From: Patescibacteria group bacterium | GTDB taxonomy: Bacteria > Patescibacteriota > Microgenomatia > UBA8517 | Length of the DNA: 64,000 nt | Assembly: GCA_035291665.1 (NCBI GenBank) | Contig: DATDRP010000006.1 | Coordinates: 74,961-138,960 of the forward strand | Reading direction: 5' to 3' | In this document: piece by piece, positions 1-64,000 of the stretch | Position numbering within the stretch: position 1 is the stretch's first letter | How the letters are laid out: every line of letters begins with the position of its first letter | The notes under the pieces: model-generated | What the model was told of the DNA's origin: nothing | The model's input: the letters and a program-made list of their open reading frames with translations, nothing else | The model's database searches: none | Made by a program: the position numbers and the translations under genes

Positions 1-879
1 TTGCCGGTTGGACTTTTCGGTACATCTATTGCTAAAGCCGCCCTTCCAACCCTATCTTCAGAATCAGACGATCATGAGAAGTTTAGTAAAACCCTCCTTT
101 CGGCTTTGAATCAGTTGATTTTTTTATCACTACCGATTTCAATTTTTTTAATAGTACTTCGGATTCCGATTATAAGACTTGTTTATGGGACAGATATTTT
201 TTCCTGGAGTGCAACAGTCCAAACGGGATATGTCTTGAGCGCTTTTGCGGTGGGTGTTGTTTTTCAAGCCTCAAATTCATTATTAGCCCGGGCATTTTAC
301 GCTATACATGATACGAGAACTCCGGTTACAATTTCTATCTTTTCGATTGTATTCATTATTGTTAGCGATTTTGTTTTAATTCGAATTTTAAATTATGACG
401 TCTGGGGTTTGGCATTAGCTTTCACTTTGGGCAGCGGAATCCAGTCGTCGATGCTTTTGTATATGATAAATAAAAGAATAATAAAAAGGAGTTTCTCAGG
501 AATTATGAATCCTTTCATAAAAGCATTAATTGCCTCGCTTGCGTCGGGAATAGTAATGTTTATATTTTTGAAAGTTTTTGACCGGAGTGTTTGGATAAAA
601 CGGCTTTCGCTTATCGGTCAAATTGAAGCAACCAAAACCCTTCCGTTTGAAAAATTTGTACTTGATACCCGTTATACGGGAAACCTGATGATTCTGACGA
701 GCATTGTTACGATTGTCGGAATTGCTGTTTATGTTTTGGTTTCTATAATGCTTCGCTCTGATGAATTGGGAGTATTTCTGAATATGGTCAAAAGGACTTT
801 CATCAAACGCGATATCGAGCCGATTCCGCAAAAGGAAAGCGAGCCCGTTTCTCCTACTCCATCAGAAACAACCAACTAG
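1..879 (+). CDS. murJ: Lipid II flippase MurJ/MviN, C-terminal part (5' end lies outside the window)
   Basis: Polytopic membrane protein ending in a charged tail. Conserved MurJ segments are visible (LLARAFYAIHDTRTPV, multiple TM helices). The ORF is open at the window edge. Confidence 0.7.
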   Translation: MPVGLFGTSIAKAALPTLSSESDDHEKFSKTLLSALNQLIFLSLPISIFLIVLRIPIIRLVYGTDIFSWSATVQTGYVLSAFAVGVVFQASNSLLARAFYAIHDTRTPVTISIFSIVFIIVSDFVLIRILNYDVWGLALAFTLGSGIQSSMLLYMINKRIIKRSFSGIMNPFIKALIASLASGIVMFIFLKVFDRSVWIKRLSLIGQIEATKTLPFEKFVLDTRYTGNLMILTSIVTIVGIAVYVLVSIMLRSDELGVFLNMVKRTFIKRDIEPIPQKESEPVSPTPSETTN

Positions 880-1027
880 TTGGATGCGTGATCGGCATGC
901 TAATGATAATTTTTAAGGTATTGACCTCGCACAACCTTACTTTTCGTTTTTTTAATACTATTCGTATACAACTCAAAGAGCGGTTTGCCGGGGTCATCAC
1001 CCCTCAAAAAACTGAGAAAGTCGGGGC

Positions 1028-1065
1028 TTGACATTCCTTTAGCACTCGTGGTACATTACTGCTAA
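1028..1065 (+). promoter_or_regulatory. Sigma70-like promoter with CIRCE-like HrcA operator
   Basis: -35 TTGACA at 1028-1033 and -10-like TACATT at 1052-1057. CIRCE is at 1039-1065: TTAGCACTC-N9-TACTGCTAA. The left half is 9/9 and the right half 6/9 against consensus TTAGCACTC-N9-GAGTGCTAA. Sits 90 nt upstream of hrcA. Confidence 0.55.
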
Positions 1066-1155
1066 TATCAGAGTAAAAGAGTGGAAAAGTAGAAGAATAT
1101 AAGATAAGTTTTTGCTTCTACTCTTATACTCTTACGCTCTTCAACTCTTAATCAT

Positions 1156-1890
1156 ATGTCCGACGCATTAACAGCAAGACAAATTCAGATTCTGAAGCAT
1201 ATTATTGATGAATACATCGAAACGGCGGAACCGGTTGGCTCTGAAGCTTTGGAGAAAAAATATAATCTTGGGATTTCCCCGGCTACTGTCAGAAACGAAA
1301 TGGCAGGCCTCATTCAAAAAGGTTTTCTGAAACAACCTCATACTTCATCAGGCCGTGTTCCTACACCAAAAGCTATGAAGTTGTATGTTGACCAATTGAT
1401 GGAAGAAAAATCAATGAGTATTGCGGAAGAGGTAAAAGCGAAAGAAGAAGTTTGGGATTCACGGGGGAATGTTGATCAGCTGTTGGAGGAGGCCACCCAT
1501 GCGTTAGCCGAACACACAAAAAGCTTGGCCGTTGCGACGCTTGATGCCTCAAACAAAGTTTGGCATGCAGGTTATAAGAATATATTTCACAGTCCAGAAT
1601 TTACAGACTCTTTGGTATGCGAATCTTTGTTTTCTTTGATTGAAGAAGTTGAAAGAATGAACGATCTTTTTTTTCATCGGGGGAATCCTTTATCACCGTT
1701 TGATTTGTTTTTTGGAGAAGAGTTGGGTTGGCAAAACCTTTCGCCGATGGGTGTAATTGCCACAAGGTTTAACCTTGGCACAAGAAGGGGTGCGCTCGGA
1801 GTGATCGGGTCAACCAGGCTTTCATATCCCCGGATTGTTCCGATACTGCGTTATTATGGAAATTTACTGGAGGAGGTAGCATCGGCATGA
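1156..1890 (+). CDS. hrcA: Heat-inducible transcription repressor HrcA
   Basis: N-terminal wHTH (LTARQIQILKHIIDEYIETAEPVGSEAL) and HrcA C-domain. First gene of an hrcA-grpE-dnaK arrangement. Its 4-nt overlap with grpE suggests coupling. Confidence 0.85.
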   Translation: MSDALTARQIQILKHIIDEYIETAEPVGSEALEKKYNLGISPATVRNEMAGLIQKGFLKQPHTSSGRVPTPKAMKLYVDQLMEEKSMSIAEEVKAKEEVWDSRGNVDQLLEEATHALAEHTKSLAVATLDASNKVWHAGYKNIFHSPEFTDSLVCESLFSLIEEVERMNDLFFHRGNPLSPFDLFFGEELGWQNLSPMGVIATRFNLGTRRGALGVIGSTRLSYPRIVPILRYYGNLLEEVASA

Positions 1891-2351
1891 AGAAAAAACC
1901 GAGTAAAGTGAATAAAGGAGAAAGAGTAAATGAAGAATTGGAACACCTGAAAAATCAATTAACTAGAGCGTTAGCCGATTATGACAATCTGAGAAAGAGG
2001 ATTGAGATAGAGAAAGAAATCTGGGTAAAATATTCAGGAGAGCGCATTATAAGCCAACTTTTACCGGTATTGGACATGTTTGAAGCAGCCCTTGCCCATA
2101 CCCAGGACCAAGGACTTGGAATAGCGGTTTCGGAATTCAAGAAAGTATTTTATGAAGAAGGGTTGAAAGAGATAAAGCCTGATAAAGGAACTGATTTTGA
2201 CGAAGCCATTCATGAAGCGGTAGAATCTGTTGAAGGCGGAGAGGACGGAAAAATTGCAGAATTGGTTTTGACGGGTTGGATGTATGAAGACGGAAGGGTT
2301 GTCAGATACGCAAAAGTAAAGGTGTTTGGAAAAGTACAAAGTGGAAAGTAA
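1887..2351 (+). CDS. grpE: Nucleotide exchange factor GrpE
   Basis: GrpE coiled-coil signature (LKNQLTRALADYDNLRKRIEIEKE) and C-terminal beta domain. Lies between hrcA and dnaK. Confidence 0.85.
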   Translation: MKKKPSKVNKGERVNEELEHLKNQLTRALADYDNLRKRIEIEKEIWVKYSGERIISQLLPVLDMFEAALAHTQDQGLGIAVSEFKKVFYEEGLKEIKPDKGTDFDEAIHEAVESVEGGEDGKIAELVLTGWMYEDGRVVRYAKVKVFGKVQSGK

Positions 2352-2378
2352 AAAGAGAAAAGTATAATTTAATGAAAT

Positions 2379-4346
2379 ATGGGAAAAATAGTTGGAATTG
2401 ATCTAGGAACAACTAATTCGGTGGTTGCTGTAATGGAAGGGGGTCACCCCAAAGTGATTCCTGCAGCTGATACCGGGCGAAACATCACGCCGTCGGTAGT
2501 GGAACCTGTTAAAAATCTTGTCGGAGATGTCGCCAAGCGCCAGGTTGTTCTTAATCCGAAAAACACAATTTATTCTATAAAGCGTCTTATGGGACGCCGG
2601 GTTGATGACGCTGAAGTTGAAAGAACCAAAAAGATGGTTCCGTATGAGATTGTTTCTTCAAAAGATAAAAACGCGGCGGTTGAAGTTGATGGTAAGACTT
2701 ATACTCCTCAGGAAGTTTCGGCAAGGATTTTGATGAAGCTCAAGAAGGATGCGGAAAGTTATCTTGGGGAGAGTGTTGACGCTGCGGTAATCACAGTACC
2801 TGCATATTTTGACGACTCTCAAAGACAAGCGACGAAGCAAGCGGGTGAAATTGCCGGATTTAAGGTTGAGCGAATTATCAATGAACCGACAGCTGCAGCC
2901 TTAGCATACGGGTTGGATAAAAAGAAAGCAGAAAAAATTGCCGTTTACGATCTTGGAGGAGGGACTTTTGATATTTCAATTCTTGAACTTGGTGATGGAG
3001 TGTTTGAGGTTAAAGCCACAAATGGAGATACCCATCTTGGAGGAGATGATTTTGATGAAAAAATCGTTGAATGGATCGTTTCTGAATTTAAAAAAGACAA
3101 TGCGGTTGACCTGACGGCTGACAAGCAGGCACTTCAGCGTGTTCGCGATGCTGCTGAAAAAGCGAAAATAGAACTTTCTGCAGCCGCCGAAACGGAGATC
3201 AACCAGCCGTATATAACACAAAAAGACGGAAACCCAATGCATTTGACTTTGAAAATGACCCGGGCGAAATTGGAGGATCTTGTTGGGGATCTCATTGAAA
3301 AAACAATGAAACCGGTTGAGGCATGTCTGAAAGATGCGAAACTGGATCCGCACGATATTGATGAGGTGATCATGGTTGGGGGAATGACGAGAATGCCCAA
3401 AGTTGTTGAGGAAGTAAAGTCATATTTTGGTAAAACTCCGAACCAGTCGGTTAATCCGGATGAAGTTGTTGCAGTTGGAGCCGCTATCCAAGCCGGAGTC
3501 TTGGGGGGCGAGGTTAAAGACATACTTCTTTTGGATGTAACTCCTTTGACATTGGGAATAGAGACACTTGGAGGTGTTGCGACCCCGATGATAACCAGAA
3601 ATACAACTATTCCTGCATCAAAGACAGAAACATTCTCAACGGCTGCTGACAACCAGACTCAGGTAGAAATTCATGTATCCCAAGGTGAGCGTCCGATGAG
3701 CGCTGATAATAAGGATTTGGGCAGGTTCATTCTCGATGGAATTCCGCCGGCACCAAGGGGCGTTCCTCAGATCGAAGTAACTTTCGATATTGACGCATCG
3801 GGAATTTTGAAAGTTACCGCCCATGACAAAGCAACCGGCAAGAGCCAAAACATTACTATCTCGGGCGCTGTGGGACTTTCTGATGATGAGGTCAAAAGGA
3901 TGCAGGATGAAGCGGAGCATCACAAAGCTGAAGACCAAAAGAAAGCTGAGAAAATTACTGCCAGAAATTCAGCTGATGCAATGGTATCTGCAGCTGAAAA
4001 AGCTCTCAAAGACGCCGGTGACAAAGCACCAAAAGATATCAAAGAAAAAGTTGAGGAAAAGATTAAAGGCGTCAAAGATGTTTTGGCAAAGGAAGATTCT
4101 TCAAAAGACGATTTGGAGAAAGCAACGAAAGATCTGTCGGACACCCTAAGTCAGGTCGGGCAGGCGATGTATGGGCAGCAACAAGCTGCAGGGCAAAGTG
4201 AAAAGAGCGAAGAGAAAAGCACGGAAGAAAAAAAGAGTGAAGGAGATGGTGAAAACAAAAAATCTTCAAAAGACAAAGATGAGAAAGCCAAAAGCCCTGA
4301 GCCTGCCGAACGGGTTGAAGAAGGAGAAGTTGTAGAAGAAGACTAA
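2379..4346 (+). CDS. dnaK: Chaperone DnaK (Hsp70)
   Basis: Canonical Hsp70 motifs: [26 protein letters not shown]. 655 aa with a K/E-rich C-terminal tail. Confidence 0.97.
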
Positions 4347-4349
4347 AAA

Positions 4350-4637
4350 ATGACAGATGACCTCGAAAACCAGGATTACTCCAGAATTTATATCCAACTG
4401 GGTTTATCAGAACAAGCTATAGAGAAATTAAAGCCTGAAGAAAAAGCCGCAATCAGTAAATTTGATAAAGCTGTGGATAAAAAAGAACGAAGTTTGGGAA
4501 GGGAGTTAACCCCCGAAGAGGAGAATGAGTTGGCAGGAACGATTGAAGGGGCATCTGAGGCAAGAATAAACTATGAAAAGTTTTATTCGGAATTAGCCGA
4601 CCAAGTCGATAAAACGGAGGGGTACGATACAAAATAG
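4350..4637 (+). CDS. Hypothetical small acidic protein (95 aa) inside the dnaK operon
   Basis: Intact ORF that starts 4 nt after the dnaK stop. No recognisable domain. Confidence 0.4.
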   Translation: MTDDLENQDYSRIYIQLGLSEQAIEKLKPEEKAAISKFDKAVDKKERSLGRELTPEEENELAGTIEGASEARINYEKFYSELADQVDKTEGYDTK

Positions 4638-4641
4638 CTTT

Positions 4642-4887
4642 ATGTCTCCGGAAAATTTAACCCCACTTGAATCGTTCAATAGGAAAAGAGACTTGCTCCT
4701 TGAAGAATGGGAACAGGTTCATGGAGACAAATCTAACTGGAGTTATAATTTAACCGACCGTTTTGTTGATGCTGTATTAAGTTCGGTAACTTATGAGGAG
4801 GGTCTTGCCCACAAACGTGACACTGATCAGTGGTTGAGAACGAAAGCGCTCGCTGTAAATAAATATAATCAATACCATAGAAATTAA
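4642..4887 (+). CDS. Hypothetical small protein (81 aa) inside the dnaK operon
   Basis: Intact ORF 5 nt after the previous one. No recognisable domain. Confidence 0.4.
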   Translation: MSPENLTPLESFNRKRDLLLEEWEQVHGDKSNWSYNLTDRFVDAVLSSVTYEEGLAHKRDTDQWLRTKALAVNKYNQYHRN

Positions 4888-4890
4888 CTC

Positions 4891-4945
4891 TTAACAAACT
4901 CCCCATAGATTTATATAATTAGCACTTGAGATATTTGAATGCTAA
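4891..4945 (+). promoter_or_regulatory. Second promoter plus CIRCE operator upstream of dnaJ
   Basis: -35-like TTAACA at 4891-4896, then a 17-nt spacer, then -10 TATAAT at 4914-4919. This overlaps CIRCE at 4919-4945: TTAGCACTT-N9-GAATGCTAA, 16/18 to the CIRCE consensus. Confidence 0.6.
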
Positions 4946-5105
4946 TTGCCGTCCTCTTAAAATCCTAGTATCCTAATATCTTAATATCATTCTGAAATAT
5001 GGTTGGAAAATCCGATTACTACGACCCCGTACTGTTCTTACTTGCTCCCAAGTACTACGTGCTTGCGTCGCAAGAGCGAAAATACGGGGCAGGCATTTCT
5101 TGACT

Positions 5106-5996
5106 ATGACAACAAAAAGTGATTATTACGATATACTCGGAATTAATAAATCCGCTTCAGCGGATGAGATAAAAAAAGCTTACAGAAAGCAAGCTCTTGA
5201 ATGGCATCCGGACAGACATAAAGATGATAAAGAAGCCGCTGAGAAACGCTTCAAAGAAGTTAATGAGGCATATCAGGTACTTTCCGATCCGAAAAAGAGA
5301 TCGGCATATGATCAATTTGGCCATCAGGCATTTGCTCCCGGTGGAGGTTTTGGCGGACAGCCTGGTACCGGACCATTCGGACAGCAATCCGGTCAGTATG
5401 GTCCTTTTACATACACTTATACAACAAACGCAGGAGGTGGAGGAAATCCCTTCTCCGGATTTGACTTCGGAGACCCTTTTGATATTTTCGAAAGCTTTTT
5501 TGGTGGGGGAAGCGGGGGATTCAGGCGTGCCCAGCAGCTTCCCCGATACAGTATAAAAATAGATTTCATGGATTCGATAAACGGAGTCGAAAAGAATGTT
5601 GAAATCGGCGGCAAAAGAAGGAAAATTAAAATCCCTCCGGGAATTGATGAAGGTTCAAGGATAAAATTTGATGACTTTATTTTATCGGTCAATATTGCTC
5701 CGCATGAAGTTTTTGAGCGTGACGGAGCGGATATTTATATGCGCTACGAGATTCCGTTTTCACTGGCAACACTCGGCGGGGAAATAGAAATTCCAACTGT
5801 AGAGACGCTTGTGAAAGTCCGTATCCGCCCCGGAACCCAATCGGGTACGATGCTTCGCCTCAGGGGGAAAGGTGCACCCAATTTACATGGACATGGCAGA
5901 GGTGATCAATATGTGAGAGTGAATATTCTGATCCCCGACAAACTATCCCGAGAACAAAGATCTGCGGTTAATGACCTGAAGAGGGAGGGATTATGA
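5106..5996 (+). CDS. dnaJ: DnaJ-like J-protein lacking the zinc-finger domain (class B/CbpA-like)
   Basis: J-domain with HPD ([33 protein letters not shown]), a G/F-rich region and the C-terminal substrate-binding domains. No cysteine anywhere, so there is no CxxCxGxG repeat. The listed ORF starts at a TTG at 5100. The ATG at 5106 gives MTTKSDYY. Confidence 0.8.
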
Positions 5997-6027
5997 CATC
6001 CTCCCCGTCTTGAAAGGCGGGAGGATT
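5993..6027. repeat. REP-like miniature palindromic element, copy A (ATGACATCCTCC plus GC hairpin)
   Basis: ATGACATCCTCC at 5993-6004 overlaps the dnaJ stop. The stem atcctccc / gggaggat encloses cgtcttgaaaggc. The same 12-mer begins copies at 15809 and 49496. Confidence 0.5.
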
Positions 6028-6177
6028 ACTTGAAATATCGAACAACTCTGGCCTCACAAGAATGTAATTCAAGAAGTAAATAATTCCATCTGACGGAAAT
6101 TAAAACAATTCGTTGTGTACGGCTCCCGTTTTTATATTCATGTCGTTTTTAATATTTTCAGTATTTTATATTCACTG

Positions 6178-6198
6178 CATCACTACATAGTGATGTAG
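6178..6198. promoter_or_regulatory. Palindromic 21-mer CATCACTACATAGTGATGTAG, copy 1 (downstream of the TrpR-like gene)
   Basis: Core CACTACAT-AGTG-ATGTAGTG is an 8-bp inverted repeat. An identical 21-mer is at 6752-6772. Confidence 0.6.
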
Positions 6199-6200
6199 TG

Positions 6201-6737
6201 TTAACGTTTTTGGTAGCTTTTAAACTCTTCCGATAAGTCTTCCCTTATCTTTCTATTTACTGCCTCTTTTTCTTCGACACCTTTAAAAAATTTCTCCAAT
6301 TTCATATTTTGATTTTTAACAATGGAATGTTCCACCAGAGTCAGAAGTACTTGTGGGAGTTGAAATTCGATAGGGATGCGTGGAAGTTCCTTAGGAAAAT
6401 CGTATTTAGCAGGTAACTTTGCGATTATTTTTCTGAAACCGTTTCCACCTTTTAAAAGCCAATTACTAACCTTCGCAACCGTACCAAAGCTGGTATGAAG
6501 TGTTTTAACAATATCTATTTGTGTTTCCCCTTTTAATAAAAGCTTTGCAATACGGAGTCTTATAGCCAAGTTTTGTATTTCCTTTGCTGTCAGAAGATCT
6601 TGAAGAAAATCGGCGGTATCCATGGCATTTCTGACTGTTTTAAAAGAATTGATTAGATCAAACATTAATTCCAGTCTCTCTTCTTTTGAAAACTTTTCCT
6701 CTCTTTTTATTTTTGGGTAATATGTTCTTCTTCTCAT
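6201..6737 (-). CDS. TrpR-like DNA-binding protein (YerC/YecD family) with a ~70-aa C-terminal extension
   Basis: The segment FLQDLLTAKEIQNLAIRLRIAKLLLKGETQIDIVKTLHTSFGTVAKVSNWLLKGGNG matches the YerC/TrpR helix-turn-helix core. Confidence 0.6.
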   Translation of the reverse strand: MRRRTYYPKIKREEKFSKEERLELMFDLINSFKTVRNAMDTADFLQDLLTAKEIQNLAIRLRIAKLLLKGETQIDIVKTLHTSFGTVAKVSNWLLKGGNGFRKIIAKLPAKYDFPKELPRIPIEFQLPQVLLTLVEHSIVKNQNMKLEKFFKGVEEKEAVNRKIREDLSEEFKSYQKR

Positions 6738-6751
6738 TTATATTCTTACTA

Positions 6752-6772
6752 CATCACTACATAGTGATGTAG
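6752..6772. promoter_or_regulatory. Palindromic 21-mer CATCACTACATAGTGATGTAG, copy 2 (15 nt upstream of the TrpR-like start codon)
   Basis: Identical to 6178-6198. Its position fits an autoregulatory operator. Confidence 0.6.
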
Positions 6773-6908
6773 ATATTAATACTATTTATTAAGCAAGGCA
6801 GATACAATGTGTACTAATAAACCTCTCATAGGATTTCCTCAATTATATACGGATCTATACGGCTCTGAAAATTAAAAGTGATATAATCTCTGTACCTGTC
6901 CAATACCC

Positions 6909-7886
6909 ATGGACGATTTGTTTTTAGCAATATTTCTTCTTACTCCTATTGCATGGATAGTTGCCATGATTCGACCGGGTTTATTTTCCAAAATCCCCAT
7001 TAAAAATTTAAACCGGAAGAAATTAACAGGAATTTTATTGGCGCTTTTTATTGTCTCGTTTGTGGGTTTTGGAGTTACTTCCAAACCGGTTGAGGAAAAT
7101 GTAAAAGAAGAAGTGCAAAGTTCATCAACCGAAGAACAGGACACAAACGTCTCTTCGGTTGAAGTTGAGGGCGGTGTTGCGGTTGTCAAAAGGGTTGTTG
7201 ACGGGGACACGATTGAGTTGGATAGCGGTGCCAAAGTCAGATATATCGGGATTGATACTCCTGAGTCGGTTGATCCGAAAAAACCGGTTGAGTGCTACGC
7301 TGAAGCAGCTTCAAAGAAAAATAGAGAATTAGTTGAGGGTAAAGAGGTCCGTCTTGAAAAAGATGTTTCGGAAACCGATCGCTACGGAAGGCTTTTACGG
7401 TATATTTGGATCAACGACAGTTTAATAAATGAAATTCTTGTTCGGGAAGGGTATGCCCGCTCAAGCACATATCCGCCGGACGTGAAATATCAGGAGAGGT
7501 TTCAGATTGCCGAAAAAGTTGCCAGGGAAGAAAAATTGGGTTTATGGGGAGAGGAGTGCGTGATAAAGCCAACTCCGACTTTGGTTCCGTCAGCCAAACC
7601 GACAGTTTATATTGCTCCCACAAAAGCTCCAACTACTTATTATGTTGCTCCGACATCTGTTCCTTACGTTGCACCCACCAACCTTCCGGCAGCAGTAAAT
7701 CAGCAAACCGGTGGCCAACCGGGAGGAGGAGGGACATCGGGGTCTTGGTCTTGCGACTGTTCAAAGACTTGCCCGAATATGTCATCCTGCGCAGAAGCGT
7801 ATTTTCAGTTGAATAACTGCGGATGTTCAATCCGCGATGGAGACGATGATGGAGTCCCTTGCGAATCTATCTGTTCGGGAGGATAA
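6909..7886 (+). CDS. Secreted or membrane-anchored thermonuclease (SNase-like) with a C-terminal Excalibur calcium-binding domain
   Basis: N-terminal hydrophobic segment(s). SNase core (VVDGDTIELDSGAKVRYIGIDTPE ... RYGRLLRYIW ... EKLGLWG). A P/T/A-rich linker with YVAPT repeats. A Cys-rich tail with DGDDDGVPCE (Excalibur DxDxDGxxCE). The start codon is uncertain. Confidence 0.75.
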   Translation: MDDLFLAIFLLTPIAWIVAMIRPGLFSKIPIKNLNRKKLTGILLALFIVSFVGFGVTSKPVEENVKEEVQSSSTEEQDTNVSSVEVEGGVAVVKRVVDGDTIELDSGAKVRYIGIDTPESVDPKKPVECYAEAASKKNRELVEGKEVRLEKDVSETDRYGRLLRYIWINDSLINEILVREGYARSSTYPPDVKYQERFQIAEKVAREEKLGLWGEECVIKPTPTLVPSAKPTVYIAPTKAPTTYYVAPTSVPYVAPTNLPAAVNQQTGGQPGGGGTSGSWSCDCSKTCPNMSSCAEAYFQLNNCGCSIRDGDDDGVPCESICSGG

Positions 7887-8029
7887 ATATTAAATTCAAC
7901 CCCAATAACCACTCAGAAAAATTCGTTACCGATTTTTTGAAAATCCTTGCAAGATAATTATTTCTCGTTTGTTGTCGACGGCCTCTTAATGTTGAATAAA
8001 ATTATTATTTTGGAGTTTTTGTGCACGAC

Positions 8030-8278
8030 TTAATCTTCGTGTTTTATTTCTGGCTCATTACCGAGCAATCTTTTCAACACCTGATCCATTCGGTAGAGAC
8101 GTAATTTCATAGTTTGGGCTAACGTCCCGAATACGCTTTTTACAATTTCTTCCTCTTCGGGAGAAGTGGGTTTCTCACAGTCGATCCATTTTTGAAACTC
8201 ATTCATAAGCTGATATGACTTTAACTGATCGGCAGACATTACCGAAAAGTCGGGATCACTACTTTTATTTTTTTCCAT
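8030..8278 (-). CDS. Hypothetical protein (82 aa)
   Basis: Intact ORF on the minus strand with no recognisable domain. Confidence 0.3.
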   Translation of the reverse strand: MEKNKSSDPDFSVMSADQLKSYQLMNEFQKWIDCEKPTSPEEEEIVKSVFGTLAQTMKLRLYRMDQVLKRLLGNEPEIKHED

Positions 8279-8413
8279 AATGTAATTATACCTTATAGTT
8301 AAAAATTAATAAATCAATTTGTTTGGTAAAGCTTAATTTAATGTAACTCATCTTACGATTTATTGACTCGGAAACGCATTACTTGTACACTATCAGTGGT
8401 TAGAAATGGATGA

Positions 8414-8441
8414 GGTGGGAATTTTGCCCGCCTTTTTTGTT
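8414..8441 (+). terminator. Intrinsic-terminator-like hairpin in the nusA leader (candidate attenuator)
   Basis: Stem GGTGGG / CCCGCC (6 bp with one G-U pair), loop AATTTTG, then TTTTTTGTT. It lies after a TTGACT (8363-8368) ... TACACT (8386-8391) promoter and 90 nt upstream of nusA. Confidence 0.4.
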
Positions 8442-8529
8442 AGTTGGCGCAAAGAGAAAAGCGAAGAGTGAAAAGCAATAAACTTTGTACTTTGAACTTT
8501 TTTCTATGTACTAACGCAAAGCGTTTTAT

Positions 8530-9828
8530 ATGCAGACACCAAGAACAGAATTTGCACAAGCCCTTCGGGCAATCGCAGCTGAGCGGGATCTTGATCCCGA
8601 GGTTATTATTGACACCATTAAGCAGGCAATTGTTGCTGCTTATAAAAGGGATGCCAAAGATCAAGGTGTCGAAACTGAAGAGTTTGAGTATGAAGTTGAG
8701 TTGAACCCCTCAAACGGTGAAGCAAAAGTTTTTTCGTGGCCACTGGAGAAACCCGAAGAGAAAAAAGATGTAACACCCCCCGGTTTCGGAAGGATAGCAG
8801 CCCAAACAGCAAAACAGGTAATTCATCAAAAGATCCGTGAGGCTGAAAAAGGGGCCATTATCAGTGAGTACAGCGAAAAAGTCGGCAGTCTTGTGACGGG
8901 AATGATACTTCGTTTCGAAGGCTCGGACGTTCGTGTTGATCTTGGAAAAACAGAAGGGATAATGCCGGCGTCGGAAAGAGTCCCGAACGAAAGATTAAAC
9001 GCCAATCAAAGGCTGACGTTTTTGCTGAAAGAAATCACAGAAACTCCGAAGGGAAAACTATTAACCCTCTCAAGGTCTGATCCCCAATTCGTTCAAAAAC
9101 TTTTTGCGAGAGAGGTTCCTGAGATCGGTTCGGGAAGTGTTGAAGTGAAAGGGATTGTCAGAGAACCGGGAGTAAGGTCAAAAATTGCCGTGTTTTCGAA
9201 TCAATCAGGAGTTGATCCGGTTGGCTCATGTGTCGGTCAAAAAGGTGTCCGGGTACAATCCGTCACAAATGAACTTGGCGGAGAGAGGGTTGATATTGTT
9301 CCTTTTAATATCGATTTGGTTGAATTTGTCAAAGCAGCACTTTCTCCTGCGGAAGGATTAAGCGTTTCGATCAGCAAAGACAAGACAGGTGCAATTGTTA
9401 AAGCTCCGGAGGACCAGCTTTCCCTGGCTATCGGACGTGAAGGACAGAATGCGCGTTTGGCATCAAAATTGACCGGAGTAAAAATTGATATTGAAGGTAT
9501 TCCCGGAGAGAAAACCCCAAAGTCTGTAGAAAAAGAGGAAGTAAAAGTGAAAACTGAAGAGAAGGCGGATTTGGTACCCTCGGATGAAAAACCGGCTGAA
9601 GAGGCTCCTCTTGCTGGAGAGGCTGATTTACCAACCCAAACACAGCCTATACAAGCTAACGATTCCGCTTCGAACAATTCCGGAAGCGCTCCGTCGGATG
9701 ATCAGGCAGGTAGCGTTACAAGTAATGACAATACGGCAGTCCCACAGGCTGAAGAAACCGCAGACACTAAAGAAGTATCCGTTGACGATTTGAAAAAGCA
9801 GGGAGACGATAAAAAAGACGAAGCTTAA
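8530..9828 (+). CDS. nusA: Transcription termination/antitermination factor NusA
   Basis: N-terminal domain, S1 and two KH domains. Acidic, low-complexity C-terminal tail. No AR1/AR2. Confidence 0.9.
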   Translation: MQTPRTEFAQALRAIAAERDLDPEVIIDTIKQAIVAAYKRDAKDQGVETEEFEYEVELNPSNGEAKVFSWPLEKPEEKKDVTPPGFGRIAAQTAKQVIHQKIREAEKGAIISEYSEKVGSLVTGMILRFEGSDVRVDLGKTEGIMPASERVPNERLNANQRLTFLLKEITETPKGKLLTLSRSDPQFVQKLFAREVPEIGSGSVEVKGIVREPGVRSKIAVFSNQSGVDPVGSCVGQKGVRVQSVTNELGGERVDIVPFNIDLVEFVKAALSPAEGLSVSISKDKTGAIVKAPEDQLSLAIGREGQNARLASKLTGVKIDIEGIPGEKTPKSVEKEEVKVKTEEKADLVPSDEKPAEEAPLAGEADLPTQTQPIQANDSASNNSGSAPSDDQAGSVTSNDNTAVPQAEETADTKEVSVDDLKKQGDDKKDEA

Positions 9829-9864
9829 TGAAAAATTTATTCTTTTTTAGAAAGGAACAATTTT

Positions 9865-11274
9865 ATGATGGAAACAAGACCTCCGGTTGTAACAGTCTTA
9901 GGCCATGTTGATCACGGCAAGACGACGCTTCTTGATGCTCTAAGAAAAACTTCTGTTGCCGAAAAAGAAGCCGGCGGAATAACGCAAAGCATTGGTTCAT
10001 CTGTTGTTACAACGGCAGACGGTAAGAAAATAACTTTTATTGATACACCCGGGCACGCTGCTTTCACGAAAATGCGGAGCCGTGGAGCGAAAGCTGCCGA
10101 CATCGCAATACTGATAGTTGCTGCAGATGATGGCGTTAAACCACAAACAAAAGAAGCCCTAAAAATAATTTTGGGAGAGCATATCCCATATATAGTAGTT
10201 CTCACAAAGAAAGATTTACCTAATGCTGACACAGAGAAATGTCTTGGTGAACTTGAGAAAGAGGGCATTGCTTTCGAAGGAAGGGGTGGCGATGTACCGT
10301 ATCTGGCAGTTTCTGCAAAAAAAGGTGAGGGGTTGAAAGAACTTCTGGAATTGATAGTCTTGGTGGCCGATGTCACCGGAATTAATGCTGATAAACAGGG
10401 AGCACTTCAGGGATTTGTTGTTGAAACAAGAAAAGACAAACGCGGACCTTTGGCATCTTTGGTAATTACAAACGGAACAATGCGAATTGGAGACGATATA
10501 TTGTGCGACCAAAAAGTGAGTAGGGTGAGGGGGATATTTAATTTTCTTGAAAAGTCGGTAAAAGAAGTTTTTCCCGGAGAACCCGCACTCGTTATTGGTT
10601 TTACTGAACCTCCGGCAGTCGGGTCACAAATTCATTCCATATCGGATAGTTCGGTTGAGGTAAAAAAAGATATTCCGATCGATGTGAGAGGTGAAGAAAC
10701 AAAATTAGGTAGTATTCCCAAACTCAGGCTTGTAGTTAAAACCTTGACCACCGGGAGTTTGGAAGCAATTACCCAGGGTTTGCCGGACGGGGTTGAAGTG
10801 GTTTCAAAAGGTGTAGGAGACGTTATTGATGCTGATGTTTTTTCCTGCAAAGCCTCCAGAAACTGTCGGATATTTGTATTCGAAGCTAAAGTTCCGAATG
10901 ATGTTTCAAAACTAGCTGAAATGGAAGGAGTAGAAATTGAAAGCTTTAATATAATCTACAAACTGTTCGAAAGAGTCGATGAAATTATAAAATCCGGAGA
11001 AGACGAGGTGATGGGAAGTGCTGAAATTATTGCAATATTCCCCTACGAGAAGAAAAGAGTTGCAGGCTGTAAAGTAACCAAGGGTGTAATTGAGAAGAAA
11101 TATCCCTTAAAAATTATGAAAAAAGGAAAAAGTATTGGTAGAACGAAAATCGTTTCAATGAAAAAAGAGAAAAAAGATATTATCTCCTCTGTTGCCGGTG
11201 AAGAATTCGGGGCAATCTTTGAGCCTTATCTTGATTTTGAGAAAGGCGATGTGTTAATATCCATACGCAAATAG
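9865..11274 (+). CDS. infB: Translation initiation factor IF-2 (short form, 469 aa)
   Basis: G domain ([31 protein letters not shown]) followed by domain II and the C domains. It lacks the long N-terminal region. Confidence 0.9.
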   Translation: MMETRPPVVTVLGHVDHGKTTLLDALRKTSVAEKEAGGITQSIGSSVVTTADGKKITFIDTPGHAAFTKMRSRGAKAADIAILIVAADDGVKPQTKEALKIILGEHIPYIVVLTKKDLPNADTEKCLGELEKEGIAFEGRGGDVPYLAVSAKKGEGLKELLELIVLVADVTGINADKQGALQGFVVETRKDKRGPLASLVITNGTMRIGDDILCDQKVSRVRGIFNFLEKSVKEVFPGEPALVIGFTEPPAVGSQIHSISDSSVEVKKDIPIDVRGEETKLGSIPKLRLVVKTLTTGSLEAITQGLPDGVEVVSKGVGDVIDADVFSCKASRNCRIFVFEAKVPNDVSKLAEMEGVEIESFNIIYKLFERVDEIIKSGEDEVMGSAEIIAIFPYEKKRVAGCKVTKGVIEKKYPLKIMKKGKSIGRTKIVSMKKEKKDIISSVAGEEFGAIFEPYLDFEKGDVLISIRK

Positions 11275-11368
11275 TATTATTACTATAAGTTACGATATCT
11301 TTTGCTTTTGCGATAGTATTGTAAAATTATTAGGACAGATAGACAACTTGTCTAATAAATAAAAAGCT

Positions 11369-12439
11369 ATGGACAATTCTTTCAAATCCGTAATTGATTC
11401 AGCAAATTCAATATTGATCCTTCTGCCGACAAAACCTTACTTTGATCAGGTCGCAGCAGGGCTTTCTCTTTATTTATCGCTTCTGCATTCGGGAAAAAGT
11501 GTATCCGTATATTCCCCCGCTCCCGCAACAGTGGAATTTAACCGCCTGATCGGGGTTGATAAAATCACAAATGAGCTCGGAAACAAGAATCTCGTCATTT
11601 CATTTCCGAACTATAATTCCTCCGATATCGAAAGAGTCAGCTATGATGTCGAGGAAGGAATATCTGTTTTGACAATCATTCCAAAATCTGATGCCGTTGC
11701 ACCTAAAAAAGATGATGTTGAGTTTTCCTACACCGGGGTATCCTCCGACACGGTTATCTTGATCGGTGGGGCAAACGAGACGCATTTTCCGAAAATTGCG
11801 GATAAGGATTTGGCAAATGCTAAAATTTACCACATTGGCACCCGCCCCTTGAGTGCCGACCCTGCAAAAAATATAATTTCTTTTTCTCAAGCTACCCCGT
11901 CGGTTTCCGAGATTGTATTTATTTTGATTAATGAATCGGCTTTAACTCTTGAACCGGATATTGCGACCAATCTTTTGATGGGGATCGAAGATGCAACCGA
12001 TAATTATCAAAGTCCCAATGTCCTTCCCGAAACATTTGAAATTACGGCAGCTTTGATTCGAAGCGGTGGCAGAAGATATGCAGGAAAAGGCCTTGATACC
12101 GGAGGTTTCCCGGATGGTGCAATTCCCCGAACCAGCGTGACACCACCTCCAACCATGCCAAGCGGCTTTGATTTCAACGATAACCCCGTTGTTGATCAAA
12201 CAATGGATGAGACGGATTTCGGTCCAACTCCTCCCATATTTGATAAACCGGGTCCTTTGTCACAGGCAACTCCTTCTGCTCAGAAAAATATTCAAAAACA
12301 AGTTTCGGATAAAAACCCCGATGAAAAAGAGGAAGATTCTTTTATGGCTGAAGAAAAACCGGATGAAACCGAAGAAATAGAAAATCCCCCATCAGACTGG
12401 CTCCAGCCGAAAATCTACCGCGGAACTTCAATGAGTTGA
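11369..12439 (+). CDS. DHH/DHHA1-like (NrnA-like) protein with degenerate catalytic motifs and a P/E-rich tail
   Basis: The scaffold PYFDQVAAGLSLYLSL aligns with the DHH motif-I region HxxPDGDAIGSALAL, but only one Asp is retained. No DHH triad is recognisable. GGANETH stands where the DHHA1 GGGH motif would be. Confidence 0.35.
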   Translation: MDNSFKSVIDSANSILILLPTKPYFDQVAAGLSLYLSLLHSGKSVSVYSPAPATVEFNRLIGVDKITNELGNKNLVISFPNYNSSDIERVSYDVEEGISVLTIIPKSDAVAPKKDDVEFSYTGVSSDTVILIGGANETHFPKIADKDLANAKIYHIGTRPLSADPAKNIISFSQATPSVSEIVFILINESALTLEPDIATNLLMGIEDATDNYQSPNVLPETFEITAALIRSGGRRYAGKGLDTGGFPDGAIPRTSVTPPPTMPSGFDFNDNPVVDQTMDETDFGPTPPIFDKPGPLSQATPSAQKNIQKQVSDKNPDEKEEDSFMAEEKPDETEEIENPPSDWLQPKIYRGTSMS

Positions 12440-12440
12440 T

Positions 12441-12770
12441 CTACTCGCTTTCATTATCTTCGATAAATACATCACGCGATGCATAAACCACTTCATGTAC
12501 CTCACCATTATTAAGTTTTAATTGTCCATATCCGTGTCCCGACCCGGGAATATATTGGTGATCGACAATTTTACCTTTTTCTTTTTCACCAGTAATACGA
12601 TGGTGTTCTCTTATATCTTTTAACCATTTCGGGATCGGGATTTTTTGCACACCATGAAATGTTATTGGACACGTATTGGGAGATGGTGTTCCATCTACAT
12701 TCTCAGGCCAGTCGATATTTTCGATTCTGAACTCACAACCATAGACTGTGCATTTAATCTCACCTTTCAT
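12441..12770 (-). CDS. Hypothetical protein (109 aa) with Cys/His clusters
   Basis: Intact ORF. CTVYGC...TCP and HHRITGE...GSGHGYG suggest metal binding. No confident family assignment. Confidence 0.4.
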   Translation of the reverse strand: MKGEIKCTVYGCEFRIENIDWPENVDGTPSPNTCPITFHGVQKIPIPKWLKDIREHHRITGEKEKGKIVDHQYIPGSGHGYGQLKLNNGEVHEVVYASRDVFIEDNESE

Positions 12771-12932
12771 GGAAAGTATTGTAGGTTATAAATTATTAAA
12801 TTCAAACTAGAGTAGCGAGATAGATTGTATTTCTTTATAAAAGCTGTTATCATACAATCCGTTAAGTTAAATTAGTACAGCATGGTTATCCGACAGTCCG
12901 ACGCTAACTGTAGCTGATACAATAATAAACAC

Positions 12933-13202
12933 ATGGCATTATCAAAGGACAAGAAACAGGAAATTATAAAAAAGTTCGCCATTGAAAAAGGCGATACGGG
13001 TTCCCCGGAAGTACAAATTGCACTTCTTTCAGTACAAATTGATAAACTTGCGGAACATTTGAAGGAACATAAAAAAGACAACCATTCAAGAAGAGGTCTT
13101 CTATCGATGGTTGCGAAAAGAAGGAGACTTTTGAATTATTTGAAGAAAAGAAGTGAGGAAAGATACCTCAAGTTAACGAAAGAGTTAAAACTGGAGAAAT
13201 AA
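12933..13202 (+). CDS. rpsO: 30S ribosomal protein S15
   Basis: 89 aa. S15 signature: [38 protein letters not shown]. Confidence 0.9.
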
Positions 13203-13355
13203 ATATAAACATATTAATCTCATATATTATATACGGCAAATAAAACGGATATCTGCAAATGCAAGTAATTACCATTAATCAAACACCAAATTACAAATAA
13301 ATTCACATTTTAAATTATCAAAATTAACTTTTAGAATAAATCATTTAATAAATTT

Positions 13356-15638
13356 ATGAAAAAAATTGAAAAAACATTTGAGTTAGCGGGTAAGAAATTA
13401 ACCCTTACCACCGGTCATGTTGCCGCGCAGGCAACCGGAGCGGTTATGGCCCAATACGGCGAGACTGTTGTCTTGGCAACAGTTGTCTCGGCACCCTTAA
13501 AGCAACAGTTGGATTATTTTCCTCTCAGCGTTGAATATCAGGAAAAACTTTACGCCGGCGGAAGAATCAAAGGCAGCCGTTGGGTGAAAAGGGAGGGACG
13601 TCCTACCGATGAGGAAATATTATCCGGAAGACTTATTGACCGTTCGATAAGACCGCTTTTCCCCAAGGAGTATAAGAAGGATGTTCAGGTTATTTTGACA
13701 GTTTTATCCGTTGATATGGAAAATTCTCCGGCAATAACAGCCGCGATTGCAGTTTCGGCAGCTTTATCCCTGTCGTCAATTCCCTGGATGGGACCTGTCA
13801 GTATTTTACGGGTTGGTCTTGATGGAGATAAATACGTAATTAACCCAACAAACGGACAAATGGAAGCGTCTCCCTTGGATTTGATTGTTTCTTCAACAAA
13901 AGATGCTGTAGTAATGATCGAGGCGGGTGGAAACGAAGTCCCCGAGGAAAAAATCATTGCCGGTATAACAGAAGCTAAAAAGGAAGGCGATAAATTAATT
14001 AAGTTTATTTCCGACTTTGCCGATTCGGTCGGTACGAAAAAAGAAGTCCTTCCCAAAGAAGAAAAAAACGAGTCAGTTATTAAAAAAGTAAAAAAACTTG
14101 CTGACGATACCCTGAAAGATTTGGTTTCCAAAATGGCAACCAAAGAGGCTGATTATGCCACATTCGACGAAGCCAAAAAGGCTGTTATGGCTGAGTTTGA
14201 GGGTGATGAGGTTTTACTTGCAGGTGAGGTTTTTGAGAAGTTATATAAAGATGAAGTTCGGAAACTCATTCTTTCGGGTAAACGCGCTGACGGAAGGAAA
14301 CACGATGAACTAAGAGAACTCTCGGCTATGGTATCTGTTCTTCCCAGAACTCACGGTTCAGCTATTTTCAGCCGGGGACAAACACAAGCTTTATCGATTG
14401 CAACAATTGGTGCACCTTCACTGGGGCAAACGATTGAATCTGCAGAAGGTGAGGAAACAAAACGCTATATGCACCATTACTCAATGCCGCCGTTTTCAAC
14501 CGGAGAAACCGGAAGAATCGGATCTCCATCCAGAAGAGAGATCGGGCATGGCGCTCTTGCTGAAAGAGCTCTTCTTCCTGTTATTCCATCAGAGGATGAG
14601 TTTCCGTACGCCATAAGAGTTGCGACTGAAGTTCTATCATCGAACGGATCAACTTCAATGGCATCAGCTTGTGGATCGTCTCTTTCACTGATGGATGCAG
14701 GTGTTCCGATAAAGTCTCCGGTTGGTGGAATAGCAATGGGAGTTGTTATCGAAGACGAGAAAAATTATGCAATTTTGACAGACATTGTTGGTATAGAGGA
14801 CGGAAATGGTGATATGGATTTTAAGGTAGCCGGGACTAAGGATGGAATTACAGCACTTCAGCTTGATGTAAAAACATTAAAATTGTCAGTTGATATTTTG
14901 GAAAAAGCAATCGCTCAAGCTAAAACAGCAAGAGAGAAAATTTTAGCAGTCATGACAAAGGCGATTTCTGCTCCTCGGGAAAAAGTTTCAAAATATGCTC
15001 CAAAGATTAAGATTATAAAGATTGACGTAAGTAAAATTGGGGAATTAATCGGTCCGGGTGGAAAGATTATCAAAGGTTTGATCGCATCAACAGGCTCACA
15101 AATAGACGTTGATGACGATGGAAAGGTTTTCATTTCAGCAGTTGATGAGGCAAGCGTTGATAAGGCAGTTGAAGCTGTAAACAATCTTTTCAGAGAGCCG
15201 GTTGCAGGCGAGGTTTATGAGGGTGTTGTTCGGAGAATCCAGCCATTCGGTGCTTTTATTGAAATTTTTCCCGGAAAAGAAGGAATGGTCCACGTTTCCG
15301 ATATGAGTGAGGATTATGTTTCGAATCCTTCGGATATTGTTAAAATCGACGACGTTGTCAAAGTCCGCGTCAAAGAGATTGATGAACTGGGTAGGGTAAA
15401 CCTTTCGATGCTTTTGGATGGTGACAAACCAAAAGCACCAAGGCGTGAAAGTGGAGGTTTCGAAAGACGTTATGATGACCGTGGTTCCAGGGGTGGCGGA
15501 ATGTCAAGAGACCGGCGTCCCAGAAGAGATAATTACTCAAGAAATGACAGACGCGATAGATCCGGTGGCAGATCCGGTGGTCCCCACTTCCCTACCAGCA
15601 GGTTTATTGAAGAAAGCAGAAAGAAGTACGACAGATAA
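13356..15638 (+). CDS. pnp: Polynucleotide phosphorylase
   Basis: Two RNase PH domains, then KH and S1 domains, then an R/G/D-rich C-terminal tail. Follows rpsO as in the canonical operon. Confidence 0.95.
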   Translation: MKKIEKTFELAGKKLTLTTGHVAAQATGAVMAQYGETVVLATVVSAPLKQQLDYFPLSVEYQEKLYAGGRIKGSRWVKREGRPTDEEILSGRLIDRSIRPLFPKEYKKDVQVILTVLSVDMENSPAITAAIAVSAALSLSSIPWMGPVSILRVGLDGDKYVINPTNGQMEASPLDLIVSSTKDAVVMIEAGGNEVPEEKIIAGITEAKKEGDKLIKFISDFADSVGTKKEVLPKEEKNESVIKKVKKLADDTLKDLVSKMATKEADYATFDEAKKAVMAEFEGDEVLLAGEVFEKLYKDEVRKLILSGKRADGRKHDELRELSAMVSVLPRTHGSAIFSRGQTQALSIATIGAPSLGQTIESAEGEETKRYMHHYSMPPFSTGETGRIGSPSRREIGHGALAERALLPVIPSEDEFPYAIRVATEVLSSNGSTSMASACGSSLSLMDAGVPIKSPVGGIAMGVVIEDEKNYAILTDIVGIEDGNGDMDFKVAGTKDGITALQLDVKTLKLSVDILEKAIAQAKTAREKILAVMTKAISAPREKVSKYAPKIKIIKIDVSKIGELIGPGGKIIKGLIASTGSQIDVDDDGKVFISAVDEASVDKAVEAVNNLFREPVAGEVYEGVVRRIQPFGAFIEIFPGKEGMVHVSDMSEDYVSNPSDIVKIDDVVKVRVKEIDELGRVNLSMLLDGDKPKAPRRESGGFERRYDDRGSRGGGMSRDRRPRRDNYSRNDRRDRSGGRSGGPHFPTSRFIEESRKKYDR

Positions 15639-15808
15639 AGTCCCCCGACCTTACTTTCGCACCCATTCGCGATGGAGGATAAAATTCAGTTAAGTTTTTT
15701 TATCCTATTGGAAACCTTTTACTAATTCAACTAACCAAGATGGAGGATGTTACAACAGATTTCAAGAAAACCACCGAGTCTGACTCGGTGGATGAATTGA
15801 ATTCTGAT

Positions 15809-15861
15809 ATGTCATCCTCCTTTAGAGGAAACCCCGCTCGTAAGAGCGGGGAAGATGTCAT
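15809..15861. repeat. REP-like miniature palindromic element, copy B
   Basis: ATGTCATCCTCC at 15809-15820. A small hairpin tcctc/gagga. A perfect 8-bp hairpin CCCCGCTC-GTAA-GAGCGGGG at 15832-15851 with a GNRA-type loop. It ends with AAGATGTCAT, and a T8 run follows at 15871-15878. Confidence 0.5.
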
Positions 15862-15898
15862 AGTTGATGATTTTTTTTAATGGTAAAATAATATTTAT

Positions 15899-16951
15899 AT
15901 GGTAAGTGATGCTTCACAGGAACAACTTAAGATTATTGAGGACAAGGTCAGAAATTCAAAAATTCCGGACGATTTGAGAGCGCGGATAGATCTTCGTTTG
16001 CAGCAATTGGAGCGGCTCATATTATCACCTTCTTTTTTACCGGAACTGGACAGAATCTCCCGGTACGTTGATTGGATTACAACAATCCCCTGGTATGCAA
16101 GGACTGAAGACAATTTGGACTTGACTCACGCTCAAAAAATACTGGATAAAAATCATCATGGTCTGGGAGAAATTAAGGATAGAATCCTCGAATATATTTC
16201 AATAATGAAACTTAAGCAGGAAAAGGGTGAGGGTGAAGATATTATGCGGGCGCCGGCTCTTTGTTTTGTGGGATTAGTAGGAACCGGAAAAACTACAATT
16301 GCTCTTTCGATTGCTGAAGCGCTTGGGAGAAAGTTTGTCAGAATTCCATTTGGCGGTATGGAAAACCCCTTTGATTTGAGAGGTCAGTCAAAAGTTCAAC
16401 CTGAAGCAGAACCGGGAAAAATCGTCAAAGCACTACGTTTGTCTCGAGCAAAAAATCCTGTAATTCTACTCGATGAAATCGACCGTGTTACCGATATGGG
16501 ACGCGCATCGATCATGGGAGTTTTGGTTGAGCTTTTGGATCCGGGTCAAAATCACGCTTATACCGACTATTATATTGACTATCCGGTTGACCTGTCGGAA
16601 GTATTATTTGTGGCAACCGCCAATAATACACACCATATAGCAACCGCTGTTTTGGACAGACTTGAGCCAATTTCAATGCCTTCTTATTCAGATGCGGAAA
16701 AAATTACAATAGGTAAGGATTATATGTTACCCGTAATTTTGAAGGAATCAGGTCTTCGTGAGGGGGATCTGGTGATTAACGACGATGTCTGGCCGCAAAT
16801 TGTCAGACCGCTAGGTTTTGACGCCGGGACGCGTACACTTGAACGGACAATTAAAGGAGTTGCCAGAAAAGTTGCCCGTTTAATTGTTGAAGGAAAGGGA
16901 GATAAATTTATTTTAACCCCCCAGAACATAAAAGAATTCCTACCCAGGTAA
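15899..16951 (+). CDS. Lon-derived AAA+ ATPase lacking both the LON N-domain and the S16 peptidase domain
   Basis: Aligns with Lon residues ~240-585. It has Walker A GLVGTGKTT, Walker B ILLDEIDR, sensor-1 ATANN, and arginines in DRLEP and GTRTLERTI. The ORF stops where the Lon protease domain would begin, and no protease domain is found downstream in any frame. Confidence 0.7.
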   Translation: MVSDASQEQLKIIEDKVRNSKIPDDLRARIDLRLQQLERLILSPSFLPELDRISRYVDWITTIPWYARTEDNLDLTHAQKILDKNHHGLGEIKDRILEYISIMKLKQEKGEGEDIMRAPALCFVGLVGTGKTTIALSIAEALGRKFVRIPFGGMENPFDLRGQSKVQPEAEPGKIVKALRLSRAKNPVILLDEIDRVTDMGRASIMGVLVELLDPGQNHAYTDYYIDYPVDLSEVLFVATANNTHHIATAVLDRLEPISMPSYSDAEKITIGKDYMLPVILKESGLREGDLVINDDVWPQIVRPLGFDAGTRTLERTIKGVARKVARLIVEGKGDKFILTPQNIKEFLPR

Positions 16952-17087
16952 ACAAAAGGTGTTATCATACGAATTTTTACTAATGAAGCGAATATTTACT
17001 TATTACGATTGATTCGATGAAATTTCGGTTATTATAATCTTAATTCGTAATCGTTAGTATATTAGGGAAAATTATTAACAAGCTGAA

Positions 17088-17101
17088 ACCGCATATGCGT
17101 T
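17088..17101. promoter_or_regulatory. PaaX-box-like palindrome ACCGCATATGCGTT upstream of the UDG gene
   Basis: 13/14 match to AACGCATATGCGTT found at the PaaX-like gene promoter. Lies 72 nt upstream of the start at 17173. Confidence 0.4.
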
Positions 17102-17172
17102 GAAGTTGTGTAAAAAAGGGCATAAGAAGATTGCTATCATTTATGTCATTGGTGTTTGCAGCCTGAATTATT

Positions 17173-17811
17173 ATGGGAAAACAAGAACTTCTCAATCAAT
17201 TAAAGAAAAAAATGTCAGATGATGTTACGCTACCGCTTCGGAAAGGTTCAACCCAACTTGTATTCGGAGATGGAAATCCGGACGCAAAGATCTTGTTCAT
17301 CGGCGAGGGGCCGGGTTATTGGGAAGATGTTAAAGGAATTCCCTTTGTCGGGAATGCAGGCGCCCTTTTGAACCAGATGCTCATGATGGTAAAAGTACCA
17401 AGAAAGGATGTTTTCATCACAAACGTTATTCATCATCGGGCACCGCAAAACCGCGATCCGCTTCCGGAGGAAATAAAGGCATATCAACCGTATCTTGACG
17501 AAATAATAAAAGTTATAGACCCGAAAGTTATTGTCACCTTGGGAAGATTCTCGATGGCTAAGTTTTTACCGGGTGTATTCATATCCAGTGTTCATGGTAG
17601 GGAGAAAAAAGTTCAAATTGATGGTAAAAATCGAATTATACTCCCGATGTACCATCCGGCTGCGGCGCTTCGCAATGGTGATGTAAAGCTAAAATTCAAG
17701 ATGGATTTTGAAAAATTGCCTGATATATTAAAGGAAGCGGACAAAATTGAAGAGCAGGGGGTTGTTAAGGAAAAGGACGAGGCAAAAGCTGAACAAATGA
17801 ACTTAATATAA
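17173..17811 (+). CDS. Uracil-DNA glycosylase, family 4-like, lacking all Fe-S cysteine ligands
   Basis: GEGPGYWEDVKGIPFVGNAG matches family-4 motif A. MYHPAAALRN matches motif B. There is no cysteine in the protein. Confidence 0.75.
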   Translation: MGKQELLNQLKKKMSDDVTLPLRKGSTQLVFGDGNPDAKILFIGEGPGYWEDVKGIPFVGNAGALLNQMLMMVKVPRKDVFITNVIHHRAPQNRDPLPEEIKAYQPYLDEIIKVIDPKVIVTLGRFSMAKFLPGVFISSVHGREKKVQIDGKNRIILPMYHPAAALRNGDVKLKFKMDFEKLPDILKEADKIEEQGVVKEKDEAKAEQMNLI

Positions 17812-17839
17812 AATTTAATTTTTGATATTATAAGTAAGT

Positions 17840-19483
17840 ATGTCTTTACGATTTATTGCACTTTCAGGAACAATCAGTGTTACTGAAAATTTATACATTT
17901 ATGAAGCCGAAGGCAAAATGATGATTGTCGATTGCGGCGTGGGATTTCCCGATCTTGAGATGCACGGAGTTGATTTGGTCATACCGGATTTTTCGTATAT
18001 TTTGAAAAATAAAGATAAACTTTCGGGAATTTTGGTTTCCCAGGGCCACGAAGACCACATTGGGGCGCTTCCATTCCTGCTTCGCGAACTGTCAGCTCCG
18101 ATTTATGCAGCGCCATTAGTAACGGAGTTTTTAAAAGATAAGTTTGATGAATATGGAGTAAGAGGAGCCATCATTAACACTTTTAATCCGGATAACGACA
18201 AGTTCGCTATAGGTCCTTTTACAATATATCCTTTTAGGGTTACACATTCGGTACCGGATTCCTGTGGATTTGCAATTGACACACCCGAAGGGAGAATTTT
18301 TCATGTCCCTGAACATAAAATCGATCAAAACCCTGTCGGAGGGATGGGATTTGCTATAGAAAGGGCTAAGGAACTCTCGAATGGCAACAACCTTTTCCTG
18401 GCTTCCGACTGTCTCGGTTCAAATAAACCCGGGTTCACTCCGAACGAACGCCCTATCGAAGATAATATGTTTAAAGTGGCATCAAATGCCCCGCACGCTA
18501 TATTTGCCACTGCAATATCGTCAAACATCGGCCGTTTTCAGCAGATGGTGAATGTTGCACAAAAACTTGGCAGAAAAGTGGTTTTTATCGGAAGGTCGGT
18601 TCAGAAAAAGACTGAGATCGCATTCAATCTTGGACATCTGAAATATCCCAAAGGTTTGGTAGTTGAACTACGTGATGCGTACAATCTTCCCCGAAATAAG
18701 GTTTTCTATATCGTTTCCGGATGTTACGGACAAGTTGGCAGTTCTTTATATAGGATTGCGACTGGTGCTTATGAAAAGCTTGAAATTCAGGAAGGAGATA
18801 TGATGATCTTTTCAGCTGACCCGGCTCCGCCTTATTCCAAAGAAAGTGAGGATTTTGTTATTGACCAACTTATCGATTTAGGAGTGGATGTTCATTATTA
18901 CGATCTGAATGAAGGACTTTATGTATCCGGTCACGGGAGTCAGGAAGATATTACGGAGCTTTTTAGGATTGTAAATCCGAAGTATTTTATACCGATTGGA
19001 GGTTCAGTTCGCTTTATGCATGCGTATAAAAAACTGGTAGGAAAGTTCGGCAGGGACGAGCGCTTGGTTTTTACCCTCAAGCCCGGGGAAAATGTTTACT
19101 TTGAAAACGGTAATGCAAGGCGCGGGGAAAAGGTTGCCTCGAAAGAAATTCTGGTTCACGGTTTAGGTATCGGAGACATCGGAAAAGTAGTTCTTGGCGA
19201 TCGGGCAATATTAGGTAACGAGGGTTTCGTTGTTGTAATTCTAAAGTTTTCAAAGAACGGAAGACTTGTTGACTTACCTGAAATAATCTCAAGAGGTTTT
19301 GTATATGAAAAAATAGAAAAAGCACTTTTGAAAAAAGCTGTAATGGGCATCAAAAGACAAATTGATAAAAAGGCTGGCGATAAAAAACAGCTTCAGCAAA
19401 TTTCGAGGGAATATCTGGAGAGATTCTTCTACCAAAAAACCGGCCGGCGTCCCATGGTTCTTCCTGTCGCAGTTGAAATGTAA
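17840..19483 (+). CDS. rnj: Ribonuclease J (metallo-beta-lactamase / beta-CASP)
   Basis: MBL fold with the GHEDHIGALPFLL motif, a beta-CASP region and a C-terminal domain. 547 aa. The first His of HxHxDH reads Gln (SQGHEDH). Confidence 0.85.
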   Translation: MSLRFIALSGTISVTENLYIYEAEGKMMIVDCGVGFPDLEMHGVDLVIPDFSYILKNKDKLSGILVSQGHEDHIGALPFLLRELSAPIYAAPLVTEFLKDKFDEYGVRGAIINTFNPDNDKFAIGPFTIYPFRVTHSVPDSCGFAIDTPEGRIFHVPEHKIDQNPVGGMGFAIERAKELSNGNNLFLASDCLGSNKPGFTPNERPIEDNMFKVASNAPHAIFATAISSNIGRFQQMVNVAQKLGRKVVFIGRSVQKKTEIAFNLGHLKYPKGLVVELRDAYNLPRNKVFYIVSGCYGQVGSSLYRIATGAYEKLEIQEGDMMIFSADPAPPYSKESEDFVIDQLIDLGVDVHYYDLNEGLYVSGHGSQEDITELFRIVNPKYFIPIGGSVRFMHAYKKLVGKFGRDERLVFTLKPGENVYFENGNARRGEKVASKEILVHGLGIGDIGKVVLGDRAILGNEGFVVVILKFSKNGRLVDLPEIISRGFVYEKIEKALLKKAVMGIKRQIDKKAGDKKQLQQISREYLERFFYQKTGRRPMVLPVAVEM

Positions 19484-19601
19484 AAAACTGGTGAAGTCGG
19501 AACTGATCAATACTTTTTAGGCGGTTTAAGTGAGAACTTCTTTTAATATTTAACCTCCTTTGGGTATAATGAATGTATGAACTAGTTTTGAAATAAGTTC
19601 T

Positions 19602-21743
19602 ATGTCCAAAAAACACCGCCGTTCCAAAAAAACAAAATCCAAAAAAGCATTTCAGCTAAAACTAAAACCGGCAACACTTTATTCAATTGCACAGGTATTT
19701 TTTTATGTTTTAGCAGGACTTACTGTTTTATCATTTTGGCGAAGGGGGTTGGTCCTTATTTATATCAATGATTGGATTGTTAATCTTTTCTCCTGGACAG
19801 CAATATTTTTACCTTTTATTTTTATAACATTCGGCCTTTTGATTTCAAAACTTCGATTACCAATTACCCAACCCAACGTGATGGTTGGCGCACTTCTATT
19901 TTTTGTTTCTTTAATGTCATTTTCGAAAGCAGGAATAATAGGCCAGAGTTTTTTTGACGGGCTTTCCGAGCTAATTACCAATCCCGGAGCATATATTGTT
20001 TTTTTTGGAATGATGATCGTTGGCGGGGTGATTATGTTTAATACATCTCTCGATCAGTTATTTTTATTTCTGGCTGATGTTTATAAAAAATATGTTATAC
20101 GCGGGAGCACCAGGGTAGGCAAGGCTGGGAGTTTCAAAAGTCCTTTAAAAAAGGAACTTAAGGTTGTCGGTGATTCCCCGCTTTCAAATAAACCGCTTTC
20201 AATAAACGAAGCAAAACCGACAAGCTCAAAAGATAATAAGGAATTTTTCGAGAAATCTCCGGATGAGCAGCAATTGGTCAGCAACATCCCGGGTGAGGAA
20301 GCAGTCTGGAAATATCCTCCGATTTCGATTTTTCAGGATACTTCTGGCGGAAAAGCGGACCGCGGGGATATTAAAGGCAACGCGGCCACCATCGAGCAGA
20401 CTCTTGAGTCGTTTGGGATTGCCGCACGGGTAGTTGAAGTAAATCTGGGACCGGCAGTTACGCAGTATGCATTAGAGGTTGCTCTGGGAACAAAACTATC
20501 AAAAATAACAGCACTGGAGCGCGATTTGGCGCTGGCGCTGGCTGCTCCTACCGGAACCATTAGGATAGAAGCACCAATCCCCGGAAGGTCGCTTGTCGGA
20601 ATAGAGCTCCCCAATAAAGCACCTGAGTTTGTTCCGATCAGAAAGATGCTTGAGTCCGATGTGATGAAGGAACAGAAAAGTAAACTTGCAGTATCTTTGG
20701 GATTGGATGTTTCAGGTAAACCGGTTGTCGCAACACTCGCAAAGATGCCGCACGCTCTGGTTGCAGGACAAACGGGTTCAGGTAAAAGTATTTGTTTGAA
20801 TACTTTTTTGGCAACACTTTTATTTCGGGCTTCGCCATCGGAACTTAAGCTTATTTTGGTTGATCCGAAAAGAGTCGAAATGGTTAACTATAACGGCATT
20901 CCGCATCTTTTGTCTCCGGTAATTATTGAACCGGACAAGGTTTTATCGGCGCTTAAATGGTTAATGGGTGAAATGGACCGGAGATATAAGCTTTTTTCTC
21001 AGGCGGGAGTCAGGAATATTGATTCGTATAACGAAATGTCCGGATTTCAGGCTCTTCCGTATATTGTCTTGGTTATCGATGAGCTTGCCGATATTATGCT
21101 TTTTTCACCGGTTGAAGTCGAAGATGCAATAACAAGAATTGCGCAGATGAGCCGTGCGACGGGAATCCATATGATTTTGGCTACTCAGCGTCCGAGTGTT
21201 GATATCATTACGGGTCTTATCAAGGCTAATATCCCGTGTAGAATTGCATTTGCGGTTTCCTCACAGGTGGATTCAAGGGTAGTTCTTGATACTCAAGGGG
21301 CGGAGAAGCTTCTCGGAAAAGGCGATATGTTATATCTTCCTCCTGAACAGGCAAAACCGATTCGTATTCAAGGGGCCTACACAACCGATAAGGATTTGAA
21401 TTCACTTATTTCCTATATCAAAAATCAGGGAGTTCAACCTCAATACACCGAAGAGGTAACATCGATGACAAAAAGAGGAAGCTCAGTCGTCCCGGGATAC
21501 GATGGAGATTTAGATGAGCTTTTCAAGGAAGCGGTAGAAGCTGTATGTCAATACGATAGGGCTTCAGCGTCACTTCTTCAAAGAAGGCTTTCCGTAGGTT
21601 ATGCAAGAGCTGCGCGAATTGTTGATCAACTGGAAGCAGCAGGAGTGATCGGACCCGCTGACGGATCAAAACCACGTGAGGTATTAATTCGAAGCGCGGA
21701 GGAGTTTTTCGCCCAATCCGCCTCAGAACAATCTCAAGAGTAG
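19602..21743 (+). CDS. ftsK: DNA translocase FtsK/SpoIIIE
   Basis: N-terminal TM segments, then a linker, then the motor domain (AGQTGSGKS Walker A, VLVIDELADIM Walker B) and a C-terminal gamma wHTH. Confidence 0.85.
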   Translation: MSKKHRRSKKTKSKKAFQLKLKPATLYSIAQVFFYVLAGLTVLSFWRRGLVLIYINDWIVNLFSWTAIFLPFIFITFGLLISKLRLPITQPNVMVGALLFFVSLMSFSKAGIIGQSFFDGLSELITNPGAYIVFFGMMIVGGVIMFNTSLDQLFLFLADVYKKYVIRGSTRVGKAGSFKSPLKKELKVVGDSPLSNKPLSINEAKPTSSKDNKEFFEKSPDEQQLVSNIPGEEAVWKYPPISIFQDTSGGKADRGDIKGNAATIEQTLESFGIAARVVEVNLGPAVTQYALEVALGTKLSKITALERDLALALAAPTGTIRIEAPIPGRSLVGIELPNKAPEFVPIRKMLESDVMKEQKSKLAVSLGLDVSGKPVVATLAKMPHALVAGQTGSGKSICLNTFLATLLFRASPSELKLILVDPKRVEMVNYNGIPHLLSPVIIEPDKVLSALKWLMGEMDRRYKLFSQAGVRNIDSYNEMSGFQALPYIVLVIDELADIMLFSPVEVEDAITRIAQMSRATGIHMILATQRPSVDIITGLIKANIPCRIAFAVSSQVDSRVVLDTQGAEKLLGKGDMLYLPPEQAKPIRIQGAYTTDKDLNSLISYIKNQGVQPQYTEEVTSMTKRGSSVVPGYDGDLDELFKEAVEAVCQYDRASASLLQRRLSVGYARAARIVDQLEAAGVIGPADGSKPREVLIRSAEEFFAQSASEQSQE

Positions 21744-21758
21744 ACTAACCTACCAAAT

Positions 21759-22382
21759 ATGAAGACAATCGGATTATTTTTGAAAGATGCCCGTTTGAAG
21801 AAAGGTTTAACCCTTAAAAAATTTGAAGAAAAAACAAAGATAAAAAAAAGCTTTCTTCAATATATTGAAACAGAAAAGTGGAATGACCTGCCCGAGTATG
21901 GCGTAGTCAAAGGTTTCGTTAAAAGCATGTCTGATATTTTGGATATCAAAAACGATGTTGCATTTGCACTTTTGAGGAGGGATTATTCATCGAATAAGAA
22001 GGTGGCTGTTAATCCCAAACCGGATCTTAAAATGAAGTTTTCGTGGAGTCCGAAAATAACCGTTTTGGTAGTTGTGGTTTTAGCGATTGTTTCAGTATTG
22101 TCGTATATTGTTTATCAATATATAAATTTCAACCAACCGCCGAAACTCGAATTAGTCCTACCGGTTGAGGACCAGGTTGTTGAAAATTTGGAAGTTGTCG
22201 TAAGCGGCATAACTGATCCTGATGCGGTAGTCATTGCCAACAATCAGCCGATACTTGTTAACAGTGATGGGAATTTTTCGGATACGGTGGAGGTGAAAAA
22301 AGGGGACGAAGAACTTAAGGTTTCCGCCACGTCCCGATCGGGAAAATTTACGGAAATAAGAAGAAGAATAAAAACAAAATAG
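21759..22382 (+). CDS. RodZ-like protein (XRE-type HTH, single TM segment, extracytoplasmic domain)
   Basis: N-terminal HTH (LKDARLKKGLTLKKFEEKTKIKKSFLQYIE), TM segment VLVVVVLAIVSVLSYIVY, and a C-terminal beta-rich domain. Confidence 0.5.
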   Translation: MKTIGLFLKDARLKKGLTLKKFEEKTKIKKSFLQYIETEKWNDLPEYGVVKGFVKSMSDILDIKNDVAFALLRRDYSSNKKVAVNPKPDLKMKFSWSPKITVLVVVVLAIVSVLSYIVYQYINFNQPPKLELVLPVEDQVVENLEVVVSGITDPDAVVIANNQPILVNSDGNFSDTVEVKKGDEELKVSATSRSGKFTEIRRRIKTK

Positions 22383-22434
22383 TCTAAGAAAAAAGTCTAT
22401 GTTTAAGATTTTGTTGTGCAATTTTTTCTTAGAC
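22382..22434. repeat. 13-bp perfect inverted repeat GTCTAAGAAAAAA ... TTTTTTCTTAGAC with a 27-nt spacer
   Basis: Left arm 22382-22394 overlaps the rodZ-like stop codon. Right arm is 22422-22434. Confidence 0.5.
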
Positions 22435-22461
22435 TAACACTTAGGCTTAAACTGATAACTT

Positions 22462-22698
22462 ATGGATGGGGTACAAGTTTTATTAACAGTAGTGGTAGTA
22501 GTTTTGACAGGACTTTTAGTCATTGTCGGAATTCAGGTGGTTTTGGTGATCATCGATCTTCGTAGGGGGTTGAAGAAGCTTAACAGCCTCCTTGACGATT
22601 CTCTTCTTGGGGGAGGATTGATCCGTCCTGATAAAATTACCGGGATTTTGGAAATGTTCCGGAAGAAGAAAAATGTTGAGAAGAGGGGGGAGTATTAG
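22462..22698 (+). CDS. Hypothetical small membrane protein (78 aa)
   Basis: Single strongly hydrophobic N-terminal helix (VLLTVVVVVLTGLLVIVGIQVVLVII). Confidence 0.3.
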   Translation: MDGVQVLLTVVVVVLTGLLVIVGIQVVLVIIDLRRGLKKLNSLLDDSLLGGGLIRPDKITGILEMFRKKKNVEKRGEY

Positions 22699-22727
22699 AA
22701 ACTATTCCCGAAGATTTACATAACTTC

Positions 22728-22741
22728 AACGCATATGCTTT
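22728..22741. promoter_or_regulatory. PaaX-box-like palindrome AACGCATATGCTTT, 10 nt downstream of the PaaX-like stop
   Basis: 13/14 match to the perfect copy at 23568-23581. Confidence 0.4.
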
Positions 22742-22750
22742 GTAATCTTG

Positions 22751-23551
22751 TTAATTATTTTTCAAGATATTTTTGAACAAACGATAAGCTCTATCTCCTT
22801 TCCAATCATATGGAAGTATCTCAAATGGTAACTGTGGATCGTTTCGAAGTATTGCGAGGTATGAAAAAGCGATTTGGTCTTTGGATTTTATTTCCCTACT
22901 TTTAATTAAATTGATAAATCGTTCGTAACTATTATTAAGTTCTTCAAGTCCGTAGACTTTCTCCAGAAGCTCTGACAAATTCAATCCCCCGACGGTTTCA
23001 CCTTTTTCTAATGAAGAAATGAGTATCAGCTCGTTATCAATATTATTTCCTTTAACAAACGACTCAATTAACCCGGTTGGGTTATAAGGAGTAATCCAAA
23101 CGCTTTTTTGTAAGATTCCGCATCCAAGTTTTTTAATGTAATCCCGGAGATTGTCTCTTTCAACATTTTTATCAATAGGAAAATCATATGTAATTAAATA
23201 TATTTTCCCGTCCCAAGTTCTTTTTTTATGATACCTTGGCAGAATTATATTAAGCCTATCTTTTCCTTCCTTTGTAATTGAAGGTAGTGTTAATCCTTCA
23301 TTAATCTTTTGTTTTACGGTCTTGATTAAACCTTTTCGTTTCAAATAATAAACACTTCTTTTGATAGTTTTGTAATTTATTTGCGATATTTTGTCCAAAG
23401 CTTTCTCGCTGGCTCCAAAACCTCTTCCGCTATAGCCGGAAGAGGCAAATTCGATACCATAGAAGATTGAAACTAAAGCCAGATCAACACTTGTTGAAAT
23501 AACACCTTCTGTAATACTTTTCACCTTTTCAGAGATATCTTTCTGACCCAT
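22751..23551 (-). CDS. PaaX-family-like transcriptional regulator
   Basis: N-terminal wHTH region. The hallmark PaaX segment RTWDGKIYLITYDFPIDKNVERDNLRDYIKKLGCGILQKSVWITP compares with E. coli PaaX WDGRWHLVVYSIPE...LGFGQLQQSVWVSP. Confidence 0.55.
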   Translation of the reverse strand: MGQKDISEKVKSITEGVISTSVDLALVSIFYGIEFASSGYSGRGFGASEKALDKISQINYKTIKRSVYYLKRKGLIKTVKQKINEGLTLPSITKEGKDRLNIILPRYHKKRTWDGKIYLITYDFPIDKNVERDNLRDYIKKLGCGILQKSVWITPYNPTGLIESFVKGNNIDNELILISSLEKGETVGGLNLSELLEKVYGLEELNNSYERFINLIKSREIKSKDQIAFSYLAILRNDPQLPFEILPYDWKGDRAYRLFKNILKNN

Positions 23552-23567
23552 ACTATTACAAGTTATT

Positions 23568-23581
23568 AACGCATATGCGTT
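23568..23581. promoter_or_regulatory. Perfect 14-bp palindrome AACGCATATGCGTT, 17 nt upstream of the PaaX-like start codon
   Basis: Perfect dyad. Related copies at 22728 and 17088. Candidate PaaX-like operator. Confidence 0.5.
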
Positions 23582-23587
23582 GATGGG

Positions 23588-23767
23588 TTGTCAATTTTGT
23601 TATTAAGTAATGAATTGTCGATGATAATAAATTGACAAAAAATAGAAAATAATCGGAGAAAGATTTTAATATAAAAACTATATAGACATCACATCTCAAG
23701 ATTGGACTAGAAGTATGATGTCTATAGCATATGTCACATTTTTTTAAGTCCAATATTAAAATGTGAC
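23588..23767. promoter_or_regulatory. Cluster of nested inverted repeats in the alaS upstream region
   Basis: TTGTCAATTT (23588-23597) pairs with AAATTGACAA (23629-23638). TATAGACATCA (23681-23691) pairs with TGATGTCTATA (23716-23726), 11 bp perfect. TTGGACT (23703-09) pairs with AGTCCAA (23747-53). GTCACATTTT (23733-42) pairs with AAAATGTGAC (23758-67). Confidence 0.45.
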
Positions 23768-23808
23768 CTCTGTGGATATAGATAACTATTGAGGATATAA
23801 TTAGGCTC

Positions 23809-25629
23809 ATGAAAGCATCAGATGTCAGGAAAAAATATATTGAGTTTTTCAAAAATCGCGGACATATAGAAATTGAACCGGCTCCACTGGTTTTGGAGAA
23901 TGACCCGACAACGCTTTTTACATCCGCCGGCATGCAGCCTCTTGTACCGTATCTCACCGGTGATCCGTATCCGGGTGGCGCCAGAAGACTTGTAAATTCC
24001 CAACCCTCAATCCGCTTGGGAGATATTGAAGAGGTTGGCGACAACCGCCATACAACCTTTTTTGAAATGCTTGGGAACTGGAGTTTGGGGGATTATTTTA
24101 AAAAAGAACAGCTGCCCTGGATTTTTGAATTTTTTACGGCTGAATTGGGACTTCCCAAGGAAAAGCTTTGGGTTTCGGTTTTTGAAGGAGATGATAAAGT
24201 TCCAAAAGACACCGAGTCTTTTGAAATTTGGGAAAAACTTGGGATTCCTCAGGAAAAAATTATTTATTATCCGGCCAAGAAAAATTGGTGGTCGATGACG
24301 GGAACACCATCTGATATGCAGGTGGGTCATATCGGGGGACCCGATTCAGAGGTCTTTTATGATTTCGGGGAAGATCGTAAATTTCATGAGAATTCACAAT
24401 TTAAAAACGACACCTGCCACCCCAACTGCGACTGCGGAAGGTTTTTGGAAATCGGAAACTCAGTCTTTATTCAGTATAAAAAAGTATCTGATACGGATCT
24501 TGAAGAGCTGCCTCAAAAAAATGTTGATTTTGGAGGCGGGCTTGAAAGAATTACTGCTGCGGTAAATAACACGCCGGACATATTTAATATTGATGTGTTT
24601 AGACCAGCAATAGATAGATTGGAAAAATATTTTGGGAAGGAGTATGGAAAGGAAAAAGAAATTGATGAGATGTACAGAGTAGTTGTTGAACACATCAGAG
24701 CTTCAATTTTTATATTAAATGCAGGTGTTACACCTAGTAACAAACAACAGGGGTATGTTTTAAGAAGATTACTTCGACGCGCTGCTGCAAAGGTATTTAT
24801 TAAAGACAAAACCTTCGATAGTAAAGAATTCAAGTCATTAGCTGAAATAATAATTAGCCAAAATTCAGGAATTATTAAAATTACAAACAAGAAAACCATA
24901 GAAGATCAAATTGTTTATGAGATCGGAAAATTCAGATCAACTATAGAAAGGGGAATGAATGAGGTTAAAAAAGTTGAGAAAATTACGGGACAAACAATGT
25001 TTGATTTGTTCCAATCCTATGGTTTTCCGCCAGAAATTACATTGGAAATTGCTGTTAAAGATAACATAGCAATTGAAGATAATGTGGGAGTAAATTTTGA
25101 AAAGCAAATGGAAGAGCATAAAGAAAAATCCAGAACTTCTTCTGCAGGGGTTTTTAAGGGTGGACTTGCGGATCACTCTGATGAAGTAATAAGATACCAT
25201 ACAGCAACGCATCTTCTTTTGGCATCTCTTCGGAAGGTTCTTGGTGACACTGTTGTCCAAAAAGGCCAAAACATAACGAAAGTTCGCAGCCGTTTTGATT
25301 TTCCGGGGAATGAAAAGTTAGAAGGTGCTCAACTGAAAAATGTGGAAGATATGATTAATGACGTGGTTACAAAAGACCTTCCGGTAAAATCCGTTGTTAT
25401 GTCCAAAGATGAAGCTTTGAAAACCGGTGCAATTCATGCCTTCAATGAAAAGTACGCAGATACGGTCAAGATATACTATGTTGGAGATTCTTTGGACCAA
25501 GCATTCAGTAAGGAATTCTGCGGCGGACCGCATGTTTCCCACACAGGTGAGATCGGGCATGTTAAGATTAGTAAACAGGAAAAGATCGGTGCGGGACTCG
25601 TGAGAGTGTATTTAGTATTAAATAACTAA
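23809..25629 (+). CDS. alaS: Alanine--tRNA ligase, truncated (catalytic, tRNA-recognition and editing domains; no C-Ala domain)
   Basis: Class II core (FTSAGMQPLVPYL), editing-domain motifs HTATHLL and CGGPHV. The ORF ends at 606 aa. Confidence 0.9.
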   Translation: MKASDVRKKYIEFFKNRGHIEIEPAPLVLENDPTTLFTSAGMQPLVPYLTGDPYPGGARRLVNSQPSIRLGDIEEVGDNRHTTFFEMLGNWSLGDYFKKEQLPWIFEFFTAELGLPKEKLWVSVFEGDDKVPKDTESFEIWEKLGIPQEKIIYYPAKKNWWSMTGTPSDMQVGHIGGPDSEVFYDFGEDRKFHENSQFKNDTCHPNCDCGRFLEIGNSVFIQYKKVSDTDLEELPQKNVDFGGGLERITAAVNNTPDIFNIDVFRPAIDRLEKYFGKEYGKEKEIDEMYRVVVEHIRASIFILNAGVTPSNKQQGYVLRRLLRRAAAKVFIKDKTFDSKEFKSLAEIIISQNSGIIKITNKKTIEDQIVYEIGKFRSTIERGMNEVKKVEKITGQTMFDLFQSYGFPPEITLEIAVKDNIAIEDNVGVNFEKQMEEHKEKSRTSSAGVFKGGLADHSDEVIRYHTATHLLLASLRKVLGDTVVQKGQNITKVRSRFDFPGNEKLEGAQLKNVEDMINDVVTKDLPVKSVVMSKDEALKTGAIHAFNEKYADTVKIYYVGDSLDQAFSKEFCGGPHVSHTGEIGHVKISKQEKIGAGLVRVYLVLNN

Positions 25630-25630
25630 T

Positions 25631-25711
25631 GATTCACGCAGATAATTAGCAGATTCACGCAGATAAATTCATCCGTTTTAATCCGCTTTCTATCCGTGTA
25701 AATCGTATCCA
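25631..25711 (+). promoter_or_regulatory. Direct-repeat region: 2 x GATTCACGCAGATAA (21-bp period) followed by 4 x ATCCG/ATCCA (~10-11-bp period)
   Basis: Perfect 15-mers at 25631-25645 and 25652-25666. ATCCG at 25671, 25681 and 25692. ATCCA at 25707. This is directly upstream of the ORF at 25713. Confidence 0.45.
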
Positions 25712-25712
25712 T

Positions 25713-27956
25713 ATGGATTTGAAAAGTATCTTGCCCAAAAAGAAGGAGGACAACGAGTACTTCTGGTCTGTTGTGATAGAACCCGATTGGGTGCAGGCAG
25801 GAGTCTGGAAAATAGAAGAAAAGAAAGTTGTCGTAGTTGCTAAGAGTAATCCTATTGCCTGGAAACTTGATGATGAACTCATTTCCGCAAGCGATGCCGC
25901 TCTATCTTCCGTCATTCAGGAACTGCCTGAAGATTTCACTGAACCTCAAAAAACAGTTTTCGGAGTCAGTTCTTCATGGGTCGATGACAGTCAAATAAAA
26001 GAAGAATATTTGGTGAAAATCAAGAAGATTTGTCAGGAATTATCTCTCACGCCGGTTGGTTTTGTTGTTGTATCTGAAGCAGTCGCTCATTATTTTAAAA
26101 ACGAAGAAGGCGGACCTTTAAATACACTTATCATAGGTGTTTCGTCGGGTAATCTTGAACTTGCCCTATATCAGAACGGAAAATTAATCGGAACCGCCCA
26201 GGTTGCCAGAAGCGTAAGCATATCGGACGATGTTGCTGAAGGGTTGTCGCGGTTCTCTTCAAAAGATGCACTTCCATCCAGATTTATTTTATTCAACGGG
26301 AGGGAGGGTGATCTTGAAGATGCAAAACAGGAGCTGATTAAAGCCAATTGGGAGGATTATGAGAAAATCAAGTTTTTGCACACTCCAAAAATAGAATTTG
26401 TATCTTCCGATGAGAAAGTCATGGCGGTTTCGCTGGCTGGTGGCGCTGAGATGTCTGAGGTGGAAGGAGTAGTAGAAATTGAAGCACCGGAAAAAGCTAA
26501 AGTTGTCCAAACAATAGAGGAGCCTGTTGCATCTCTTCCGCCTGATGAAGAGATTGCAAATATTACGGAAGCCGACGACGACCTTCATCCGGAAGATTTT
26601 GGTTTTGAAGTAAATGAAATGGCGCAAAATAAGCCGAAACCCGATTTTTCCCAGAAGACTGAAGCGGCAGGTGAGCAAATAGAAGAAAAAATTCATGCAC
26701 AGCCGGAACCTCCAAAGCAAATGCCCATTCCGGTTAAGAAAAAATTTAACTTTTCAGGGTTAACAAAAATCTTCTCAATTTTTAATTTGAGAAATCTTAA
26801 ATTCCCGGGTATAAAGACTGAAGGTACAAAACCTCTTTTAATTGGTTTTATTGCGATTATTTTATTGATTATCGGGGGGGGTCTTTTTTGGTGGTTTTTT
26901 CCTAAAGCGGAAGTGACAATATATATTTCACCGAAAAGTACTGAAGAAAAGTTTGATATCACGATAGATCCGGCAGTAAATAGCGCTGATTTTGAAAAGG
27001 GTATCATCCCGGGAAAAGTTGTTGAAAGGACTCTGACTCTAAATAAATCAAAAGGAGCAACGGGGAGTAAAACCGTTGGCGATAAAGCAACAGGTGAGAT
27101 TACTATTTACCGTGTCGGTACCGAGTTAACCCTGAGTGCTTCGACGTTAGTGAAAGGACCACAGGGATTGAATTTTACTTTGAACGATGAAGTTAGTATT
27201 GCCAGTGGTAGCGCCATAAACCAAGGGACCACGAAAGCCAATGTTGCCGCCGAAAAAATCGGAGCTGACTATAATCTGGCATCCGGACAAACTTTCAGTA
27301 TTGGCAATTATTCAACCTCCGACATGGAAGCGACGAATGAAAATGCATTTTCCGGAGGATCCAGCCGTGAGGTAAGTGCCGTATCTGAAGCCGACAAAAC
27401 CAGCCTCCTGAAAGATTTGCAAAACGAATTGGAAGAGAGCCTTAAAGAAGAAGTTGGAAAATCGATTTCAGATGATGAGATTGTTATAGACGATTCTTAT
27501 GAATTTACAATTGAAGAGGAAGATTACAATCATAAGGTGGGTGACGAGGCGGACACATTGACGCTCGATTTGACGATTACCGCTAAAGCTGTGGCTGTTA
27601 AAAACGAGCAAATAATTTCAGCTGCAAGAAAAGCATTGGAAGGAAGCGTTTCCGAAGGATTTACCTTAAAGGATGACCAGATAGAACCGAGTTTTTCTTT
27701 CAAAGAAGGTGAGGGGGGTGTTTACAATGTTGAGGTTTTTGCAAAAGCCGGACTTCTGCCCAAGATTGACACGGATCTTATTTTGGAAAATATTACCGGA
27801 AGGTTTCCGGATGTAGCCAGGGAATATTTAACAAAAAATGTTCCGGGTTTTGTAAGGGCTGAAATAGTTTTTAAGAACTTCAAATTCCCCGGTAAGCTTG
27901 GCTCTCTGCCAAGGGTCTCAAAAAATATTACAATCGAGGTCAGCGCGGAAAAGTAG
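25713..27956 (+). CDS. Membrane protein: N-terminal actin-fold (PilM/FtsA-like) cytoplasmic domain, one TM helix, large extracytoplasmic domain
   Basis: The N-terminal ~240 aa show PilM/FtsA-like strand patterns (VVIEPDWVQAGVWKIEEKKVVVVAKS ... LTPVGFVVVSEAVAHYF ... TLIIGVSSGNLELALYQNGKLIG). TM helix LLIGFIAIILLIIGGGLFWWFF. The ~350-aa acidic, beta-rich C-terminal domain is unassigned. Confidence 0.4.
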   Translation: MDLKSILPKKKEDNEYFWSVVIEPDWVQAGVWKIEEKKVVVVAKSNPIAWKLDDELISASDAALSSVIQELPEDFTEPQKTVFGVSSSWVDDSQIKEEYLVKIKKICQELSLTPVGFVVVSEAVAHYFKNEEGGPLNTLIIGVSSGNLELALYQNGKLIGTAQVARSVSISDDVAEGLSRFSSKDALPSRFILFNGREGDLEDAKQELIKANWEDYEKIKFLHTPKIEFVSSDEKVMAVSLAGGAEMSEVEGVVEIEAPEKAKVVQTIEEPVASLPPDEEIANITEADDDLHPEDFGFEVNEMAQNKPKPDFSQKTEAAGEQIEEKIHAQPEPPKQMPIPVKKKFNFSGLTKIFSIFNLRNLKFPGIKTEGTKPLLIGFIAIILLIIGGGLFWWFFPKAEVTIYISPKSTEEKFDITIDPAVNSADFEKGIIPGKVVERTLTLNKSKGATGSKTVGDKATGEITIYRVGTELTLSASTLVKGPQGLNFTLNDEVSIASGSAINQGTTKANVAAEKIGADYNLASGQTFSIGNYSTSDMEATNENAFSGGSSREVSAVSEADKTSLLKDLQNELEESLKEEVGKSISDDEIVIDDSYEFTIEEEDYNHKVGDEADTLTLDLTITAKAVAVKNEQIISAARKALEGSVSEGFTLKDDQIEPSFSFKEGEGGVYNVEVFAKAGLLPKIDTDLILENITGRFPDVAREYLTKNVPGFVRAEIVFKNFKFPGKLGSLPRVSKNITIEVSAEK

Positions 27957-27972
27957 TACCGTAAAATATTAT

Positions 27973-28617
27973 ATGAGCTACCGGTTTAAAAAAATCCTGT
28001 CAATGATTTTGGCGGCCATGGGAACGATAGTAATAATCCTTAGTATTCTTCCGATAGTCAGCTATGAATTTACTTATCGCCGGAAATTTCAAAGAATGTT
28101 AAGTCCAGTTCCTGAAGGGGCAACACTAACAGGAGTAGCAAATGATTATAAAAATCCGGAGGAGTGGTTTGAAGGCGATACTGTACAAAACAAAGATACT
28201 GGATTTGAATACCGGTTGTTTGTTCCCAAACTCCGGATTGAAGATGCAATTGTGACGGTTGGAGGTGAAGACCTCTCCAAAAACTTGATCCAATATCCGG
28301 GAACAGCTGATCCTGGTGCCGGCGGAAATACTGTAATTTTCGGCCATTCAGTTTTGCCTTACTTTTTTAACCCCAAAGACTATATGACGATTTTTTCCAC
28401 ACTTCCGAAACTGGATAAAGGAGACATCATAAGAATTGTTGCAAATAATATTTCATACACGTATGAAGTTAATAGATTTTTTGAAGTGTCCCCTGATAAT
28501 TTGGAGGTTCTGAATCAGGATGTTGACGGATCATATGTATCTTTGGTGACATGCGTTCCTCCGGGGCACCCCCTAAAACCAAGAAGGTTAGTTGTTCAAG
28601 CGAAGTTGTTGTTGTAG
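27973..28617 (+). CDS. Sortase (transpeptidase)
   Basis: N-terminal TM anchor, His in VIFGHS, catalytic Cys in SLVTCVPPG (TLxTC motif), and Arg in PRRLVVQA. The listed ORF starts at 27898. The ATG at 27973 gives MSYRFKK. Confidence 0.75.
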   Translation: MSYRFKKILSMILAAMGTIVIILSILPIVSYEFTYRRKFQRMLSPVPEGATLTGVANDYKNPEEWFEGDTVQNKDTGFEYRLFVPKLRIEDAIVTVGGEDLSKNLIQYPGTADPGAGGNTVIFGHSVLPYFFNPKDYMTIFSTLPKLDKGDIIRIVANNISYTYEVNRFFEVSPDNLEVLNQDVDGSYVSLVTCVPPGHPLKPRRLVVQAKLLL

Positions 28618-28684
28618 TCAGCAAATTTGAGTCTCGCCAAGGGTGGACGGGAGGTATTGAGTATATAATTGCTACCAGGGAAAT

Positions 28685-29074
28685 ATGAATATTTTAGGAA
28701 TTGATTTTGGAAAAAAGAAAGTGGGCGTTGCCATCGGGGATACTGATTCAAAATTAGCAGAACCTTTCAGGGTATTACGATATGAGGATATCAGGATATT
28801 AAGTGACAAACTTAAAAGAATTACCAATGAGTTGGTAATAGAAAAAATAGTTATCGGAATATCGGAGGGAGAATCTGCCAGAAAAACAAAAGAATTTGCT
28901 GAAAGACTCGAAAGGGTTTTAAAAATACCATTTGTCTATCAGGATGAAACTCTCTCGACCTTTGAAGCGCAGGAAAAATCAAGAGAAGCAGGCATTGGGA
29001 GGAAAAAGAGAAAAGCTATGGAAGATGCTTATTCCGCCGCAATTATTCTCCAGGACTTCCTCGACACCCTTTAA
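28685..29074 (+). CDS. ruvX: Putative pre-16S rRNA nuclease / Holliday-junction resolvase-like YqgF (RuvX)
   Basis: MNILGIDFGKKKVGVAIGD N-terminal RNase H-like motif. 129 aa. Confidence 0.8.
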   Translation: MNILGIDFGKKKVGVAIGDTDSKLAEPFRVLRYEDIRILSDKLKRITNELVIEKIVIGISEGESARKTKEFAERLERVLKIPFVYQDETLSTFEAQEKSREAGIGRKKRKAMEDAYSAAIILQDFLDTL

Positions 29075-29191
29075 AGAAAGTATTAATCATGTGTTCAGTC
29101 TGTGACTAACAAGATGATTTTGGCTTTTTTTGTAATTTCTAGTGTCTTGACAGATTAACCTGATGGATATGGTATACTTGACTCTGTTGAT

Positions 29192-29392
29192 ATGTTAAAA
29201 AATGTCATTGCTCCGATACAAGCTTGGTTGATGTCGCAAGGCAGGTGTGTTGGCTGCGGAAAACCCCTATCACAGTGGAAAAAGGAGAAAAGAAAAGACG
29301 GAGCGGAGAAGGTAACCTGCGATTGCGGCCGCATCTTTATCCACGATCCAAAAACAAAAAAGTTCAGACGCGCTCTTCTTGAAGAAGTATAA
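29192..29392 (+). CDS. Hypothetical small zinc-ribbon protein (66 aa)
   Basis: CVGCGK ... CDCGRIF gives a C4 arrangement. A TTGACA ... TGGTATACT promoter-like sequence lies upstream. Confidence 0.35.
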   Translation: MLKNVIAPIQAWLMSQGRCVGCGKPLSQWKKEKRKDGAEKVTCDCGRIFIHDPKTKKFRRALLEEV

Positions 29393-29473
29393 TCGGAAAT
29401 TTCTAATTACCCTAATTAACCTAATTTCTAAGCAACTCCTATGTTTTTTGTTAAACTTATTTTTTAGGAAGAT

Positions 29474-30472
29474 ATGAAAAAGTTCTCAATATTAACAATA
29501 TCAACCGTCTTGCTTCTTTTGGGAGTTGTTTTGGGGGTGTTTTATTGGTGGAGGAATGTGAGTTCTCCGGTAGGTGACAATTCTGAATCTCAAAGATTTG
29601 TTATAGCAAAAGGCAGTTCTGCCTCAACTGTTAGCGTAAATCTTGAGAAAGAAGGACTTATTAAAAGCGCACTCGCTTTCAAGATATACGTGCAGGTTTT
29701 TGACAAAAGCAAAAATATAAATGCCGGAGAATTTAATTTATCCTCATCGATGACGCTTCAGGAAATTGCGGATGCTCTTGGGAAAGGTCCGTTAGAACTT
29801 TGGGTGACAATTCCTGAAGGACTGCGGAGGGAAGAAGTTGTTCAAAAGTTTGTAAAGGGTCTCGAAAAAAATGGTGATACGAGAGAAGTTTTTATACAAG
29901 AATTTTTGGACTTTTCAAAAGGACAGGAAGGGTATTTGTTTCCGGATACGTACCTTTTTCCCAGGGACGTATCAGGAAAGAAGGTGGTCGAGAAAATGCT
30001 TTCAAATTTTGAGATCAAATACGCAGAAGTTGGTAATAATCCAAAGTTTGATAAAAAAGATATTGTCATTATGGCGTCGTTAATTGAAAAGGAAACAAAA
30101 ACTGATGAGGAACGCCCCTTAGTTTCAGGGATTTTGTGGAAAAGAATCGATGCGGGTTGGTTTTTGCAGGTTGATGCCTGCAGTCAATATTTTCTTGGCG
30201 GAGAAAAATGTATTGTGGAAAATGAGAGTTGTGACTGGTGGCCTGAACTTACTCTTTCGGATTTAGAGAACAGTAACAAATATAATACTTATAAAAATTA
30301 TGGACTGCCTCCCACTCCGATTGCAAACCCCGGTCTTACTTCCCTTTCTGCGGCAGCAAATCCAACCGAGAGCACTTATTGGTATTATATTCATTCACCG
30401 GATGGTGTTATACACTTCGCAGTTGATCTTTCTGAGCACAATATGAACATCAGAAAATATTTGGGAAAATAA
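29474..30472 (+). CDS. mltG: Endolytic murein transglycosylase MltG (YceG-like)
   Basis: N-terminal TM anchor and YceG signature segments (YLFPDTYLFP, ASLIEKET, GLPPTPIANPG). Confidence 0.8.
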   Translation: MKKFSILTISTVLLLLGVVLGVFYWWRNVSSPVGDNSESQRFVIAKGSSASTVSVNLEKEGLIKSALAFKIYVQVFDKSKNINAGEFNLSSSMTLQEIADALGKGPLELWVTIPEGLRREEVVQKFVKGLEKNGDTREVFIQEFLDFSKGQEGYLFPDTYLFPRDVSGKKVVEKMLSNFEIKYAEVGNNPKFDKKDIVIMASLIEKETKTDEERPLVSGILWKRIDAGWFLQVDACSQYFLGGEKCIVENESCDWWPELTLSDLENSNKYNTYKNYGLPPTPIANPGLTSLSAAANPTESTYWYYIHSPDGVIHFAVDLSEHNMNIRKYLGK

Positions 30473-30631
30473 TGCGTAACGTACCTTAAATCCACAAAGA
30501 CCAAAAAAGCCTTGCCGGTATCAAATTATGAGCTTGAGAAAATGGTTGATTTTCTATTCCCTTATTGACAACTATAGTCAATTATGATAAAAACCGATGC
30601 TAGGCGTAGTGAATTACGCTTACTGTGTTTA

Positions 30632-30657
30632 TCCCGATAAATTCTGTCGGGGTTTTT
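30632..30657 (+). terminator. Intrinsic-terminator-like hairpin between mltG and rpoB
   Basis: TCCCGA-TAAATTCTG-TCGGGG followed by TTTTT. Confidence 0.4.
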
Positions 30658-30706
30658 GGGTTAAAAAGTTGAAAAATATAACCCTATATAAAATAAACTA
30701 ACACCA

Positions 30707-33700
30707 ATGGCTTACAAAACCAACCGCCTAAATTTCGGAAAAGAGGAAAAAGTACTTCCGGAACTAGACTTGATTTCTATCCAAAGAGATTCGTGGATTA
30801 ATTTTGTTAATGAGGGTATTGCACAGGAACTGGAAGATATTTCTCCTATCGACGACTTCACTGGTAAAAATTGGAGGGTTGTATTGGGAAGTCCTGTCAT
30901 GGGAGTTCCAAAAATTAGCCCTATAACATGTCAGGATAAAGGCCTTACTTATTCGGCTCCTTTGAAGATTACTGCAACCTTAATTAACAAAAGATCCGGA
31001 AAAGAAATTACCCAAGAGGTATTTTTAGGAGATCTCCCCCAAATGACAGCAAGGGGGACTTTTATTATTAATGGGATAGAACGCGCGGTTATTAATCAAA
31101 TTGTAAGAAGCCCTGGCGTATATTTCTCCGGGGAACTTGATGTTTCAACCGGAAGAATGCTTTATAAATGTGAAGTCAGGCCACTTCGCGGTTCATGGCT
31201 TGAATTTGAAGTCTCAAAAAATGATGTAGTTGCAGCAAGAATTGACCGCAGAAGAAAAGTTGTCGGAACAGCCTTTATTCGTGCTATGGGAATTCAAACT
31301 GATGACGAGCTTGTTGACACCTTCAAAGATGTTGATACTGATAAAAACCACCGATATATTGCCTCAACTTTGGCCAAGGACCCTTCAAATTCAAGAGATG
31401 AAGCAATGATTGAAATTTATAGAAAAATGAGACCGGGTGAGCCGGCACTTCTGGAGAACGCTGAAGGACTTTTCACCTCCCTATTTTTAGATCCAAAAAG
31501 ATATGATTTGGGTAGTGTTGGCCGCTACAAAATAAATAAACGTTTGGGCTTAAAGGTTCCCAATGACAAACAAAACTGGATCATAAACAGACAGGATATT
31601 ATTGGCGCAATAAAATATTTAGTAGCGCTCCAAAACGGGAAAGGAAAAGTAGACGATATTGACCATCTTTCAAATAGACGTTTGAGACGTGTCGGCGAAC
31701 TTGTGGCAACTAATGCTTTCAGAATAGGTCTTTTGAGACTTGAACGTTCAGTCAAGGAGAAAATGAGCCTGATTTCACCAGATGATAAACCGGTTCCTTC
31801 TAATTTGATCAATGCAAGACCACTCATCGCCTCATTAAATGAATTTTTCCGCTCCAATCAGCTTTCAACAATTTTGGATGACACCAATCCGCTATCTGAG
31901 CTTGATAACCTGCGAAGGGTATCTGTTTTGGGTCCGGGCGGAATAAATCGCGACCGTGCATCCTTTTCTATCCGGGATGTTAATTCTTCACAATACGGGC
32001 GTATTGATCCTGTCAGAACTCCGGAAGGACCAAACATCGGACTCGTTACATACCTCGCACTATACGCAAAAATAAACGAATACGGTTTTATTGAAACTCC
32101 GTATCGTAAAGTTGAGAAAATAAAAAAAGGCCGTGAAACGAAGGCTAAAGTGATGGACGAAGTGGTTTATTTAACCGCTGACGATGAAGAGCTTTATTAT
32201 ATTACTCATTCAGGGGTAAATATTGACGGATATGGTTATATCACCGACAGCCGGGTTGCACTTCGCCATAACGGTACAGTAACAGAAGGTCCGGTAAGCT
32301 TAGTCGATTTAATTGATTTAACTCCCAGACAAGTTGTTGGAGCATCATCGTGCCTTATACCATTCCTTGCACACGATGAAGGTAACCGTGCACTGATGGG
32401 AAGCAACATGCAATGCCAGGCAGTACCTTTGGTTAATCCCGAATCTCCGATCATCGGAACCGGAATGGAGCATGATATTGCCAAGGGAATGGAAAGAATG
32501 ACTTTAGCCAGAAACGCGGGAACTGTTGAATATGTTGATGCTGAAAAAGTTATTGTCAAACTAAATAAGAAAGTAGATGTCACGGAGTTAGGAGAAGATG
32601 TTGAGATTATAAACGGCGGTAAAAGTGAGGTTTATTATCTTTCCAAATTCAGAAGAACCAGCCATTCAACCTGCTATAACCAGGCTGCCGTAGTCAAAAA
32701 CGGTGATAAAGTCGTCAAGGGCAGCCTTATTGCTGACGGACCATCAATAAGCGGTGGTGAGTTGGCGCTCGGGAGAAACCTTGTAATCGGTTATATGTCA
32801 TATGAAGGCTTTGGTTTTGAAGATGCAATTTTGGTATCCGACAGACTGGTTAAAGAAGACCTCTTAACCTCTATCCATATTGAAGAATACGATTGTGATG
32901 TTGTCGATACAAAGTTGGGTCCGGAGGAGCTTACCCGCGATATACCCAATGTATCCGAAGGGGATTTGGCTAACCTTGCAGAAGACGGAATAATTGTTGT
33001 CGGAGCTGAAGTCGGACCGAACGATATTCTTGTCGGGAAAATTGCTCCAAAAGGTGAAACGGAATTGACCTCGGAAGAAAGGCTTTTACGGGCAATTTTT
33101 GGGGAGAAGGCAAGGGAAGTCAGAGACACCTCCTTAAGAGTTCCCCATGGAGAGAAGGGTATTGTCATCGGAGTCAATATATTAGATCGGGAAAAAGGGG
33201 ACGAACTCGGTCCTGGTGTCTTGAAACGGGTTTTAGTAAAGGTAGCCCAAATGAGAAAAATTACAGTTGGAGATAAGGTTGCCGGACGTCACGGAAATAA
33301 AGGTGTTATTTCAAGAATTATGCCATCGTCCGATATGCCCTATATGGAAGACGGGACGCCTATCGATATAATTATTTCACCTCTTTCTGTACTGGCGAGA
33401 ATGAATTTGGGACAACTTTTGGAAGCGCATCTTGGATGGGCTATGAGTGTTGAGGGTGAAAAAGCAGCACTTCCGGTTTTTGACAAAATTACCGAGGATA
33501 TGGTTGTCAACGAATTGAAAAAAGCAGGGCTGCCACTAAGTGGAAAAACCAGATTGCATGACGGGAAAACAGGCGAGCCGTTTAAGGAAGAGACAGTAGT
33601 GGGAATAGCTTATATTTTGAAGCTTACTCACATGGTTGAAGACAAGACCCATGCCCGCTCGACCGGTCCGTACTCTTTGGTTACACAGCAGCCGCTTGGA

Positions 33701-34078
33701 GGGAAAGCTCAAATGGGAGGCCAGAGGCTCGGGGAAATGGAAGTTTGGGGACTTGAATCCCATCGTGCAGCCCATGTACTTCAGGAAATGCTAACAATCA
33801 AATCGGACGATATTGTGGGAAGGGCAAGAGCATTCGAAGCGATAGTAAAGGGTACGGAGATACCGGATGCGACAGTACCTGAGTCTTTTAAGGTATTGGT
33901 AAGAGAGCTTAATTCATTGGGACTCGCAATTGACGCAGTTGGAGGAACTTTCATTAATGAAGACGAAGAGGTTGAAGGTGAAGGACTTGAGTTGGCGAAA
34001 GCATCAGGCGCTGAGGTGGTTGCAACAGCAGAGCTTACTGATCCCAAAGGGCCGATGGAAATTGAAGAAGTACTTTAA
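30707..34078 (+). CDS. rpoB: DNA-directed RNA polymerase subunit beta
   Basis: 1123 aa with conserved RpoB blocks. Followed by rpoC. Confidence 0.97.
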   Translation: MAYKTNRLNFGKEEKVLPELDLISIQRDSWINFVNEGIAQELEDISPIDDFTGKNWRVVLGSPVMGVPKISPITCQDKGLTYSAPLKITATLINKRSGKEITQEVFLGDLPQMTARGTFIINGIERAVINQIVRSPGVYFSGELDVSTGRMLYKCEVRPLRGSWLEFEVSKNDVVAARIDRRRKVVGTAFIRAMGIQTDDELVDTFKDVDTDKNHRYIASTLAKDPSNSRDEAMIEIYRKMRPGEPALLENAEGLFTSLFLDPKRYDLGSVGRYKINKRLGLKVPNDKQNWIINRQDIIGAIKYLVALQNGKGKVDDIDHLSNRRLRRVGELVATNAFRIGLLRLERSVKEKMSLISPDDKPVPSNLINARPLIASLNEFFRSNQLSTILDDTNPLSELDNLRRVSVLGPGGINRDRASFSIRDVNSSQYGRIDPVRTPEGPNIGLVTYLALYAKINEYGFIETPYRKVEKIKKGRETKAKVMDEVVYLTADDEELYYITHSGVNIDGYGYITDSRVALRHNGTVTEGPVSLVDLIDLTPRQVVGASSCLIPFLAHDEGNRALMGSNMQCQAVPLVNPESPIIGTGMEHDIAKGMERMTLARNAGTVEYVDAEKVIVKLNKKVDVTELGEDVEIINGGKSEVYYLSKFRRTSHSTCYNQAAVVKNGDKVVKGSLIADGPSISGGELALGRNLVIGYMSYEGFGFEDAILVSDRLVKEDLLTSIHIEEYDCDVVDTKLGPEELTRDIPNVSEGDLANLAEDGIIVVGAEVGPNDILVGKIAPKGETELTSEERLLRAIFGEKAREVRDTSLRVPHGEKGIVIGVNILDREKGDELGPGVLKRVLVKVAQMRKITVGDKVAGRHGNKGVISRIMPSSDMPYMEDGTPIDIIISPLSVLARMNLGQLLEAHLGWAMSVEGEKAALPVFDKITEDMVVNELKKAGLPLSGKTRLHDGKTGEPFKEETVVGIAYILKLTHMVEDKTHARSTGPYSLVTQQPLGGKAQMGGQRLGEMEVWGLESHRAAHVLQEMLTIKSDDIVGRARAFEAIVKGTEIPDATVPESFKVLVRELNSLGLAIDAVGGTFINEDEEVEGEGLELAKASGAEVVATAELTDPKGPMEIEEVL

Positions 34079-34149
34079 GTCTAAGTAGAAGTCTAAGTCT
34101 AAGAAAATTACAGCAACAAAATCTTAAACTTAGTCATAGAAGAAATAAT

Positions 34150-37100
34150 ATGGAACCATTAACAGGTTTAAAAAATTTAATCGATTTTAAGAAGTTGATA
34201 ATAAGTCTTGCATCACCGGAGGATATCCGGAAGTGGTCTCGTGGTGAAGTTACGAAGCCTGAAACGATTAATTACCGGACTTTGAAACCTGAAAAGGACG
34301 GACTTTTCGATGAACGGATCTTTGGTCCGACGAAAGATTGGGAATGTTACTGCGGAAAGTATAAAAGGATCAGATACAAAGGAGTTATTTGTGATAAATG
34401 CGGTGTCGAAGTTACGCAGTCGCGTGTCAGACGGGAAAGAATGGGTCATATCGGTCTTGCCTCTCCCGTTGTTCATGTTTGGTATTTCAAAGGCGCTCCT
34501 TCGAAATTGTCGCTCCTTTTGGATGTTCCTCCAAGAGCTATCGAACAAGTAATCTATTTTGCAAGATATTTGGTATTAAGCGTTGAGGATAAAAAGAAGA
34601 AAGAAGCGATTGTCAGGATTGAAAAAGCTTGGGCGGAAAAGGATAAAGAGCTCAAAGAAGGATATGAACAAAGACGGACTGTTTTGAAAGATAAAGCAAA
34701 AGAGGAGAAGCAAAAAGTCGAGAAGAAGATCAAAAATAAAGAACAAGTTTCCCTTGCACTATCGGAAGTTGAGCTTGATTTCAGAAAGAAAGAGGCGACG
34801 CTTACAAAAGAGGAAAAGCAAACACTCCAAAGAACTCAGGAACTATTTGAAAATTTAGGATTAACTGTTAAAGATCTTAAGGAGCTTTCCATTCTATCCG
34901 AAGAGGAATACGAACAGTTGTCTATTTATGATGCAGCGGACTTTTTTGAAGCAAAAATGGGTGCCGACGGAGTGTTAGCGGCAATCGGCAAAGTAAATCT
35001 TGAAGAATTGAACGTCCAATTAAGAAAAGACCTTTTGGAAACCAAAAACATATCATCGAAATATGTAAAATTGGCAAAGCGTTTGAAGCTGATTGACGGT
35101 ATGAGAAGGGCAAAAGTTAATCCTTCCTCTATGGTTTTGAGGGTTCTACCAGTGCTTCCACCCGATCTTCGGCCGATGGTCCAATTATCAGGCGGAAGGT
35201 TTGCCACCTCAGATTTAAACGATTTATACCGGAGAGTAATAAATCGAAACAACAGATTAAAGCATCTTATCAATTTGGGAGCACCGGAAATTATTTTGCG
35301 AAATGAAAAAAGAATGCTTCAGGAATCGGTTGATTCATTAATTGATGCATCTCAAAGAAAAGCAACCCGCAGGGGCAGGGGGAAGCAACCATTAAGATCT
35401 CTTTCGGATATGCTTAAAGGTAAACAAGGAAGATTCAGGCAAAACCTTCTTGGAAAAAGAGTCGATTACTCGGGAAGATCTGTTATTATAGTCGGACCCG
35501 ACCTTTCCCTTAATGAATGCGGCATTCCTAAAGAAATGGCACTTGAAATGTTCAAGCCGTTTGTCCTTAAGGAAATGATACTTCGCGGAATAGCCCCAAA
35601 TGTAAAAAGTGCCAAAAACATGCTGGATAAAAGACCTCCTGAAGTTTTTGATATTTTGGAAGAGATTACGAAAAATCATCCTGTAATTCTAAATCGTGCC
35701 CCGACACTTCATAAACTTTCAATTCAGGCATTTTACCCGGTTCTGATTGAGGGCGACGCAATCAGGTTGCATCCTGCTATTTGTTCAGGTTTTAATGCAG
35801 ACTTTGACGGGGATCAGATGGCAGTTCATGTACCACTTTCTGTCAAAGCCGTGGATGAAGCAAGAGAGTTGATGCTTCCGGAAAAAAATCTTCTCCGACC
35901 GTCAGACGGCTCGCCCGTATCGACGCCGGCAAGCAAGGAAATGGCGTTGGGAGTTTATTACATGACAAAAATTAATGTAAAAATCGAGCCTTATTGGTCA
36001 GTCTTTGCATCAAAGGAAGAAGCAATAAAAGCCTATCAATCCCAAGTCATAGATCTTAAGCAGCAAATCCCTTTGTACCTGAATGGCGAGATAATTGATA
36101 CGACTGCCGGAAGGATATTATTTAATGAAGCGCTTCCCGAGAATTTTGATTTTGTAAACGAAGCCGTAACTTCGACTCTGATAAAACAGCTGTTTGCTAA
36201 AGTGTATGCCGATAGCGAATCCTCGGTTGTTGCCAAGATGATCGATAAGGTTAAGGATCTTGGGTTTTTGGGAGGAACCTTATCAGGTTTTTCTTTCGGA
36301 ATATTTGATGCCAAAGTGTATCCGGGTAAGGCTCAAATACTAAAAAATGCCGATAAAAAGGTTGCTGAGCACGAAAAGAACTACGAAACAGGTCTTATTA
36401 CCGCTGAAGAAAAGAAAAGATTGGTTCAGGAAGTCTGGATTGAAACAACTGAAGAATTGACGGATAAAACTTGGGAGCTTCTTGACAGTGATAATCCGAT
36501 TAAAACAGTCATTGATGCGAAAGTCGGACGTACTTCAAGAGATCAGGTGAAGCAGCTTGCAGCTATTCGCGGACTTGTTGTTGACCCGCTCGGAAAAATC
36601 GTCGAAATGCCTATCAAATCTAATTTCAGAGAAGGATTGTCGGTTTTTGAATACCTTACTTCGTCCCGAGGTTCAAGAAAAGGTCTTACAGACACCGCGC
36701 TGAAAACCGCAGATGCAGGTTATCTAACCCGTCGGCTCGTTGATGTTGCCCACGATGTTTTGATACGTAAGGACGATTGCGGAACAACCAAGGGTATTGA
36801 GATCAGAAAAGGCGACAGACCGAAGTTTATTGAAAGGCTTGTCGGCCGGGTTTTGGCAGAACCGGTTAAAGATGCAAAAGGAAAGGTTCTTATTGCCAAC
36901 TCCACGCTTTTGAGTACGGCGGATCTTAAATTGATTGATGAAAGCAAAGTTGAGAAAGTGATCATCCGTTCGCCTTTGACTTGTGAAGAAAGATACGGAG
37001 TTTGCTCAATGTGTTACGGCAGAGATCTTTCCAAAAAGGGTTTTGTTGAAATTGGAACACCAGTTGGAGTAATCGCTGCACAGTCAATTGGTGAGCCGGG

Positions 37101-37878
37101 AACTCAGCTTACGCTTCGTACCAAGCATAGCGGTGGAGTTGTTGGAGTTGATGTTACACAGGGTCTTCCGAGAGTGGAAGAACTTTTTGAGGCAAGGACG
37201 CCGAAGGTGTTTTCGCCCCTGACGGAAATTTCAGGCAAGGTTACACTCGGTGAAGTTGAGGAAGGTTGGAAAGTAACAGTTACCTCTGTTACCGCAAAAC
37301 CGAAAGAAGAAAGAGAGTATATCGTTCCCAAGACCCTAAAGATTGGTGTTGAGGATAAACAATTAGTTGATTCCGGCGTACCTCTTGCAGAAGGGTATCT
37401 TGATATCAAAGAAATTCTTGCCATCCGCGGACTTCGATCAGCCCAGGAATATCTTGTGAATGAAATTCAATCGGTTTATGAAAATCAGGGAATTCCCATA
37501 AACGATAAGCATTTCGAGGTAATGGTTCGCAAAATGAGTGACGAAGTTAAAGTTATAACCGCCGGCGACACACCGCTCTTGCCCGGAGAGCTGGTTGATA
37601 AAGCATCATTTGAAGAAGAAAATGAGAAAGTTCTTGCTGCAGGCGGAGAACCAGCAACTGCGCAACAGGTTATTTTGGGAATCACCAGAAGGGCACTCTT
37701 TACGGAAAGCTGGCTGTCAGCTGCTTCGTTCGAACAGACGACCGATGTTCTTACCAACGCATCTCTTCTTGCAAAAGAAGATAAACTTTTGGGATTGAAG
37801 GAAAATGTTATAATCGGCAGGCTGATTCCGGTCTCTGTAGAGAAAGCATCGGAAATGAGTGTATCAAGAACGAGATAA
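34150..37878 (+). CDS. rpoC: DNA-directed RNA polymerase subunit beta'
   Basis: 1242 aa. Zn-binding [27 protein letters not shown] catalytic motif, and a C-terminal Cys cluster. Confidence 0.97.
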
Positions 37879-37882
37879 ATAT

Positions 37883-38347
37883 ATGCCTACATCACAACAA
37901 TTAATAAGAAAAGGCAGGAAAAAAGTTATCAAGAAGTCCAAAAAAGGGGCTTTGAGGCGTTGGTTTAACGCAAAAGACAGACGGTTTGGCGAGAACCCAT
38001 CACCTTTCAAAAGAGGTGTTGTGCTTCTGGTCAGGACAATGACACCCAAAAAACCAAATTCAGCCTTGAGAAAAATCTGCCGGGTAAGATTATCCAATAA
38101 ACAGGAAGTTACAGCCTATATTCCCGGAGAAGGTCATGAGTTGGCGGAACACTCAATGGTTTTGGTCAGATACGGTCGTGTTAAGGATTTACCCGGAGTG
38201 AAATACCAAGTTGTGAGGGGGAAACTTGATACAACCGGAGTTTCGGGAAGAAAGAGTTCACGAAGCAAATACGGTGCGAAAAAATCCGGAATGGTAACAG
38301 GACCCGTTGGAGCTGCAGCTCCGGCTGAACCTGCCGCACAAGGTTAA
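37883..38347 (+). CDS. rpsL: 30S ribosomal protein S12
   Basis: [13 protein letters not shown] ... [10 protein letters not shown]. Short Ala/Pro C-terminal extension. The ATG at 37883 lies inside a longer listed ORF. Confidence 0.9.
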
Positions 38348-38369
38348 TTAAATAAATTTATAGAAAAAT

Positions 38370-38846
38370 ATGGCAAGAAGGGGTAGTTCAAAACCAAAGA
38401 AAATTAATCCCGATCCCGTTTATAAAAATAGGCTGGTTGCTAAATTTATAAACCGGGTAATGCATGATGGCAAAAAAAGCGTAACCCAGAAACAGGTTTA
38501 TGACGCTTTTGAACTGTTGAAAAAAGACGGTGATGATCCGATTAAGGTTTTTACTCAGGCAGTCGAAAACATCAAACCGAATATGGAAGTTCGGGCACGA
38601 AGAATCGGAGGGGCAGCATATCAAATTCCAATACCCGTTCGCGGATCAAGAAAAGAATCTCTTGCCATCAGATGGCTGGTTGGTTCGACAAGGGCAAGAT
38701 CAAATTCCGAATTTAAGACTTTTGCCGAAAAACTGGCTGTAGAACTCAAGGATGCTATCAAAGGGGAAGGTCTTGCGATGAAAAAGAAAAACGATATGGA
38801 AAGAATGGCCGAAGCCAACAAAGCTTTCTCTCACTTCAAGTGGTAA
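38370..38846 (+). CDS. rpsG: 30S ribosomal protein S7
   Basis: 158 aa with S7 signature segments. Confidence 0.9.
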   Translation: MARRGSSKPKKINPDPVYKNRLVAKFINRVMHDGKKSVTQKQVYDAFELLKKDGDDPIKVFTQAVENIKPNMEVRARRIGGAAYQIPIPVRGSRKESLAIRWLVGSTRARSNSEFKTFAEKLAVELKDAIKGEGLAMKKKNDMERMAEANKAFSHFKW

Positions 38847-38884
38847 ATTAAAACATTTTCATAAACTTCTAAGGAGTTTTTTAT

Positions 38885-39223
38885 ATGGATAAGGAAAATA
38901 AAAACCAAGAACTTCTTCCGGAAGTTACACGAGCACTTCAAAAAATTTATTCTATTTACGGTAAAGAATCCGATTGGGGATGGCTGGTAAAAGCTGTCTT
39001 AAGATGTAGGTTAGCCAAATTATCGTCGTTTAAAGCGATGGAGTTGAGATCTGATATTTTATTAGGCAAAAAGAAATGCCCAATGAGTGGTATTACAACA
39101 GATCAATTTCTGGCTCCTCATCCTGCCGACAACATTGCGGGTGCAATCGCGGCAAGAAATTTTCCCGAGAAGTGTCCGCTTTGTGGACAAGAGCCCGGAG
39201 TATTTGATTTTGATATCGAATAG
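38885..39223 (+). CDS. Hypothetical Cys-containing protein (112 aa) inserted between rpsG and fusA
   Basis: Intact ORF with KKKCPMSG ... KCPLCGQ (possible C4). No family recognised. Confidence 0.4.
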   Translation: MDKENKNQELLPEVTRALQKIYSIYGKESDWGWLVKAVLRCRLAKLSSFKAMELRSDILLGKKKCPMSGITTDQFLAPHPADNIAGAIAARNFPEKCPLCGQEPGVFDFDIE

Positions 39224-39263
39224 GGAATTTGATACTGATGGGAATTGTTGTTACAATATCTTA

Positions 39264-39291
39264 CTGCTTCGGAATCGAAGCAGATTTTTTT
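39264..39291 (+). terminator. Rho-independent terminator
   Basis: Perfect 8-bp stem CTGCTTCG-GAAT-CGAAGCAG followed by A and TTTTTTT. Confidence 0.7.
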
Positions 39292-39305
39292 GTAAAAATT
39301 ATTTC

Positions 39306-39337
39306 TTAATATCTTAGTATCATAATATCGTAATATC
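39306..39337 (+). repeat. 4 x octamer tandem repeat (TTAATATC, TTAGTATC, ATAATATC, GTAATATC) immediately upstream of fusA
   Basis: Exact 8-nt period. It ends 10 nt before the fusA ORF. A related 3-unit array is at 4965-4988. Confidence 0.55.
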
Positions 39338-39347
39338 TTTTTAAAGT

Positions 39348-41510
39348 ATGCCTGTACAAGCAACAAAGAAAAAAGCAAGTCTTGTTATGACGGTTACCAA
39401 AGACCGGGAAGTTTCAATGGAAAAAATCAGAAACATTGGGATTATTGCCCATATTGACGCCGGAAAAACAACAACAACAGAAAGACTTCTTTTTGAAACG
39501 GGAAAAACATACAAGCAAGGATCGGTCGATGAAGGAACAACCGTAACCGATTGGATGGACCAGGAACGGGAGCGTGGAATTACAATTGTTTCTGCAGCAA
39601 TCACAACTTTTTGGGATCTTAAAGAACAAGGGTCAGTTGAAAACGGGCATTACAGAATCAATATTATTGACACGCCGGGGCATATTGACTTCACTGCGGA
39701 AGTTGAAAGATCACTGCGTGTTCTGGATGGTGCGATCATGGTTTTTGACGGCCGGACTGGTGTTGAATCTCAATCAGAAACGGTCTGGCGTCAGGCTGAC
39801 AAATATAATGTTCCGAGAATTTGTTCACTTAACAAATTGAATCTGATTGGTGCGGACTTTGAAGGTTCAATAAAATCTATTAAAGATAAACTTGGAGCAA
39901 ATGCATCCCCAATCCAGATTCCGATTGGCCTTGAACATGAACATAGGGGAATAGTTGATCTAATCAAGATGAAAGCTCTCACCTATAAGGGTATTGAAGA
40001 CAACGAATTGACGGTTGAGGAAATTCCAAGCGATCTTAAGGAAATGGCCGATAAATATCGGCAACAGCTGATTGAAGCTGTGTCCGAATTTGATGATGAA
40101 GCCTTGGCAAAATATCTTGAAGGAAGCGAACCCAATGAAACTGAGCTTAAAAGAGCGATTCGAAAAGGTGTTGTATCAGGGAAGTTTTTTCCAGTTCTTG
40201 GGGGCGACAACAGAATGGCAACAGCAAAGCTTTTATTGAATGCGGTTGTTGAATACTTGCCTTCTCCTTTGGATGTCCCGCCGGTTCATGGAATTAACCC
40301 AAGAACAGGAGAAAAAGCAGAAAGAAAACCTGAAAATACGGAACCCTTCAGTGCCCTTGCATTCAAAGTTGTAACAGATCCGCATGTCGGACGATTGGTA
40401 TACATAAGAATTTATTCAGGGAAAGTGAAACCGGGGGATTCGATTTATAACGTAGCAAAACAAAAAGGTGAACGTGTGGGAAAATTGGTACTTTTGCATG
40501 CAGATCAAAGAGAGTTGATTGAAGAAGCGTTTACGGGAGAAATCGTTGCCGTTGTAGGAATCAAAGATACTTCAACAGGAGATTCCCTGTGTGACCCGAA
40601 TAACCTGATTTCATTGGAGTCAATTTCTTTTCCCGAACCGGTTATTTCGCTTGCGATTGAACCGACAACAAAAGCTGATCAGGAAAAAATGGGACTTGCG
40701 CTACAGAAGCTTTCGGATGAAGATCCCACATTCAGGATAAAATCCAATCCGGAGACAGGCCAAACAATTATTTCCGGAATGGGAGAGCTTCAGCTTGAGA
40801 TCTTAGTTGACCGGATGAAGAGGGAATTCAACGTCAACGCCACAACCGGATCACCCCAGGTTGCTTATAAAGAAACAGTTAAGAAGAGTGCTGAAGGTGA
40901 AGGAAAGTATATTCGCCAAACAGGAGGCCGTGGTCAATATGGCCACTGTTTCATCAGGGTTGAACCGCTAGGCCGTGGCGAAGGAGTTGCATTTGAATCA
41001 GCAATTAAAGGCGGAGCGATTCCGGCTGAATTTGTTACATCTATTGAAAAAGGAGTCAAAGAGAAGTTTGAAAAAGGAATCATGGCAGGTTTTCCGGTAA
41101 CAGATATTAAAGCTGTAGTATATGACGGAACTTATCACGATGTTGATTCATCCGACATTGCCTTTAAGATTGCCGGTTCAATGGCAGTTGAAGCTGCGGT
41201 AAGAAGAGCTGATATGATTCTTCTGGAACCGATCATGAAGGTTGAGGTTTCCACCCCCGAAGAATTTATGGGAGACATTATTGGAGACCTTTCAAGTAAG
41301 CGCGCACAAATTCAGGGAACAGAAACCAGAGGGTTGGAAACCGTTGTAAATGCAGTTGCACCATTAGCCGAGCTTTCGGGTTATGCCACCAAACTACGGT
41401 CAATTTCTCAGGGACGAGCGCGTGCGTATGTTGAGCCTTCTCACTATGAAGAAGTTCCCAAAAATATTGCTGATGCGATTGTTGCCAAGAGTGGGAAGTC
41501 CGCAGAATAA
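39348..41510 (+). CDS. fusA: Elongation factor G
   Basis: G domain (IGIIAHIDAGKTTTTE, DTPGHIDF) and domains II-V. The true start may be an internal Met at 39387 (MTVTKDREVSMEKIRNIG). Confidence 0.95.
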   Translation: MPVQATKKKASLVMTVTKDREVSMEKIRNIGIIAHIDAGKTTTTERLLFETGKTYKQGSVDEGTTVTDWMDQERERGITIVSAAITTFWDLKEQGSVENGHYRINIIDTPGHIDFTAEVERSLRVLDGAIMVFDGRTGVESQSETVWRQADKYNVPRICSLNKLNLIGADFEGSIKSIKDKLGANASPIQIPIGLEHEHRGIVDLIKMKALTYKGIEDNELTVEEIPSDLKEMADKYRQQLIEAVSEFDDEALAKYLEGSEPNETELKRAIRKGVVSGKFFPVLGGDNRMATAKLLLNAVVEYLPSPLDVPPVHGINPRTGEKAERKPENTEPFSALAFKVVTDPHVGRLVYIRIYSGKVKPGDSIYNVAKQKGERVGKLVLLHADQRELIEEAFTGEIVAVVGIKDTSTGDSLCDPNNLISLESISFPEPVISLAIEPTTKADQEKMGLALQKLSDEDPTFRIKSNPETGQTIISGMGELQLEILVDRMKREFNVNATTGSPQVAYKETVKKSAEGEGKYIRQTGGRGQYGHCFIRVEPLGRGEGVAFESAIKGGAIPAEFVTSIEKGVKEKFEKGIMAGFPVTDIKAVVYDGTYHDVDSSDIAFKIAGSMAVEAAVRRADMILLEPIMKVEVSTPEEFMGDIIGDLSSKRAQIQGTETRGLETVVNAVAPLAELSGYATKLRSISQGRARAYVEPSHYEEVPKNIADAIVAKSGKSAE

Positions 41511-41514
41511 ATCT

Positions 41515-41853
41515 ATGATAAAGGAAATTCAAATTGAATTAGGTACTGTTTTTACGATTTCCGAACGGTATTTAAATGAATTCCGAACTAATGTTGTAAC
41601 CGATCCGGGGGAGGAAAAATGGTTCCAATCGGGGATCCTGTTTCAGGACGAAAAAGGATTGAATATGATTGCTCCCGGAGGTACAGGTGGAATTGAAGAC
41701 GTTAAAGAGATAGTTGGAAAAATGAAAAAAGAGGAAGTAATTGAGGCAATGAAGAGATTTTGGGTGTTCAAACATCATCGCGATTTTCCGAAGGAACTAT
41801 TAGATGATATTGAAAAGTGTGCAGAGAAAGGTTCCAGAATTCTGGGCAGTTGA
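41515..41853 (+). CDS. Hypothetical protein (112 aa) inserted between fusA and tuf
   Basis: An ATG 5 nt after the fusA stop opens an intact ORF (MIKEIQIELGTVFTISERY...). The listed longer ORF, 41383-41853, overlaps fusA in another frame and is trimmed here. Confidence 0.4.
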   Translation: MIKEIQIELGTVFTISERYLNEFRTNVVTDPGEEKWFQSGILFQDEKGLNMIAPGGTGGIEDVKEIVGKMKKEEVIEAMKRFWVFKHHRDFPKELLDDIEKCAEKGSRILGS

Positions 41854-41973
41854 TTGAGCTGATATCAACTTGTTTTACTTGGATATTGTTTAGGCAGCAA
41901 AGTCAGCGATTGCGGGTAAGACGAAAGTTGAGTATTGACAAGCCTAATTAGCCTTGATTATAATACCAACACT

Positions 41974-41999
41974 AGGACATCAAATGTCCTTGTTTTTTT
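41974..41999 (+). terminator. Rho-independent terminator
   Basis: AGGACAT-CAA-ATGTCCT (7-bp stem) followed by TG and TTTTTTT. It sits just downstream of a strong TTGACA (41935-40) ... TATAAT (41959-64) promoter-like pair. Confidence 0.7.
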
Positions 42000-42060
42000 G
42001 AAGAGAAGAATTTATACTTAAATTTGGTTAATCGTATTAACTAAATTAAAATTAATTAAA

Positions 42061-43260
42061 ATGGCCGGAGAAGCAAAACAAAAATTTGAAAGAAATAAAC
42101 CACATGTCAATGTCGGGACTATTGGCCATGTTGACCATGGAAAAACAACTTTAACTGCAGCCATTACAACTGTTCTTTCCAAGCAAGCCGGAAATAAAAC
42201 AAAAGCCTTCAAGTTTGACGAAATTGATAACGCCCCTGAAGAAAAAGAAAGAGGAGTCACAATTAATATTTCCCACATCGAATACGAAACAGAGAAACGT
42301 CATTACGCCCATATCGACGCTCCTGGACACGCAGACTACATTAAGAATATGATCACGGGCGCTGCTCAGATGGATGGCGCAATTTTGGTTATTTCTGCTC
42401 CTGACGGACCTATGCCCCAAACCCGAGAACACATTATCTTGGCCCGCCAGGTTAACGTTCCGGCACTTGTGGTTGCGCTTAACAAAATTGATGCCATGGA
42501 CGATCCGGAACTTATTGAACTAGTTGAAAGCGATATCCGTGAGCTTCTGAAAAAATATCAGTATCCGGGCGATGAGATTCCCATAGTCAGAGTCTCTGCA
42601 CTTAAAGCTCTCGAAGGCGATGCCGAAGCTGAGAAACAAATTTTGGAATTAATGAAGAAAGTAGATGAATATATTCCGGATCCCGTAAGAGATACCGACA
42701 AGCCGTTTTTAATGCCGGTCGAGGATGTTTTCTCAATCAAAGGCCGGGGAACAGTGGCCACCGGTAGGGTTGAAAGAGGAAAGCTTAACCTTAATGAAGA
42801 AGTTGAAGTTATCGGACTGAAAGCAACAACAAAATCGGTTGCAACCGGTCTTGAGATGTTCAGAAAAAGTCTTGATTTCACCCAGGCTGGGGATAACGTC
42901 GGAGTTTTGCTTCGGGGAATAGAAAAAGATGATATTGAAAGAGGTCAGGTCCTTGCAAAACCAGGATCAATTACTCCCCACACAGAATTTGAAGCTGAGG
43001 TTTATATACTATCCAAAGAGGAAGGCGGACGTCATACGCCGTTCTTCACAGGCTACAAACCTCAGTTCTTCATTAGAACAGCAGATGTTACGGGAGATGT
43101 AACTCTTCCTGAAGGAATTGAAATGGTTATGCCCGGCGACAGCGCCAAAATGAAAGTGAAACTTATTCAACCGGTAGCATGTGAAGAAGGGTTCCGTTTT
43201 GCAATTCGTGAAGGCGGATCCACAGTTGGTGCCGGTGTTATCACCAAGATATTGGTTTAG
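42061..43260 (+). CDS. tuf: Elongation factor Tu
   Basis: [27 protein letters not shown] and domains II/III. 399 aa. Confidence 0.97.
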
Positions 43261-43295
43261 TTTTAATTTTTATTAATTTTGCTCTTTGACGACTT

Positions 43296-43607
43296 ATGGC
43301 AACTGGCAGGCTCAGAGTTAAGCTGAAAGGATATGATCACCGCTTAGTAGATGAAGCGGCAGCTAAGATATTGGATGTAGCCATTGCAACAGGTGCCAAA
43401 ATAGTCGGTCCTATTCCTTTGCCCACAAGAAGAACTCTTTATCCCGTTGTTCCCGCAACCTCGCGCGGAATCAAAAATGCCCAGGAACACTTTGAAATGC
43501 TCGTCCATAAAAGATTAATTGATATACAAGACCCCTCCAATAGAACGATAGACTCACTCTCCAATCTCGATCTCCCGGCAGGCGTCAGCATAGAAGTGAA
43601 AATGTAA
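43296..43607 (+). CDS. rpsJ: 30S ribosomal protein S10
   Basis: 103 aa. RLRVKLKGYDHRLVDEAAAKI matches the S10 signature. Confidence 0.9.
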   Translation: MATGRLRVKLKGYDHRLVDEAAAKILDVAIATGAKIVGPIPLPTRRTLYPVVPATSRGIKNAQEHFEMLVHKRLIDIQDPSNRTIDSLSNLDLPAGVSIEVKM

Positions 43608-43681
43608 TTGTAATTTCTTCTGTATTTCTTATTTACATTTAATTTACCCGACTATTAAATTGTTATATTCTTAAACTATTA

Positions 43682-44042
43682 ATGAAGTACTTGAAACTGA
43701 AAGATATAGGTGCTTACCGCAGATCATATGCACTTTCAAATTACATTTGGGAATTAGTAATAAAGTGGAACACCTTCACCAAAAACACCATTGGATCACA
43801 GTTTGTCCGAGCAGTAGATTAATGTAGCGGAAGGATTTGGAAAATATTATGTTAAAGATATGATAAGACACTATCGGATTTCTAGGGGTTCAACATTAGA
43901 GTCATTGGATTGGAATGAAAAAGCCAAGAAGCGTAATTTGTTAAATAAGACGGAATACAGTTATATTCTTCAAGAATTACTAAGTCTCCCTCTGGAAATT
44001 AACCAGCTAATTAAATTTACAAAGAAAAACCTAAATCAGTAA
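43682..44042 (+). pseudogene. Disrupted four-helix-bundle protein gene (PF05635-like '23S rRNA intervening-sequence protein' family)
   Basis: The N-terminal part (MKYLKLKDIGAYRRSYALSNYIWELV ... GSQFVRAVD) runs into an in-frame TAA at 43820-43822. The family-typical continuation INVAEGFGKYYVKDMIRHYRISRGSTLESL resumes in the +1 frame, which is the listed ORF 43860-44042. Confidence 0.5.
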
Positions 44043-44071
44043 TAATAGTTTAGTAATTAAATAATATAATA

Positions 44072-44623
44072 ATGAAATCATTTGTTTCCCGTGCTGGAGA
44101 AAAATTACAATTTGCCTTGGATCAATTTAAAATTTCCGTGATGGATCTTACGGTTGCCGATTTTGGATCTTCAACCGGTGGTTTTGTGGATTGTTTACTC
44201 CAAAACGGAGCCAAAAAAGTTTATTCTGTTGATACTGCATATGGCGAGCTAGCCTGGACGCTTCGAAAAGACCCAAGGGTGGTTGTCATGGAACGCACGA
44301 ATGCTATGCATGTGAGGCTCCCTGAAAAGGTTGATCTGGTTACAATTGACACTTCCTGGACAAAACAGAGTAAGGTGCTTCCTAATGCGTTTGAGAGTCT
44401 TGTAGCGGGTGGATTTGTTATATCTTTGATAAAACCTCATTATGAGGCCGGGAAGGGAAAACTGAAGGCGGAAGAGGTGGATAAAGTGTTGAAAGTAGTA
44501 AAGGTAGATATTGAGTCAGCTGGAGGAAAAGTAAAAAATTTGGTTGAATCTCCGATTTTGGGTGAAAAAGGCAAAAACCGTGAATTCCTGGCTTTTATAA
44601 AACCGGCTCTCCCAATAGTGTGA
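44072..44623 (+). CDS. tlyA: TlyA-family rRNA 2'-O-methyltransferase (FtsJ-like domain only, no S4 domain)
   Basis: SRAGEKLQFALDQFKISVMDLTVADFGSSTGGFVDCLLQNGAKKVYSVDTAYGELAWTLRKDPRVVVMERTN matches the TlyA/FtsJ SAM-binding core. Confidence 0.7.
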   Translation: MKSFVSRAGEKLQFALDQFKISVMDLTVADFGSSTGGFVDCLLQNGAKKVYSVDTAYGELAWTLRKDPRVVVMERTNAMHVRLPEKVDLVTIDTSWTKQSKVLPNAFESLVAGGFVISLIKPHYEAGKGKLKAEEVDKVLKVVKVDIESAGGKVKNLVESPILGEKGKNREFLAFIKPALPIV

Positions 44624-44833
44624 AGTTATTTTAGCTCTAAGATATATGTATCAAAACTAACCCGATTGGCTTATCGATATTTGAATTTATGATTCGATTA
44701 TTATGTTTGTAATTTAACCTTGCTTTGATCTTGCCTAATCAGAACTTGTTTGATATACTTACCCTCGTCGTGGAGAAAGTTCGTCGTTTGACCACGTAGA
44801 TAAAAGTTAGCTGGCTGGAATGCTTGAAGTTAA

Positions 44834-44857
44834 GGCGCCTCCCGGCGCTTTTTTATT
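44834..44857 (+). terminator. Rho-independent terminator
   Basis: GGCGCC-TCCC-GGCGC followed by TTTTTTATT. Lies 210 nt after tlyA and 135 nt before rplC. Confidence 0.6.
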
Positions 44858-44991
44858 GACTTCTTTTTGAATTTTCAAATTGTAGTTAATAAACCCTGCT
44901 GCAAACACCCCTTGAGGCGTATATGAATAATATTGGAAAGCCGAAAGGTAAGTTGCGTAGGGTTTGATGAGGTCTTAAGAAAATTATTTAT

Positions 44992-45816
44992 ATGTTGAAT
45001 AGTTTACTTGGAATCAAACAAAAGATGGGGGCAACGTATGTTACCGATACCCGCGTTCCTGTGACATGGGTAAAAGTTGGTCCCTGTATCGTAACCCAGG
45101 TCAAGAATGAAGATAAAGACGGCTACTTTGCCATTCAACTCGGATTTGAAAGTAAAAAACTCAAAAACACTTCAAAGTCTCTGCAAGGACACCTCAAAAA
45201 AGCTCTTAAAAACGATAACTTCCCCCTCCATCAAGATTCAGAAGGACAAGCTAAACACAAAGCTCAAAAATTCCCCAGATACATAAAAGAAATAAGGTTG
45301 GATTCGGAATCCGATCTTAAAGTTGGAGACGTTGTAAAACTTTCCGATGTTTTCAAAAAAGGAGATGAAGTCGTGGTTACGGGAGTATCGAAAGGAAAGG
45401 GTTTTGCCGGAGTGGTGAAACGACATCATTTTGCAGGAGGTCCGAAAACCCATGGACAATCGGACAGAGAGAGAGCACCCGGATCGATCGGGCAAAGAAC
45501 TACTCCGGGTCGGGTTTGGAAGGGTAAAAGAATGGCGGGACGTATGGGGCAAGATACTGTATCGATAAAAAATTTAATTGTTGCCGAAGTTGACGATAAA
45601 GAAGGCTTAATTGCAATTTCAGGGGGACTTCCGGGATCAACCGGGGGTTTACTCATAGTCAGAAAAACCGGTTCCGGGAAGTTGGAAGAGCTGGTTGAAG
45701 AAACGCCCGTTGCACAGGTAGTTCAGGGAGAAGAAGAGGCATCAGGCGAAGAGAAGAAAAGCGCTGATGTGCCTGAAGGTACCCAAGCGGAAGCTAAGGT
45801 CGAGGATAAAAAATAA
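44992..45816 (+). CDS. rplC: 50S ribosomal protein L3 (with acidic C-terminal extension)
   Basis: L3 core (GKGFAGVVKRHHFAGGPKTHGQSDRERAPGSIG) and a ~50-aa E/K-rich tail. Confidence 0.9.
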   Translation: MLNSLLGIKQKMGATYVTDTRVPVTWVKVGPCIVTQVKNEDKDGYFAIQLGFESKKLKNTSKSLQGHLKKALKNDNFPLHQDSEGQAKHKAQKFPRYIKEIRLDSESDLKVGDVVKLSDVFKKGDEVVVTGVSKGKGFAGVVKRHHFAGGPKTHGQSDRERAPGSIGQRTTPGRVWKGKRMAGRMGQDTVSIKNLIVAEVDDKEGLIAISGGLPGSTGGLLIVRKTGSGKLEELVEETPVAQVVQGEEEASGEEKKSADVPEGTQAEAKVEDKK

Positions 45817-45824
45817 TATAAACC

Positions 45825-46517
45825 ATGTTAAAAATTGATACATATTCTCAAGTAGGTAAAAAAACAGGTTCAATCACCGCCCCGAAGGAGCTCTCGGGCA
45901 GGATTAACATGCCGCTTTTAGCCCAAGCTGTACGTGTATACAAAGATAGACAGCACAAGGGTCTTGCAAAAGTTCAAACCAGAGGTGAGATTACCTCCAT
46001 ATCAACAAGGAAAATTTATAGGCAAAAAGGAACCGGAGGCGCCAGACATGGTGCAAAATCAGCTCCTATTTTCGTTGGGGGAGGTATTGCCCATGGACCG
46101 ACAGGTGTAAAAAGAGAGCTTCAACTACCCCGCCGGATTAGAAGAAATGCGTTGGAAGCCGCACTTTCCTTGAAATTAAAACAAACACGAGCAGTATTGG
46201 TTGCCGGAATAGATAAGCTTGATAAGACAAAAGGAGCATCAACTCTGCTTGCCGGTATCAAAAAAGACCTTGGATTGAAAAAAGATGCGTCAGCAAGTCT
46301 GGTTATGGGGGATGTGTCAGAAAAAGTAAGCAAAGCATTCAGGAATATAAAAAATCTGAATGTTTACAGATTCCCGGACCTGAACGCATACAAGGTGTAT
46401 CTTGGAGGCCTGCTTTTACTCGATGAAAATATTTTTTCGAAGAAAACCGTCAAGAAATCAAATGCCGTTGTTAAAAAAACAGTCAAAAAAACAGTTAAAA
46501 AAATAAAAAATAAATAA
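45825..46517 (+). CDS. rplD: 50S ribosomal protein L4
   Basis: L4 signature (GTGGARHGAKSAPIFVGGGIAHGP) and a K-rich tail. Confidence 0.9.
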   Translation: MLKIDTYSQVGKKTGSITAPKELSGRINMPLLAQAVRVYKDRQHKGLAKVQTRGEITSISTRKIYRQKGTGGARHGAKSAPIFVGGGIAHGPTGVKRELQLPRRIRRNALEAALSLKLKQTRAVLVAGIDKLDKTKGASTLLAGIKKDLGLKKDASASLVMGDVSEKVSKAFRNIKNLNVYRFPDLNAYKVYLGGLLLLDENIFSKKTVKKSNAVVKKTVKKTVKKIKNK

Positions 46518-46525
46518 ATAAGATT

Positions 46526-46801
46526 ATGAAAATTAAACCGGTCTTAACCGAAAAAAGTCTGAATGAGGCAAAAAGGGGTAAATATACTTTTTACGTTTCG
46601 AAAAACTTGAATAAATACCAAATAAAAAATTTGATCAGTGGTGCTTTCGGAGTGACTGTAACGAGTGTAAAAACAATGATCAAAAGAGGTTTAATCAGGA
46701 AAAACTATTTGGGGAGAAAGATTTCAAAAACAGCTATTAAGAAAGCGGTCGTAACTTTAAAAGATAAAGAGAAAATTGATTTATTCGAAAGCAAAAAGTA
46801 A
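46526..46801 (+). CDS. rplW: 50S ribosomal protein L23
   Basis: 91 aa. L23-like (KPVLTEKSLNEAKRGKYTFYVSKNLNKYQIKNLI). Confidence 0.9.
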   Translation: MKIKPVLTEKSLNEAKRGKYTFYVSKNLNKYQIKNLISGAFGVTVTSVKTMIKRGLIRKNYLGRKISKTAIKKAVVTLKDKEKIDLFESKK

Positions 46802-46803
46802 TT

Positions 46804-47553
46804 ATGAAAAAACTTAAGAGAATATTAGCAAAACAATCGGGCAGGGATTTCAGCGGAAGAGTTCGGGTGCGGCACCAAGGAGGACGGCAAAAGAGATTCT
46901 ATAGGGTCGTTGATTGGAAACGCGACAAAAAAGACGTTTGGGCGCAAGTTGTAGCTATAGAATTCGATCCGAATCGAAATGCCTATTTGGCAGCCGTTAA
47001 GTACGAAGACGGAGAATTAAGATACGTTTTGGCGCCCTTGGGAATAGAAGTTGGGTCAAAACTAATTTCTTCCGAAGTAGCGCCTATTGAATCGGGAAAC
47101 CACCTACCCTTATCCAAAATTCCGGTTGGCACGCAGGTTCACAATATTGAAATCCGACCGGGAAAGGGTGGTCAGATAGTCAAAGGTGCAGGTTCAGTTG
47201 CAGTTATTCAAGGCAAGGAGACTGACTATGTACTTTTAAAATTACCATCAGGCGAGGTCAGGCGGTTTGTTAACAATTGTTGGGCAACGGTTGGACAAGT
47301 TGGAAACATAGAGGCAAGAAGTGTTAGAATCCCTAATGCCGGAACCAAAAGAAGAATGGGTATCAGGCCTACAGTAAGAGGTACAGCCCAACATCCGAAT
47401 TCACACCCTCATGGAGGAGGAGAAGGAAGAAGCGGCATAGGACTTAAGCATCCAAAAACACCTTGGGGAAAAAGTGCCGTCGGAAAAACCAGAAACAAAA
47501 GAAAGTATTCGAATAATTTGATTATTGAGCACAGAAAACCTGCAAGAGGATAA
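46804..47553 (+). CDS. rplB: 50S ribosomal protein L2
   Basis: L2 signature ([45 protein letters not shown]). Confidence 0.95.
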
Positions 47554-47557
47554 AAAT

Positions 47558-47839
47558 ATGTCCAGAAGTTCAAAAAAAGGTCCGTATGTAGACGCAAATC
47601 TTATAAAAAAGGTTGAGTCTGGTATGGGCGATAAATCAAAACCCGTAAAAACTTGGGCGCGGGCGAGTATGATTCCGCCGCAGTTTGTGGGGAAATACTT
47701 CAAGGTTCATAACGGTAAGAATTTTCTAGATGTTTTCGTCACCGAAGATATGGTTGGTCACAGACTTGGCGAATTCTCACCGACCAGGACTTTCCGGGGA
47801 CACGGACAGGTTGTTAAACGTATTTTGGATAAAACTTAA
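47558..47839 (+). CDS. rpsS: 30S ribosomal protein S19
   Basis: [20 protein letters not shown] ... [32 protein letters not shown]. The ATG at 47558 lies inside a longer listed ORF. Confidence 0.9.
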
Positions 47840-47840
47840 T

Positions 47841-48317
47841 ATGGATTTTTTTGCAATACAAAAATTTGTTAAGGTATCACCGAAAAAATTGAGGCTTGTT
47901 GCCAACGTCGCAAAAAAAATGACGCCTCTTGAAGCGGTTGACAGACTCCCGTTTCTAAGAAAAAGCGGAACAGAACCAATGATAAAAGCAATTAAGACGG
48001 CAATTGCCAACGCCAAAGATAAAGAAATTAGCGATAATCTTTTACGATTCAAAGAAATCCAAATCAATGAAGGACCGAGATTGAAAAGAGGCAGACCTGT
48101 TTCCAGGGGCCGTTGGCACCCGTTTGTCAAAAGAATGAGCCATATCAGGGTGGTTATAACAAGTGTAAGTCAAGAACCTGTAAAAAAGCAGCAATCAGAG
48201 AACAAAGATGAAAAACCCAAAGCAGACAGTTCAAAAGTTAAAAATGAAAAATCAAAAATACAGTTAAAAAGCAAAAAAGACGTAAAAGAAAAAAATCTGA
48301 AAAAGAAAAAGAAGTAG
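47841..48317 (+). CDS. rplV: 50S ribosomal protein L22 (K-rich C-terminal extension)
   Basis: MDFFAIQKFVKVSPKKLRLVANVAKKMTPLEAVDRLPF. The ATG at 47841 lies inside a longer listed ORF. Confidence 0.9.
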   Translation: MDFFAIQKFVKVSPKKLRLVANVAKKMTPLEAVDRLPFLRKSGTEPMIKAIKTAIANAKDKEISDNLLRFKEIQINEGPRLKRGRPVSRGRWHPFVKRMSHIRVVITSVSQEPVKKQQSENKDEKPKADSSKVKNEKSKIQLKSKKDVKEKNLKKKKK

Positions 48318-48337
48318 ACATTTTATTTTTTTAAAAC

Positions 48338-48994
48338 ATGGGACAAAAAGTTAATCCGACAGGTTTCAGAATAGGAAGCTATTATCAGTGGCGGTCAAGG
48401 TGGTTTACTGACCCGAAAACATATAGGCAATACCTTATAGAGGATATTGAGATTCGAAGTGCCTTGATGAAAAAGTTGAAGCTGGCGGGTGTAACGATGA
48501 TTGAAATCGAGAGGCTTCCCAAGTCAATGAGCATTACTCTTACGGTATCGCGCCCCGGAGTTGTCATCGGAAGAGGCGGATCGGGAATTGAAGAGGTTAA
48601 AAAAGAAATAGTTGCGGTAATGGAGCGCTTGAGAAATAAAAAACTTAAGGATATAAAAATCGATCTTCGGGTAAATGAAGTCAGAAATCCCGAAATATCT
48701 GCAGCGTTGGTGGCGCAAAGATTGGTGTCCGATCTTGAACGTAGAATGCCCTATAGAAGAGTTATAGCAAGGACATTGGATCGGATAATGCAGTCGGGAG
48801 CTTTGGGAGCAAAGATTGTTCTTTCAGGCCGGATTGCAGGTGCTGAAATTTCAAGAAGGGAAAAATTCCATAAAGGATCAGTACCAACTCAGACTCTCAG
48901 AGAGAATATCGATTATTGCGAAATCCCCGCACTTTTGAAAAGAGGGTATGTCGGGGTAAAAGTCTATATACATAAAAAGGAAGAGGGAGAATAG
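48338..48994 (+). CDS. rpsC: 30S ribosomal protein S3
   Basis: MGQKVNPTGFRIG, KH and S3-C domains. Confidence 0.95.
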   Translation: MGQKVNPTGFRIGSYYQWRSRWFTDPKTYRQYLIEDIEIRSALMKKLKLAGVTMIEIERLPKSMSITLTVSRPGVVIGRGGSGIEEVKKEIVAVMERLRNKKLKDIKIDLRVNEVRNPEISAALVAQRLVSDLERRMPYRRVIARTLDRIMQSGALGAKIVLSGRIAGAEISRREKFHKGSVPTQTLRENIDYCEIPALLKRGYVGVKVYIHKKEEGE

Positions 48995-48996
48995 TT

Positions 48997-49067
48997 AAAA
49001 ATTAACCTAATTGACCTAATCTGGGAATTAAGTTTTTAGAAATTAGGAATTAGAAATTAGAAATTGG
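48997..49067. repeat. CTAATT / AATTAG repeat array in the rpsC-rplP spacer
   Basis: AATTAACCTAATTGACCTAATCT (+ orientation) followed by TAGAAATTAGGAATTAGAAATTAGAAATTGG (the same motif inverted, ~7-nt period). It shares the 13-mer AATTAACCTAATT with 29414-29426. Confidence 0.5.
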
Positions 49068-49080
49068 AGAGAAACGACTT

Positions 49081-49491
49081 ATGTTGGAACCAAAAAGAAG
49101 AAAATACAGAAAAGATTTCCGAGGTAGACGCAGGGGAAAAGCCCAAAGGGGAAGTGATCTTTCATTTGGAGATTTTGGTTTAAAATCGCTTGAAGTAGCC
49201 TGGGTAACAAGTAAGCAGATTGAAGCAGGCAGAAGGACAATTACTCATTCTCTGAAAAGAGGCGGGCGTGTTTGGATTAGAGTTTTTCCCGATAAACCGG
49301 TTACAGCCAGACCGGCAGGACAAAGAATGGGTAGCGGGAAAGGCGACATAGACAGATATGTGGCAGTTGTTAAACCGGGTAGGATTCTTTACGAAGTTAC
49401 GGGAGCATCGGAAGAAATAGTTGTTGCAGCGCTCAAAAAAGCTGCCGATAAGATGCCTGTTAAGACAAGAATTGTTAAAAAGGAAGGATAA
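49081..49491 (+). CDS. rplP: 50S ribosomal protein L16
   Basis: [19 protein letters not shown] ... L16 signature. Confidence 0.95.
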
Positions 49492-49495
49492 AATT

Positions 49496-49548
49496 ATGAC
49501 ATCCTCCACGGACTAAAGTCCGTGGTTTCCTATGAGGGAGGATGACAT
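49496..49548. repeat. REP-like miniature palindromic element, copy C, inside the rplP-rpmC spacer
   Basis: ATGACATCCTCC (49496-49507) + hairpin ACGGAC-TAAA-GTCCGT + GGAGGATGACAT (49537-49548). The outer arms form an 8-bp stem CATCCTCC / GGAGGATG. Confidence 0.55.
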
Positions 49549-49569
49549 ATCAATTTCTTTAAAATTGCT

Positions 49570-49779
49570 ATGAAACAAAAAAAATACGAAGAGATGAAAG
49601 GTAAGAAAGTGCTGGATCTGGAAAAAATGGTTGAAGAGAAAAAGCTTGAACTTTTCAAAACACAAGCTATCATAAGATCCGGGCAGGAAAAGAACTTGAA
49701 AAAAATGAAGAATCTTAGAGTTGATATCGCCCAACTCTTAACTTTGATAAATATTTTAAAATTAACCAAAGAAAGCTAA
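49570..49779 (+). CDS. rpmC: 50S ribosomal protein L29
   Basis: 69 aa, helical, L29-like (KVLDLEKMVEEKKLELFKTQAIIRSGQ). Confidence 0.85.
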   Translation: MKQKKYEEMKGKKVLDLEKMVEEKKLELFKTQAIIRSGQEKNLKKMKNLRVDIAQLLTLINILKLTKES

Positions 49780-49795
49780 AGTACAAATTAATAAT

Positions 49796-50101
49796 ATGAA
49801 AGTTTTTACAGGAAAAGTAATTTCAAAGAAGATGCTGAAAACCGCAACCGTTTCGGTTGAAAGAACGGTTAAGCATCCAATGTACCAGAAAACGTTTACC
49901 AGACAGAAAAAATATCATGTTCATGATGATTTTGATGTGGCAATCGGTGAAAGCGTAAGGTTTATTGCATCAAAACCATATTCGAAATTAGTGAGATGGA
50001 AGATAGTTAAAGATTTGAAGTTAAAGAAAGTTGAGTCGAATGCAAAAAAACCAAGAGATGTTGCAGTAAAAGCAGTTAAAAAAGGAAGGAAGTCGTCATG
50101 A
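49796..50101 (+). CDS. rpsQ: 30S ribosomal protein S17
   Basis: GKVISKKMLKTATVSVERTVKHPMYQK matches the S17 OB fold. Confidence 0.9.
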   Translation: MKVFTGKVISKKMLKTATVSVERTVKHPMYQKTFTRQKKYHVHDDFDVAIGESVRFIASKPYSKLVRWKIVKDLKLKKVESNAKKPRDVAVKAVKKGRKSS

Positions 50102-50463
50102 TACAACTAAGAACAATGCTTGTTCCGGCTGATAATTCCGGAGCCAAAAGATTTATGGTCTTCGGAATTTCAGTAAAAATTGGGAAATATGCGACTATTG
50201 GCGATGTTGTTAACTGCGTCGTTAAAGGAGCAGACCCTAACGGGGCAGTTGCAAATAAGGAGAAAGTTAAAGTACTGATAGTCAGAACAAAAAAAGAAAT
50301 TAAGCGTAAGGATGGAACTTATTTGAGATTCGACGATAATGCTGGAGTTGCAATTGATAAGCAGGGTCTTCCAAGAGGAACCCGGATTCTTGGACCCATT
50401 GCCAGGGAAATAAAAGAGATTGGTTATACAAAAATTGCATCTTTAGCAAGAGAGGTAGTATAA
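50098..50463 (+). CDS. rplN: 50S ribosomal protein L14
   Basis: MIQLRTMLVPADNSGAKRFMV matches the L14 signature. Confidence 0.95.
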   Translation: MIQLRTMLVPADNSGAKRFMVFGISVKIGKYATIGDVVNCVVKGADPNGAVANKEKVKVLIVRTKKEIKRKDGTYLRFDDNAGVAIDKQGLPRGTRILGPIAREIKEIGYTKIASLAREVV

Positions 50464-50498
50464 AAATTAAAAATTTAAAATTAAAAATTTAAAATTAA
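50462..50498. repeat. AT-only tandem repeat (AAAATTAAAAATTT x ~2.5) in the rplN-rplX spacer
   Basis: TAAAAATTAAAAATTTAAAATTAAAAATTTAAAATTAATA. Confidence 0.5.
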
Positions 50499-50504
50499 TA
50501 CAAT

Positions 50505-50816
50505 ATGTTGAAATATAAAATAACCGATAAAGTAAAAGTTACAGCCGGAAAAGATAAAGGTCGCGACGGGGTAGTTGAAAAAATAGTAAAAGGTTCGTCA
50601 GTTTTAATACCGGGAATAAATGAATATAAAAAACATGTCAAAGCGCAAGGAAATCAAAAAGGCGGAATATTTTCTATTCCGAAACCATTACCTTTTTCAA
50701 AAATTGCATTGATTTGTCCGAAATGCGGCAAACCCACCCGGGTTGGCTTTCGTATTGCAGGGAAAGAAAAAGTAAGATTTTGTAAAAAATGCGACAGGCA
50801 AATTGATAAAAATTAA
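50505..50816 (+). CDS. rplX: 50S ribosomal protein L24 with a C-terminal CxxC...CxxC motif
   Basis: KOW motif (VKVTAGKDKGRDGVV). The C-terminus reads ICPKCGKPTRVGFRIAGKEKVRFCKKCDRQID, where E. coli has [31 protein letters not shown]. Confidence 0.85.
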   Translation: MLKYKITDKVKVTAGKDKGRDGVVEKIVKGSSVLIPGINEYKKHVKAQGNQKGGIFSIPKPLPFSKIALICPKCGKPTRVGFRIAGKEKVRFCKKCDRQIDKN

Positions 50817-50822
50817 AAAGCT

Positions 50823-51374
50823 ATGGCAAATTCACGTTTAAAAGAAAAATATCAAAAAGAAGTAGTTCCGGTATTGATGAAGGAGCTGGAGTTAAAAAAT
50901 AATTTTGAAGTTCCCAGGGTTTCAAAAGTTGTGGTAAATATGGGAGTGGGAGAAGCGATAAAAAATAAGGAAATTATGGAAAAAGCAAAAAAAGATTTGG
51001 CCGCAATTACAGGTCAGGCACCGAGCGTAAGAAGAGCTCGGGTATCTGTTGCAACTTTTTCTTTACGAAAAGGAATGGCCGTTGGGCTTAAGGTGACCCT
51101 TCGGGGTGAAAAAATGTACAGTTTTTTGGATAAGTTGTTTTCTATAGTTCTACCCCGGTTTAGGGATTTTCGGGGAGTTTCCCGTAAATGTTTTGATAAG
51201 GCGGGAAACTACACTTTGGGATTAGCAGAACAAACAGTGTTTACGGAAGTTGATATTCAAAAATCGGGTTCACGCGGAATGGAAATTACAATTGTTACAA
51301 AATCAGACGGCAGGAAGCAATCTGAAAGATTATTGGAGCTAATGGGTATGCCGTTTGAGAAGATAAAAGATTAA
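50823..51374 (+). CDS. rplE: 50S ribosomal protein L5
   Basis: L5 signature segments. Confidence 0.95.
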   Translation: MANSRLKEKYQKEVVPVLMKELELKNNFEVPRVSKVVVNMGVGEAIKNKEIMEKAKKDLAAITGQAPSVRRARVSVATFSLRKGMAVGLKVTLRGEKMYSFLDKLFSIVLPRFRDFRGVSRKCFDKAGNYTLGLAEQTVFTEVDIQKSGSRGMEITIVTKSDGRKQSERLLELMGMPFEKIKD

Positions 51375-51417
51375 CACGGATTTGAGACGGATTTTCACTG
51401 ATGATCAGTGTTAATCT
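51368..51417 (+). promoter_or_regulatory. Inverted repeat AGATTAACAC ... GTGTTAATCT (10 bp perfect) enclosing palindrome CACTGAT-G-ATCAGTG, between rplE and rpsN
   Basis: The left arm overlaps the rplE stop. The right arm ends 33 nt before the rpsN start. Confidence 0.45.
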
Positions 51418-51449
51418 GTAAGTTAAATCAGCGGAAATCTTATAAAGAT

Positions 51450-51635
51450 ATGTCAACAACAGCAAAAGAAGTAAGAGAATTAAAAAAACTGAAGTATAAA
51501 ACAAGGTATACAAACCGTTGCAGTTTGTGTGGAAGATCGCGCGGTTATATGAGAAAATTCGCTCTCTGCAGGTTGTGTTTCAGAAAATACGCACATAAGG
51601 GAGAAATTCCAGGTGTAAGAAAGGCAAGTTGGTAA
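51450..51635 (+). CDS. rpsN: 30S ribosomal protein S14, zinc-binding type Z (61 aa)
   Basis: [61 protein letters not shown] contains the C4 motif. The ATG at 51450 lies inside a longer listed ORF. Confidence 0.9.
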
Positions 51636-52039
51636 TAAACATTATGAAAATGAAAAATTATTCCATAAATTATCCGGAAGGCGACTTTTTGATAAGAGTC
51701 AAAAATACAGCTATGGCTGGAGGAAGTAAGGTTGAGGTTAAAAAGAATAAATTTATCTTAAATATCGCAAAACTATTAGTAAAAGAGAAGATTTTGTCGG
51801 AAGTAAAAGAAGAAGAAGGTACGTTGACGGTAAGTCTTTTATATCACAAAAAACAACCTATGCTTGCCGATATCAAACTCGTGTCCCGTCCGGGGTTGAG
51901 AGTTTATTGGGGAAGTGCTGAAATTGCGATAAAAAAAGGACCTTTTTTTTATATTGTTTCCACCCCCCAGGGAGTCATAAGCTCACGGGAGGCGATGAAG
52001 AAAAACATTGGCGGTGAAATAATTGCCCAAGTATATTAA
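51629..52039 (+). CDS. rpsH: 30S ribosomal protein S8
   Basis: [11 protein letters not shown] ... [10 protein letters not shown]-terminal S8 signature. Confidence 0.9.
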
Positions 52040-52043
52040 GACT

Positions 52044-52592
52044 ATGAGTAAAATTGGAAAAAAACCGATAATCTTGCCCGAAGGTGTGAAAGTTACCCTT
52101 TCAGACGGTGAGGTAACCGTAACCGGACCGAATGGTGAACTAAAAAGAAAATACCCGGAGAGACTTTTAGATATTCAAGTAGCTGACGGGCAAGTTTTGG
52201 TTACTTCGAAAAAATCGTCCGAAATAACATTTGCCAGGTGGGGTACAACAAGATCCCATATCAACAATATGGTAGTGGGTGTGACTCAGGGCTGGAGCAA
52301 ATCACTTGAACTTGTAGGTGTTGGGTACAGAGCGGAAACAACGGGGACAGATCTTTCTTTTACGGTTGGTTTTTCACATCCGGTAAAGGTTAAAGCACCG
52401 ACTGGAATAAAGTTTTCAGTCGAAAAAAGTATTATAAAGATTGAAGGCATTGATAAAGAATTGGTGGGTTCAACAGCTGATAAGATCCGATCCATAAGAC
52501 CTCCCGAACCGTATAAAGGTAAAGGTATAAAATATGTTGATGAAGTGATCAGAAGAAAAGCAGGTAAAGCAGCAAAGACACAAGCAGCTTAA
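52044..52592 (+). CDS. rplF: 50S ribosomal protein L6
   Basis: [33 protein letters not shown]. The ATG at 52044 is in frame inside the listed ORF. Confidence 0.9.
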
Positions 52593-52602
52593 TTTTAAAA
52601 AT

Positions 52603-52953
52603 ATGAATAATAAAAAAAGATTTTTAAGACGGCAAACAAAAGTAAGGGGTAAAATCTTAGATTCCAAAAATCGAAACAGACTATCTGTCTACAGATCAAA
52701 TTTGCATATTTATGCTCAAGTTATCGATGATACGATCGGTAAAACACTGGTTCATTCTTCTGACAAGGAAGTAGTGAAAGAAACGGATAAATTAACGAAG
52801 AAAGAGGCAGCTTTTAAGGTTGGAGTAGACATCGCAAAAAAAGCTCTCAAAAAGAAGATTAAAACCGTTGTTTTTGACCGAAGCGGGTATAGGTATCATG
52901 GCAGAGTACAAATGGTTGCTGATGGAGCCCGTGAAGGGGGATTAATATTCTAA
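52603..52953 (+). CDS. rplR: 50S ribosomal protein L18
   Basis: 116 aa, L18 family. Confidence 0.9.
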
Positions 52954-52955
52954 TT

Positions 52956-53438
52956 ATGGATAATAGATATTCAAGAGAAAAAGAATTTAGTGAAACTGTA
53001 ATAGAAATCAAACGGATTTCTAAAAAAACAAAAGGCGGAAATACAATCAGGTTTTCGGCTTTGGTTGTTGTCGGAGATTTGAAAGGAAAAGTCGGTCTTG
53101 GGCTTGCGAAAGCACAGGATGTGTCGTCAGCTATTCAGAAGGCAATAGCTTCTGCAAAACGAAAGATGATTAGAGTTCCATTGAAGGGTCATACAGTTCC
53201 TTTCTCCGTAAGGCAGAAATTTTCAGCGGCAAAGATTCTATTGAAACCGGCTCCTCCCGGATCTGGTATTATAGCTGGAGGGGCAATCAGAGTTGTTCTT
53301 GAAGCTTCAGGCATAACTGACGCAGTTGGCAAAATCATGGGAACAAAAAACAAAGCTTCAAATGTTTACGCAACGTTTGATGCTTTGAAAACCATCTCAG
53401 AAACTGAGGAAAGGCTGAAGATTAGAAATGCAAAATAA
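52956..53438 (+). CDS. rpsE: 30S ribosomal protein S5
   Basis: dsRBD and S5-C domains (KRISKKTKGGNTIRFSALVVVGDLKGKVGLGLAKA). Confidence 0.9.
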   Translation: MDNRYSREKEFSETVIEIKRISKKTKGGNTIRFSALVVVGDLKGKVGLGLAKAQDVSSAIQKAIASAKRKMIRVPLKGHTVPFSVRQKFSAAKILLKPAPPGSGIIAGGAIRVVLEASGITDAVGKIMGTKNKASNVYATFDALKTISETEERLKIRNAK

Positions 53439-53931
53439 TATGGATTTACCTAAAGTAGTTTCAAAATCTAAGAAAAGAAGAGGCCAGGGTTATGGCAGCG
53501 GAAAAGGCGGACACACTTCCGGAAGGGGTCAAAAAGGTCAGAAGTCAAGGACGAAAATCGGAATTCTTTTTGAGGGAATGAAGGTCAAGAAGTCGATGAT
53601 TAAAAGACTTCCGTTAAGACGCGGAAAAGGTAAGCTTAAGTCACATCAAAAACCGATTATTGTACCTATCGAACTATTGAATTTTTTCCCTGCCGGGGCA
53701 ATGGTTGATCTTAAAGCATTGATCGATAAAAAACTCGTAAATGCGCAAGATGCATTGAAGTTTGGCGTCAAAGTTTTGGGGAATGGCAAACTGACAGTCG
53801 AAAAATTAAGAGTAGTTCTTCCAATGTCAAATAACGTTCGTGAAACATTAACGAAGTTGGGTGGTAAGGTCGGCACCGAAGCTCCCGAAGAAAAAAATAA
53901 AAAAAGCTCCAAACAAAATAAGAAAAAGTAA
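53428..53931 (+). CDS. rplO: 50S ribosomal protein L15
   Basis: RRGQGYGSGKGGHTSGRGQKGQKSR matches the L15 signature. It overlaps the rpsE stop, so no L30 gene can fit between them. Confidence 0.9.
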   Translation: MQNNMDLPKVVSKSKKRRGQGYGSGKGGHTSGRGQKGQKSRTKIGILFEGMKVKKSMIKRLPLRRGKGKLKSHQKPIIVPIELLNFFPAGAMVDLKALIDKKLVNAQDALKFGVKVLGNGKLTVEKLRVVLPMSNNVRETLTKLGGKVGTEAPEEKNKKSSKQNKKK

Positions 53932-53982
53932 ATCTGAATTTATTCAGATTATAATGAGTTTGGATGTTAGCGGTTTGATATT

Positions 53983-55269
53983 TTGAATATGTTGGCTTCA
54001 ATAATTGATTTTTTTGTAAAGTTAATTAAATCCAAAGATATCCGCAAAAAAGTTGTGATAACAGCTTTGGTTTTGGTTGTTTATAGAATGGTTGCCCATA
54101 TTCCGGCGAGTGGAATCAACCGGGAATCTTTATCACTTTTGTTTTCATCATCTCCCCTTCTGTCACTCTTAGATGTATTTTCCGGAGGGACTTTAGCAAA
54201 TTTTTCCATCCTGGCATTAGGTCTTACTCCGTACATCAACGCTTCGATCATCATGCAGCTTTTGACTTACGTTATACCTAAATTTGAAGAGCTTTCAAAA
54301 GAAGGCGAGTACGGCCAGGAAAAAATTAACCAATATACGAGATTTTTAACAGTACCTCTTTCTCTTATGCAGGCATTCGGAATGTATTCAATTCTAAAAA
54401 GCCAAGGGGTAATTCCCGGGCTGGAACCGATCGGGCTTGTTTCTCTGATATTAACCATGTCGGCAGGATCTATGCTTTCCATATGGCTAGGTGAATTGAT
54501 AACAGAGTATGGTGTAGGAAACGGTGTTTCTTTCCTTATCTTTGCAGGCATAGTATCACGACTTCCGGTTACATTTGGCCAATCCGTAGCTTTAGTTCAA
54601 GCAACAGACATACTGAAAATAGGGGTCTTTTTGGTTTTGGCGGTTGTTATAGTCGGACTGATAGTCTTTATGAATGAAGCAACACGCCAGATACCGATTA
54701 ATTATGCCAGACGTGCAGGCAGAATGGGTTTGGCTTCATCTTATCTGCCGCTTCGTCTGAATCAGGCCGGTGTAATCCCGATCATCTTTGCGGTTTCTTT
54801 AGTTCTTTTACCGTCTCTGATAGGACAATTTTTGTCGGCATCGGGTAATCCCAGGATAGTCCAGTTTGCGTCTGAAATAACGAATGCTTTTAATCCCCGA
54901 TCAGTAACGTATAACCTTGTATACTTTTTTTTGGTTTTCGGATTTACTTACTTCTATACGTCGGTAGTTTTTAACCCGGAAAAGATTGCTGAAAATTTAC
55001 AAAAGAATGGTGGTTTTATTCCCGGAATTCGGCCGGGTAAGCAAACGGTGGATTATCTTAACAGTGTCCTTAACAGAATTACACTGATCGGCGCCGCCTT
55101 CCTGGGTTTGGTTGCAATTTTACCGTCATTTTTTCAAAACTTTATCGGTATAGCTAATCTGGCAGTTGGTGGAACGGGAATATTAATCGTAGTATCGGTA
55201 GTTTTGGAAATAACACGTGATCTTGAATCCCAGCTTGTTATGAAGCGTTATGACGCATTCCTAAGGTAA
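53983..55269 (+). CDS. secY: Protein translocase subunit SecY
   Basis: 428 aa, 10 TM helices, SecY signatures. Confidence 0.95.
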   Translation: MNMLASIIDFFVKLIKSKDIRKKVVITALVLVVYRMVAHIPASGINRESLSLLFSSSPLLSLLDVFSGGTLANFSILALGLTPYINASIIMQLLTYVIPKFEELSKEGEYGQEKINQYTRFLTVPLSLMQAFGMYSILKSQGVIPGLEPIGLVSLILTMSAGSMLSIWLGELITEYGVGNGVSFLIFAGIVSRLPVTFGQSVALVQATDILKIGVFLVLAVVIVGLIVFMNEATRQIPINYARRAGRMGLASSYLPLRLNQAGVIPIIFAVSLVLLPSLIGQFLSASGNPRIVQFASEITNAFNPRSVTYNLVYFFLVFGFTYFYTSVVFNPEKIAENLQKNGGFIPGIRPGKQTVDYLNSVLNRITLIGAAFLGLVAILPSFFQNFIGIANLAVGGTGILIVVSVVLEITRDLESQLVMKRYDAFLR

Positions 55270-55286
55270 ATAGTCCGAATCGTAAA

Positions 55287-55949
55287 ATGAATATTGTAAT
55301 TCTGGGAGCTCCGGCATCAGGTAAAGGCACTCAAGCTGAGCTCGTAGCAAAAGCGTTTAATTTGTATCATCTGCAAACAGGGGCTATAGCCCGAAAATTA
55401 GCAGAACACGATGCAAGAATTTCCGAAATAATTAATTCCGGGAAGCTGATGCCCGAGGAAGAAATGTCATTGTATGTAATTGATAACTTGAAAGATGCGA
55501 AACCTGAGCTGACGAATATACTTTTTGAAGGGTTTCCGCGCTTCATATCACAATATGAAGCTTTAGAAAAATACCTGACAAATAAAGGTGACGATATCGA
55601 TGCCGTATTTTCTCTCGATATCGGAAAAAGTCTTGCGATAAAGCGAATATCGGCTCGAAGAATCTGCGAAAAATGTGAGGAAGTGTTTAATCTTTACACT
55701 AATCCCCCGAAGCAAACGGGAATTTGCGATAAATGCGGCGGTAAATTGGTTCAAAGGGAGGATGATAAGCCTGCGGCTATTGAAACAAGGTTTGACCAGT
55801 ATGAAGAAAATACTAAGGAATTAATTGACTACTTGGATAAAAAGGGTAAATTGATACGGATTGACGGATCAAAACCAATCGATCAGGTTTTTTCCGATAT
55901 TCAGGATAAATTGAAAGAATTGAAAAATGAAAATACCTCTAAAAAATAA
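55287..55949 (+). CDS. adk: Adenylate kinase (zinc-finger LID type)
   Basis: P-loop GAPASGKGTQA and a LID with CEKCEE ... CDKCGG. Confidence 0.9.
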   Translation: MNIVILGAPASGKGTQAELVAKAFNLYHLQTGAIARKLAEHDARISEIINSGKLMPEEEMSLYVIDNLKDAKPELTNILFEGFPRFISQYEALEKYLTNKGDDIDAVFSLDIGKSLAIKRISARRICEKCEEVFNLYTNPPKQTGICDKCGGKLVQREDDKPAAIETRFDQYEENTKELIDYLDKKGKLIRIDGSKPIDQVFSDIQDKLKELKNENTSKK

Positions 55950-56682
55950 AGACGAGCAAAAAGCCATAATCGAAGGCGGAAAACATTTAAGTTATATTAA
56001 AAAATCCCTTGAAAGAGCGGTATCGGTGGGAGTTAGTTCCTGGGATCTTGAAGTACTCGCAAACAGGCTGATAGATGAAAGCGGCGGTAGGGCATCATTC
56101 AAGCTGGTACCCGGCTACAGTTGGGCAACATGCGTGAACGTCAATGAGGGAATAGTCCACGGAATTCCGAAAGAAGATGTGATTTTTGCCAAAGGTGACG
56201 TAGTGAGCGTCGATGTCGGACTTTTTTACAAAGGATTTAATACCGACACTTCAACGACTGTTGGTTTGGATGTTAACGTCCAAACAAAGAAATTTTTGGA
56301 ATCAGGCAAGGTGGCGCTTTCTAAAGCAATTTCTGAGGCGAAGAGCGGAAATAGAATTTACGACATCTCGAAAGCGATAGAAAAAACAATAATGGGAGAT
56401 GGATATAAACCGGTAATAAAATTAGTCGGGCATGGGGTTGGACGCGACCTTCATGAAGATCCCCAAATCCCCGGTGTAGTTATAGGCAGGTATGAAGATA
56501 GCCCTCTGATTGTGCCTGGAATGGTATTGGCAATTGAGGTTATTTACGCCTTGGGAGATTCTGAAATCAAATACAATAAGGATCGGTGGACAATTGAGAC
56601 TGCTGATGGTAAAATATCAGCGCTTTACGAAGAGACTGTTGTAGTAACTAATAACGGTACAATTGTAGTTACAGATCAGTAA
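55927..56682 (+). CDS. map: Methionine aminopeptidase type I
   Basis: Pita-bread fold with metal ligands (D, D, H, E, E) in the expected blocks. Confidence 0.9.
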   Translation: MKIPLKNKDEQKAIIEGGKHLSYIKKSLERAVSVGVSSWDLEVLANRLIDESGGRASFKLVPGYSWATCVNVNEGIVHGIPKEDVIFAKGDVVSVDVGLFYKGFNTDTSTTVGLDVNVQTKKFLESGKVALSKAISEAKSGNRIYDISKAIEKTIMGDGYKPVIKLVGHGVGRDLHEDPQIPGVVIGRYEDSPLIVPGMVLAIEVIYALGDSEIKYNKDRWTIETADGKISALYEETVVVTNNGTIVVTDQ

Positions 56683-56741
56683 AAAAGCTTGGGTTTGGTA
56701 AAAAAACCAGATGATTTGAAGCTGGTTTTTGTTTTGTAATA

Positions 56742-56960
56742 ATGGCTAAAGATAATAATTTGGATAAGTTTGTTGGAGTTGTGACAGAGGCACTTCCGAA
56801 CACCATGTTTCGTGTTGAACTTGAAGACGGAAGAGTAATTTTGGCAACTCTGACCGGGAAAATGCGAAAAAATTACGTACGGATTTTTCCGGGTGATAGG
56901 GTTCGTGTAGAAATGACTAAGTACGATACTGTACGGGGAAGAATCTTTTACAAAATATAA
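56742..56960 (+). CDS. infA: Translation initiation factor IF-1
   Basis: 72 aa S1-like OB fold (GVVTEALPNTMFRVELEDGRVILATLTGKMRKNYVRIFPGDRVRVEMTKYD). Confidence 0.9.
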   Translation: MAKDNNLDKFVGVVTEALPNTMFRVELEDGRVILATLTGKMRKNYVRIFPGDRVRVEMTKYDTVRGRIFYKI

Positions 56961-57037
56961 CGCTTTTTTGATGTCGGCCTACCCAATAAACAACCGATAT
57001 TGCGATTTGAATACCAGGCAAGTTGATAGAAACTTAT

Positions 57038-57151
57038 ATGAAAGTGAATTCATCAATCAGAAAAAGATGTAAAGACTGCAAGATTGTGAGACGCAAAGGC
57101 GTATTGTATGTGATTTGCAAGAATCCCAGGCACAAACAAAGGCAGGGATAA
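57038..57151 (+). CDS. rpmJ: 50S ribosomal protein L36 (37 aa; below the 60-aa ORF-track cutoff)
   Basis: Hand translation gives [37 protein letters not shown]. This is the C-x2-C-x12-C-x4-H zinc-ribbon pattern of L36. Confidence 0.85.
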
Positions 57152-57154
57152 AAT

Positions 57155-57220
57155 AGAGTCGAAGAGCAGGAGAGTGAAAGAGTAATAAATACTCACGCTC
57201 TTATACTCTTCTACTCTTTT
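57155..57220 (+). promoter_or_regulatory. rpsM leader: purine-rich motif GGAGAGTGAAAGAGTAATAAAT followed by pyrimidine octamer repeats ACGCTCTT-ATACTCTT-CTACTCTT (imperfect long hairpin)
   Basis: The arms are complementary over ~20 nt. The element ends 12 nt before the rpsM ATG. Related elements are at 1070-1149 and 8449-8510. Confidence 0.45.
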
Positions 57221-57232
57221 ACTTTAATTTTT

Positions 57233-57637
57233 ATGGCAAGATTAGCAGGAATTGAATTACAGGATAAAGATCGAGTTTTATATGCATTAACTCAAATAAA
57301 GGGTATCGGCATGCCGTTGGCAAATAAAATAATGAAATCAGTGAAAATGAATCAAGCAAAAAGAGTCAAGGACTTGTCGGGGGACGAACTCAATCAAATA
57401 GCAGGGGAGCTTGAAAATTATAAGATCGAAGGCGATTTGATACGCTCGGTTAGATCCGATATCACTAGACTTCAGCAAACGGGGACTTTTCGGGGAATGA
57501 GACATTCAAGGAATTTACCGGCAAGAGGCCAAAGAACAAGACACAATGCAAGAAGCAAGAGGGGAAAACGAAAGACTGTGGGAGCTTTCAAGAAAGAAAT
57601 GCTGGCCAAAACACAAAAAGATACTAGTTCAGAATAA
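57233..57637 (+). CDS. rpsM: 30S ribosomal protein S13
   Basis: [26 protein letters not shown]. Confidence 0.9.
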
Positions 57638-57639
57638 AT

Positions 57640-58023
57640 ATGAAAAAACCAGTTAAAAAAACGAAAAAAGCTGAGGTGGAAAAAGGGAGAGTATATGTTT
57701 CAGCCTCGTTTAATAATACTATAGTTACGATTACGGATCTTGGCGGCAACGTTATTTGCTGGGGTTCTTCAGGAAACTCAGGTTTCAAGGGTACAAGAAG
57801 ATCTACCCCCTTTGCGGCAACCAGCGCTGTTGAGAAAGTTATCGGAATCGCAAAAGCTGAAAATGGTCTTCGCGAGGTTGAAATTTATGTAAAAGGTCCG
57901 GGTGCTGGAAGAGATGCTGCTTTACGGGCAATCCGAGCAGCGGGTATAAAAATTTCGCAAATAGCAGATGTTACGCCAATTCCGCACAACGGTCCGAGAC
58001 CGAAAAAGAAAAGAAGGAACTAA
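57640..58023 (+). CDS. rpsK: 30S ribosomal protein S11
   Basis: S11 signature segments. Confidence 0.9.
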
Positions 58024-58029
58024 ATTAAT

Positions 58030-58629
58030 ATGGCAAAATATAACGGACCTAAAGACAGATTATCAAGAAGAGAGGGCTATGATATTTTCGGTAAAGGTGC
58101 AAAACTGACGCGTCTTAATGTTCTTCCGGGGATGCATGGCGCCCAAGGATCAAGAACAAAATCAGAATACTCAAAACAGCTTCGGGAAAAACAAAAAGTT
58201 AAACGGATATATGGTGTGTTGGAGAGGCAGTTTAAAAATTATGCTGATTCTGCAATGAGCTATAAAGGAAATACAGGTGAAAGACTTTTATCTATCTTGG
58301 AAAGACGACTTGATAATGTGATCTACAGGCTTGGTTTTGCACCCAGCCGACCGGCAGCCAGACAATTGGTGTCCCACAGACATGTGCTTATAGATGGAAA
58401 GAAAGTTAATATCCCGTCCTATATAGTTAAAAAAGGAGAGACAATTACACTTTCAGCAATAGCAGTTGAGATACCGGTTATCAAAAAACTTCTTGGAGTG
58501 AAAGATTTTAAGACCCCTTCCTGGCTTCAAAGGAAAGCAGCAGCCGGGAAAATTTTGAAAGATCCTGTAAGAGATGATATCATCGAACCTGTTTCTGAAC
58601 AGGATGTTGTGGAATATTATTCCCGTTAA
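58030..58629 (+). CDS. rpsD: 30S ribosomal protein S4
   Basis: 199 aa with an S4 domain (RLDNVIYRLGFAPSRPAARQLVSHRHVLIDGKKVNIPSY). Confidence 0.9.
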   Translation: MAKYNGPKDRLSRREGYDIFGKGAKLTRLNVLPGMHGAQGSRTKSEYSKQLREKQKVKRIYGVLERQFKNYADSAMSYKGNTGERLLSILERRLDNVIYRLGFAPSRPAARQLVSHRHVLIDGKKVNIPSYIVKKGETITLSAIAVEIPVIKKLLGVKDFKTPSWLQRKAAAGKILKDPVRDDIIEPVSEQDVVEYYSR

Positions 58630-58654
58630 TTAAATTTTTAAAGGAGGTGAGATA

Positions 58655-59566
58655 GTGAACGATACATTATTTGAAACTAAAGAAGAAAGCCATAAAGATA
58701 ATTATTCAAAGTTTATAATCAGCCCTTTGACCCAGGGATATGGAATTACGCTTGGAAATTCATTACGAAGAGTTCTTTTAACCAGTTTGTCGGGAGCCGC
58801 TTTTACGCAGGTTAAAATCTCTTCCGTAAAACATCAGTTTTCGACCCTAAAAGGAATGAAAGAGGATGTCGTTGAGTTTGTACTCAATCTTAAGAAAGTC
58901 CGAATGTATTATGATGGCGATAAAACCATCAAAGCATCTCTCGAGGTTAAAGGACCGGGCGATATTAAAGCAAAGAGTATAAAAGTTGATTCTTCGGTAA
59001 AGATTGCAAATCCGGAATTGGTCATTGCCCATTTAAGTAAATCCGGAACCTTAAGTGCTAAACTCGAAATTCAATCGGGTGTCGGATATTCTCCGGCGGA
59101 AGATCGAAAAACCGATGAAATCGGGGTTATTCCTTTAGATGCATCATTCTCTCCCGTTGTCAGAGTCAACTATAAAGTTGAGGAAACACGCGTCGGAAGA
59201 TTAACCAACTATGACAAGCTTATCCTTGAGATTTGGACAGACGGAACAATTACACCCAAAGATGCGGTCATGAAAGCTTCTAATATTTTGGTGTCATACC
59301 TGATGCAAATTGTTTCACCCAAAAAGGTAGCCAAGAAAGAAGAGGAAAATGTAAGTGATGATTTGGGACCGGTGGGGAAGCTTTCGGTTGAGGAAATCAA
59401 TCTTCCTACAAGAGTTGCAAATGCATTAATAAAGGCCGGTTATGATACGGTTGAAGACTTGGTCCAGGCAAAAAGAGACGACCTGGTGAAGGTTAGAAAT
59501 CTGGGAGAAAAGTCTGTCAAAATTATTGATGCCGCTCTTGGAGAAAAAGGCTTGAGCTTTAGTTGA
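58655..59566 (+). CDS. rpoA: DNA-directed RNA polymerase subunit alpha (GTG start, SD AAGGAGG at 58641-58647)
   Basis: N-terminal dimerisation/assembly domain and C-terminal alpha-CTD (INLPTRVANALIKAGYDTVEDL). Confidence 0.9.
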   Translation: MNDTLFETKEESHKDNYSKFIISPLTQGYGITLGNSLRRVLLTSLSGAAFTQVKISSVKHQFSTLKGMKEDVVEFVLNLKKVRMYYDGDKTIKASLEVKGPGDIKAKSIKVDSSVKIANPELVIAHLSKSGTLSAKLEIQSGVGYSPAEDRKTDEIGVIPLDASFSPVVRVNYKVEETRVGRLTNYDKLILEIWTDGTITPKDAVMKASNILVSYLMQIVSPKKVAKKEEENVSDDLGPVGKLSVEEINLPTRVANALIKAGYDTVEDLVQAKRDDLVKVRNLGEKSVKIIDAALGEKGLSFS

Positions 59567-59675
59567 ATTAATTTTTTATAAATTAATATCGTTTACTGTT
59601 TCCAATGAGAAGCTTTCAAAGCCGTGGAGGTTTTGAGTCAGTAATTGACTGAGTTGAGCATTTTATACGCATTTC

Positions 59676-59835
59676 AAGAATACCCCATCTGGAGGCGATA
59701 GCCGGATGATGGGGATGAATTGAATTAAGAATGTAACCTCGTTTAGACGGATCCGAAAGGATACCCCGCCTGAAAGTGATAGCGAGAGGGCGGGGAGGTT
59801 TCATTCAACCCGGGATTTTGATAGAGCTTTTTTGT
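59676..59835 (+). promoter_or_regulatory. Tandem ~80-nt units, each with a GC-clamped hairpin carrying a conserved 18-nt loop (candidate structured RNA or cis-regulatory element)
   Basis: Hairpin 1 (59684-59714): CCCCATC-[TGGAGGCGATAGCCGGAT]-GATGGGG. Hairpin 2 (59764-59795): CCCCGCC-[TGAAAGTGATAGCGAGAG]-GGCGGGG. The loops are identical at 12/18 positions, including GATAGC. Each hairpin is preceded by (A/G)GATACC. A T-run lies at 59832-59837, just before rplQ. Confidence 0.3.
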
Positions 59836-59843
59836 AGCAAATT

Positions 59844-60326
59844 ATGAAAAAGAAAGTATTCGGCAGACATTTTTCAAGATCGTCATCGTCAAGAAGGGGT
59901 CTTTTCAGATCTCTGGTTAGGGCTGTTGTTATAAACGGTGCGATAAAAACCACACCGGCAAAGGCAAAAGCAGTAATGCCTTTTTTTGATAAATTGATGA
60001 CGGAAGCCAAAAAGGCAACGGTCGCATCAAGAAGAAATGTGCTTGCAAAATTGGGAAATGACAAACTTATTACAGGGAAAATATTTGATTTAGCCTTAAT
60101 TTTTAAAGAGCAAAGAGGCGGATATTTGAAAATAACCCCCCTACCGGCAAGAGTTGGCGACAACGCTTTGATGATGAGGTTGGAGTTAACCAAGAAGATT
60201 GAACCGGTTGTTGTCAAAAAGCCGGAAAAAAAAGCCGGGAATAAGGCAGCAGAGTCAAAAGCGGAGAGTAAAAAATCATTAGGTGAGAAAGTAAAAAGTG
60301 TTATTTCACGAAGGAAAAATAATTAA
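59844..60326 (+). CDS. rplQ: 50S ribosomal protein L17 (K/A-rich C-terminal extension)
   Basis: L17 core (GRHFSRSSSSRRGLFRSLVRAVVINGAIKTTPAKAKAV). Confidence 0.9.
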   Translation: MKKKVFGRHFSRSSSSRRGLFRSLVRAVVINGAIKTTPAKAKAVMPFFDKLMTEAKKATVASRRNVLAKLGNDKLITGKIFDLALIFKEQRGGYLKITPLPARVGDNALMMRLELTKKIEPVVVKKPEKKAGNKAAESKAESKKSLGEKVKSVISRRKNN

Positions 60327-60329
60327 ATT

Positions 60330-60752
60330 ATGATAAAAACTTATCAACCAAAAAGGTCAGAGGTTTTGCGGAAATGGGTATTGATTGATGCGAAAGGCCA
60401 GATCTTGGGTAGATGCGCAAGCAGAATCGCAACAATCCTTATTGGCAAACACAAGGTAGGTTACTCACAGCATATGGATAGCGGTGATTATGTAGTTGTT
60501 GTTAATTCTGAAAAAATTAAGGTAACAGGCAAAAAAGAAAAGCAGAAGATTTACAGAAGCCATTCCGGTTACCCCGGGGGACTGAAAGAAGTAAGTTTTG
60601 CAAGAATGGTTGAAAAAGATCCCCGCAAGATATTAAAAATAGCCGTTTCGGGTATGCTTCCCGGAAATAGGTTAAAAGATAAAAGAATGAATAGGTTGAA
60701 ATTATTTGTCGGTGACAAACACCCTTATGCATCAAAAACAATAACTTTGTAA
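60330..60752 (+). CDS. rplM: 50S ribosomal protein L13
   Basis: MIKTYQPKRSEVLRKWVLIDAKGQILGRCASRIATIL. Confidence 0.9.
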   Translation: MIKTYQPKRSEVLRKWVLIDAKGQILGRCASRIATILIGKHKVGYSQHMDSGDYVVVVNSEKIKVTGKKEKQKIYRSHSGYPGGLKEVSFARMVEKDPRKILKIAVSGMLPGNRLKDKRMNRLKLFVGDKHPYASKTITL

Positions 60753-60755
60753 AAT

Positions 60756-61166
60756 ATGGCAAAACTAAAAAAGAAAAATTTTATTTATGCAGTCGGACGG
60801 AGAAAGACCGCCTCGGCTCGAATCAGATTGTTCAAAGGCAAAGGCGAAACAACAGTTAACGGAATGCCGATCGAAAAGTATTTTGTCGGACGTGAATTAA
60901 AACACATTTGGGAAAGACCGTTTTTGGTTACTGAAACTTCTGAAAAATATTATGCAACAATAAAAGTTTATGGTGGGGGAAAGATTGGTCAAGCCGAAGC
61001 GTCAGCTCATGGAGTTTCAAGAGCTTTAAGCGAGGCAAATAAAGACATCTTCAAACCTCTTTTGAGAAAAGCGGGACTTTTAACTAGAGATGATCGTATC
61101 AGGGAAAGAAGAAAAGTCGGAATGGGCGGTAAAGCAAGACGCAAAAAACAAAGCCCGAAGCGATGA
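60756..61166 (+). CDS. rpsI: 30S ribosomal protein S9
   Basis: Ends in the R/K-rich S9 tail (GGKARRKKQSPKR). Confidence 0.9.
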   Translation: MAKLKKKNFIYAVGRRKTASARIRLFKGKGETTVNGMPIEKYFVGRELKHIWERPFLVTETSEKYYATIKVYGGGKIGQAEASAHGVSRALSEANKDIFKPLLRKAGLLTRDDRIRERRKVGMGGKARRKKQSPKR

Positions 61167-61202
61167 TATTTACAACTTATCCCCAATATCACTACCAGTT
61201 TT

Positions 61203-62276
61203 TTACCTGTCCCTTTCGAGTATAAAATTCATTAATGTTTCAAGATTGTTTCTGTAGGGTTGAACATTAAGAAAATCCAAATCTTTTTTCAAAATTTGTT
61301 CGGCCTTGATTTTATAGACAATTGCCTTTTTCCTGGCGTAATCAATACTTTTATACTCGTTCATTTTTTGCAGGACGAACTTGACTTCCCGGGAAGTTTT
61401 TTCACTTCTTGGTTTATTGATAATTTTTTCTATCTTTTTTCTGTCAGAAGTACTGGCGTTTCGCATGAGATGTCCGAGAATTAATGTTCGTTTGCTTTCA
61501 TAAATATCATTTCCGATTTGCTTCTTTAGTCCTGCAAAATCGCTGGTAACATCCAAAATATCATCAACCAGTTGGAAGCACCTTCCCAGATTCTTTCCGA
61601 ATTTAGTGAGAAGTTTAAGTTGACTATTTTTTCCCCCCGCAAGGATTGCACCGAGCCGTATCGGACCGGCTACCGTATAATAAGATGTTTTTCCGTCGGC
61701 AATAAAATACCAATCTTCATCGCTTAAACGAGTTTTGTTTTCTTCGATAAATGACAGTTCAACCGATTGCCCCAGTGTTGTTCTTGCCAAAATATCATCA
61801 AATTCCTGCATTATTTTAATGGCTTTATCTTTCGACAATAATTCAAAATTATCTAAAAGTGCTGCCCACATGGAGTTAATAACCGAATCTCCTGCATTGA
61901 CTGCAAGCGGAGGCGAGTATTTTATGTGCAGCGCCTTATCTCCCCTTCTTTCGGGGGAATTATCCTCAAAATCATCGTGTACCAATATCCAATCTTCAGA
62001 TAGCTGCATTGCAGCGGCGGTTGATATACCCAAGTTTATTTTTCCGCCCATAGCCTGGTATGTTAATAAAAGAACTGTTGCGCGTAAATATTTTCCCATT
62101 CGTTTTGAATAATCATTTGTGATTTCCAAATGATGATCTAAATATTTTTTATATTTTGGCGGCACTGAAAATTCTTTTGGTAATTTGGGGAAAGTAAGAT
62201 ATGTCAGCACTTTTGGGTATACCAGATTTTTGTAATAGTTCAGAATCTGGAAGGCTTTTTCATATTTATCATCCAT
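61203..62276 (-). CDS. trans-Isoprenyl diphosphate synthase (short-chain, FPP/GGPP synthase-like)
   Basis: First Asp-rich motif LVHDDFED with a bulky Trp five residues upstream. Second motif FQLVDDILD. Confidence 0.8.
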   Translation of the reverse strand: MDDKYEKAFQILNYYKNLVYPKVLTYLTFPKLPKEFSVPPKYKKYLDHHLEITNDYSKRMGKYLRATVLLLTYQAMGGKINLGISTAAAMQLSEDWILVHDDFEDNSPERRGDKALHIKYSPPLAVNAGDSVINSMWAALLDNFELLSKDKAIKIMQEFDDILARTTLGQSVELSFIEENKTRLSDEDWYFIADGKTSYYTVAGPIRLGAILAGGKNSQLKLLTKFGKNLGRCFQLVDDILDVTSDFAGLKKQIGNDIYESKRTLILGHLMRNASTSDRKKIEKIINKPRSEKTSREVKFVLQKMNEYKSIDYARKKAIVYKIKAEQILKKDLDFLNVQPYRNNLETLMNFILERDR

Positions 62277-62466
62277 AAAGCATATTATAACAGTAAAGCT
62301 GAGGATAAGAGTTACTATAAGTCTAAAAAATCTATTTCTAGCGACTTTTTTAAAACCACTTTGTTAAAACTAGATGGGGGGTGTTATCTAGAATATAAAC
62401 TCTAATAATTTTGAGTGTGTTTGAAATTAGGTTTGGAGGTTTCTATGGTATAATTTCATCACGTCT

Positions 62467-63747
62467 ATGGTTAAAAACACACCCCTTCCCAAAGGTACGA
62501 TTATTCCCGACCACATTGCTGTTGTTCTTGATGGAAACGGCCGTTGGGCAAGATCCAGAAATCTTCCGGTTACGAAAGGACATGAATATGGAGCAAAAGC
62601 TTTGAAAAGTGTCATGGATGCAGCCCGGAATTGGGGAGTTCACACATTGACAATCTGGGGTTGGTCGACGGAAAACTGGAAAAGACCACCCGCTGAAAAG
62701 CGAAAGATTTTTTCCCTTATCAAACACACTCTTTTGAATGAACTAAAAACTGCCAAGCGGGAAGGCATCAGATTTCACCATATAGGAAGACGCGACCGAC
62801 TTCCTAATGATCTTTTGGAATGCATTAAAAAAGTTGAGAACGAGACTTCGAAGAATACGAAATATATTCTTAATGTTGCACTCGACTACGGAGGAAGGGA
62901 TGAAATCTTACGGGCAGTCAAAAAAATTGTAACAGATGAAATTCCTGTTGAAAAAATTGACGAGGAACTTTTTTCAACATATCTGGATACTGCAGATCAG
63001 CCATATCCTTATCCTGATTTATTTATCAGAACTTCAGGTGAACAAAGAACCAGCGGATTTCTGCCGTGGCAATCTGTATATGCTGAGTTTTACTTTGAAC
63101 CCGACCATCTTCCGGATATGACTCCGGAAAAACTCAAGACGGCAATACTGGATTACTCAAGAAGAAGACGCCGTTTCGGTGCGAAAGACAAAGTAAAGCA
63201 TTTCAAATTTAAGCCAGCCGTAACTGCAAATCTGGAAGTAAATTGGTGGAGGCTCAGGAAAATTCCTTACGGAACAAGATTTCGTGATTACGTTATAGCC
63301 CATCTTCAGGAACAGTATGGTTTGTCAAAGAAACTGGCAGTGAAAGCAGCAAGTATGATGATCGAAGCAGTTTTGAACGGGGACAAGTCAAAGTGGCAAA
63401 AATCTCTTCAAAATCTGAAAAAGTTTTACAGATTGATCAAAGACGAGCTTAAAATGGCATTTGAACCTTCACTGGCCGCATCACTGGAGTTGAAGCTTTG
63501 GCAGGGAGGAGACAAAGCTGATGATATTCAAAGTGCCGGTGAAATTGAAGATTTAGCCAAAAACTACTACTCTGAGGTTTACCGAATTTCGAAATTTCAG
63601 GCAACAAAAATTGCCCACCTGCGGATGCTCGCAACAATCGAACGGAATAGAGCAGAAGCAGAAGCGGGAGGAGGAGACCTCCATTGGGTGAAGGCTTATG
63701 AATATCTCAACAAATACTACTCAGCTTTAAAAGACAGGATCGCCTAA
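62467..63747 (+). CDS. uppS: Undecaprenyl-diphosphate synthase (cis-prenyltransferase) fused to an unassigned ~180-aa alpha-helical C-terminal domain
   Basis: The N-terminal ~245 aa carry the UppS motifs (HIAVVLDGNGRWA, IRFHHIGRRDRLP, FIRTSGEQRTSGFLPWQS). Typical UppS proteins end there, but this one continues to 426 aa. Confidence 0.75.
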   Translation: MVKNTPLPKGTIIPDHIAVVLDGNGRWARSRNLPVTKGHEYGAKALKSVMDAARNWGVHTLTIWGWSTENWKRPPAEKRKIFSLIKHTLLNELKTAKREGIRFHHIGRRDRLPNDLLECIKKVENETSKNTKYILNVALDYGGRDEILRAVKKIVTDEIPVEKIDEELFSTYLDTADQPYPYPDLFIRTSGEQRTSGFLPWQSVYAEFYFEPDHLPDMTPEKLKTAILDYSRRRRRFGAKDKVKHFKFKPAVTANLEVNWWRLRKIPYGTRFRDYVIAHLQEQYGLSKKLAVKAASMMIEAVLNGDKSKWQKSLQNLKKFYRLIKDELKMAFEPSLAASLELKLWQGGDKADDIQSAGEIEDLAKNYYSEVYRISKFQATKIAHLRMLATIERNRAEAEAGGGDLHWVKAYEYLNKYYSALKDRIA

Positions 63748-63954
63748 TTGGATAAAAGTGCAGAAAATCCGATTAGGAAGATTAGTAAGGCAATATTAAC
63801 GATTGAAATTTTCTTATATGAGTCTTTTTTTGTTTTGAAGAAAAACCATAACGTTAAATTCAGAGATATGAAAGGCATAAGAAGAAGGATCAAAAGATAT
63901 ATTTGGGGAGGGAGTTTTGAAAACCAGATGGCTGAGACAGTTTGCCAAAAATAG
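63748..63954 (+). CDS. Questionable small ORF (68 aa)
   Basis: Starts immediately after the uppS stop. No features; may be non-coding. Confidence 0.15.
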   Translation: MDKSAENPIRKISKAILTIEIFLYESFFVLKKNHNVKFRDMKGIRRRIKRYIWGGSFENQMAETVCQK

Positions 63955-64000
63955 GTAACTACCGATAATACCCAAATAAGTAAAGCCGGTAAAGTAAGAA

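Follow-up and report, generated by a model that had tools for sequence, protein, structure and literature searches.

The gene at positions 15899..16951 (forward strand) of the window, the 64,000-nt stretch of Patescibacteria DNA analysed here, is best explained as the local member of an old LonA-derived family that appears restricted to Microgenomates-type CPR bacteria. By the same explanation, the family lost two domains of Lon, the one for substrate binding at the N terminus and the S16 peptidase, leaving a three-helix bundle and the AAA+ module. What has emerged is a natural Lon lineage with a motor only, internally as diverse as the sampled bacterial LonA proteins. Since every residue for ATP hydrolysis is kept and the gripping tyrosine has been freed, the family offers a natural experiment: a Lon AAA+ ring without proteolysis and without canonical pore loops. 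The gene is conserved and apparently core in Microgenomates-type CPR bacteria, whose proteostasis machinery has barely been studied. Databases name many family members 'Lon protease' or 'ATP-dependent Lon protease', yet they cannot be proteases.

The open reading frame is complete, begins with ATG and encodes a 350-aa Lon-derived AAA+ protein laid out as a three-helix N-terminal region, a nucleotide-binding domain and a helical lid. Pfam matched AAA at residues 121-257 (E 1.8e-16) and Lon_lid at residues 282-334 (E 4.3e-10; 16742..16900, +), the lid also being placed by the family alignment. Neither Lon_C (PF05362, the S16 peptidase with its Ser-Lys dyad) nor the LON N-domain (PF02190) has a Pfam match in the protein. 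Two NCBIfam profiles aligned over most of its length: TIGR00763 ('endopeptidase La') covered residues 4-333 with profile positions 249-568 of 795 (E 1.8e-92), and NF008053 covered residues 4-348 with positions 246-579 of 784. The scores were 311.1 bits for TIGR00763, about half its curated cutoff of 608.05, and 229.1 bits for NF008053, below the whole-protein LonA threshold of 891. These profile coordinates indicate that the LonA-like part begins past the N-domain and ends at the start of the protease domain, its first residues lying at the end of the long N-terminal helix and its last ones at the end of the AAA+ lid. The preliminary description had read the protein as a stand-alone Lon-derived AAA+ module that stops at the S16 boundary, and both its domain content and the end of the TIGR00763 match at position 568, where the protease domain begins, bear this out. 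Residues 1-110 (15899..16228, +) match the C-terminal section of the HI(CC) domain of LonA, comprising the end of the long helix and the three-helix bundle; they align with about residues 248-350 of E. coli Lon and keep the Y56..W59..P64-W65 motif common to LonA. A database protein, 'AAA family ATPase [Patescibacteria group bacterium]', is 100% identical to the product.

Structure prediction agreed with this layout. The AF2 monomer model (pLDDT 76.6) places N-terminal helices at residues 2-18, 24-38, 46-62, 75-85 and 90-108, with pLDDT falling below 50 at residues 164-170, in pore loop 1. Foldseek matched the model to LonA AAA+ chains; the best target coverage of all matches was to E. coli Lon 235-584 (6N2I; TM 0.80/0.83), in which chain residues 8-336 of 344 align with query residues 7-345. 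That fragment, which binds ADP, comprises part of the HI(CC) and the AAA+ module and has near-identical boundaries. However, 6N2I is a laboratory fragment, engineered or proteolytic, with canonical pore loops, whereas the family protein is a natural and independently evolving product. In crystals, E. coli Lon(235-584) with bound ADP packs as an open helical hexamer (PMC6722904), a form that weighs against ring formation without the protease domain.

We counted motif conservation over 263 family members and found the ATPase residues unchanged in every one. Walker A (G125-L-V-G-T-G-K131-T132; 16271..16294, +), identified by LonA alignment, stands in place of the canonical LonA GPPGVGKT and has invariant G125, G128, G130, K131 and T132. 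Equally invariant are D192 and E193 of Walker B (V188-I-L-L-D192-E193; 16460..16477, +; also from the LonA alignment), sensor-1 N242 (16622-16624) and Arg finger R254 (16658-16660), which together bound the segment 16622..16660 (+), and sensor-2 R312 (16832-16834, +) within Lon_lid. Alignment equates K131 with E. coli K362, D192/E193 with D423/E424, N242 with N473, R254 with R484 and R312 with R542, the functional assignments of these E. coli residues being taken from PMC6722904. Walker A and B, sensor-1 and the arginines had been called intact from this one protein, and the E. coli alignment and the family counts uphold that call. The Pfam AAA match, the fold match to Lon AAA+ rings and the invariant R254, the trans Arg finger, mark the protein as a classical AAA+ ATPase of the HCLR clade. 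The surroundings have changed: GPPG has become GL[VQ]G in Walker A, and the sensor-2 loop is altered too, with a family-specific P304-L-G-F-D308 where LonA has x-Y-T-R-E, close to sensor-2. These changes suggest that ATPase kinetics may differ from those of Lon.

Both pore loops have been rebuilt. Pore loop 1 (R161-G-Q-S-K-V-Q167-P-E169-A-E171-P-G-K174; 16379..16420, +; located by LonA alignment) reads 'rgqskvqpeaepgkiv' against 'rghrrtyvgampgrii' in B. subtilis LonA and 'rghrrtyigsmpgkli' in E. coli, which puts Q167 in place of the LonA tyrosine, at the position of E. coli Tyr398, and E169 and E171 in place of Gly and Met/Leu. This tyrosine (Tyr397 in M. taiwanensis) is present in 98% of 64 canonical LonA sequences. 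In the family, the position is aromatic (Phe or Tyr) in 38 of 263 members (14%), and more than ten different residues fill it in the other members. The missing pore-1 aromatic of the preliminary description is therefore typical of the family (86% of the 263 members), though not universal. Beside the tyrosine position lies a conserved acidic (D/E)-A-E-P-G motif, with E/D169 in 247 and E171 in 255 of 263 members. From this pattern we infer that the substrate-gripping position is no longer under selection. The pore-loop-2 region (R196-V-T-D-M-G-R-A-S-I-M-G-V208; 16484..16522, +) carries a two-residue insertion, and R-A-S-I replaces the canonical R-G-D-P. Of the positions with at least 85% conservation in LonA, 22 differ in the family, eight of them in the two pore loops and six in the nucleotide pocket. 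In MtaLonA, the pore-1 Tyr and a pore-2 Trp touch substrate, and both are reported necessary to degrade a test substrate (PMC8503904). The earlier suggestion of an ATP-binding but perhaps non-translocating ATPase gains strength from ATPase residues kept in 263/263 members, the freed tyrosine position and the two rebuilt loops.

A search of relatives for the same truncated architecture recovered hundreds, about 340-470 aa long and with AAA and Lon_lid only, from Woesebacteria, Levybacteria, Dojkabacteria/WS6 and other Microgenomates-type CPR bacteria. At least 11 AAA-only loci came from a GTDB scan, which is a sample rather than a census. The best 120 relatives (68-100% identity) are almost all 347-353 aa, and every one has AAA and Lon_lid alone. 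At 40-58% identity the domains are still the same, and the extra tails at the N or C terminus are low-complexity. Six longer relatives (P0126, P0133, P0135, P0146, P0151 and P0161) were considered as carriers of added domains and rejected: their tails are Q/P/S/N-rich low-complexity sequence, not LON-N or Lon_C. Mean column identity is 76% across 42 aligned sequences. In a neighbour-joining tree, all 74 sampled family members lie on one side of a 0.17-long branch, apart from 64 canonical LonA proteins, and family members have diverged from one another (0.80) as much as the sampled LonA have (0.78). In sequence, the family is a single clan apart from canonical LonA, and the recurrence of one stripped-down form across a group of CPR bacteria points to a real offshoot of Lon. 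We found no dedicated family model for a protease-less Lon AAA family, and full-text literature searches returned no match on protease-less Lon or on Lon in CPR/Patescibacteria.

Comparison with LonA, LonB, LonC and BrxL-type proteins, the families that the preliminary description had singled out, identified LonA (MEROPS S16 subfamily A; B. subtilis 3M6A, E. coli 6U5Z) as the closest relative in both sequence and fold. Bacterial LonA entries matched at E 4e-75 to 6e-66 in a PDB sequence search. The two share their domains (three-helix bundle, Lon-type nucleotide-binding domain and Lon_lid) and their ATPase motifs (Walker A and B, sensor-1, Arg finger and sensor-2). Unlike LonA, the family protein lacks both the LON N-domain and the S16 Ser-Lys peptidase domain; its pore-1 Tyr is replaced and unconstrained, its pore loop 1 is acidic, and its pore loop 2 has gained two residues and lost G-D-P. 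No LonB-type model was among the best 25 of 26 NCBIfam matches at E<=1, the protease domain is absent here as well, and the AF2-predicted secondary structure contains no inserted hydrophobic hairpin of the kind expected for the LonB transmembrane insertion. LonC, for example that of Meiothermus taiwanensis, has a chaperone-like role and has lost one of the two enzymatic activities of Lon, according to two reports (PMC3391209, PMC13069640). The two losses mirror each other: LonC has a protease but no ATPase activity, whereas the family has intact, non-degenerate ATPase motifs but no protease. No LonC entry appeared among the PDB sequence matches at E<=1e-10. We also considered and rejected a BrxL or defence-type Lon-like protein; PADLOC gave no BrxL match at E<=0.01, the best match being the generic AAA hit DolB (2.4e-6), and the neighbours of the gene are housekeeping genes rather than a defence island. 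The described Lon subfamilies A, B and C and the recent LonBA are all described as single chains carrying a protease domain (PMC9569914).

We see about an even chance that the protein is a Lon derivative that forms a ring and hydrolyses ATP, does not degrade proteins or thread them processively, and probably serves as a remodeller, chaperone-like or regulatory factor. By itself it cannot degrade anything. The invariance of the trans-acting Arg finger suggests that it would assemble into a Lon-like ring, and this ring would be expected to hydrolyse ATP. The free pore-1 Tyr position and the rebuilding of both pore loops suggest that processive threading of unfolded polypeptides is probably absent; the Phe or Tyr kept in 14% of members means that some threading ability may survive. 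ATP-driven conformational cycling could then be spent on non-degradative work, such as the binding and release or the remodelling of particular clients, possibly basic ones. The protein would on this reading be a chaperone-like or regulatory descendant of Lon. The regulatory or adaptor role put forward in the preliminary description is a conjecture.

It is extremely improbable that a full-length lon gene has decayed to leave this one as a remnant, or that one only looks truncated here through an assembly error or a frameshift. Databases do hold truncated Lon pieces from contig ends (for example P0194, P0196 and P0230), and proteins that appeared to have an N-domain and AAA but no protease (those three, P0197 and P0253) proved to be contig- or transcript-truncated canonical Lons. 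However, the identical protein occurs on at least nine contigs, one of 606 kb, and hundreds of orthologues end alike, with invariant catalytic residues and the column identity given above. Custom HMMs for the two missing domains, with 64 full-length Lons supplying the protease domains for Lon_C and 58 the N-domains, found neither domain in the six frames of the 64-kb window (best E 1.6 and 1.1), in keeping with the earlier remark that no protease remnant lies downstream; nor were remnants of either present 6-10 kb around the gene in 20 other distinct loci. The closest full-length Lons among 1.84 billion representative proteins are 41-42% identical and come from Clostridiales and Anaerolineales, outside the CPR, so the gene is not a recent pseudogene of a close full-length paralogue. 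Orthologue conservation, the lack of a remnant and the lack of a close paralogue together refute this reading. The protein might alternatively be the ATPase half of a split two-component protease, its ring docking on a separate peptidase (a stand-alone S16, ClpP, HslV or another), which we consider quite unlikely. HslU and ClpX are single-ring AAA+ proteins of the same HCLR clade as Lon that have no fused peptidase and work with HslV and ClpP, and by analogy the fully conserved ATPase motifs and the aromatic pore-1 residue kept in 14% of members could fit such an arrangement. But HslU and ClpX have an aromatic GYVG pore loop, dedicated peptidase partners and docking elements, none of which we found for the family protein. 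Across 21 distinct loci (that of the window and 20 others), the surrounding 6-10 kb contain no Lon_C-like sequence, and no peptidase gene recurs as a neighbour. Constraint on the grip residues for feeding a protease chamber is relaxed in 86% of members, and the two pore loops have been rebuilt. P-L-G-[FY]-D resembles the ClpP-docking IGF/LGF tripeptide only superficially and, by alignment, would fill the Y-T-R-E loop beside sensor-2 rather than a surface docking loop.

The neighbourhood raises a further alternative, which we regard as unlikely: that the ring works with a family-4 UDG, or with PNPase or RNase J, possibly to load proteins onto DNA or RNA or to release or remodel them there. As the preliminary description stated, a family-4-type UDG (17173..17811, +; GEGPG and HPAAAL motifs, no cysteine) follows the gene, and RNase J (17840-19483) follows the UDG. 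The UDG gene is the most persistent neighbour across the family: in 9 of the 21 distinct loci it comes directly after the Lon-AAA gene, with at least five different flanking contexts among them, and stop and start codons overlap by 1-4 nt in four (L008, L010, L091 and L092). In 9 loci the gene directly upstream is pnp, and in 10 rnj follows within one or two genes. Canonical Lon is also a DNA binder. Against this, the UDG is missing from 12 of the 21 loci, including Levybacteria and all four WS6-type loci, and the pnp...rnj-ftsK order, which is gone in more distant family members, looks like inherited backbone synteny of Microgenomates; Bacillus subtilis presumably has a similar pnpA...rnjB...spoIIIE order. 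As a functional hint, then, UDG adjacency stands, recurring in otherwise different contexts and often with overlapping codons, whereas the pnp...rnj-ftsK part falls away as synteny. In the window, spacers of 260 nt (15639..15898, after pnp) and 221 nt (16952..17172, AT-rich, no protease-domain remnant in any frame), each with its own promoter-like site, part the gene from its neighbours. The pore loop is acidic, not basic, and the E. coli segment 'arSKvKKdl', which we take to be the site of lysines mapped for DNA binding, aligns with 'arTEdNLdl' here. A new specific job is likewise doubtful, whether an acidic pore loop engaging basic clients, joint work with the UDG, or a ring with a non-S16 peptidase partner. 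Frequent translational coupling suggests that UDG and Lon-AAA protein might act jointly on a DNA- or RNA-bound protein, for instance to release it in an ATP-driven step or for its turnover-independent recycling. With a non-S16 peptidase as partner, the ring would instead form a new kind of two-component protease in CPR bacteria.

The flanking DNA holds several candidate signals, called by consensus scans only. Two GC-rich hairpins (15771-15791 and 15832-15851) lie in the 260-nt spacer, where a promoter-like TTGATG-17-AATAAT also stops 6 nt short of the ATG; a promoter-like TTGATT-18-TATAAT lies ahead of the UDG gene (17009-17038). No Rfam family reached its gathering score anywhere in the window, flanking spacers included. 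We rejected CIRCE heat-shock control of the Lon-AAA gene: no such operator precedes the gene, two occur elsewhere in the window (at 1039 and 4919), and the spacers between groES and the Lon-AAA gene in L017 and L020 show none. In four different arrangements, the Lon-AAA gene has chaperone genes within 10 kb, which is weak guilt by association for a chaperone role: L017 and L020 have an adjacent, divergent groES-groEL pair, WS6-type loci have groESL 4-5 kb downstream, L091 has dnaJ next to the gene, and Woesebacteria have dnaK-dnaJ upstream.

The preliminary description read the ATG-started open reading frame (ORF) at 15899-16951, on the plus strand of the window, as a stand-alone Lon-derived AAA+ module without a LON N-domain or protease domain. 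Domain searches agreed: the 350-aa product matched Pfam AAA (residues 121-257) and the Lon-specific AAA+ lid (282-334), and nothing else. TIGR00763, the NCBIfam Lon equivalog, aligned through positions 249-568 of 795 with residues 4-333 (E 1.8e-92) at 311 bits, half of its 608-bit cutoff, and the E. coli-type model NF008053 aligned through positions 246-579 of 784 with residues 4-348. The best solved relatives were LonA proteases, led by B. subtilis 3M6A (E 4e-75) and followed in the PDB sequence search by Yersinia, E. coli, Meiothermus, Thermus and mitochondrial LONP1. Alignment to E. coli Lon, using published residue assignments (PMC6722904), located Walker A (K131), Walker B (D192/E193), sensor-1 (N242), the Arg finger (R254) and sensor-2 (R312), and the ATPase motifs are intact, as had been proposed. 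The pore-1 segment, RGQSKVQPEAEPGKIV, aligned with 'RGHRRTY[VI]G[AS]MPG[RK][IL]I' of solved LonA proteins, so that Q167 replaces E. coli Tyr398 and the pore-1 aromatic is indeed missing. In each detail open to checking, the description was right.

We next asked whether the gene is genuine. Two custom HMMs, one for the C-terminal protease domain (64 full-length Lons) and one for the N-terminal domain (58 Lons), were run against every stop-to-stop ORF of 40 aa or more in the six frames of the window. Neither a protease-domain remnant (best E 1.6) nor an N-domain remnant (best E 1.1) was found, which upholds the earlier reading that the downstream DNA holds no trace of a protease. Several data sources contain the identical protein, on at least nine contigs that reach 606 kb in length. 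HMMER was run exhaustively over 1.84 billion representative proteins; the full-length Lons that came closest belong to Clostridiales and Anaerolineales MAGs and are only 41-42% identical, and there is therefore no close full-length paralogue of which the gene could be a fragment. The frameshift and pseudogene explanations, put to the test in this way, found no footing: blank domain HMMs, repeated identical copies and distant full-length Lons rule out an artefact or decaying lon remnant, which we regard as extremely improbable.

The truncated architecture recurs widely among relatives. Identity to the window protein is 68-100% among the best 120 database relatives, which are nearly all 347-353 aa long and all AAA+Lon_lid only by Pfam. 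Sources assign them to Candidatus Woesebacteria, the Microgenomates group or the Patescibacteria group and name them 'AAA family ATPase' or, wrongly, 'Lon protease'. At 40-58% identity, relatives still show this pair of Pfam domains alone. When one of these, P0148, served as the query of a second search, 119 further proteins with AAA+Lon_lid only came up, 342-470 aa long; several belong to Candidatus Dojkabacteria or candidate division WS6. Longer members owe their additional N- or C-terminal length to Q/P/S/N-rich low-complexity tails, and a LON-N or Lon_C domain there was rejected. A GTDB scan, with one genome per species, split cleanly among the loci listed. At least 11 loci (L010-L020; 39-61% identical to the window protein) have the short form, one of them in a Levybacteria MAG and several in MAGs with Patescibacteria titles, and neither Lon_C nor LON-N lies within 10 kb of these genes. 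The other 69 have ordinary N+AAA+protease LonA and come from many phyla, none CPR. Seven of the short-form records (L011-L016 and L020: CAYIUF01, CAZERI01, CAYIBX01, CAYSMC01, CAZGFG01, CAYVKP01 and CAZOSM01) are titled 'uncultured Gammaproteobacteria' or 'Pseudomonadales'. These labels are probably wrong, since most show the Microgenomates-type order nusA-infB-x-rpsO-pnp-LonAAA-rnj-ftsK and contigs, where large (486-650 kb), are CPR-like.

Neighbour joining on the shared region placed 74 of 74 sampled short proteins on one side of a single branch of length 0.17, with 64 canonical LonA opposite. Mean distance among the sampled sequences was 0.80 within the family, as great as the 0.78 within canonical LonA; the family thus arose once, and long ago. 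The family is real and conserved, and is already in databases under generic or misleading names; it has no dedicated Pfam or NCBIfam model, and a full-text literature search found no paper on it. It is not a categorically new system, and the function given to it here is a prediction. Its interest lies in a natural protease-less Lon motor that is apparently a core CPR gene. As a separate observation, the highest-scoring representatives (P0121-P0124, P0128, P0130 and similar) reach 1000-1700 aa and carry Lon-type AAA modules in tandem, two or three per protein. In P0121, a 1113-aa protein of Candidatus Dependentiae, three AAA+Lon_lid modules precede a single Lon_C domain, an unusual multi-ring architecture for a Lon.

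Comparison with known Lon classes, suggested at the outset, set the protein apart from each. It descends from LonA but lacks four of five defining LonA features (N-domain, protease domain, pore-1 aromatic and a score reaching the curated cutoff) and should therefore be neither classed nor labelled as a Lon protease. Nor is it LonB-like, because it has no membrane insertion and no LonB-type model was among the 25 NCBIfam matches listed, or BrxL-like, because PADLOC returned no BrxL match. LonC is its mirror image, retaining the protease without ATPase activity.

An AlphaFold2 model built with 42 family sequences (mean pLDDT 76.6, pTM 0.70) had five helices at the N terminus, then a nucleotide-binding domain of Rossmann-like fold and a helical lid, with low confidence at 164-170 (pore loop 1), 220-227 and 248-255. 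Top Foldseek matches in the PDB were exclusively Lon AAA+ chains, with best mutual coverage for 6N2I (TM 0.80/0.83), the E. coli Lon 235-584 fragment. This fragment, obtained by limited proteolysis, spans the C-terminal portion of HI(CC) together with the AAA+ module; it binds ADP, and its molecules pack into an open helical hexamer (PMC6722904). The natural protein thus matches a structural unit of Lon already known to be stable.

Conservation was counted in 263 family sequences aligned to the family HMM. The Walker A glycines, lysine and threonine, Walker B Asp-Glu, sensor-1 Asn, Arg finger and sensor-2 Arg were invariant in all 263. The pore-1 tyrosine position, Tyr in 98% of canonical LonA, is aromatic in 38 of the 263; the rest have H, Q, K, E, N, S, T, V or other residues there. 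Canonical Y-[VI]-G-A-[ML]-P-G has become x-[PA]-[DE]-A-E-P-G, a new conserved motif (D/E in 247 and E in 255 of 263), and the preceding H-R-R-T reads [QR]-S-[RK]-x. The pore-2 region carries a two-residue insertion, with canonical R-G-D-P (G, D and P each 97-98%) replaced by R-[AS]-[SD]-[IV]. The family departs from LonA at 22 positions that LonA conserves to at least 85%; the two pore loops account for eight of them and the nucleotide pocket for six (GPPG to GL[VQ]G; Y-T-R-E-A-G-V-R to L-G-[FY]-D-A-G-I-R). In M. taiwanensis LonA, pore-1 Tyr397 and pore-2 Trp431 touch the translocating substrate and are reported necessary for degradation of a test substrate (PMC8503904). The family pattern suggests strict selection on the ATPase cycle but not on the canonical substrate grip.

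In the window, the gene order is nusA-infB-(356-aa DHH-like ORF)-(109-aa minus-strand ORF)-rpsO-pnp-[Lon-AAA]-udg-rnj-ftsK, and hrcA?-grpE-dnaK-dnaJ lies farther upstream. The order is the same in relatives at about 70% identity and in many GTDB loci at 50-55%, several of the latter without udg, which places Lon-AAA directly between pnp and rnj. More distant members differ: Lon-AAA is divergent from groES-groEL at L017 and L020; follows yidC-jag-rplY at the WS6-type loci L090, L093, L094 and L095, three of which have ftsA-x-groES-groEL a few kb downstream; and stands as VIT1-[Lon-AAA]-udg before a convergent dnaJ at L091, as [Lon-AAA]-udg-ftsA-x-ftsK after a divergent MarR gene at L092, and before udg after sufS/nifU-like genes at L010. 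The pnp/rnj/ftsK neighbourhood is therefore lineage backbone synteny. The sole neighbour recurring across different contexts is the family-4-type UDG, at nine of 21 distinct loci, with stop and start codons overlapping by 1-4 nt in four of the nine.

The analysis establishes the AAA+Lon_lid domain content, ATPase-site invariance, including the trans-acting Arg finger, a relaxed pore-1 aromatic, a new acidic motif and a remodelled pore loop 2 and, for the modelled window protein, a Lon-like fold. We surmise that the protein would assemble as a Lon-like ring that hydrolyses ATP, is incapable of proteolysis and probably does not thread unfolded polypeptides processively, its ATP cycle serving to bind, release or remodel clients without degrading them. 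The acidic loop, which is conserved, hints that such clients are basic. We give this joint reading an even chance. That the protein is instead the ATPase half of a two-component protease seems quite unlikely: in the 6-10 kb flanks covered at the 21 distinct loci no partner gene lies near Lon-AAA and no peptidase gene recurs beside it, and the grip residues for feeding a chamber are unconserved. A nucleic-acid- or UDG-linked factor, also unlikely, would fit the recurrent and often codon-overlapping udg, but udg is missing from 12 of 21 loci, the pore is acidic, and the E. coli 'SKVKK' segment, which we take to be a DNA-binding lysine patch, aligns with 'TEDNL' in the window protein.

In the window genome, Lon-AAA is probably its own transcription unit, since spacers of 260 nt (15639-15898, after pnp) and 221 nt flank it and a consensus scan placed promoter-like sites before both Lon-AAA and udg. 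The upstream site, TTGATG-17-AATAAT, ends 6 nt ahead of the ATG, and no Shine-Dalgarno was seen on reading the upstream bases, so the mRNA may be leaderless. The same spacer contains two perfect GC-rich hairpins (15771-15791 and 15832-15851) with T-runs on the minus-strand side, and a 46-aa acidic ORF predicted by one gene caller. These spacer elements are unconserved, as relatives have just 40-197 nt there. Rfam gave no family at gathering score anywhere in the 64-kb window, and hence no tRNA, rRNA, riboswitch or known leader.

Several neighbouring genes merit mention. The window UDG (17173-17811), with GE[AG]PG and HPAxxL motifs, has zero cysteines. Across L004, L006, L008, L010, L014, L019, L091 and L092, UDG cysteines number 0-1 in the six related loci versus 6-7 in the two most distant, L091 and L092, and Fe-S cluster ligands thus seem to have been lost within the lineage. 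The 356-aa ORF at 11369-12439, between infB and rpsO, has no Pfam match on record and is probably a divergent DHH/NrnA-like phosphoesterase, because it matches the DHH-domain protein next to infB in L091 (phmmer E 2e-9). Inverted repeats resembling CIRCE, TTAGCACTC-N9-GAGTGCTAA with two mismatches each, lie at two sites, 1039-1065 and 4919-4945 (0.01 expected by chance), and none lies ahead of Lon-AAA. They precede ORF 1156-1890 and the DnaJ ORF 5100-5996, pointing to heat-shock regulation of the HrcA type for this CPR genome's dnaK cluster.

Follow-up and report, generated by a model that had tools for sequence, protein, structure and literature searches.

A palindromic site at each end of a PaaX-like regulator gene in Patescibacteria

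Introduction

PaaX of Escherichia coli and Pseudomonas is a phenylacetyl-CoA-responsive repressor which blocks its own promoter, Px, by steric hindrance. The E. coli protein is an autorepressor with a bipartite operator of 39 bp, TGATTC-N27-GAATCA (PMC9493321). The PaaX-like protein described here shares with PaaX the combination of a winged helix (here predicted), a Cas2-like dimerisation domain and a C-terminal helical domain. The sites associated with it, of the form TTnACA-N28-TGTnAA, are likewise long bipartite palindromes, and one of them overlaps the predicted promoter of the gene itself. In contrast to E. coli PaaX, the protein keeps a Cas2-type YD(I/V)P motif. Its family is further distinguished by a conserved element GC-N4-GC in the centre of the sites, which tracks residues of the Cas2-like domain, by a further site, placed at the 3' end of the gene encoding it, and by several orthogonal paralogs per genome.

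The middle domain also resembles Cas2 and VapD, with a ferredoxin-like beta-alpha-beta-beta-alpha-beta fold, an aspartate ending the first strand and a Q-x-S-V-(F/W) strand. As for Cas2, there is an association with partly palindromic direct repeats of about 30-47 bp. Unlike in Cas2 systems, Cas1 gene and array are absent, the repeats have a spacing of about 840 bp with the gene itself between them, and the domain is part of a fusion with DNA-binding and PaaX_C domains. Looping repressors such as DeoR, LacI, GalR and lambda CI show a comparable repetition of operators hundreds of bp apart, one over the promoter and the others promoterless. Distances are about 600-900 bp for the deo operators and about 2.4 kb for lambda OL-OR. 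Here, the auxiliary site differs by its position exactly at the regulator's own stop codon, which is conserved family-wide, and oligomerisation beyond the dimer is putative. Finally, integron attC sites, Acinetobacter pdif modules and attL/attR sites bracket single genes by imperfect palindromes of 30-50 bp. Arrays of site-gene-site-gene-site and sites that differ between cassettes also recall these systems. The differences are that a linked integrase or Xer-type gene is missing, that specificity follows the unit's own, non-recombinase protein, that the 5' site carries a working-looking promoter, and that the copies are old and diverged, with no movement found.

To our knowledge, Patescibacteria possess very few transcription factors and almost none with a known site. 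Literature searches returned nothing on PaaX in Patescibacteria or CPR bacteria, and for "PaaX-like" and "Cas2-like" with "winged helix" nothing on this family by title or abstract. Here, we analyse a stretch of 64,000 nucleotides (64 kb, "the window") from a Patescibacteria group bacterium (GCA_035291665.1, DATDRP010000006.1:74961-138960), in which a PaaX-like gene is accompanied by three palindromic sites, and compare it with homologous loci.

Results

Three boxes are the centres of longer dyads

The preliminary description of this DNA had reported a perfect 14-bp dyad, AACGCATATGCGTT, at the promoter of the PaaX-like gene and copies matching 13 of its 14 positions behind the same gene and in front of a uracil-DNA glycosylase (UDG) gene. 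All three were recovered as intergenic boxes (Table 1), and the distances to the genes given earlier were right within 1 nt. The core GCATATGC, said to occur nowhere else, was counted exactly three times in the 64 kb; 0.36 copies were expected from dinucleotide shuffles, none of 100 of which reached three, and 0.39 from a Markov model. For CGCATATGCG, two copies stand against a Markov expectation of 0.02. These expectations rule out a chance origin of the boxes. The 10-mer core with two mismatches showed no enrichment in the window (14 matches, 12.3 expected), so that there are three sites with no visible halo of weaker copies. A restriction-type avoidance of CATATG was also rejected (16 observed, 10 expected).

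The 14-bp box is real, but it is only the centre of a dyad of about 40 bp, TTnACA-N8-AACGCAT/ATGCGTT-N8-TGTnAA (the slash marks the axis), with GC-N4-GC as the conserved central element and 28 bp between the outer hexamers. T-ACA at 20-15 positions left of the axis and its mirror TGT-A are invariant in six of six arms of the three sites. Site 1 (plus strand) and site 2 (minus strand) share 39 identities over 47 bp (83% identical), with a score of 59 against 22 +/- 2.7 for shuffles. The sites of the window thus show the geometry of PaaX-type operators, two 6-bp inverted repeats about 27 bp apart, plus a conserved centre.

Table 1. Positions of the sites, genes and promoter-like elements in the window
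Feature	Position	Strand	Remarks
Sigma-70-like promoter match TTGATT-18-TATAAT	17009..17038	+	best in the Lon-UDG spacer; consensus match only
Site 1, third copy of the 47-bp element	17068..17114	+	resembles site 2 most; polarity toward UDG
Box of site 1, ACCGCATATGCGTT	17088-17101		13/14 match to the 14-mer
Alternative extended -10, TGCTATCAT	17132-17140		direct reading of the sequence
Family-4 uracil-DNA glycosylase (UDG) gene	17173..17811	+	TIGR00758, 170.9 bits
3' dyad (site 2)	22715..22754	-	about 40 bp, polarity as site 3; between convergent genes
Box of site 2, AACGCATATGCTTT	22728-22741		13/14 match to the 14-mer
PaaX-like gene, 266 aa	22751..23551	-	predicted winged helix, Cas2-like middle domain, PaaX_C
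5' dyad (site 3), TTGACA-N8-AACGCAT/ATGCGTT-N8-TGTAAT	23555..23594	-	palindrome of about 40 bp
Perfect box, 14-bp core of site 3	23568-23581		14/14
TTGACA, -35-like hexamer	23589..23594	-	outer left arm of the 5' dyad; begins 20 nt upstream of the axis

The regulator belongs to the PaaX family at the level of architecture

Both Pfam PaaX_M (PF20803, the central Cas2-like domain; 51.2 bits, gathering cut-off 24) and PaaX_C (PF08223; 31.5 bits, cut-off 22) were matched above threshold, which places the protein in the PaaX family by architecture. It differs from PaaX proper in a TIGR02277 equivalog score of 59.6 bits, far below the cut-off of 264.55. The Pfam model of the PaaX N-terminal domain gave no match at E <= 0.01. 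Profile alignment to the PaaX winged helix-turn-helix starts at residue 60, and the AF2 model contains helices 48-56 and 60-72 and a beta-wing 76-92, with residues 1-15 and 34-54 of low confidence. The best match by sequence and fold was E. coli PaaX (PDB 8A39), followed by Cas2 structures; the top Foldseek matches were 8A39, 3KFW and 3L09. In the Cas2-like domain, with a ferredoxin-like fold (beta1 116-122, helix 129-141), the conserved aspartate ends beta1, and Y122 and D123 of the YD motif are invariant in 38 sequences. Foldseek matches to Cas2 and VapD had 18-26% identity over about 80-100 aligned columns, and the Cas2 models stayed below threshold (PF09827, 17.3 vs 23.8 bits; TIGR01573, 20 vs 24.5 bits).

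The gene is surrounded by those for AlaRS, a 78-aa membrane protein, a RodZ-like protein, FtsK, RNase J and UDG, and contexts vary among homologs. Neither cas1 nor a recombinase gene was found among the neighbours. The window holds no second PaaX-like gene and no match to the known RNA families of Rfam, CRISPR-DR included. No paa catabolic genes lie nearby, so that the effector is probably not that of PaaX.

The 5' site coincides with a predicted promoter

The 5' dyad of the window spans 4-43 nt upstream of the start codon. The only genomes with the same site specificity as the window are L007 and L011, whose PaaX-like proteins are 59% and 57% identical orthologs. In L007, the equivalent arrangement TTGACA-N8-(A/C)CGCATATGCGTTAATAA is present, and L011 carries a degenerate version. 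The 5' and the 3' site are both kept in L007 though the surrounding spacer diverged, and both are degenerate in L011.

Among 37 5' copies of the family, 19 have a promoter matching at least nine of twelve consensus positions. In 17 of these 19 good-promoter loci, the dyad axis lies at one of the discrete offsets +20, +11/12 or -11/-12 from the -35 element, and the ATG follows the -10 element after 6-8 nt. The 5' copies of the family overlap what appear to be canonical promoters of leaderless mRNAs. The +20 offset of the window also occurs in L009, L010, L013 and L020, where the spacing to the -10 is 17-18 nt and that from the -10 to the ATG 6-8 nt. The window group itself has the non-canonical -10 TAATAA, 20 nt after TTGACA, and with another candidate promoter the dyad would fall within the leader; the exact promoter of the PaaX-like gene is therefore ambiguous. 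By position, the 5' site of the window appears to overlap its own promoter, as would be expected for autorepression.

The family is marked by a second site at the stop codon

The TAA stop codon of the PaaX-like gene falls within the outer box TTAACA of the 3' dyad, and a positionally equivalent copy overlaps the stop codon in L007. Scans of site 2 detected neither promoter nor terminator features. The copy behind the gene, recorded earlier, is real and not incidental. Of 83 homologous Patescibacteria loci, 54 have one and the same dyad ahead of the gene and again at its stop codon, whatever the orientation of the neighbours. A locus was counted when a dyad-centred repeat of 20-47 bp, common to the upstream region and the 3' end, scored higher than all 40 control segments of that locus, so that chance would account for about two loci. 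A hallmark of this PaaX-like family in the tiny-genome CPR bacteria is that both ends of the regulator's own gene carry a site. We know of no precedent, in the PaaX family or elsewhere, for an operator at the 3' end of a regulator's own gene. The idea that the 3' copy serves as promoter of a co-oriented downstream gene was rejected: of 50 repeat-bearing loci, 34 have a convergent downstream neighbour, and promoter matches of at least 9/12 were limited to 6 of 37 3' copies, just one of them at a canonical offset. Nor were 3' copies associated with convergent neighbours (p = 0.45).

The sequence of the dyad changes from paralog to paralog. Proteins at least about 75% identical mostly have the same dyad core or a one-base variant, with a larger difference in the pair L039/L069 (77%). 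Paralogs within one genome are 35-63% identical, which speaks against a recent transposition burst. Outside the core, the average difference between 5' and 3' copies is 35%, as expected for copies that are old and maintained rather than freshly duplicated. In some loci (L049, L041, L024) the two repeats are identical over 25-48 bp; this seems to exceed the need of protein binding and hints at duplication or recombination. L009 and L049 contain repeat-gene-repeat-gene-repeat arrays around non-homologous genes, with repeats perfect or nearly so over 34-45 bp. Additional dyad copies are rare in the family and lie beside genes for a GT2 glycosyltransferase, a 23S-rRNA-IVP protein and unknown ORFs.

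The position between RodZ and AlaRS is filled in the window, L007 and L011. It is also filled in L040 and L060, in opposite orientation and with another specificity. In the close relatives with the same synteny (L091, L094, L097), it is empty, gene and both sites being missing. A search of viral contigs (IMG/VR) yielded no relatives of the protein.

Residues of the Cas2-like domain covary with the centre of the site

The central four base pairs of the dyad vary with residues 126 and 129, located shortly after the invariant YD motif. E126 goes with a pyrimidine at +1 (28/0/0/13; Fisher p = 6e-11, kinship ignored) and N129 with T at +2 (11/0/2/28; p = 2e-8, kinship ignored), and R, K or H at 129 accompanies C at +2. 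A switch within one clade, at 74% identity, separates L054 (T126, centre ACGT) from L075 (E126, centre AGCT). Many sites of the family have an asymmetric GACC/GGTC centre. Together with the promoter overlap, this covariation indicates that the PaaX-like protein very probably binds the three sites and that the promoter site is probably autoregulatory. The autoregulatory operator proposed at the outset is supported by its retention in L007 and L011, the fixed promoter offsets and the covarying residues.

Site 1 was seen in this lineage only

Site 1 ends 59 nt before the start codon of UDG, in lineage-specific extra sequence of the Lon-UDG spacer, and UDG heads a UDG-RNase J-FtsK-RodZ run. If the best promoter match of the spacer is used, the UDG leader would include site 1 at about +30 to +70, as in a roadblock arrangement. 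A remnant of the PaaX-like gene in the spacer was sought and rejected; only the 47-bp element aligns. The box is missing from nine of nine related UDG loci (L091-L097, L104, L105; UDG 60-78% identical), a set drawn from a metagenome scan, protein search and contig look-ups that lies apart from the UDG regions of L007 and L011. The two closest loci (78% UDG identity) are among those without the box, and the three with an empty RodZ-AlaRS position also belong to the nine.

Discussion

We consider it probable that the boxes are cognate sites of the PaaX-like protein, with autorepression at the 5' site, a loop or roadblock function at the 3' site and site 1 as an extra copy. One PaaX-like dimer may occupy each dyad of about 40 bp, its two winged helices taking the outer TTnACA and TGTnAA boxes, in the manner of the operator of E. 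coli PaaX. On the axis, the core of the Cas2-like dimer would then read GC-N4-GC via the loop and helix start after the YD motif, with residues 126 and 129 and possibly R132 and R136. Binding at the 5' site, over the gene's own promoter, would lead to negative autoregulation. The 3' site over the stop codon would be a second operator without promoter, and may serve in a DNA loop, as a roadblock or as a cassette end. Most likely, we think, it acts with the 5' site: a loop of about 840 bp would tighten repression, or, alternatively, a protein roadblock would insulate the inverted gene from read-through. Site 1 would be a recent extra copy of the element, to which the protein should bind too.

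A tentative alternative, in which we place less trust, takes up the earlier regulon idea: site 1 would be a working operator and the UDG-RNase J-FtsK operon a part of the PaaX-like regulon. Site 1 keeps the full 47 bp, both outer boxes and a perfect CGCATATGCG centre, its polarity points toward UDG, it is placed downstream of the best promoter match and ahead of the start codon, and extra copies stand upstream of other genes in the family (e.g. L041 copy 3, L009 copy 4). However, its placement relative to the promoter is unlike that of autoregulatory sites, the extra copies elsewhere show no repair theme, and its absence from the nine related loci leaves a conserved repair regulon unsupported. 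Regulation of UDG in this one organism is possible, the proposed link having been seen in this lineage only. The Lon-like ATPase, also named as a potential target, is no candidate, since it lies upstream of site 1 and the polarity points away. That the palindromes act as hairpins, be it a terminator, an mRNA-stabilising stem-loop or a REP- or MITE-like repeat, is very improbable. They are long and imperfect, and one of them occupies a 3' end flanked by convergent genes, but the RNA folds show little stability (-6.1 to -7.4 kcal/mol, z -0.8 to -1.3), a T-run is missing and the terminator scan found none. There are 10 compensatory changes between 5' and 3' copies, the level of shifted controls (6-13), against 233 single breaks, and the site sequence covaries with the adjacent protein. 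Weak folds, zero terminators and control-level compensation led us to reject these elements.

Another reading takes the dyads as recombination or cleavage sites of a unit of about 860 bp, consisting of one repeat and the gene, which is recognised by its own Cas2-derived protein. The unit would be excised, integrated or inverted, and site 1 would represent a solo site, either a footprint or a target still empty. The direct repeats around the gene, the 3' repeat that extends into the last codons and provides the stop codon, the arrays of L049 and L009, the variable presence at the RodZ-AlaRS position and the several orthogonal paralogs are in line with this, as are the invariant Cas2-type aspartate next to the residues tracking the central bases and the asymmetric centres. 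We nevertheless judge it unlikely. The divergence of paralogs and of 5' and 3' copies points the other way, no recognisable solo dyad was seen at empty sites, the boundaries of which are unresolvable, viral relatives were not found, the 5' copy is plainly of promoter-operator type, and nuclease activity is pure conjecture. Of the features that define gene cassettes, the bracketing dyads were found, a linked recombinase or adjoining Cas1 gene and evidence for movement were not. A shade less likely still is the specific proposal that the Microgenomates-type PaaX-like genes are self-bracketed cassettes whose Cas2-derived, winged-helix-guided protein recognises the repeat of about 40 bp at either end of its gene and perhaps cuts or nicks the repeat centre beside the Cas2 aspartate, the unit being movable or invertible. 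If true, this would add a kind of mobile or addictive element not known so far, and a Cas2 fold would act sequence-specifically on repeats independently of Cas1.

For annotation, it follows that UDG should not be listed as a member of a conserved repair regulon. For one regulator family of Patescibacteria, an operator architecture and a simple, testable residue-to-base code have been gained, and this code appears to sit in the Cas2-like domain (E126, N/R/K129) and not in the helix-turn-helix. Should there be no catalysis, base pairs of a dyad centre read by a Cas2 fold through such a code would still amount to a novel way of recognising DNA. Genomes of about 0.6-1 Mb contain, side by side, several regulator-site pairs that are orthogonal to one another, and the regulator gene bracketed by its own sites is a strongly conserved, unexplained design. 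If the 3' site is a cassette end, a new small mobile unit around a Cas2 relative would emerge; if it is a loop anchor or insulator, the arrangement would represent a compact design principle for genes inserted against operon flow.

The repeated element and its copies in the window

The coordinates of the three boxes and their distances from the PaaX-like and uracil-DNA glycosylase (UDG) genes, as given in the preliminary description, were borne out, and all three boxes are intergenic. The statement that the 8-bp core GCATATGC is confined to these places likewise held: it occurs three times in the window, against 0.36 occurrences expected by shuffling, and none of 100 shuffles reached three. 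A Markov estimate gave 0.39, and 0.02 for CGCATATGCG, which is present twice. With two mismatches permitted in the 10-mer, 14 matches stand against 12.3 expected in the window, so that no halo of weaker sites surrounds the three.

Outside the core, T-ACA at positions 20-15 left of the axis and the mirrored TGT-A are invariant in six of six arms (three sites, both orientations aligned), and the real unit is therefore a dyad of about 40 bp, TTnACA-N8-AACGCAT followed across the axis by ATGCGTT-N8-TGTnAA. Site 1 (+) and site 2 (-) share 39 identities over 47 bp (alignment score 59; shuffles 22 +/- 2.7) and are, judged from this alignment, copies of one element by descent, beyond the matching of a short consensus. 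By its polarity, the element faces into the PaaX-like gene at site 3; at site 2 the polarity is unchanged and leads outward at the 3' end of this gene, and at site 1 the element is directed at UDG.

Coordinates of the sites, genes and neighboring features in the window
Feature	Position	Strand	Remark
79-bp imperfect palindrome	15742-15820		PNPase / Lon-like spacer
Hairpin CCCCGCTC-GTAA-GAGCGGGG	15834-15855		perfect; after the palindrome
'Lon-like' gene	15899-16951
Best promoter match before UDG	17009-17038
Site 1	17068-17114	+	before UDG
13/14 copy of AACGCATATGCGTT	17088-17101		72 nt upstream of UDG
Extended -10	17132-17140
UDG gene	17173-17811
Site 2 (3' dyad)	22715-22754	-
13/14 copy of AACGCATATGCGTT	22728-22741		10 nt past stop codon of PaaX-like gene
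PaaX-like gene	22751-23551	-	266 aa
Site 3 (5' dyad)	23555-23594	-
Perfect 14-mer AACGCATATGCGTT	23568-23581		17 nt upstream of PaaX-like gene
First hairpin	23681-23726
Second hairpin	23733-23767
AlaRS gene, promoter and start	23773-23811
GCGGCCGC (context TTGCGGCCGCAT)	29325-29332		400-nt RuvX / YceG spacer

The PaaX-like protein

The product of the bracketed gene matches the Pfam models PaaX_M (Cas2-like domain, 51.2 bits) and PaaX_C (31.5 bits), while its PaaX equivalog score of 59.6 bits is far under the cut-off of 264.55. By a profile of 38 homologs, E. coli PaaX (8A39) was found in the PDB with E = 1e-8. In the AF2 model (pLDDT 81), a winged helix formed by helices 48-56 and 60-72 and a wing at 76-92 precedes a ferredoxin-like middle domain, and the C-terminus is helical; the top structure matches of the model are 8A39, 3KFW and 3L09, with many Cas2 structures after these. 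In contrast to E. coli PaaX, which is without it, the family has kept the Cas2-type motif YD(I/V)P, in which Y122 and D123 are invariant. All sequence relatives come from Patescibacteria-type assemblies, and a search of viral contigs found none. Several GTDB records with the family (L017, L018, L027, L028 and others) are titled 'uncultured Gammaproteobacteria / Pseudomonadales (binchicken co-assemblies)'. Since at least one of these, L017, shares the UDG-RNase J-FtsK-RodZ run with Patescibacteria loci, such titles are probably unreliable.

A bracket of two sites in the family

The ortholog L007 (59% identity) shows the same synteny AlaRS / gene / 78-aa protein. Its upstream spacer has diverged, nevertheless TTGACA-N8-CCGCATATGCGTTAATAA is kept, and a second copy again lies on the stop codon (gaTTAACAA...AAGTATATGCGTT...CTTGTCAA). 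L011 from Woesebacteria (57% identity) is arranged likewise, with the left half degenerate. We then surveyed 83 homologous loci, namely 80 from GTDB genomes as well as L007, L009 and L010, and scored the window likewise. In 54 of the 83, a dyad-centered direct repeat of 20-47 bp is present both upstream of the gene and at its 3' end. A repeat was counted if it outscored every one of the 40 control segments taken from its locus, by which about 2 loci are expected by chance. The two copies are spaced 731-1019 bp, mostly 802-870 bp, and the 3' copy commonly overlaps the final codons and provides the stop codon. As the bracket is widespread among the homologous loci, sites 3 and 2 of the window represent the standard bracket of the family and site 1 an extra copy.

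The dyad sequence varies among paralogs (ATGCACGTGCAT, TTGCGGCCGCAA, AAGCTATAGCTT, TATCGGCCGATA and others) on a common plan GC-N4-GC; of 39 sites, 36 have G at position 3 and 25 have C at position 4. Up to four or more paralogs coexist in one genome; their mutual identity is only 35-63%, and every one has a dyad of its own. Protein pairs of at least about 75% identity mostly have the same core or a one-base variant; L039 and L069 (77%) differ more. In many paralog sites, a non-palindromic centre GACC/GGTC stands within an otherwise symmetric dyad (e.g. GCGACCGC, CCGACCGG, ACGACCGT; upstream regions of L040, L042, L043, L045, L052, L053, L057, L060, L065, L076, L079 and L085), which gives those sites an intrinsic direction.

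The commonest core type of the family (GC-GGCC-GC), GCGGCCGC, is present once in the window and might serve, as a solo site, a paralog whose gene lies beyond it; a single occurrence is not significant, since one or more also turn up in 19 of 100 shuffles. In L010, a tRNA-like sequence, recognized by reading, lies directly 5' of the promoter of a PaaX-like paralog (about 9830-9910).

Other roles were considered for the 3' copy. A terminator or hairpin was rejected on account of weak RNA folds (-6.1 to -7.4 kcal/mol, z about -1) and the lack of a T-run, and an RNA hairpin also on the substitutions between 5' and 3' copies, 10 of which are compensatory (6-13 in shifted controls) as opposed to 233 single breaks. 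The dyad symmetry itself is kept between the copies, with 270 'paired-same' positions versus about 90 in controls. A promoter of a co-oriented downstream gene was rejected as well, the downstream neighbor being convergent in 34 of 50 loci with the repeat (15 of 26 without it; p = 0.45). Outside the core, 5' and 3' copies differ by 35% on average, and this divergence, together with persistence in two thirds of an old family, argues for selection on the 3' site.

Promoters at the two copies

A sigma-70-type promoter with at least 9 of 12 consensus positions lies on 19 of 37 5' copies, where the dyad axis takes discrete offsets from the start of the -35 box (+20, +11/12 or -11/-12). In the clear cases the -10 box ends 6-8 nt before the ATG, which indicates leaderless mRNAs. 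Such a promoter was found on only 6 of 37 3' copies, one alone at a canonical offset. This difference points to the 5' copy as promoter-operator and to the 3' copy as a bare putative binding site. The group to which the window belongs has TTGACA at the family-typical +20 offset and a non-canonical -10 box, TAATAA after 20 nt; a promoter scan of the window favors an upstream promoter, with the dyad then at about +6 to +20. Under either promoter, the 5' site is in a predicted repressing position, in agreement with the autoregulatory operator proposed at the outset.

At the neighboring AlaRS gene, TATAAT ends 7 nt before the ATG and a Shine-Dalgarno sequence is lacking, so that this mRNA is probably leaderless, a layout also seen in many PaaX-like paralogs. 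GAGG(A/C)TATAAT..ATG is common to the window and L091, one of the related UDG regions, and L007 retains TATAAT-TAGGCTC-ATG. The PaaX-like promoter region is separated from the promoter of AlaRS by two adjacent hairpins with a GCATATG 7-mer between them (fold -29.4 kcal/mol, z = -2.1), to which Rfam gave no match.

Covariation between protein and site

Of all the columns in the alignment, 126 and 129 are by far the most informative on the two base positions at the dyad centre (z = 10-12, against 6.7 for the next column). Both residues follow closely on the invariant YD motif, where helix 1 of the Cas2-like domain begins. A clean 8-bp palindrome is present in 41 loci, and among these E126 always accompanies a pyrimidine at +1 (28 with, 0 without; other residues 0 and 13; Fisher p 6e-11, ignoring phylogeny) and N129 always T at +2 (11 and 0; other residues 2 and 28; p 2e-8, likewise), and C at +2 goes with R, K or H at 129. 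Classical contacts are those of Asn with A:T and of Arg or Lys with G:C. The switch also occurs within clades: L054 (PTHHN, centre ACGT) and L075 (PEFNN, centre AGCT) are 74% identical, L050 and L037 show the same difference to L075 at 65-68% identity, and L029 and L051 differ likewise at 62%. From this covariation we infer that the protein binds these dyads and that the Cas2-like core, besides the winged helix, reads the dyad centre. With 28 bp between them, the outer boxes match the operator published for E. coli PaaX, TGATTC-N27-GAATCA (PMC9493321), and by this analogy would be the natural winged-helix sites.

The extra site in front of UDG

Three related loci (L091, L094, L097) share the synteny PNPase-Lon-UDG-RNase J-FtsK-RodZ-AlaRS with the window, their UDG being 60-70% identical. 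The PaaX-like gene and both dyads are absent there between the 78-aa gene and AlaRS (window 22699-23808), and no box was found in their Lon-UDG spacers (unrelated in sequence and 9-160 nt long, or about 590 nt in L097) or in L104 and L105, the closest UDG relatives (78%). The Lon-UDG spacer of the window has about 75-100 extra nt, element included. Few loci of the family have extra dyad copies (L009, L041, L049, perhaps L084); the genes beside them encode a GT2 glycosyltransferase and a 23S-rRNA-IVP protein or are unannotated ORFs. Thus, the regulon that had been suggested to tie the repressor to DNA repair is unsupported as a conserved one, and the Lon-like ATPase, named as a further possible member, is no candidate target since its gene lies upstream of site 1, on the side away from the polarity of this site. 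Lineage-specific control of UDG is conceivable, if rather doubtful; the best promoter match would put site 1 inside the UDG leader, and the extended -10 would put it near -50.

The UDG scores as family 4 (TIGR00758, 170.9 bits; cut-off 125.3), and none of its 212 residues is a cysteine, so that it cannot hold the 4Fe-4S cluster usual in this family. The 'Lon-like' protein, whose gene is conserved beside UDG in relatives, consists of the AAA+ module and lid only, without N-domain and protease domain, and covers positions 249-568 of the 795-position Lon model. The palindrome upstream (39-nt arms, 77% complementary, 1 nt between them) could, with the hairpin after it, be a structured 3'UTR, a leader or another long operator.

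Probable autorepression and the cassette alternative

On the sequence evidence, it is fairly probable that the gene encodes a PaaX-type autorepressor, for which the 5' site would serve as promoter operator, the 3' site as an auxiliary operator (loop anchor or roadblock) and site 1 as one recently acquired extra site. Alternatively, the bracket could delimit a cassette that is excised or integrates, its ends being recognized by the Cas2-derived protein it encodes. Three loci, L049 (8981-10800), L009 (4762-6660) and L041 (1543-5460), each contain three or four copies of a 34-48-bp repeat. In the arrays of L049 and L009, perfect or near-perfect 34-45-bp repeats also bracket non-homologous genes, a 260-aa ORF without Pfam hit and a GT2 glycosyltransferase; the third copy of L041 is identical at 48/48 positions, 3 kb away and upstream of a 589-aa ORF without Pfam hit. 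The RodZ-AlaRS position furthermore varies in presence, absence and orientation, and in L040 and L060 this interval holds, besides other ORFs, an opposite-orientation paralog of different specificity. A cassette would also suit the invariant Asp adjoining the centre-reading residues. However, the paralogs are old and diverged, a linked recombinase is missing, empty sites are without a solo dyad and the viral contigs searched held no copies, which makes a cassette improbable.

In the literature, no paper was found tying PaaX-family proteins to Patescibacteria or describing a regulator whose sites flank its own gene on both sides. A PaaX-type repressor with its operator is of an already known kind, whereas the bracket of 5' and 3' sites, the residue code in the Cas2-like domain and the orthogonal multi-paralog sets are, to our knowledge, reported here for the first time.

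Follow-up and report, generated by a model that had tools for sequence, protein, structure and literature searches.

We analyzed a stretch of 64,000 nucleotides from a Patescibacteria group bacterium (contig DATDRP010000006.1), referred to here as the window, which has a G+C content of 40%. Positions 17173..17811 on the + strand hold a complete open reading frame, running from ATG to TAA, for a protein of 212 amino acids that contains no cysteine. The reading frame is backed by Pfam, NCBIfam, and PDB matches and by an AF2 model, and an identical protein is annotated as "uracil-DNA glycosylase" (UDG) in public databases. In a scan of species-representative genomes, the closest genomes were those of Candidatus Woesebacteria.

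The UDG gene lies within a co-directional housekeeping block. It follows the genes for PNPase (13356..15638) and for a Lon-like AAA+ ATPase that lacks a protease domain (15899..16951), and it precedes the genes for RNase J (17840..19483), which starts 29 bp past the UDG stop codon, and FtsK (19602..21743). After FtsK, the block continues with a gene for an HTH_25 protein. Elsewhere, the window carries hrcA-grpE-dnaK-dnaJ, nusA, infB, alaS, rpoB/rpoC, fusA, and ribosomal protein genes; the RpoC and adenylate kinase encoded in the window keep cysteine-based Zn-type motifs (CxxC pairs). Promoter- and terminator-like sites near the UDG gene were no more numerous than in shuffled sequence.

Sequence and Predicted Fold Place the Protein in UDG Family 4

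The protein matched the Pfam UDG superfamily (1e-30) and scored 170.9 bits against the NCBIfam model TIGR00758 ("UDG, family 4"), for which the curated cut-off is 125.3. The scores against the UdgX model TIGR03914 (100.1 bits, cut-off 189.95) and the archaeal equivalog NF040953 (178 bits, cut-off 250) stayed under their thresholds. The best PDB sequence matches were S. tokodaii UDG (1.7e-35), T. thermophilus UDGA (7.8e-35), and T. maritima TM0511 (1.2e-32). UdgX chains matched at ∼1e-16, and the family-5 enzyme TthUDGB (2d3y) at E = 1.8e-4 only, over 105 residues. The HMMER pairwise alignment with TM0511 covered residues 3–187 of the query and 4–189 of the chain, and the alignments with TthUDGA and StoUDG concurred. 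Thus, with TIGR00758 above its cut-off, an alignment spanning residues 3–187, and the motifs described below, the full-length likeness to family 4 reported in an earlier note on this DNA holds.

An AF2 model built on 59 homologues had a mean pLDDT of 88.6, with values of 94–98 around residues 11–30 and 81–90 and values below 50 at residues 197–212. Because AF2 commonly gives confident holo-like folds irrespective of any cofactor requirement, the high pLDDT at the former ligand residues is no proof of cluster independence. The top Foldseek matches of the model were 4zby, 1ui1/1ui0, and 1l9g (E ∼1e-19, TM 0.78–0.89), and the family-4 structures superposed with an rmsd of 1.6–2.0 Å over ∼185 columns at 37–42% identity; UdgX was found at E ∼1e-15. 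In the predicted structure, an N-terminal helix (residues 3–16) and a strand are present and align to TM0511 from residue 3.

Family 4 is defined by motif A GE(A/G)PG and motif B HPAAVL (PMC10359453). [quoted passage not shown] The motifs of family 5 (A GLAPA, B HPSPLN) are not those of the window protein. Because it conforms to the motif and HMM definitions of family 4 but not to the four-cysteine hallmark, we class the protein as a cluster-free family-4 variant, the four ligands being a hallmark of characterized family-4 members and not a motif-based classification criterion.

The earlier note had offered two readings, a cluster-free variant of family 4 or a member of a related, cluster-less UDG family. 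The family-4 HMM and the closest structures, all of family 4 (37–42% identity, TM 0.78–0.89), bear out the first. The second fails on the family-5 match of only E = 1.8e-4, on the UdgX score below its cut-off, and on the missing UdgX R-loop. Placement in families 5, 2, or 6 was likewise rejected on the family-5 E value, the differing motifs, and the presence of the N-terminal helix. The note had moreover supposed that family 5 is naturally cluster-free and had taken assignment to it as grounds for refutation. Since family 5 carries a [4Fe-4S] cluster (PMC10359453, PMC5295032, PMC8307549), that argument rests on a wrong premise.

The Catalytic Motifs Are Kept and the Four Cluster Cysteines Are Replaced

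Among 59 homologues of 59–76% identity, 50 alignment columns were invariant. They include all the motif residues, a pattern that indicates purifying selection. Motif A, GEGPG (residues 44–48; 17302..17316, like all features below on the + strand), has invariant G44, E45, P47, and G48, and G46 is nearly so. In PFVG (residues 57–60; 17341..17352), the invariant residues are P57, F58, and G60, and homology with family-4 structures suggests that Phe58 stacks on the flipped uracil. Asn84 is invariant in ITN (residues 82–84; 17416..17424), and by homology it would act as the uracil-recognizing Asn of family-4 enzymes. Motif B, HPAAALR (residues 161–167; 17653..17673), fits HP[AS]xxLR.

The HMMER pairwise alignments and two MAFFT alignments placed the cluster cysteines of TM0511, TthUDGA, and StoUDG opposite Asp17, Leu20, His88, and Tyr104. 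The former CxxC, which held ligands 1 and 2, now reads D17-V-T-L20 (17221..17232), with Asp in 119/120 and Leu in 120/120 close homologues. Former ligands 3 and 4 are the two ends of the equivalent of the "Fe-S cluster loop," H88-RAPQNRDPLPEEIKA-Y104 (17434..17484). The alignments show no insertion or deletion from ligand 1 to ligand 2 (CxxC to DVTL) or from ligand 3 to ligand 4, the latter two lying 16 residues apart in both kinds of protein. The loop itself, HRAPQNRDPLPEEIKAY, has the same length as in cluster-bearing enzymes, and its residues R89, P91, N93, R94, D95, and P96 are invariant. Of the occupants that the earlier note had assigned to the ligand positions (Ser/Asp, His, and Tyr), Asp17, His88, and Tyr104 stand; the second position is Leu20, and Ser15 falls at no ligand position.

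The note was also right that the protein has no cysteine at all (0 in 212 amino acids). At the cysteine frequency of the proteins in the window (0.44% of residues), a 212-residue protein has none with a probability of ∼0.40. Total absence of cysteine alone is thus uninformative, and we dropped it as evidence. The part that is not due to chance is the loss of four otherwise conserved cysteine positions.

The Ligand-Free State Is Widespread in Microgenomates-Type Bacteria

None of the 120 closest homologues (∼59–100% identity) had a cysteine at a ligand site, and 107 of them had no cysteine anywhere. In these proteins, position 88 was His, Tyr, or Phe and position 104 was Tyr or Phe. We sampled the wider family through 150 representatives, the nearest ones among clusters at 50% identity. 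All four cysteines were present in 78 of these representatives, three in 17 (mostly CCHC and CCSC), one in 10, and none in 30. The low-cysteine representatives were varied, with patterns such as DLHY, DLYF, DLRY, ALAY, NCYF, and STYF.

Clade motif patterns, which CCHC forms match too, identified at least 580 loci with relatives in species-representative genomes. The best 80 of these loci came from Woese-, Blackburn-, Curtiss-, Davies-, and Shapirobacteria and other Patescibacteria; 68 were ligand-free (Woese-, Blackburn-, Curtiss-, and Daviesbacteria) and 12 were CCHC. By pattern, the best 80 comprised DLFF (27), DLHY (25), CCHC (12), DLYF (10), and a few others. Shapirobacteria-like genomes carried syntenic orthologues with Cys-Cys-His-Cys, the UdgX-type ligand set, and a DLRY protein occurred in Candidatus Wildermuthbacteria (Parcubacteria) in a different gene neighborhood. 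A regex scan of the window and the 80 loci for ferredoxin and radical-SAM cysteine motifs returned spurious antisense ORFs only.

A survey of CPR homologues for loss of the same cysteines, as the earlier note had proposed, thus found it in 120/120 of the closest proteins and in 68 of the best 80 loci. In much of the Microgenomates-type CPR group, the orthologue is ligand-free as a rule. A connection to an anaerobic or Fe-limited lifestyle, raised in the earlier note, is speculative; cysteine-based Zn-type motifs persist in RpoC and adenylate kinase of the window. A literature search found no description of a cluster-free family-4 UDG; a mention in older papers is possible.

The Ligands Were Lost at a Conserved Chromosomal Position

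The gene order PNPase, Lon-like AAA, UDG, RNase J, FtsK was kept in ligand-free and CCHC loci alike. The two forms are thus orthologous and occupy a single chromosomal locus, where the loss of the ligands took place. The His of the CCHC proteins occupies the same position as His88 of the window protein. UdgX binds its cluster with a His at ligand position 3 (PMC4787834), and because it keeps the cluster despite this His, the CCHC orthologues are probably still Fe-S proteins. Most of the wider family, bacterial and archaeal, consists of four-cysteine proteins, which makes the cluster-free state a derived one. The orthologues with three cysteines and a His, followed by more distant four-cysteine relatives, grade continuously into the ligand-free clade.

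Neighbor-joining (NJ) trees were built with the ligand columns removed, with 200 and 100 bootstraps. The Microgenomates-type ligand-free proteins grouped together, and the CCHC group adjoined them. The bootstraps recovered the core of the ligand-free clade (mean Jaccard index of the best match, 0.91) but its strict monophyly in only 4.5%, and the sister relation of the CCHC group was not supported either. Given this weak resolution, we claim neither a single loss nor a descent of His88 from the CCHC form. We propose that cluster loss was inherited vertically within the Microgenomates-type CPR bacteria, and that it probably passed through a Cys-Cys-His-Cys stage, which would survive in the syntenic orthologues.

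Side Chains May Plug the Cluster Cavity

The cluster loop of A. fulgidus UDG reportedly matters for uracil recognition, in work of Engstrom et al. from 2012 (cited in PMC5295032). Cys-to-Ser mutants of archaeal family-4 UDGs lost only ∼40% of their activity (PMC5295032), and this small drop is why the cluster is regarded as structural rather than catalytic (PMC5295032). In canonical enzymes, the C-terminal end of helix 1 (CxxC) is tied by the cluster to both ends of a DNA-contacting loop.

Residues 88 and 104 covaried tightly. In the 120 close homologues, the pair was His-Tyr in 55, Tyr-Phe in 50, Phe-Phe in 13, Tyr-Tyr and Phe-Tyr in one each, and His-Phe in none. The coupling was perfect in 69 tree leaves, with ∼9 parsimony switches per site on the NJ tree, as a direct side-chain contact predicts. 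Other positions changed with cluster loss: V/I14 became Met and A/V/T29 became Leu, both bulkier, and Lys87 became His or Arg. Gln111, found in 76/78 CCCC and 18/18 CCHC proteins, was Ile, Glu, or Met in the ligand-free proteins. Asp17 was conserved in the ligand-free clade (119/120).

Based on homology to the cluster site and on this covariation, we infer contacts among residues 14, 17, 20, 29, 88, and 104. A hydrophobic and aromatic plug likely stands in place of the cluster. The cavity would be filled by Asp17, Leu20, and the interacting 88/104 pair, with help from the bulkier neighbors Met14 and Leu29, and position 111 would be freed from the constraint to be Gln. Because the sequence and length of the loop are kept, loop DNA binding is probably retained. 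Uracil would be flipped into a pocket formed by motif A, Phe58, Asn84, and motif B (His161…Arg167), and the N-glycosidic bond would, by homology, be hydrolyzed as in the Thermus, Thermotoga, and Sulfolobus UDGs.

On this evidence, there is a good probability that the protein is a functional UdgA-like family-4 UDG that has lost its [4Fe-4S] cluster, with the cavity plugged by side chains and with a tail, described below, that probably serves as a clamp tether. The more detailed combination, namely an Fe-S-free UDG across the Microgenomates-type CPR bacteria with their hundreds of species, an indel-free plug of Asp/Leu and an aromatic pair, an intermediate with three cysteines and a His, and a QMxL[IV] clamp tether, we would give an even chance of being correct in all its parts.

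Alternatively, the protein may not turn over as a glycosylase at all, and be either a binder or crosslinker of uracil-DNA like UdgX or an inactive relic. M. smegmatis UdgX (6AIL and others) has a family-4-like fold and is a close structural relative (Foldseek E ∼1e-15) that shares the His at ligand position 3 ("NAVKH" versus "NVIHH" in the window protein), and a cluster-disrupting C27 mutation inactivated it (PMC4787834). However, UdgX has three cysteines and a cluster (PMC4787834), a KRRIH R-loop, the motif GEQPG, and DNA crosslinking, none of which the window protein appears to have. Its motif A is GEGPG, the TIGR03914 score is 100 bits against a cut-off of 190, and the 9-residue insertion with KRRIH and His109 is absent; in the alignment to UdgX 8iir, the window protein has gaps of 4 and 5 residues at FKFT and GGKRR. 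A relic is hard to reconcile with family-4 catalytic residues that are all invariant in a clade of >500 species-level genomes. We therefore consider loss of turnover, in either form, improbable.

A mononuclear Zn or Fe site, formed by Asp17, His88 (with or without His87), and Tyr104, could in principle have taken over from the cluster: Asp, His, and Tyr are possible ligands, they sit at three of the four former ligand positions, and His88 and Tyr104 always co-occur. The fourth position, however, is the invariant Leu20, and about half of the orthologues have Tyr-Phe or Phe-Phe at 88/104, which are unable to bind metal. On the tree, these Tyr-Phe and Phe-Phe pairs interleave with His-Tyr, which looks like the functional equivalence of a hydrogen-bonded or aromatic packing pair. 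The invariant Leu20 and the Phe-Phe orthologues thus make a metal site very unlikely. Membership in a different UDG family that naturally lacks the cluster (2, 3, 6, or a new one), with no more than a resemblance to family 4, is the least credible reading, favored by the lack of cysteine ligands only and contradicted by the best sequence and fold matches, which are all family 4, by the N-terminal helix, which families 2 and 6 lack (PMC5295032), and by the syntenic orthologues with three cysteines and a His and the four-cysteine relatives that grade into the clade.

The Protein Ends in a Candidate Clamp-Binding Motif

The family-4 core is followed by a variable linker that is predicted to be disordered (residues 190–207; 17740..17793), with 16% identity to homologues versus 67% for the core. 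The linker leads to the C-terminal QMNLI (17794..17808), a candidate β-clamp-binding motif, and identity in this tail rises to 78%. The motif resembles the bacterial β-clamp consensus QL[SD]LF (Qxx[LM]-hydrophobic) and the QMSLL of E. coli MutS. A Q[MILV]x[LFM][IVLFM]-COOH ending was found in 117/120 close homologues and in 47/149 family representatives, versus 0.19 expected from the frequency of the pattern at internal positions. Many of the tail-bearing representatives are four-cysteine bacterial proteins that end in QLSLF or QLTLF. The UDG is the sole ORF of at least 90 amino acids in the window with such a C-terminal ending. The window does not carry dnaN, the gene for the clamp.

The motif suggests that the QMNLI tail, on its disordered linker, probably tethers the UDG to the β sliding clamp. 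In a 2022 review, Nei2 and XthA are the only base excision repair enzymes of bacteria that are linked to the clamp (PMC9690074), and an interaction of P. furiosus UDG with PCNA is cited in PMC5295032. Our literature search found no interaction between a bacterial UDG and the β clamp; a mention in older papers is possible.

Discussion

The window protein shares its predicted fold, motifs A and B, and the Phe and Asn of the uracil pocket with the UdgA enzymes (1UI0, 1L9G/1VK2 TM0511, 4ZBX), and its RPPxNRxP loop is identical in length to theirs. It differs from them in having D17, L20, H88, and Y104 in place of the four cysteines, in altered second-shell residues, and in the disordered linker and QMNLI tail. 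The TM0511 alignment reaches residue 189 of 192, so TM0511 has no such C-terminal extension.

In clusterless MutY/MutYX and EndoIII variants, too, a base-excision-repair glycosylase of particular lineages has lost its non-catalytic [4Fe-4S] cluster. These variants retain activity, and packing by bulky residues and local remodeling have been proposed as compensation; the crystal structure of clusterless MutYX shows that simple "bulky packing" models can err in detail (PMC12631127). MutY and EndoIII belong to the helix-hairpin-helix superfamily, whereas the window protein has the UDG α/β fold. In addition, MutYX has remodeled helices and a new domain, whereas the window UDG has no indels around the former cluster site.

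The candidate tail also has counterparts. Archaeal family-4 UDG and human UNG2, both with PCNA, and bacterial clamp-binding repair proteins such as E. coli MutS have, like the window UDG, a flexible linker that ends in a short peptide; in the window UDG, this peptide could dock the glycosylase on the sliding clamp. The tail of the window UDG is of the bacterial β-clamp type and not a PIP box.

Cluster loss has precedents among repair glycosylases in MutY and EndoIII, and the family-4 case is apparently undescribed. To our knowledge, reviews describe family-4 UDGs as [4Fe-4S] enzymes throughout. What the cluster of a glycosylase does, be it in structure, in DNA binding, or in redox signaling between repair proteins, is a long-standing question. 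Here, a large, vertically inherited clade appears to lack the cluster yet keeps the loop that the cluster anchors elsewhere and every catalytic residue, and it stands beside orthologues with three cysteines and a His and with four cysteines. This comparative series (CCCC, CCHC, DLHY, DLFF) suits tests of the structural-only view, and it lets one ask what the absence of the cluster costs in thermostability, search efficiency, or oxidant sensitivity. If our reading is true, these bacteria would offer, as clusterless MutY does, a natural experiment on the reason for Fe-S clusters in DNA glycosylases. An annotation rule by which every type-4 UDG receives "4Fe-4S binding" would mislabel these proteins. 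If the clamp tail is real, bacteria may, like archaea and humans, excise uracil at the replication fork, and the tail would be the first link between a bacterial UDG and the clamp.

Gene neighbourhood and C-terminal tail of the UDG

The gene directly upstream of the cysteine-free family-4 uracil-DNA glycosylase (UDG) encodes a 350-aa Lon-like AAA+ ATPase (window 15899..16951, +). The ATPase carries AAA and Lon_lid domains, with neither a Lon protease domain nor an N-terminal LON domain. Its placement is kept in 61 of 80 related loci, the best 80 of at least 580.

The UDG itself ends in a variable disordered linker followed by a conserved QMNLI terminus (residues 190-212; window 17740..17808, +). 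Judged by sequence, this terminus resembles a beta-sliding-clamp-binding motif and is a candidate only. Endings of the QLSLF, QLTLF or QMxLI type were found in 47 of 149 family-4 UDG representatives versus 0.19 expected, and many of the 47 are four-Cys bacterial enzymes. A literature search found no paper that links a bacterial UDG to the clamp.

Other proteins of the window

Window proteins average 0.44% Cys. By far the most Cys-dense stretch is the C-terminal tail of a staphylococcal-nuclease (SNase) domain protein (6909..7886, +), where residues 282 to 322 hold 8 Cys. The DnaJ of the hrcA-grpE-dnaK-dnaJ cluster (5100..5996, +) has a J domain and a C-terminal domain; it contains zero Cys and shows no match to the CxxCxGxG zinc-finger domain. 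Thus, a class-B-like J-protein occupies the housekeeping DnaJ position.

Two core translation proteins are present in short versions: IF-2, of only 469 aa (9865..11274, +), and AlaRS, of 606 aa (23809..25629, +), in which the catalytic and SAD domains were the only ones detected, the SAD match ending at residue 601. Two long ORFs can hardly be assigned to a family, if at all: a 356-aa ORF (11369..12439, +) gave zero Pfam matches, and the sole match of a 747-aa ORF (25713..27956, +) was a weak one, Baseplate_J-like (E = 4.5e-5).

Ligand positions in related UDGs

Syntenic UDG orthologues of Shapirobacteria-like genomes have Cys-Cys-His-Cys (CCHC) at the four [4Fe-4S] ligand positions (loci L052, L059, L065-L067, L069, L070, L072, L076 and L078-L080; UDG at about 6001-6640 in most). 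The same 3Cys+His ligand set is found in UdgX. The CCHC enzymes may represent an intermediate stage in evolution, linking the four-Cys forms with the ligand-free ones.

A ligand-free family-4 UDG, with D-L-R-Y at these positions, is also encoded by Candidatus Wildermuthbacteria (loci L081-L083, gene 8001-8597). This enzyme lacks the QxxL tail and has quite different neighbours, namely S8 peptidase, fatty-acid desaturase and DsbB/DsbA-like genes. The cluster-free state is therefore also found beyond the Microgenomates-type clade.
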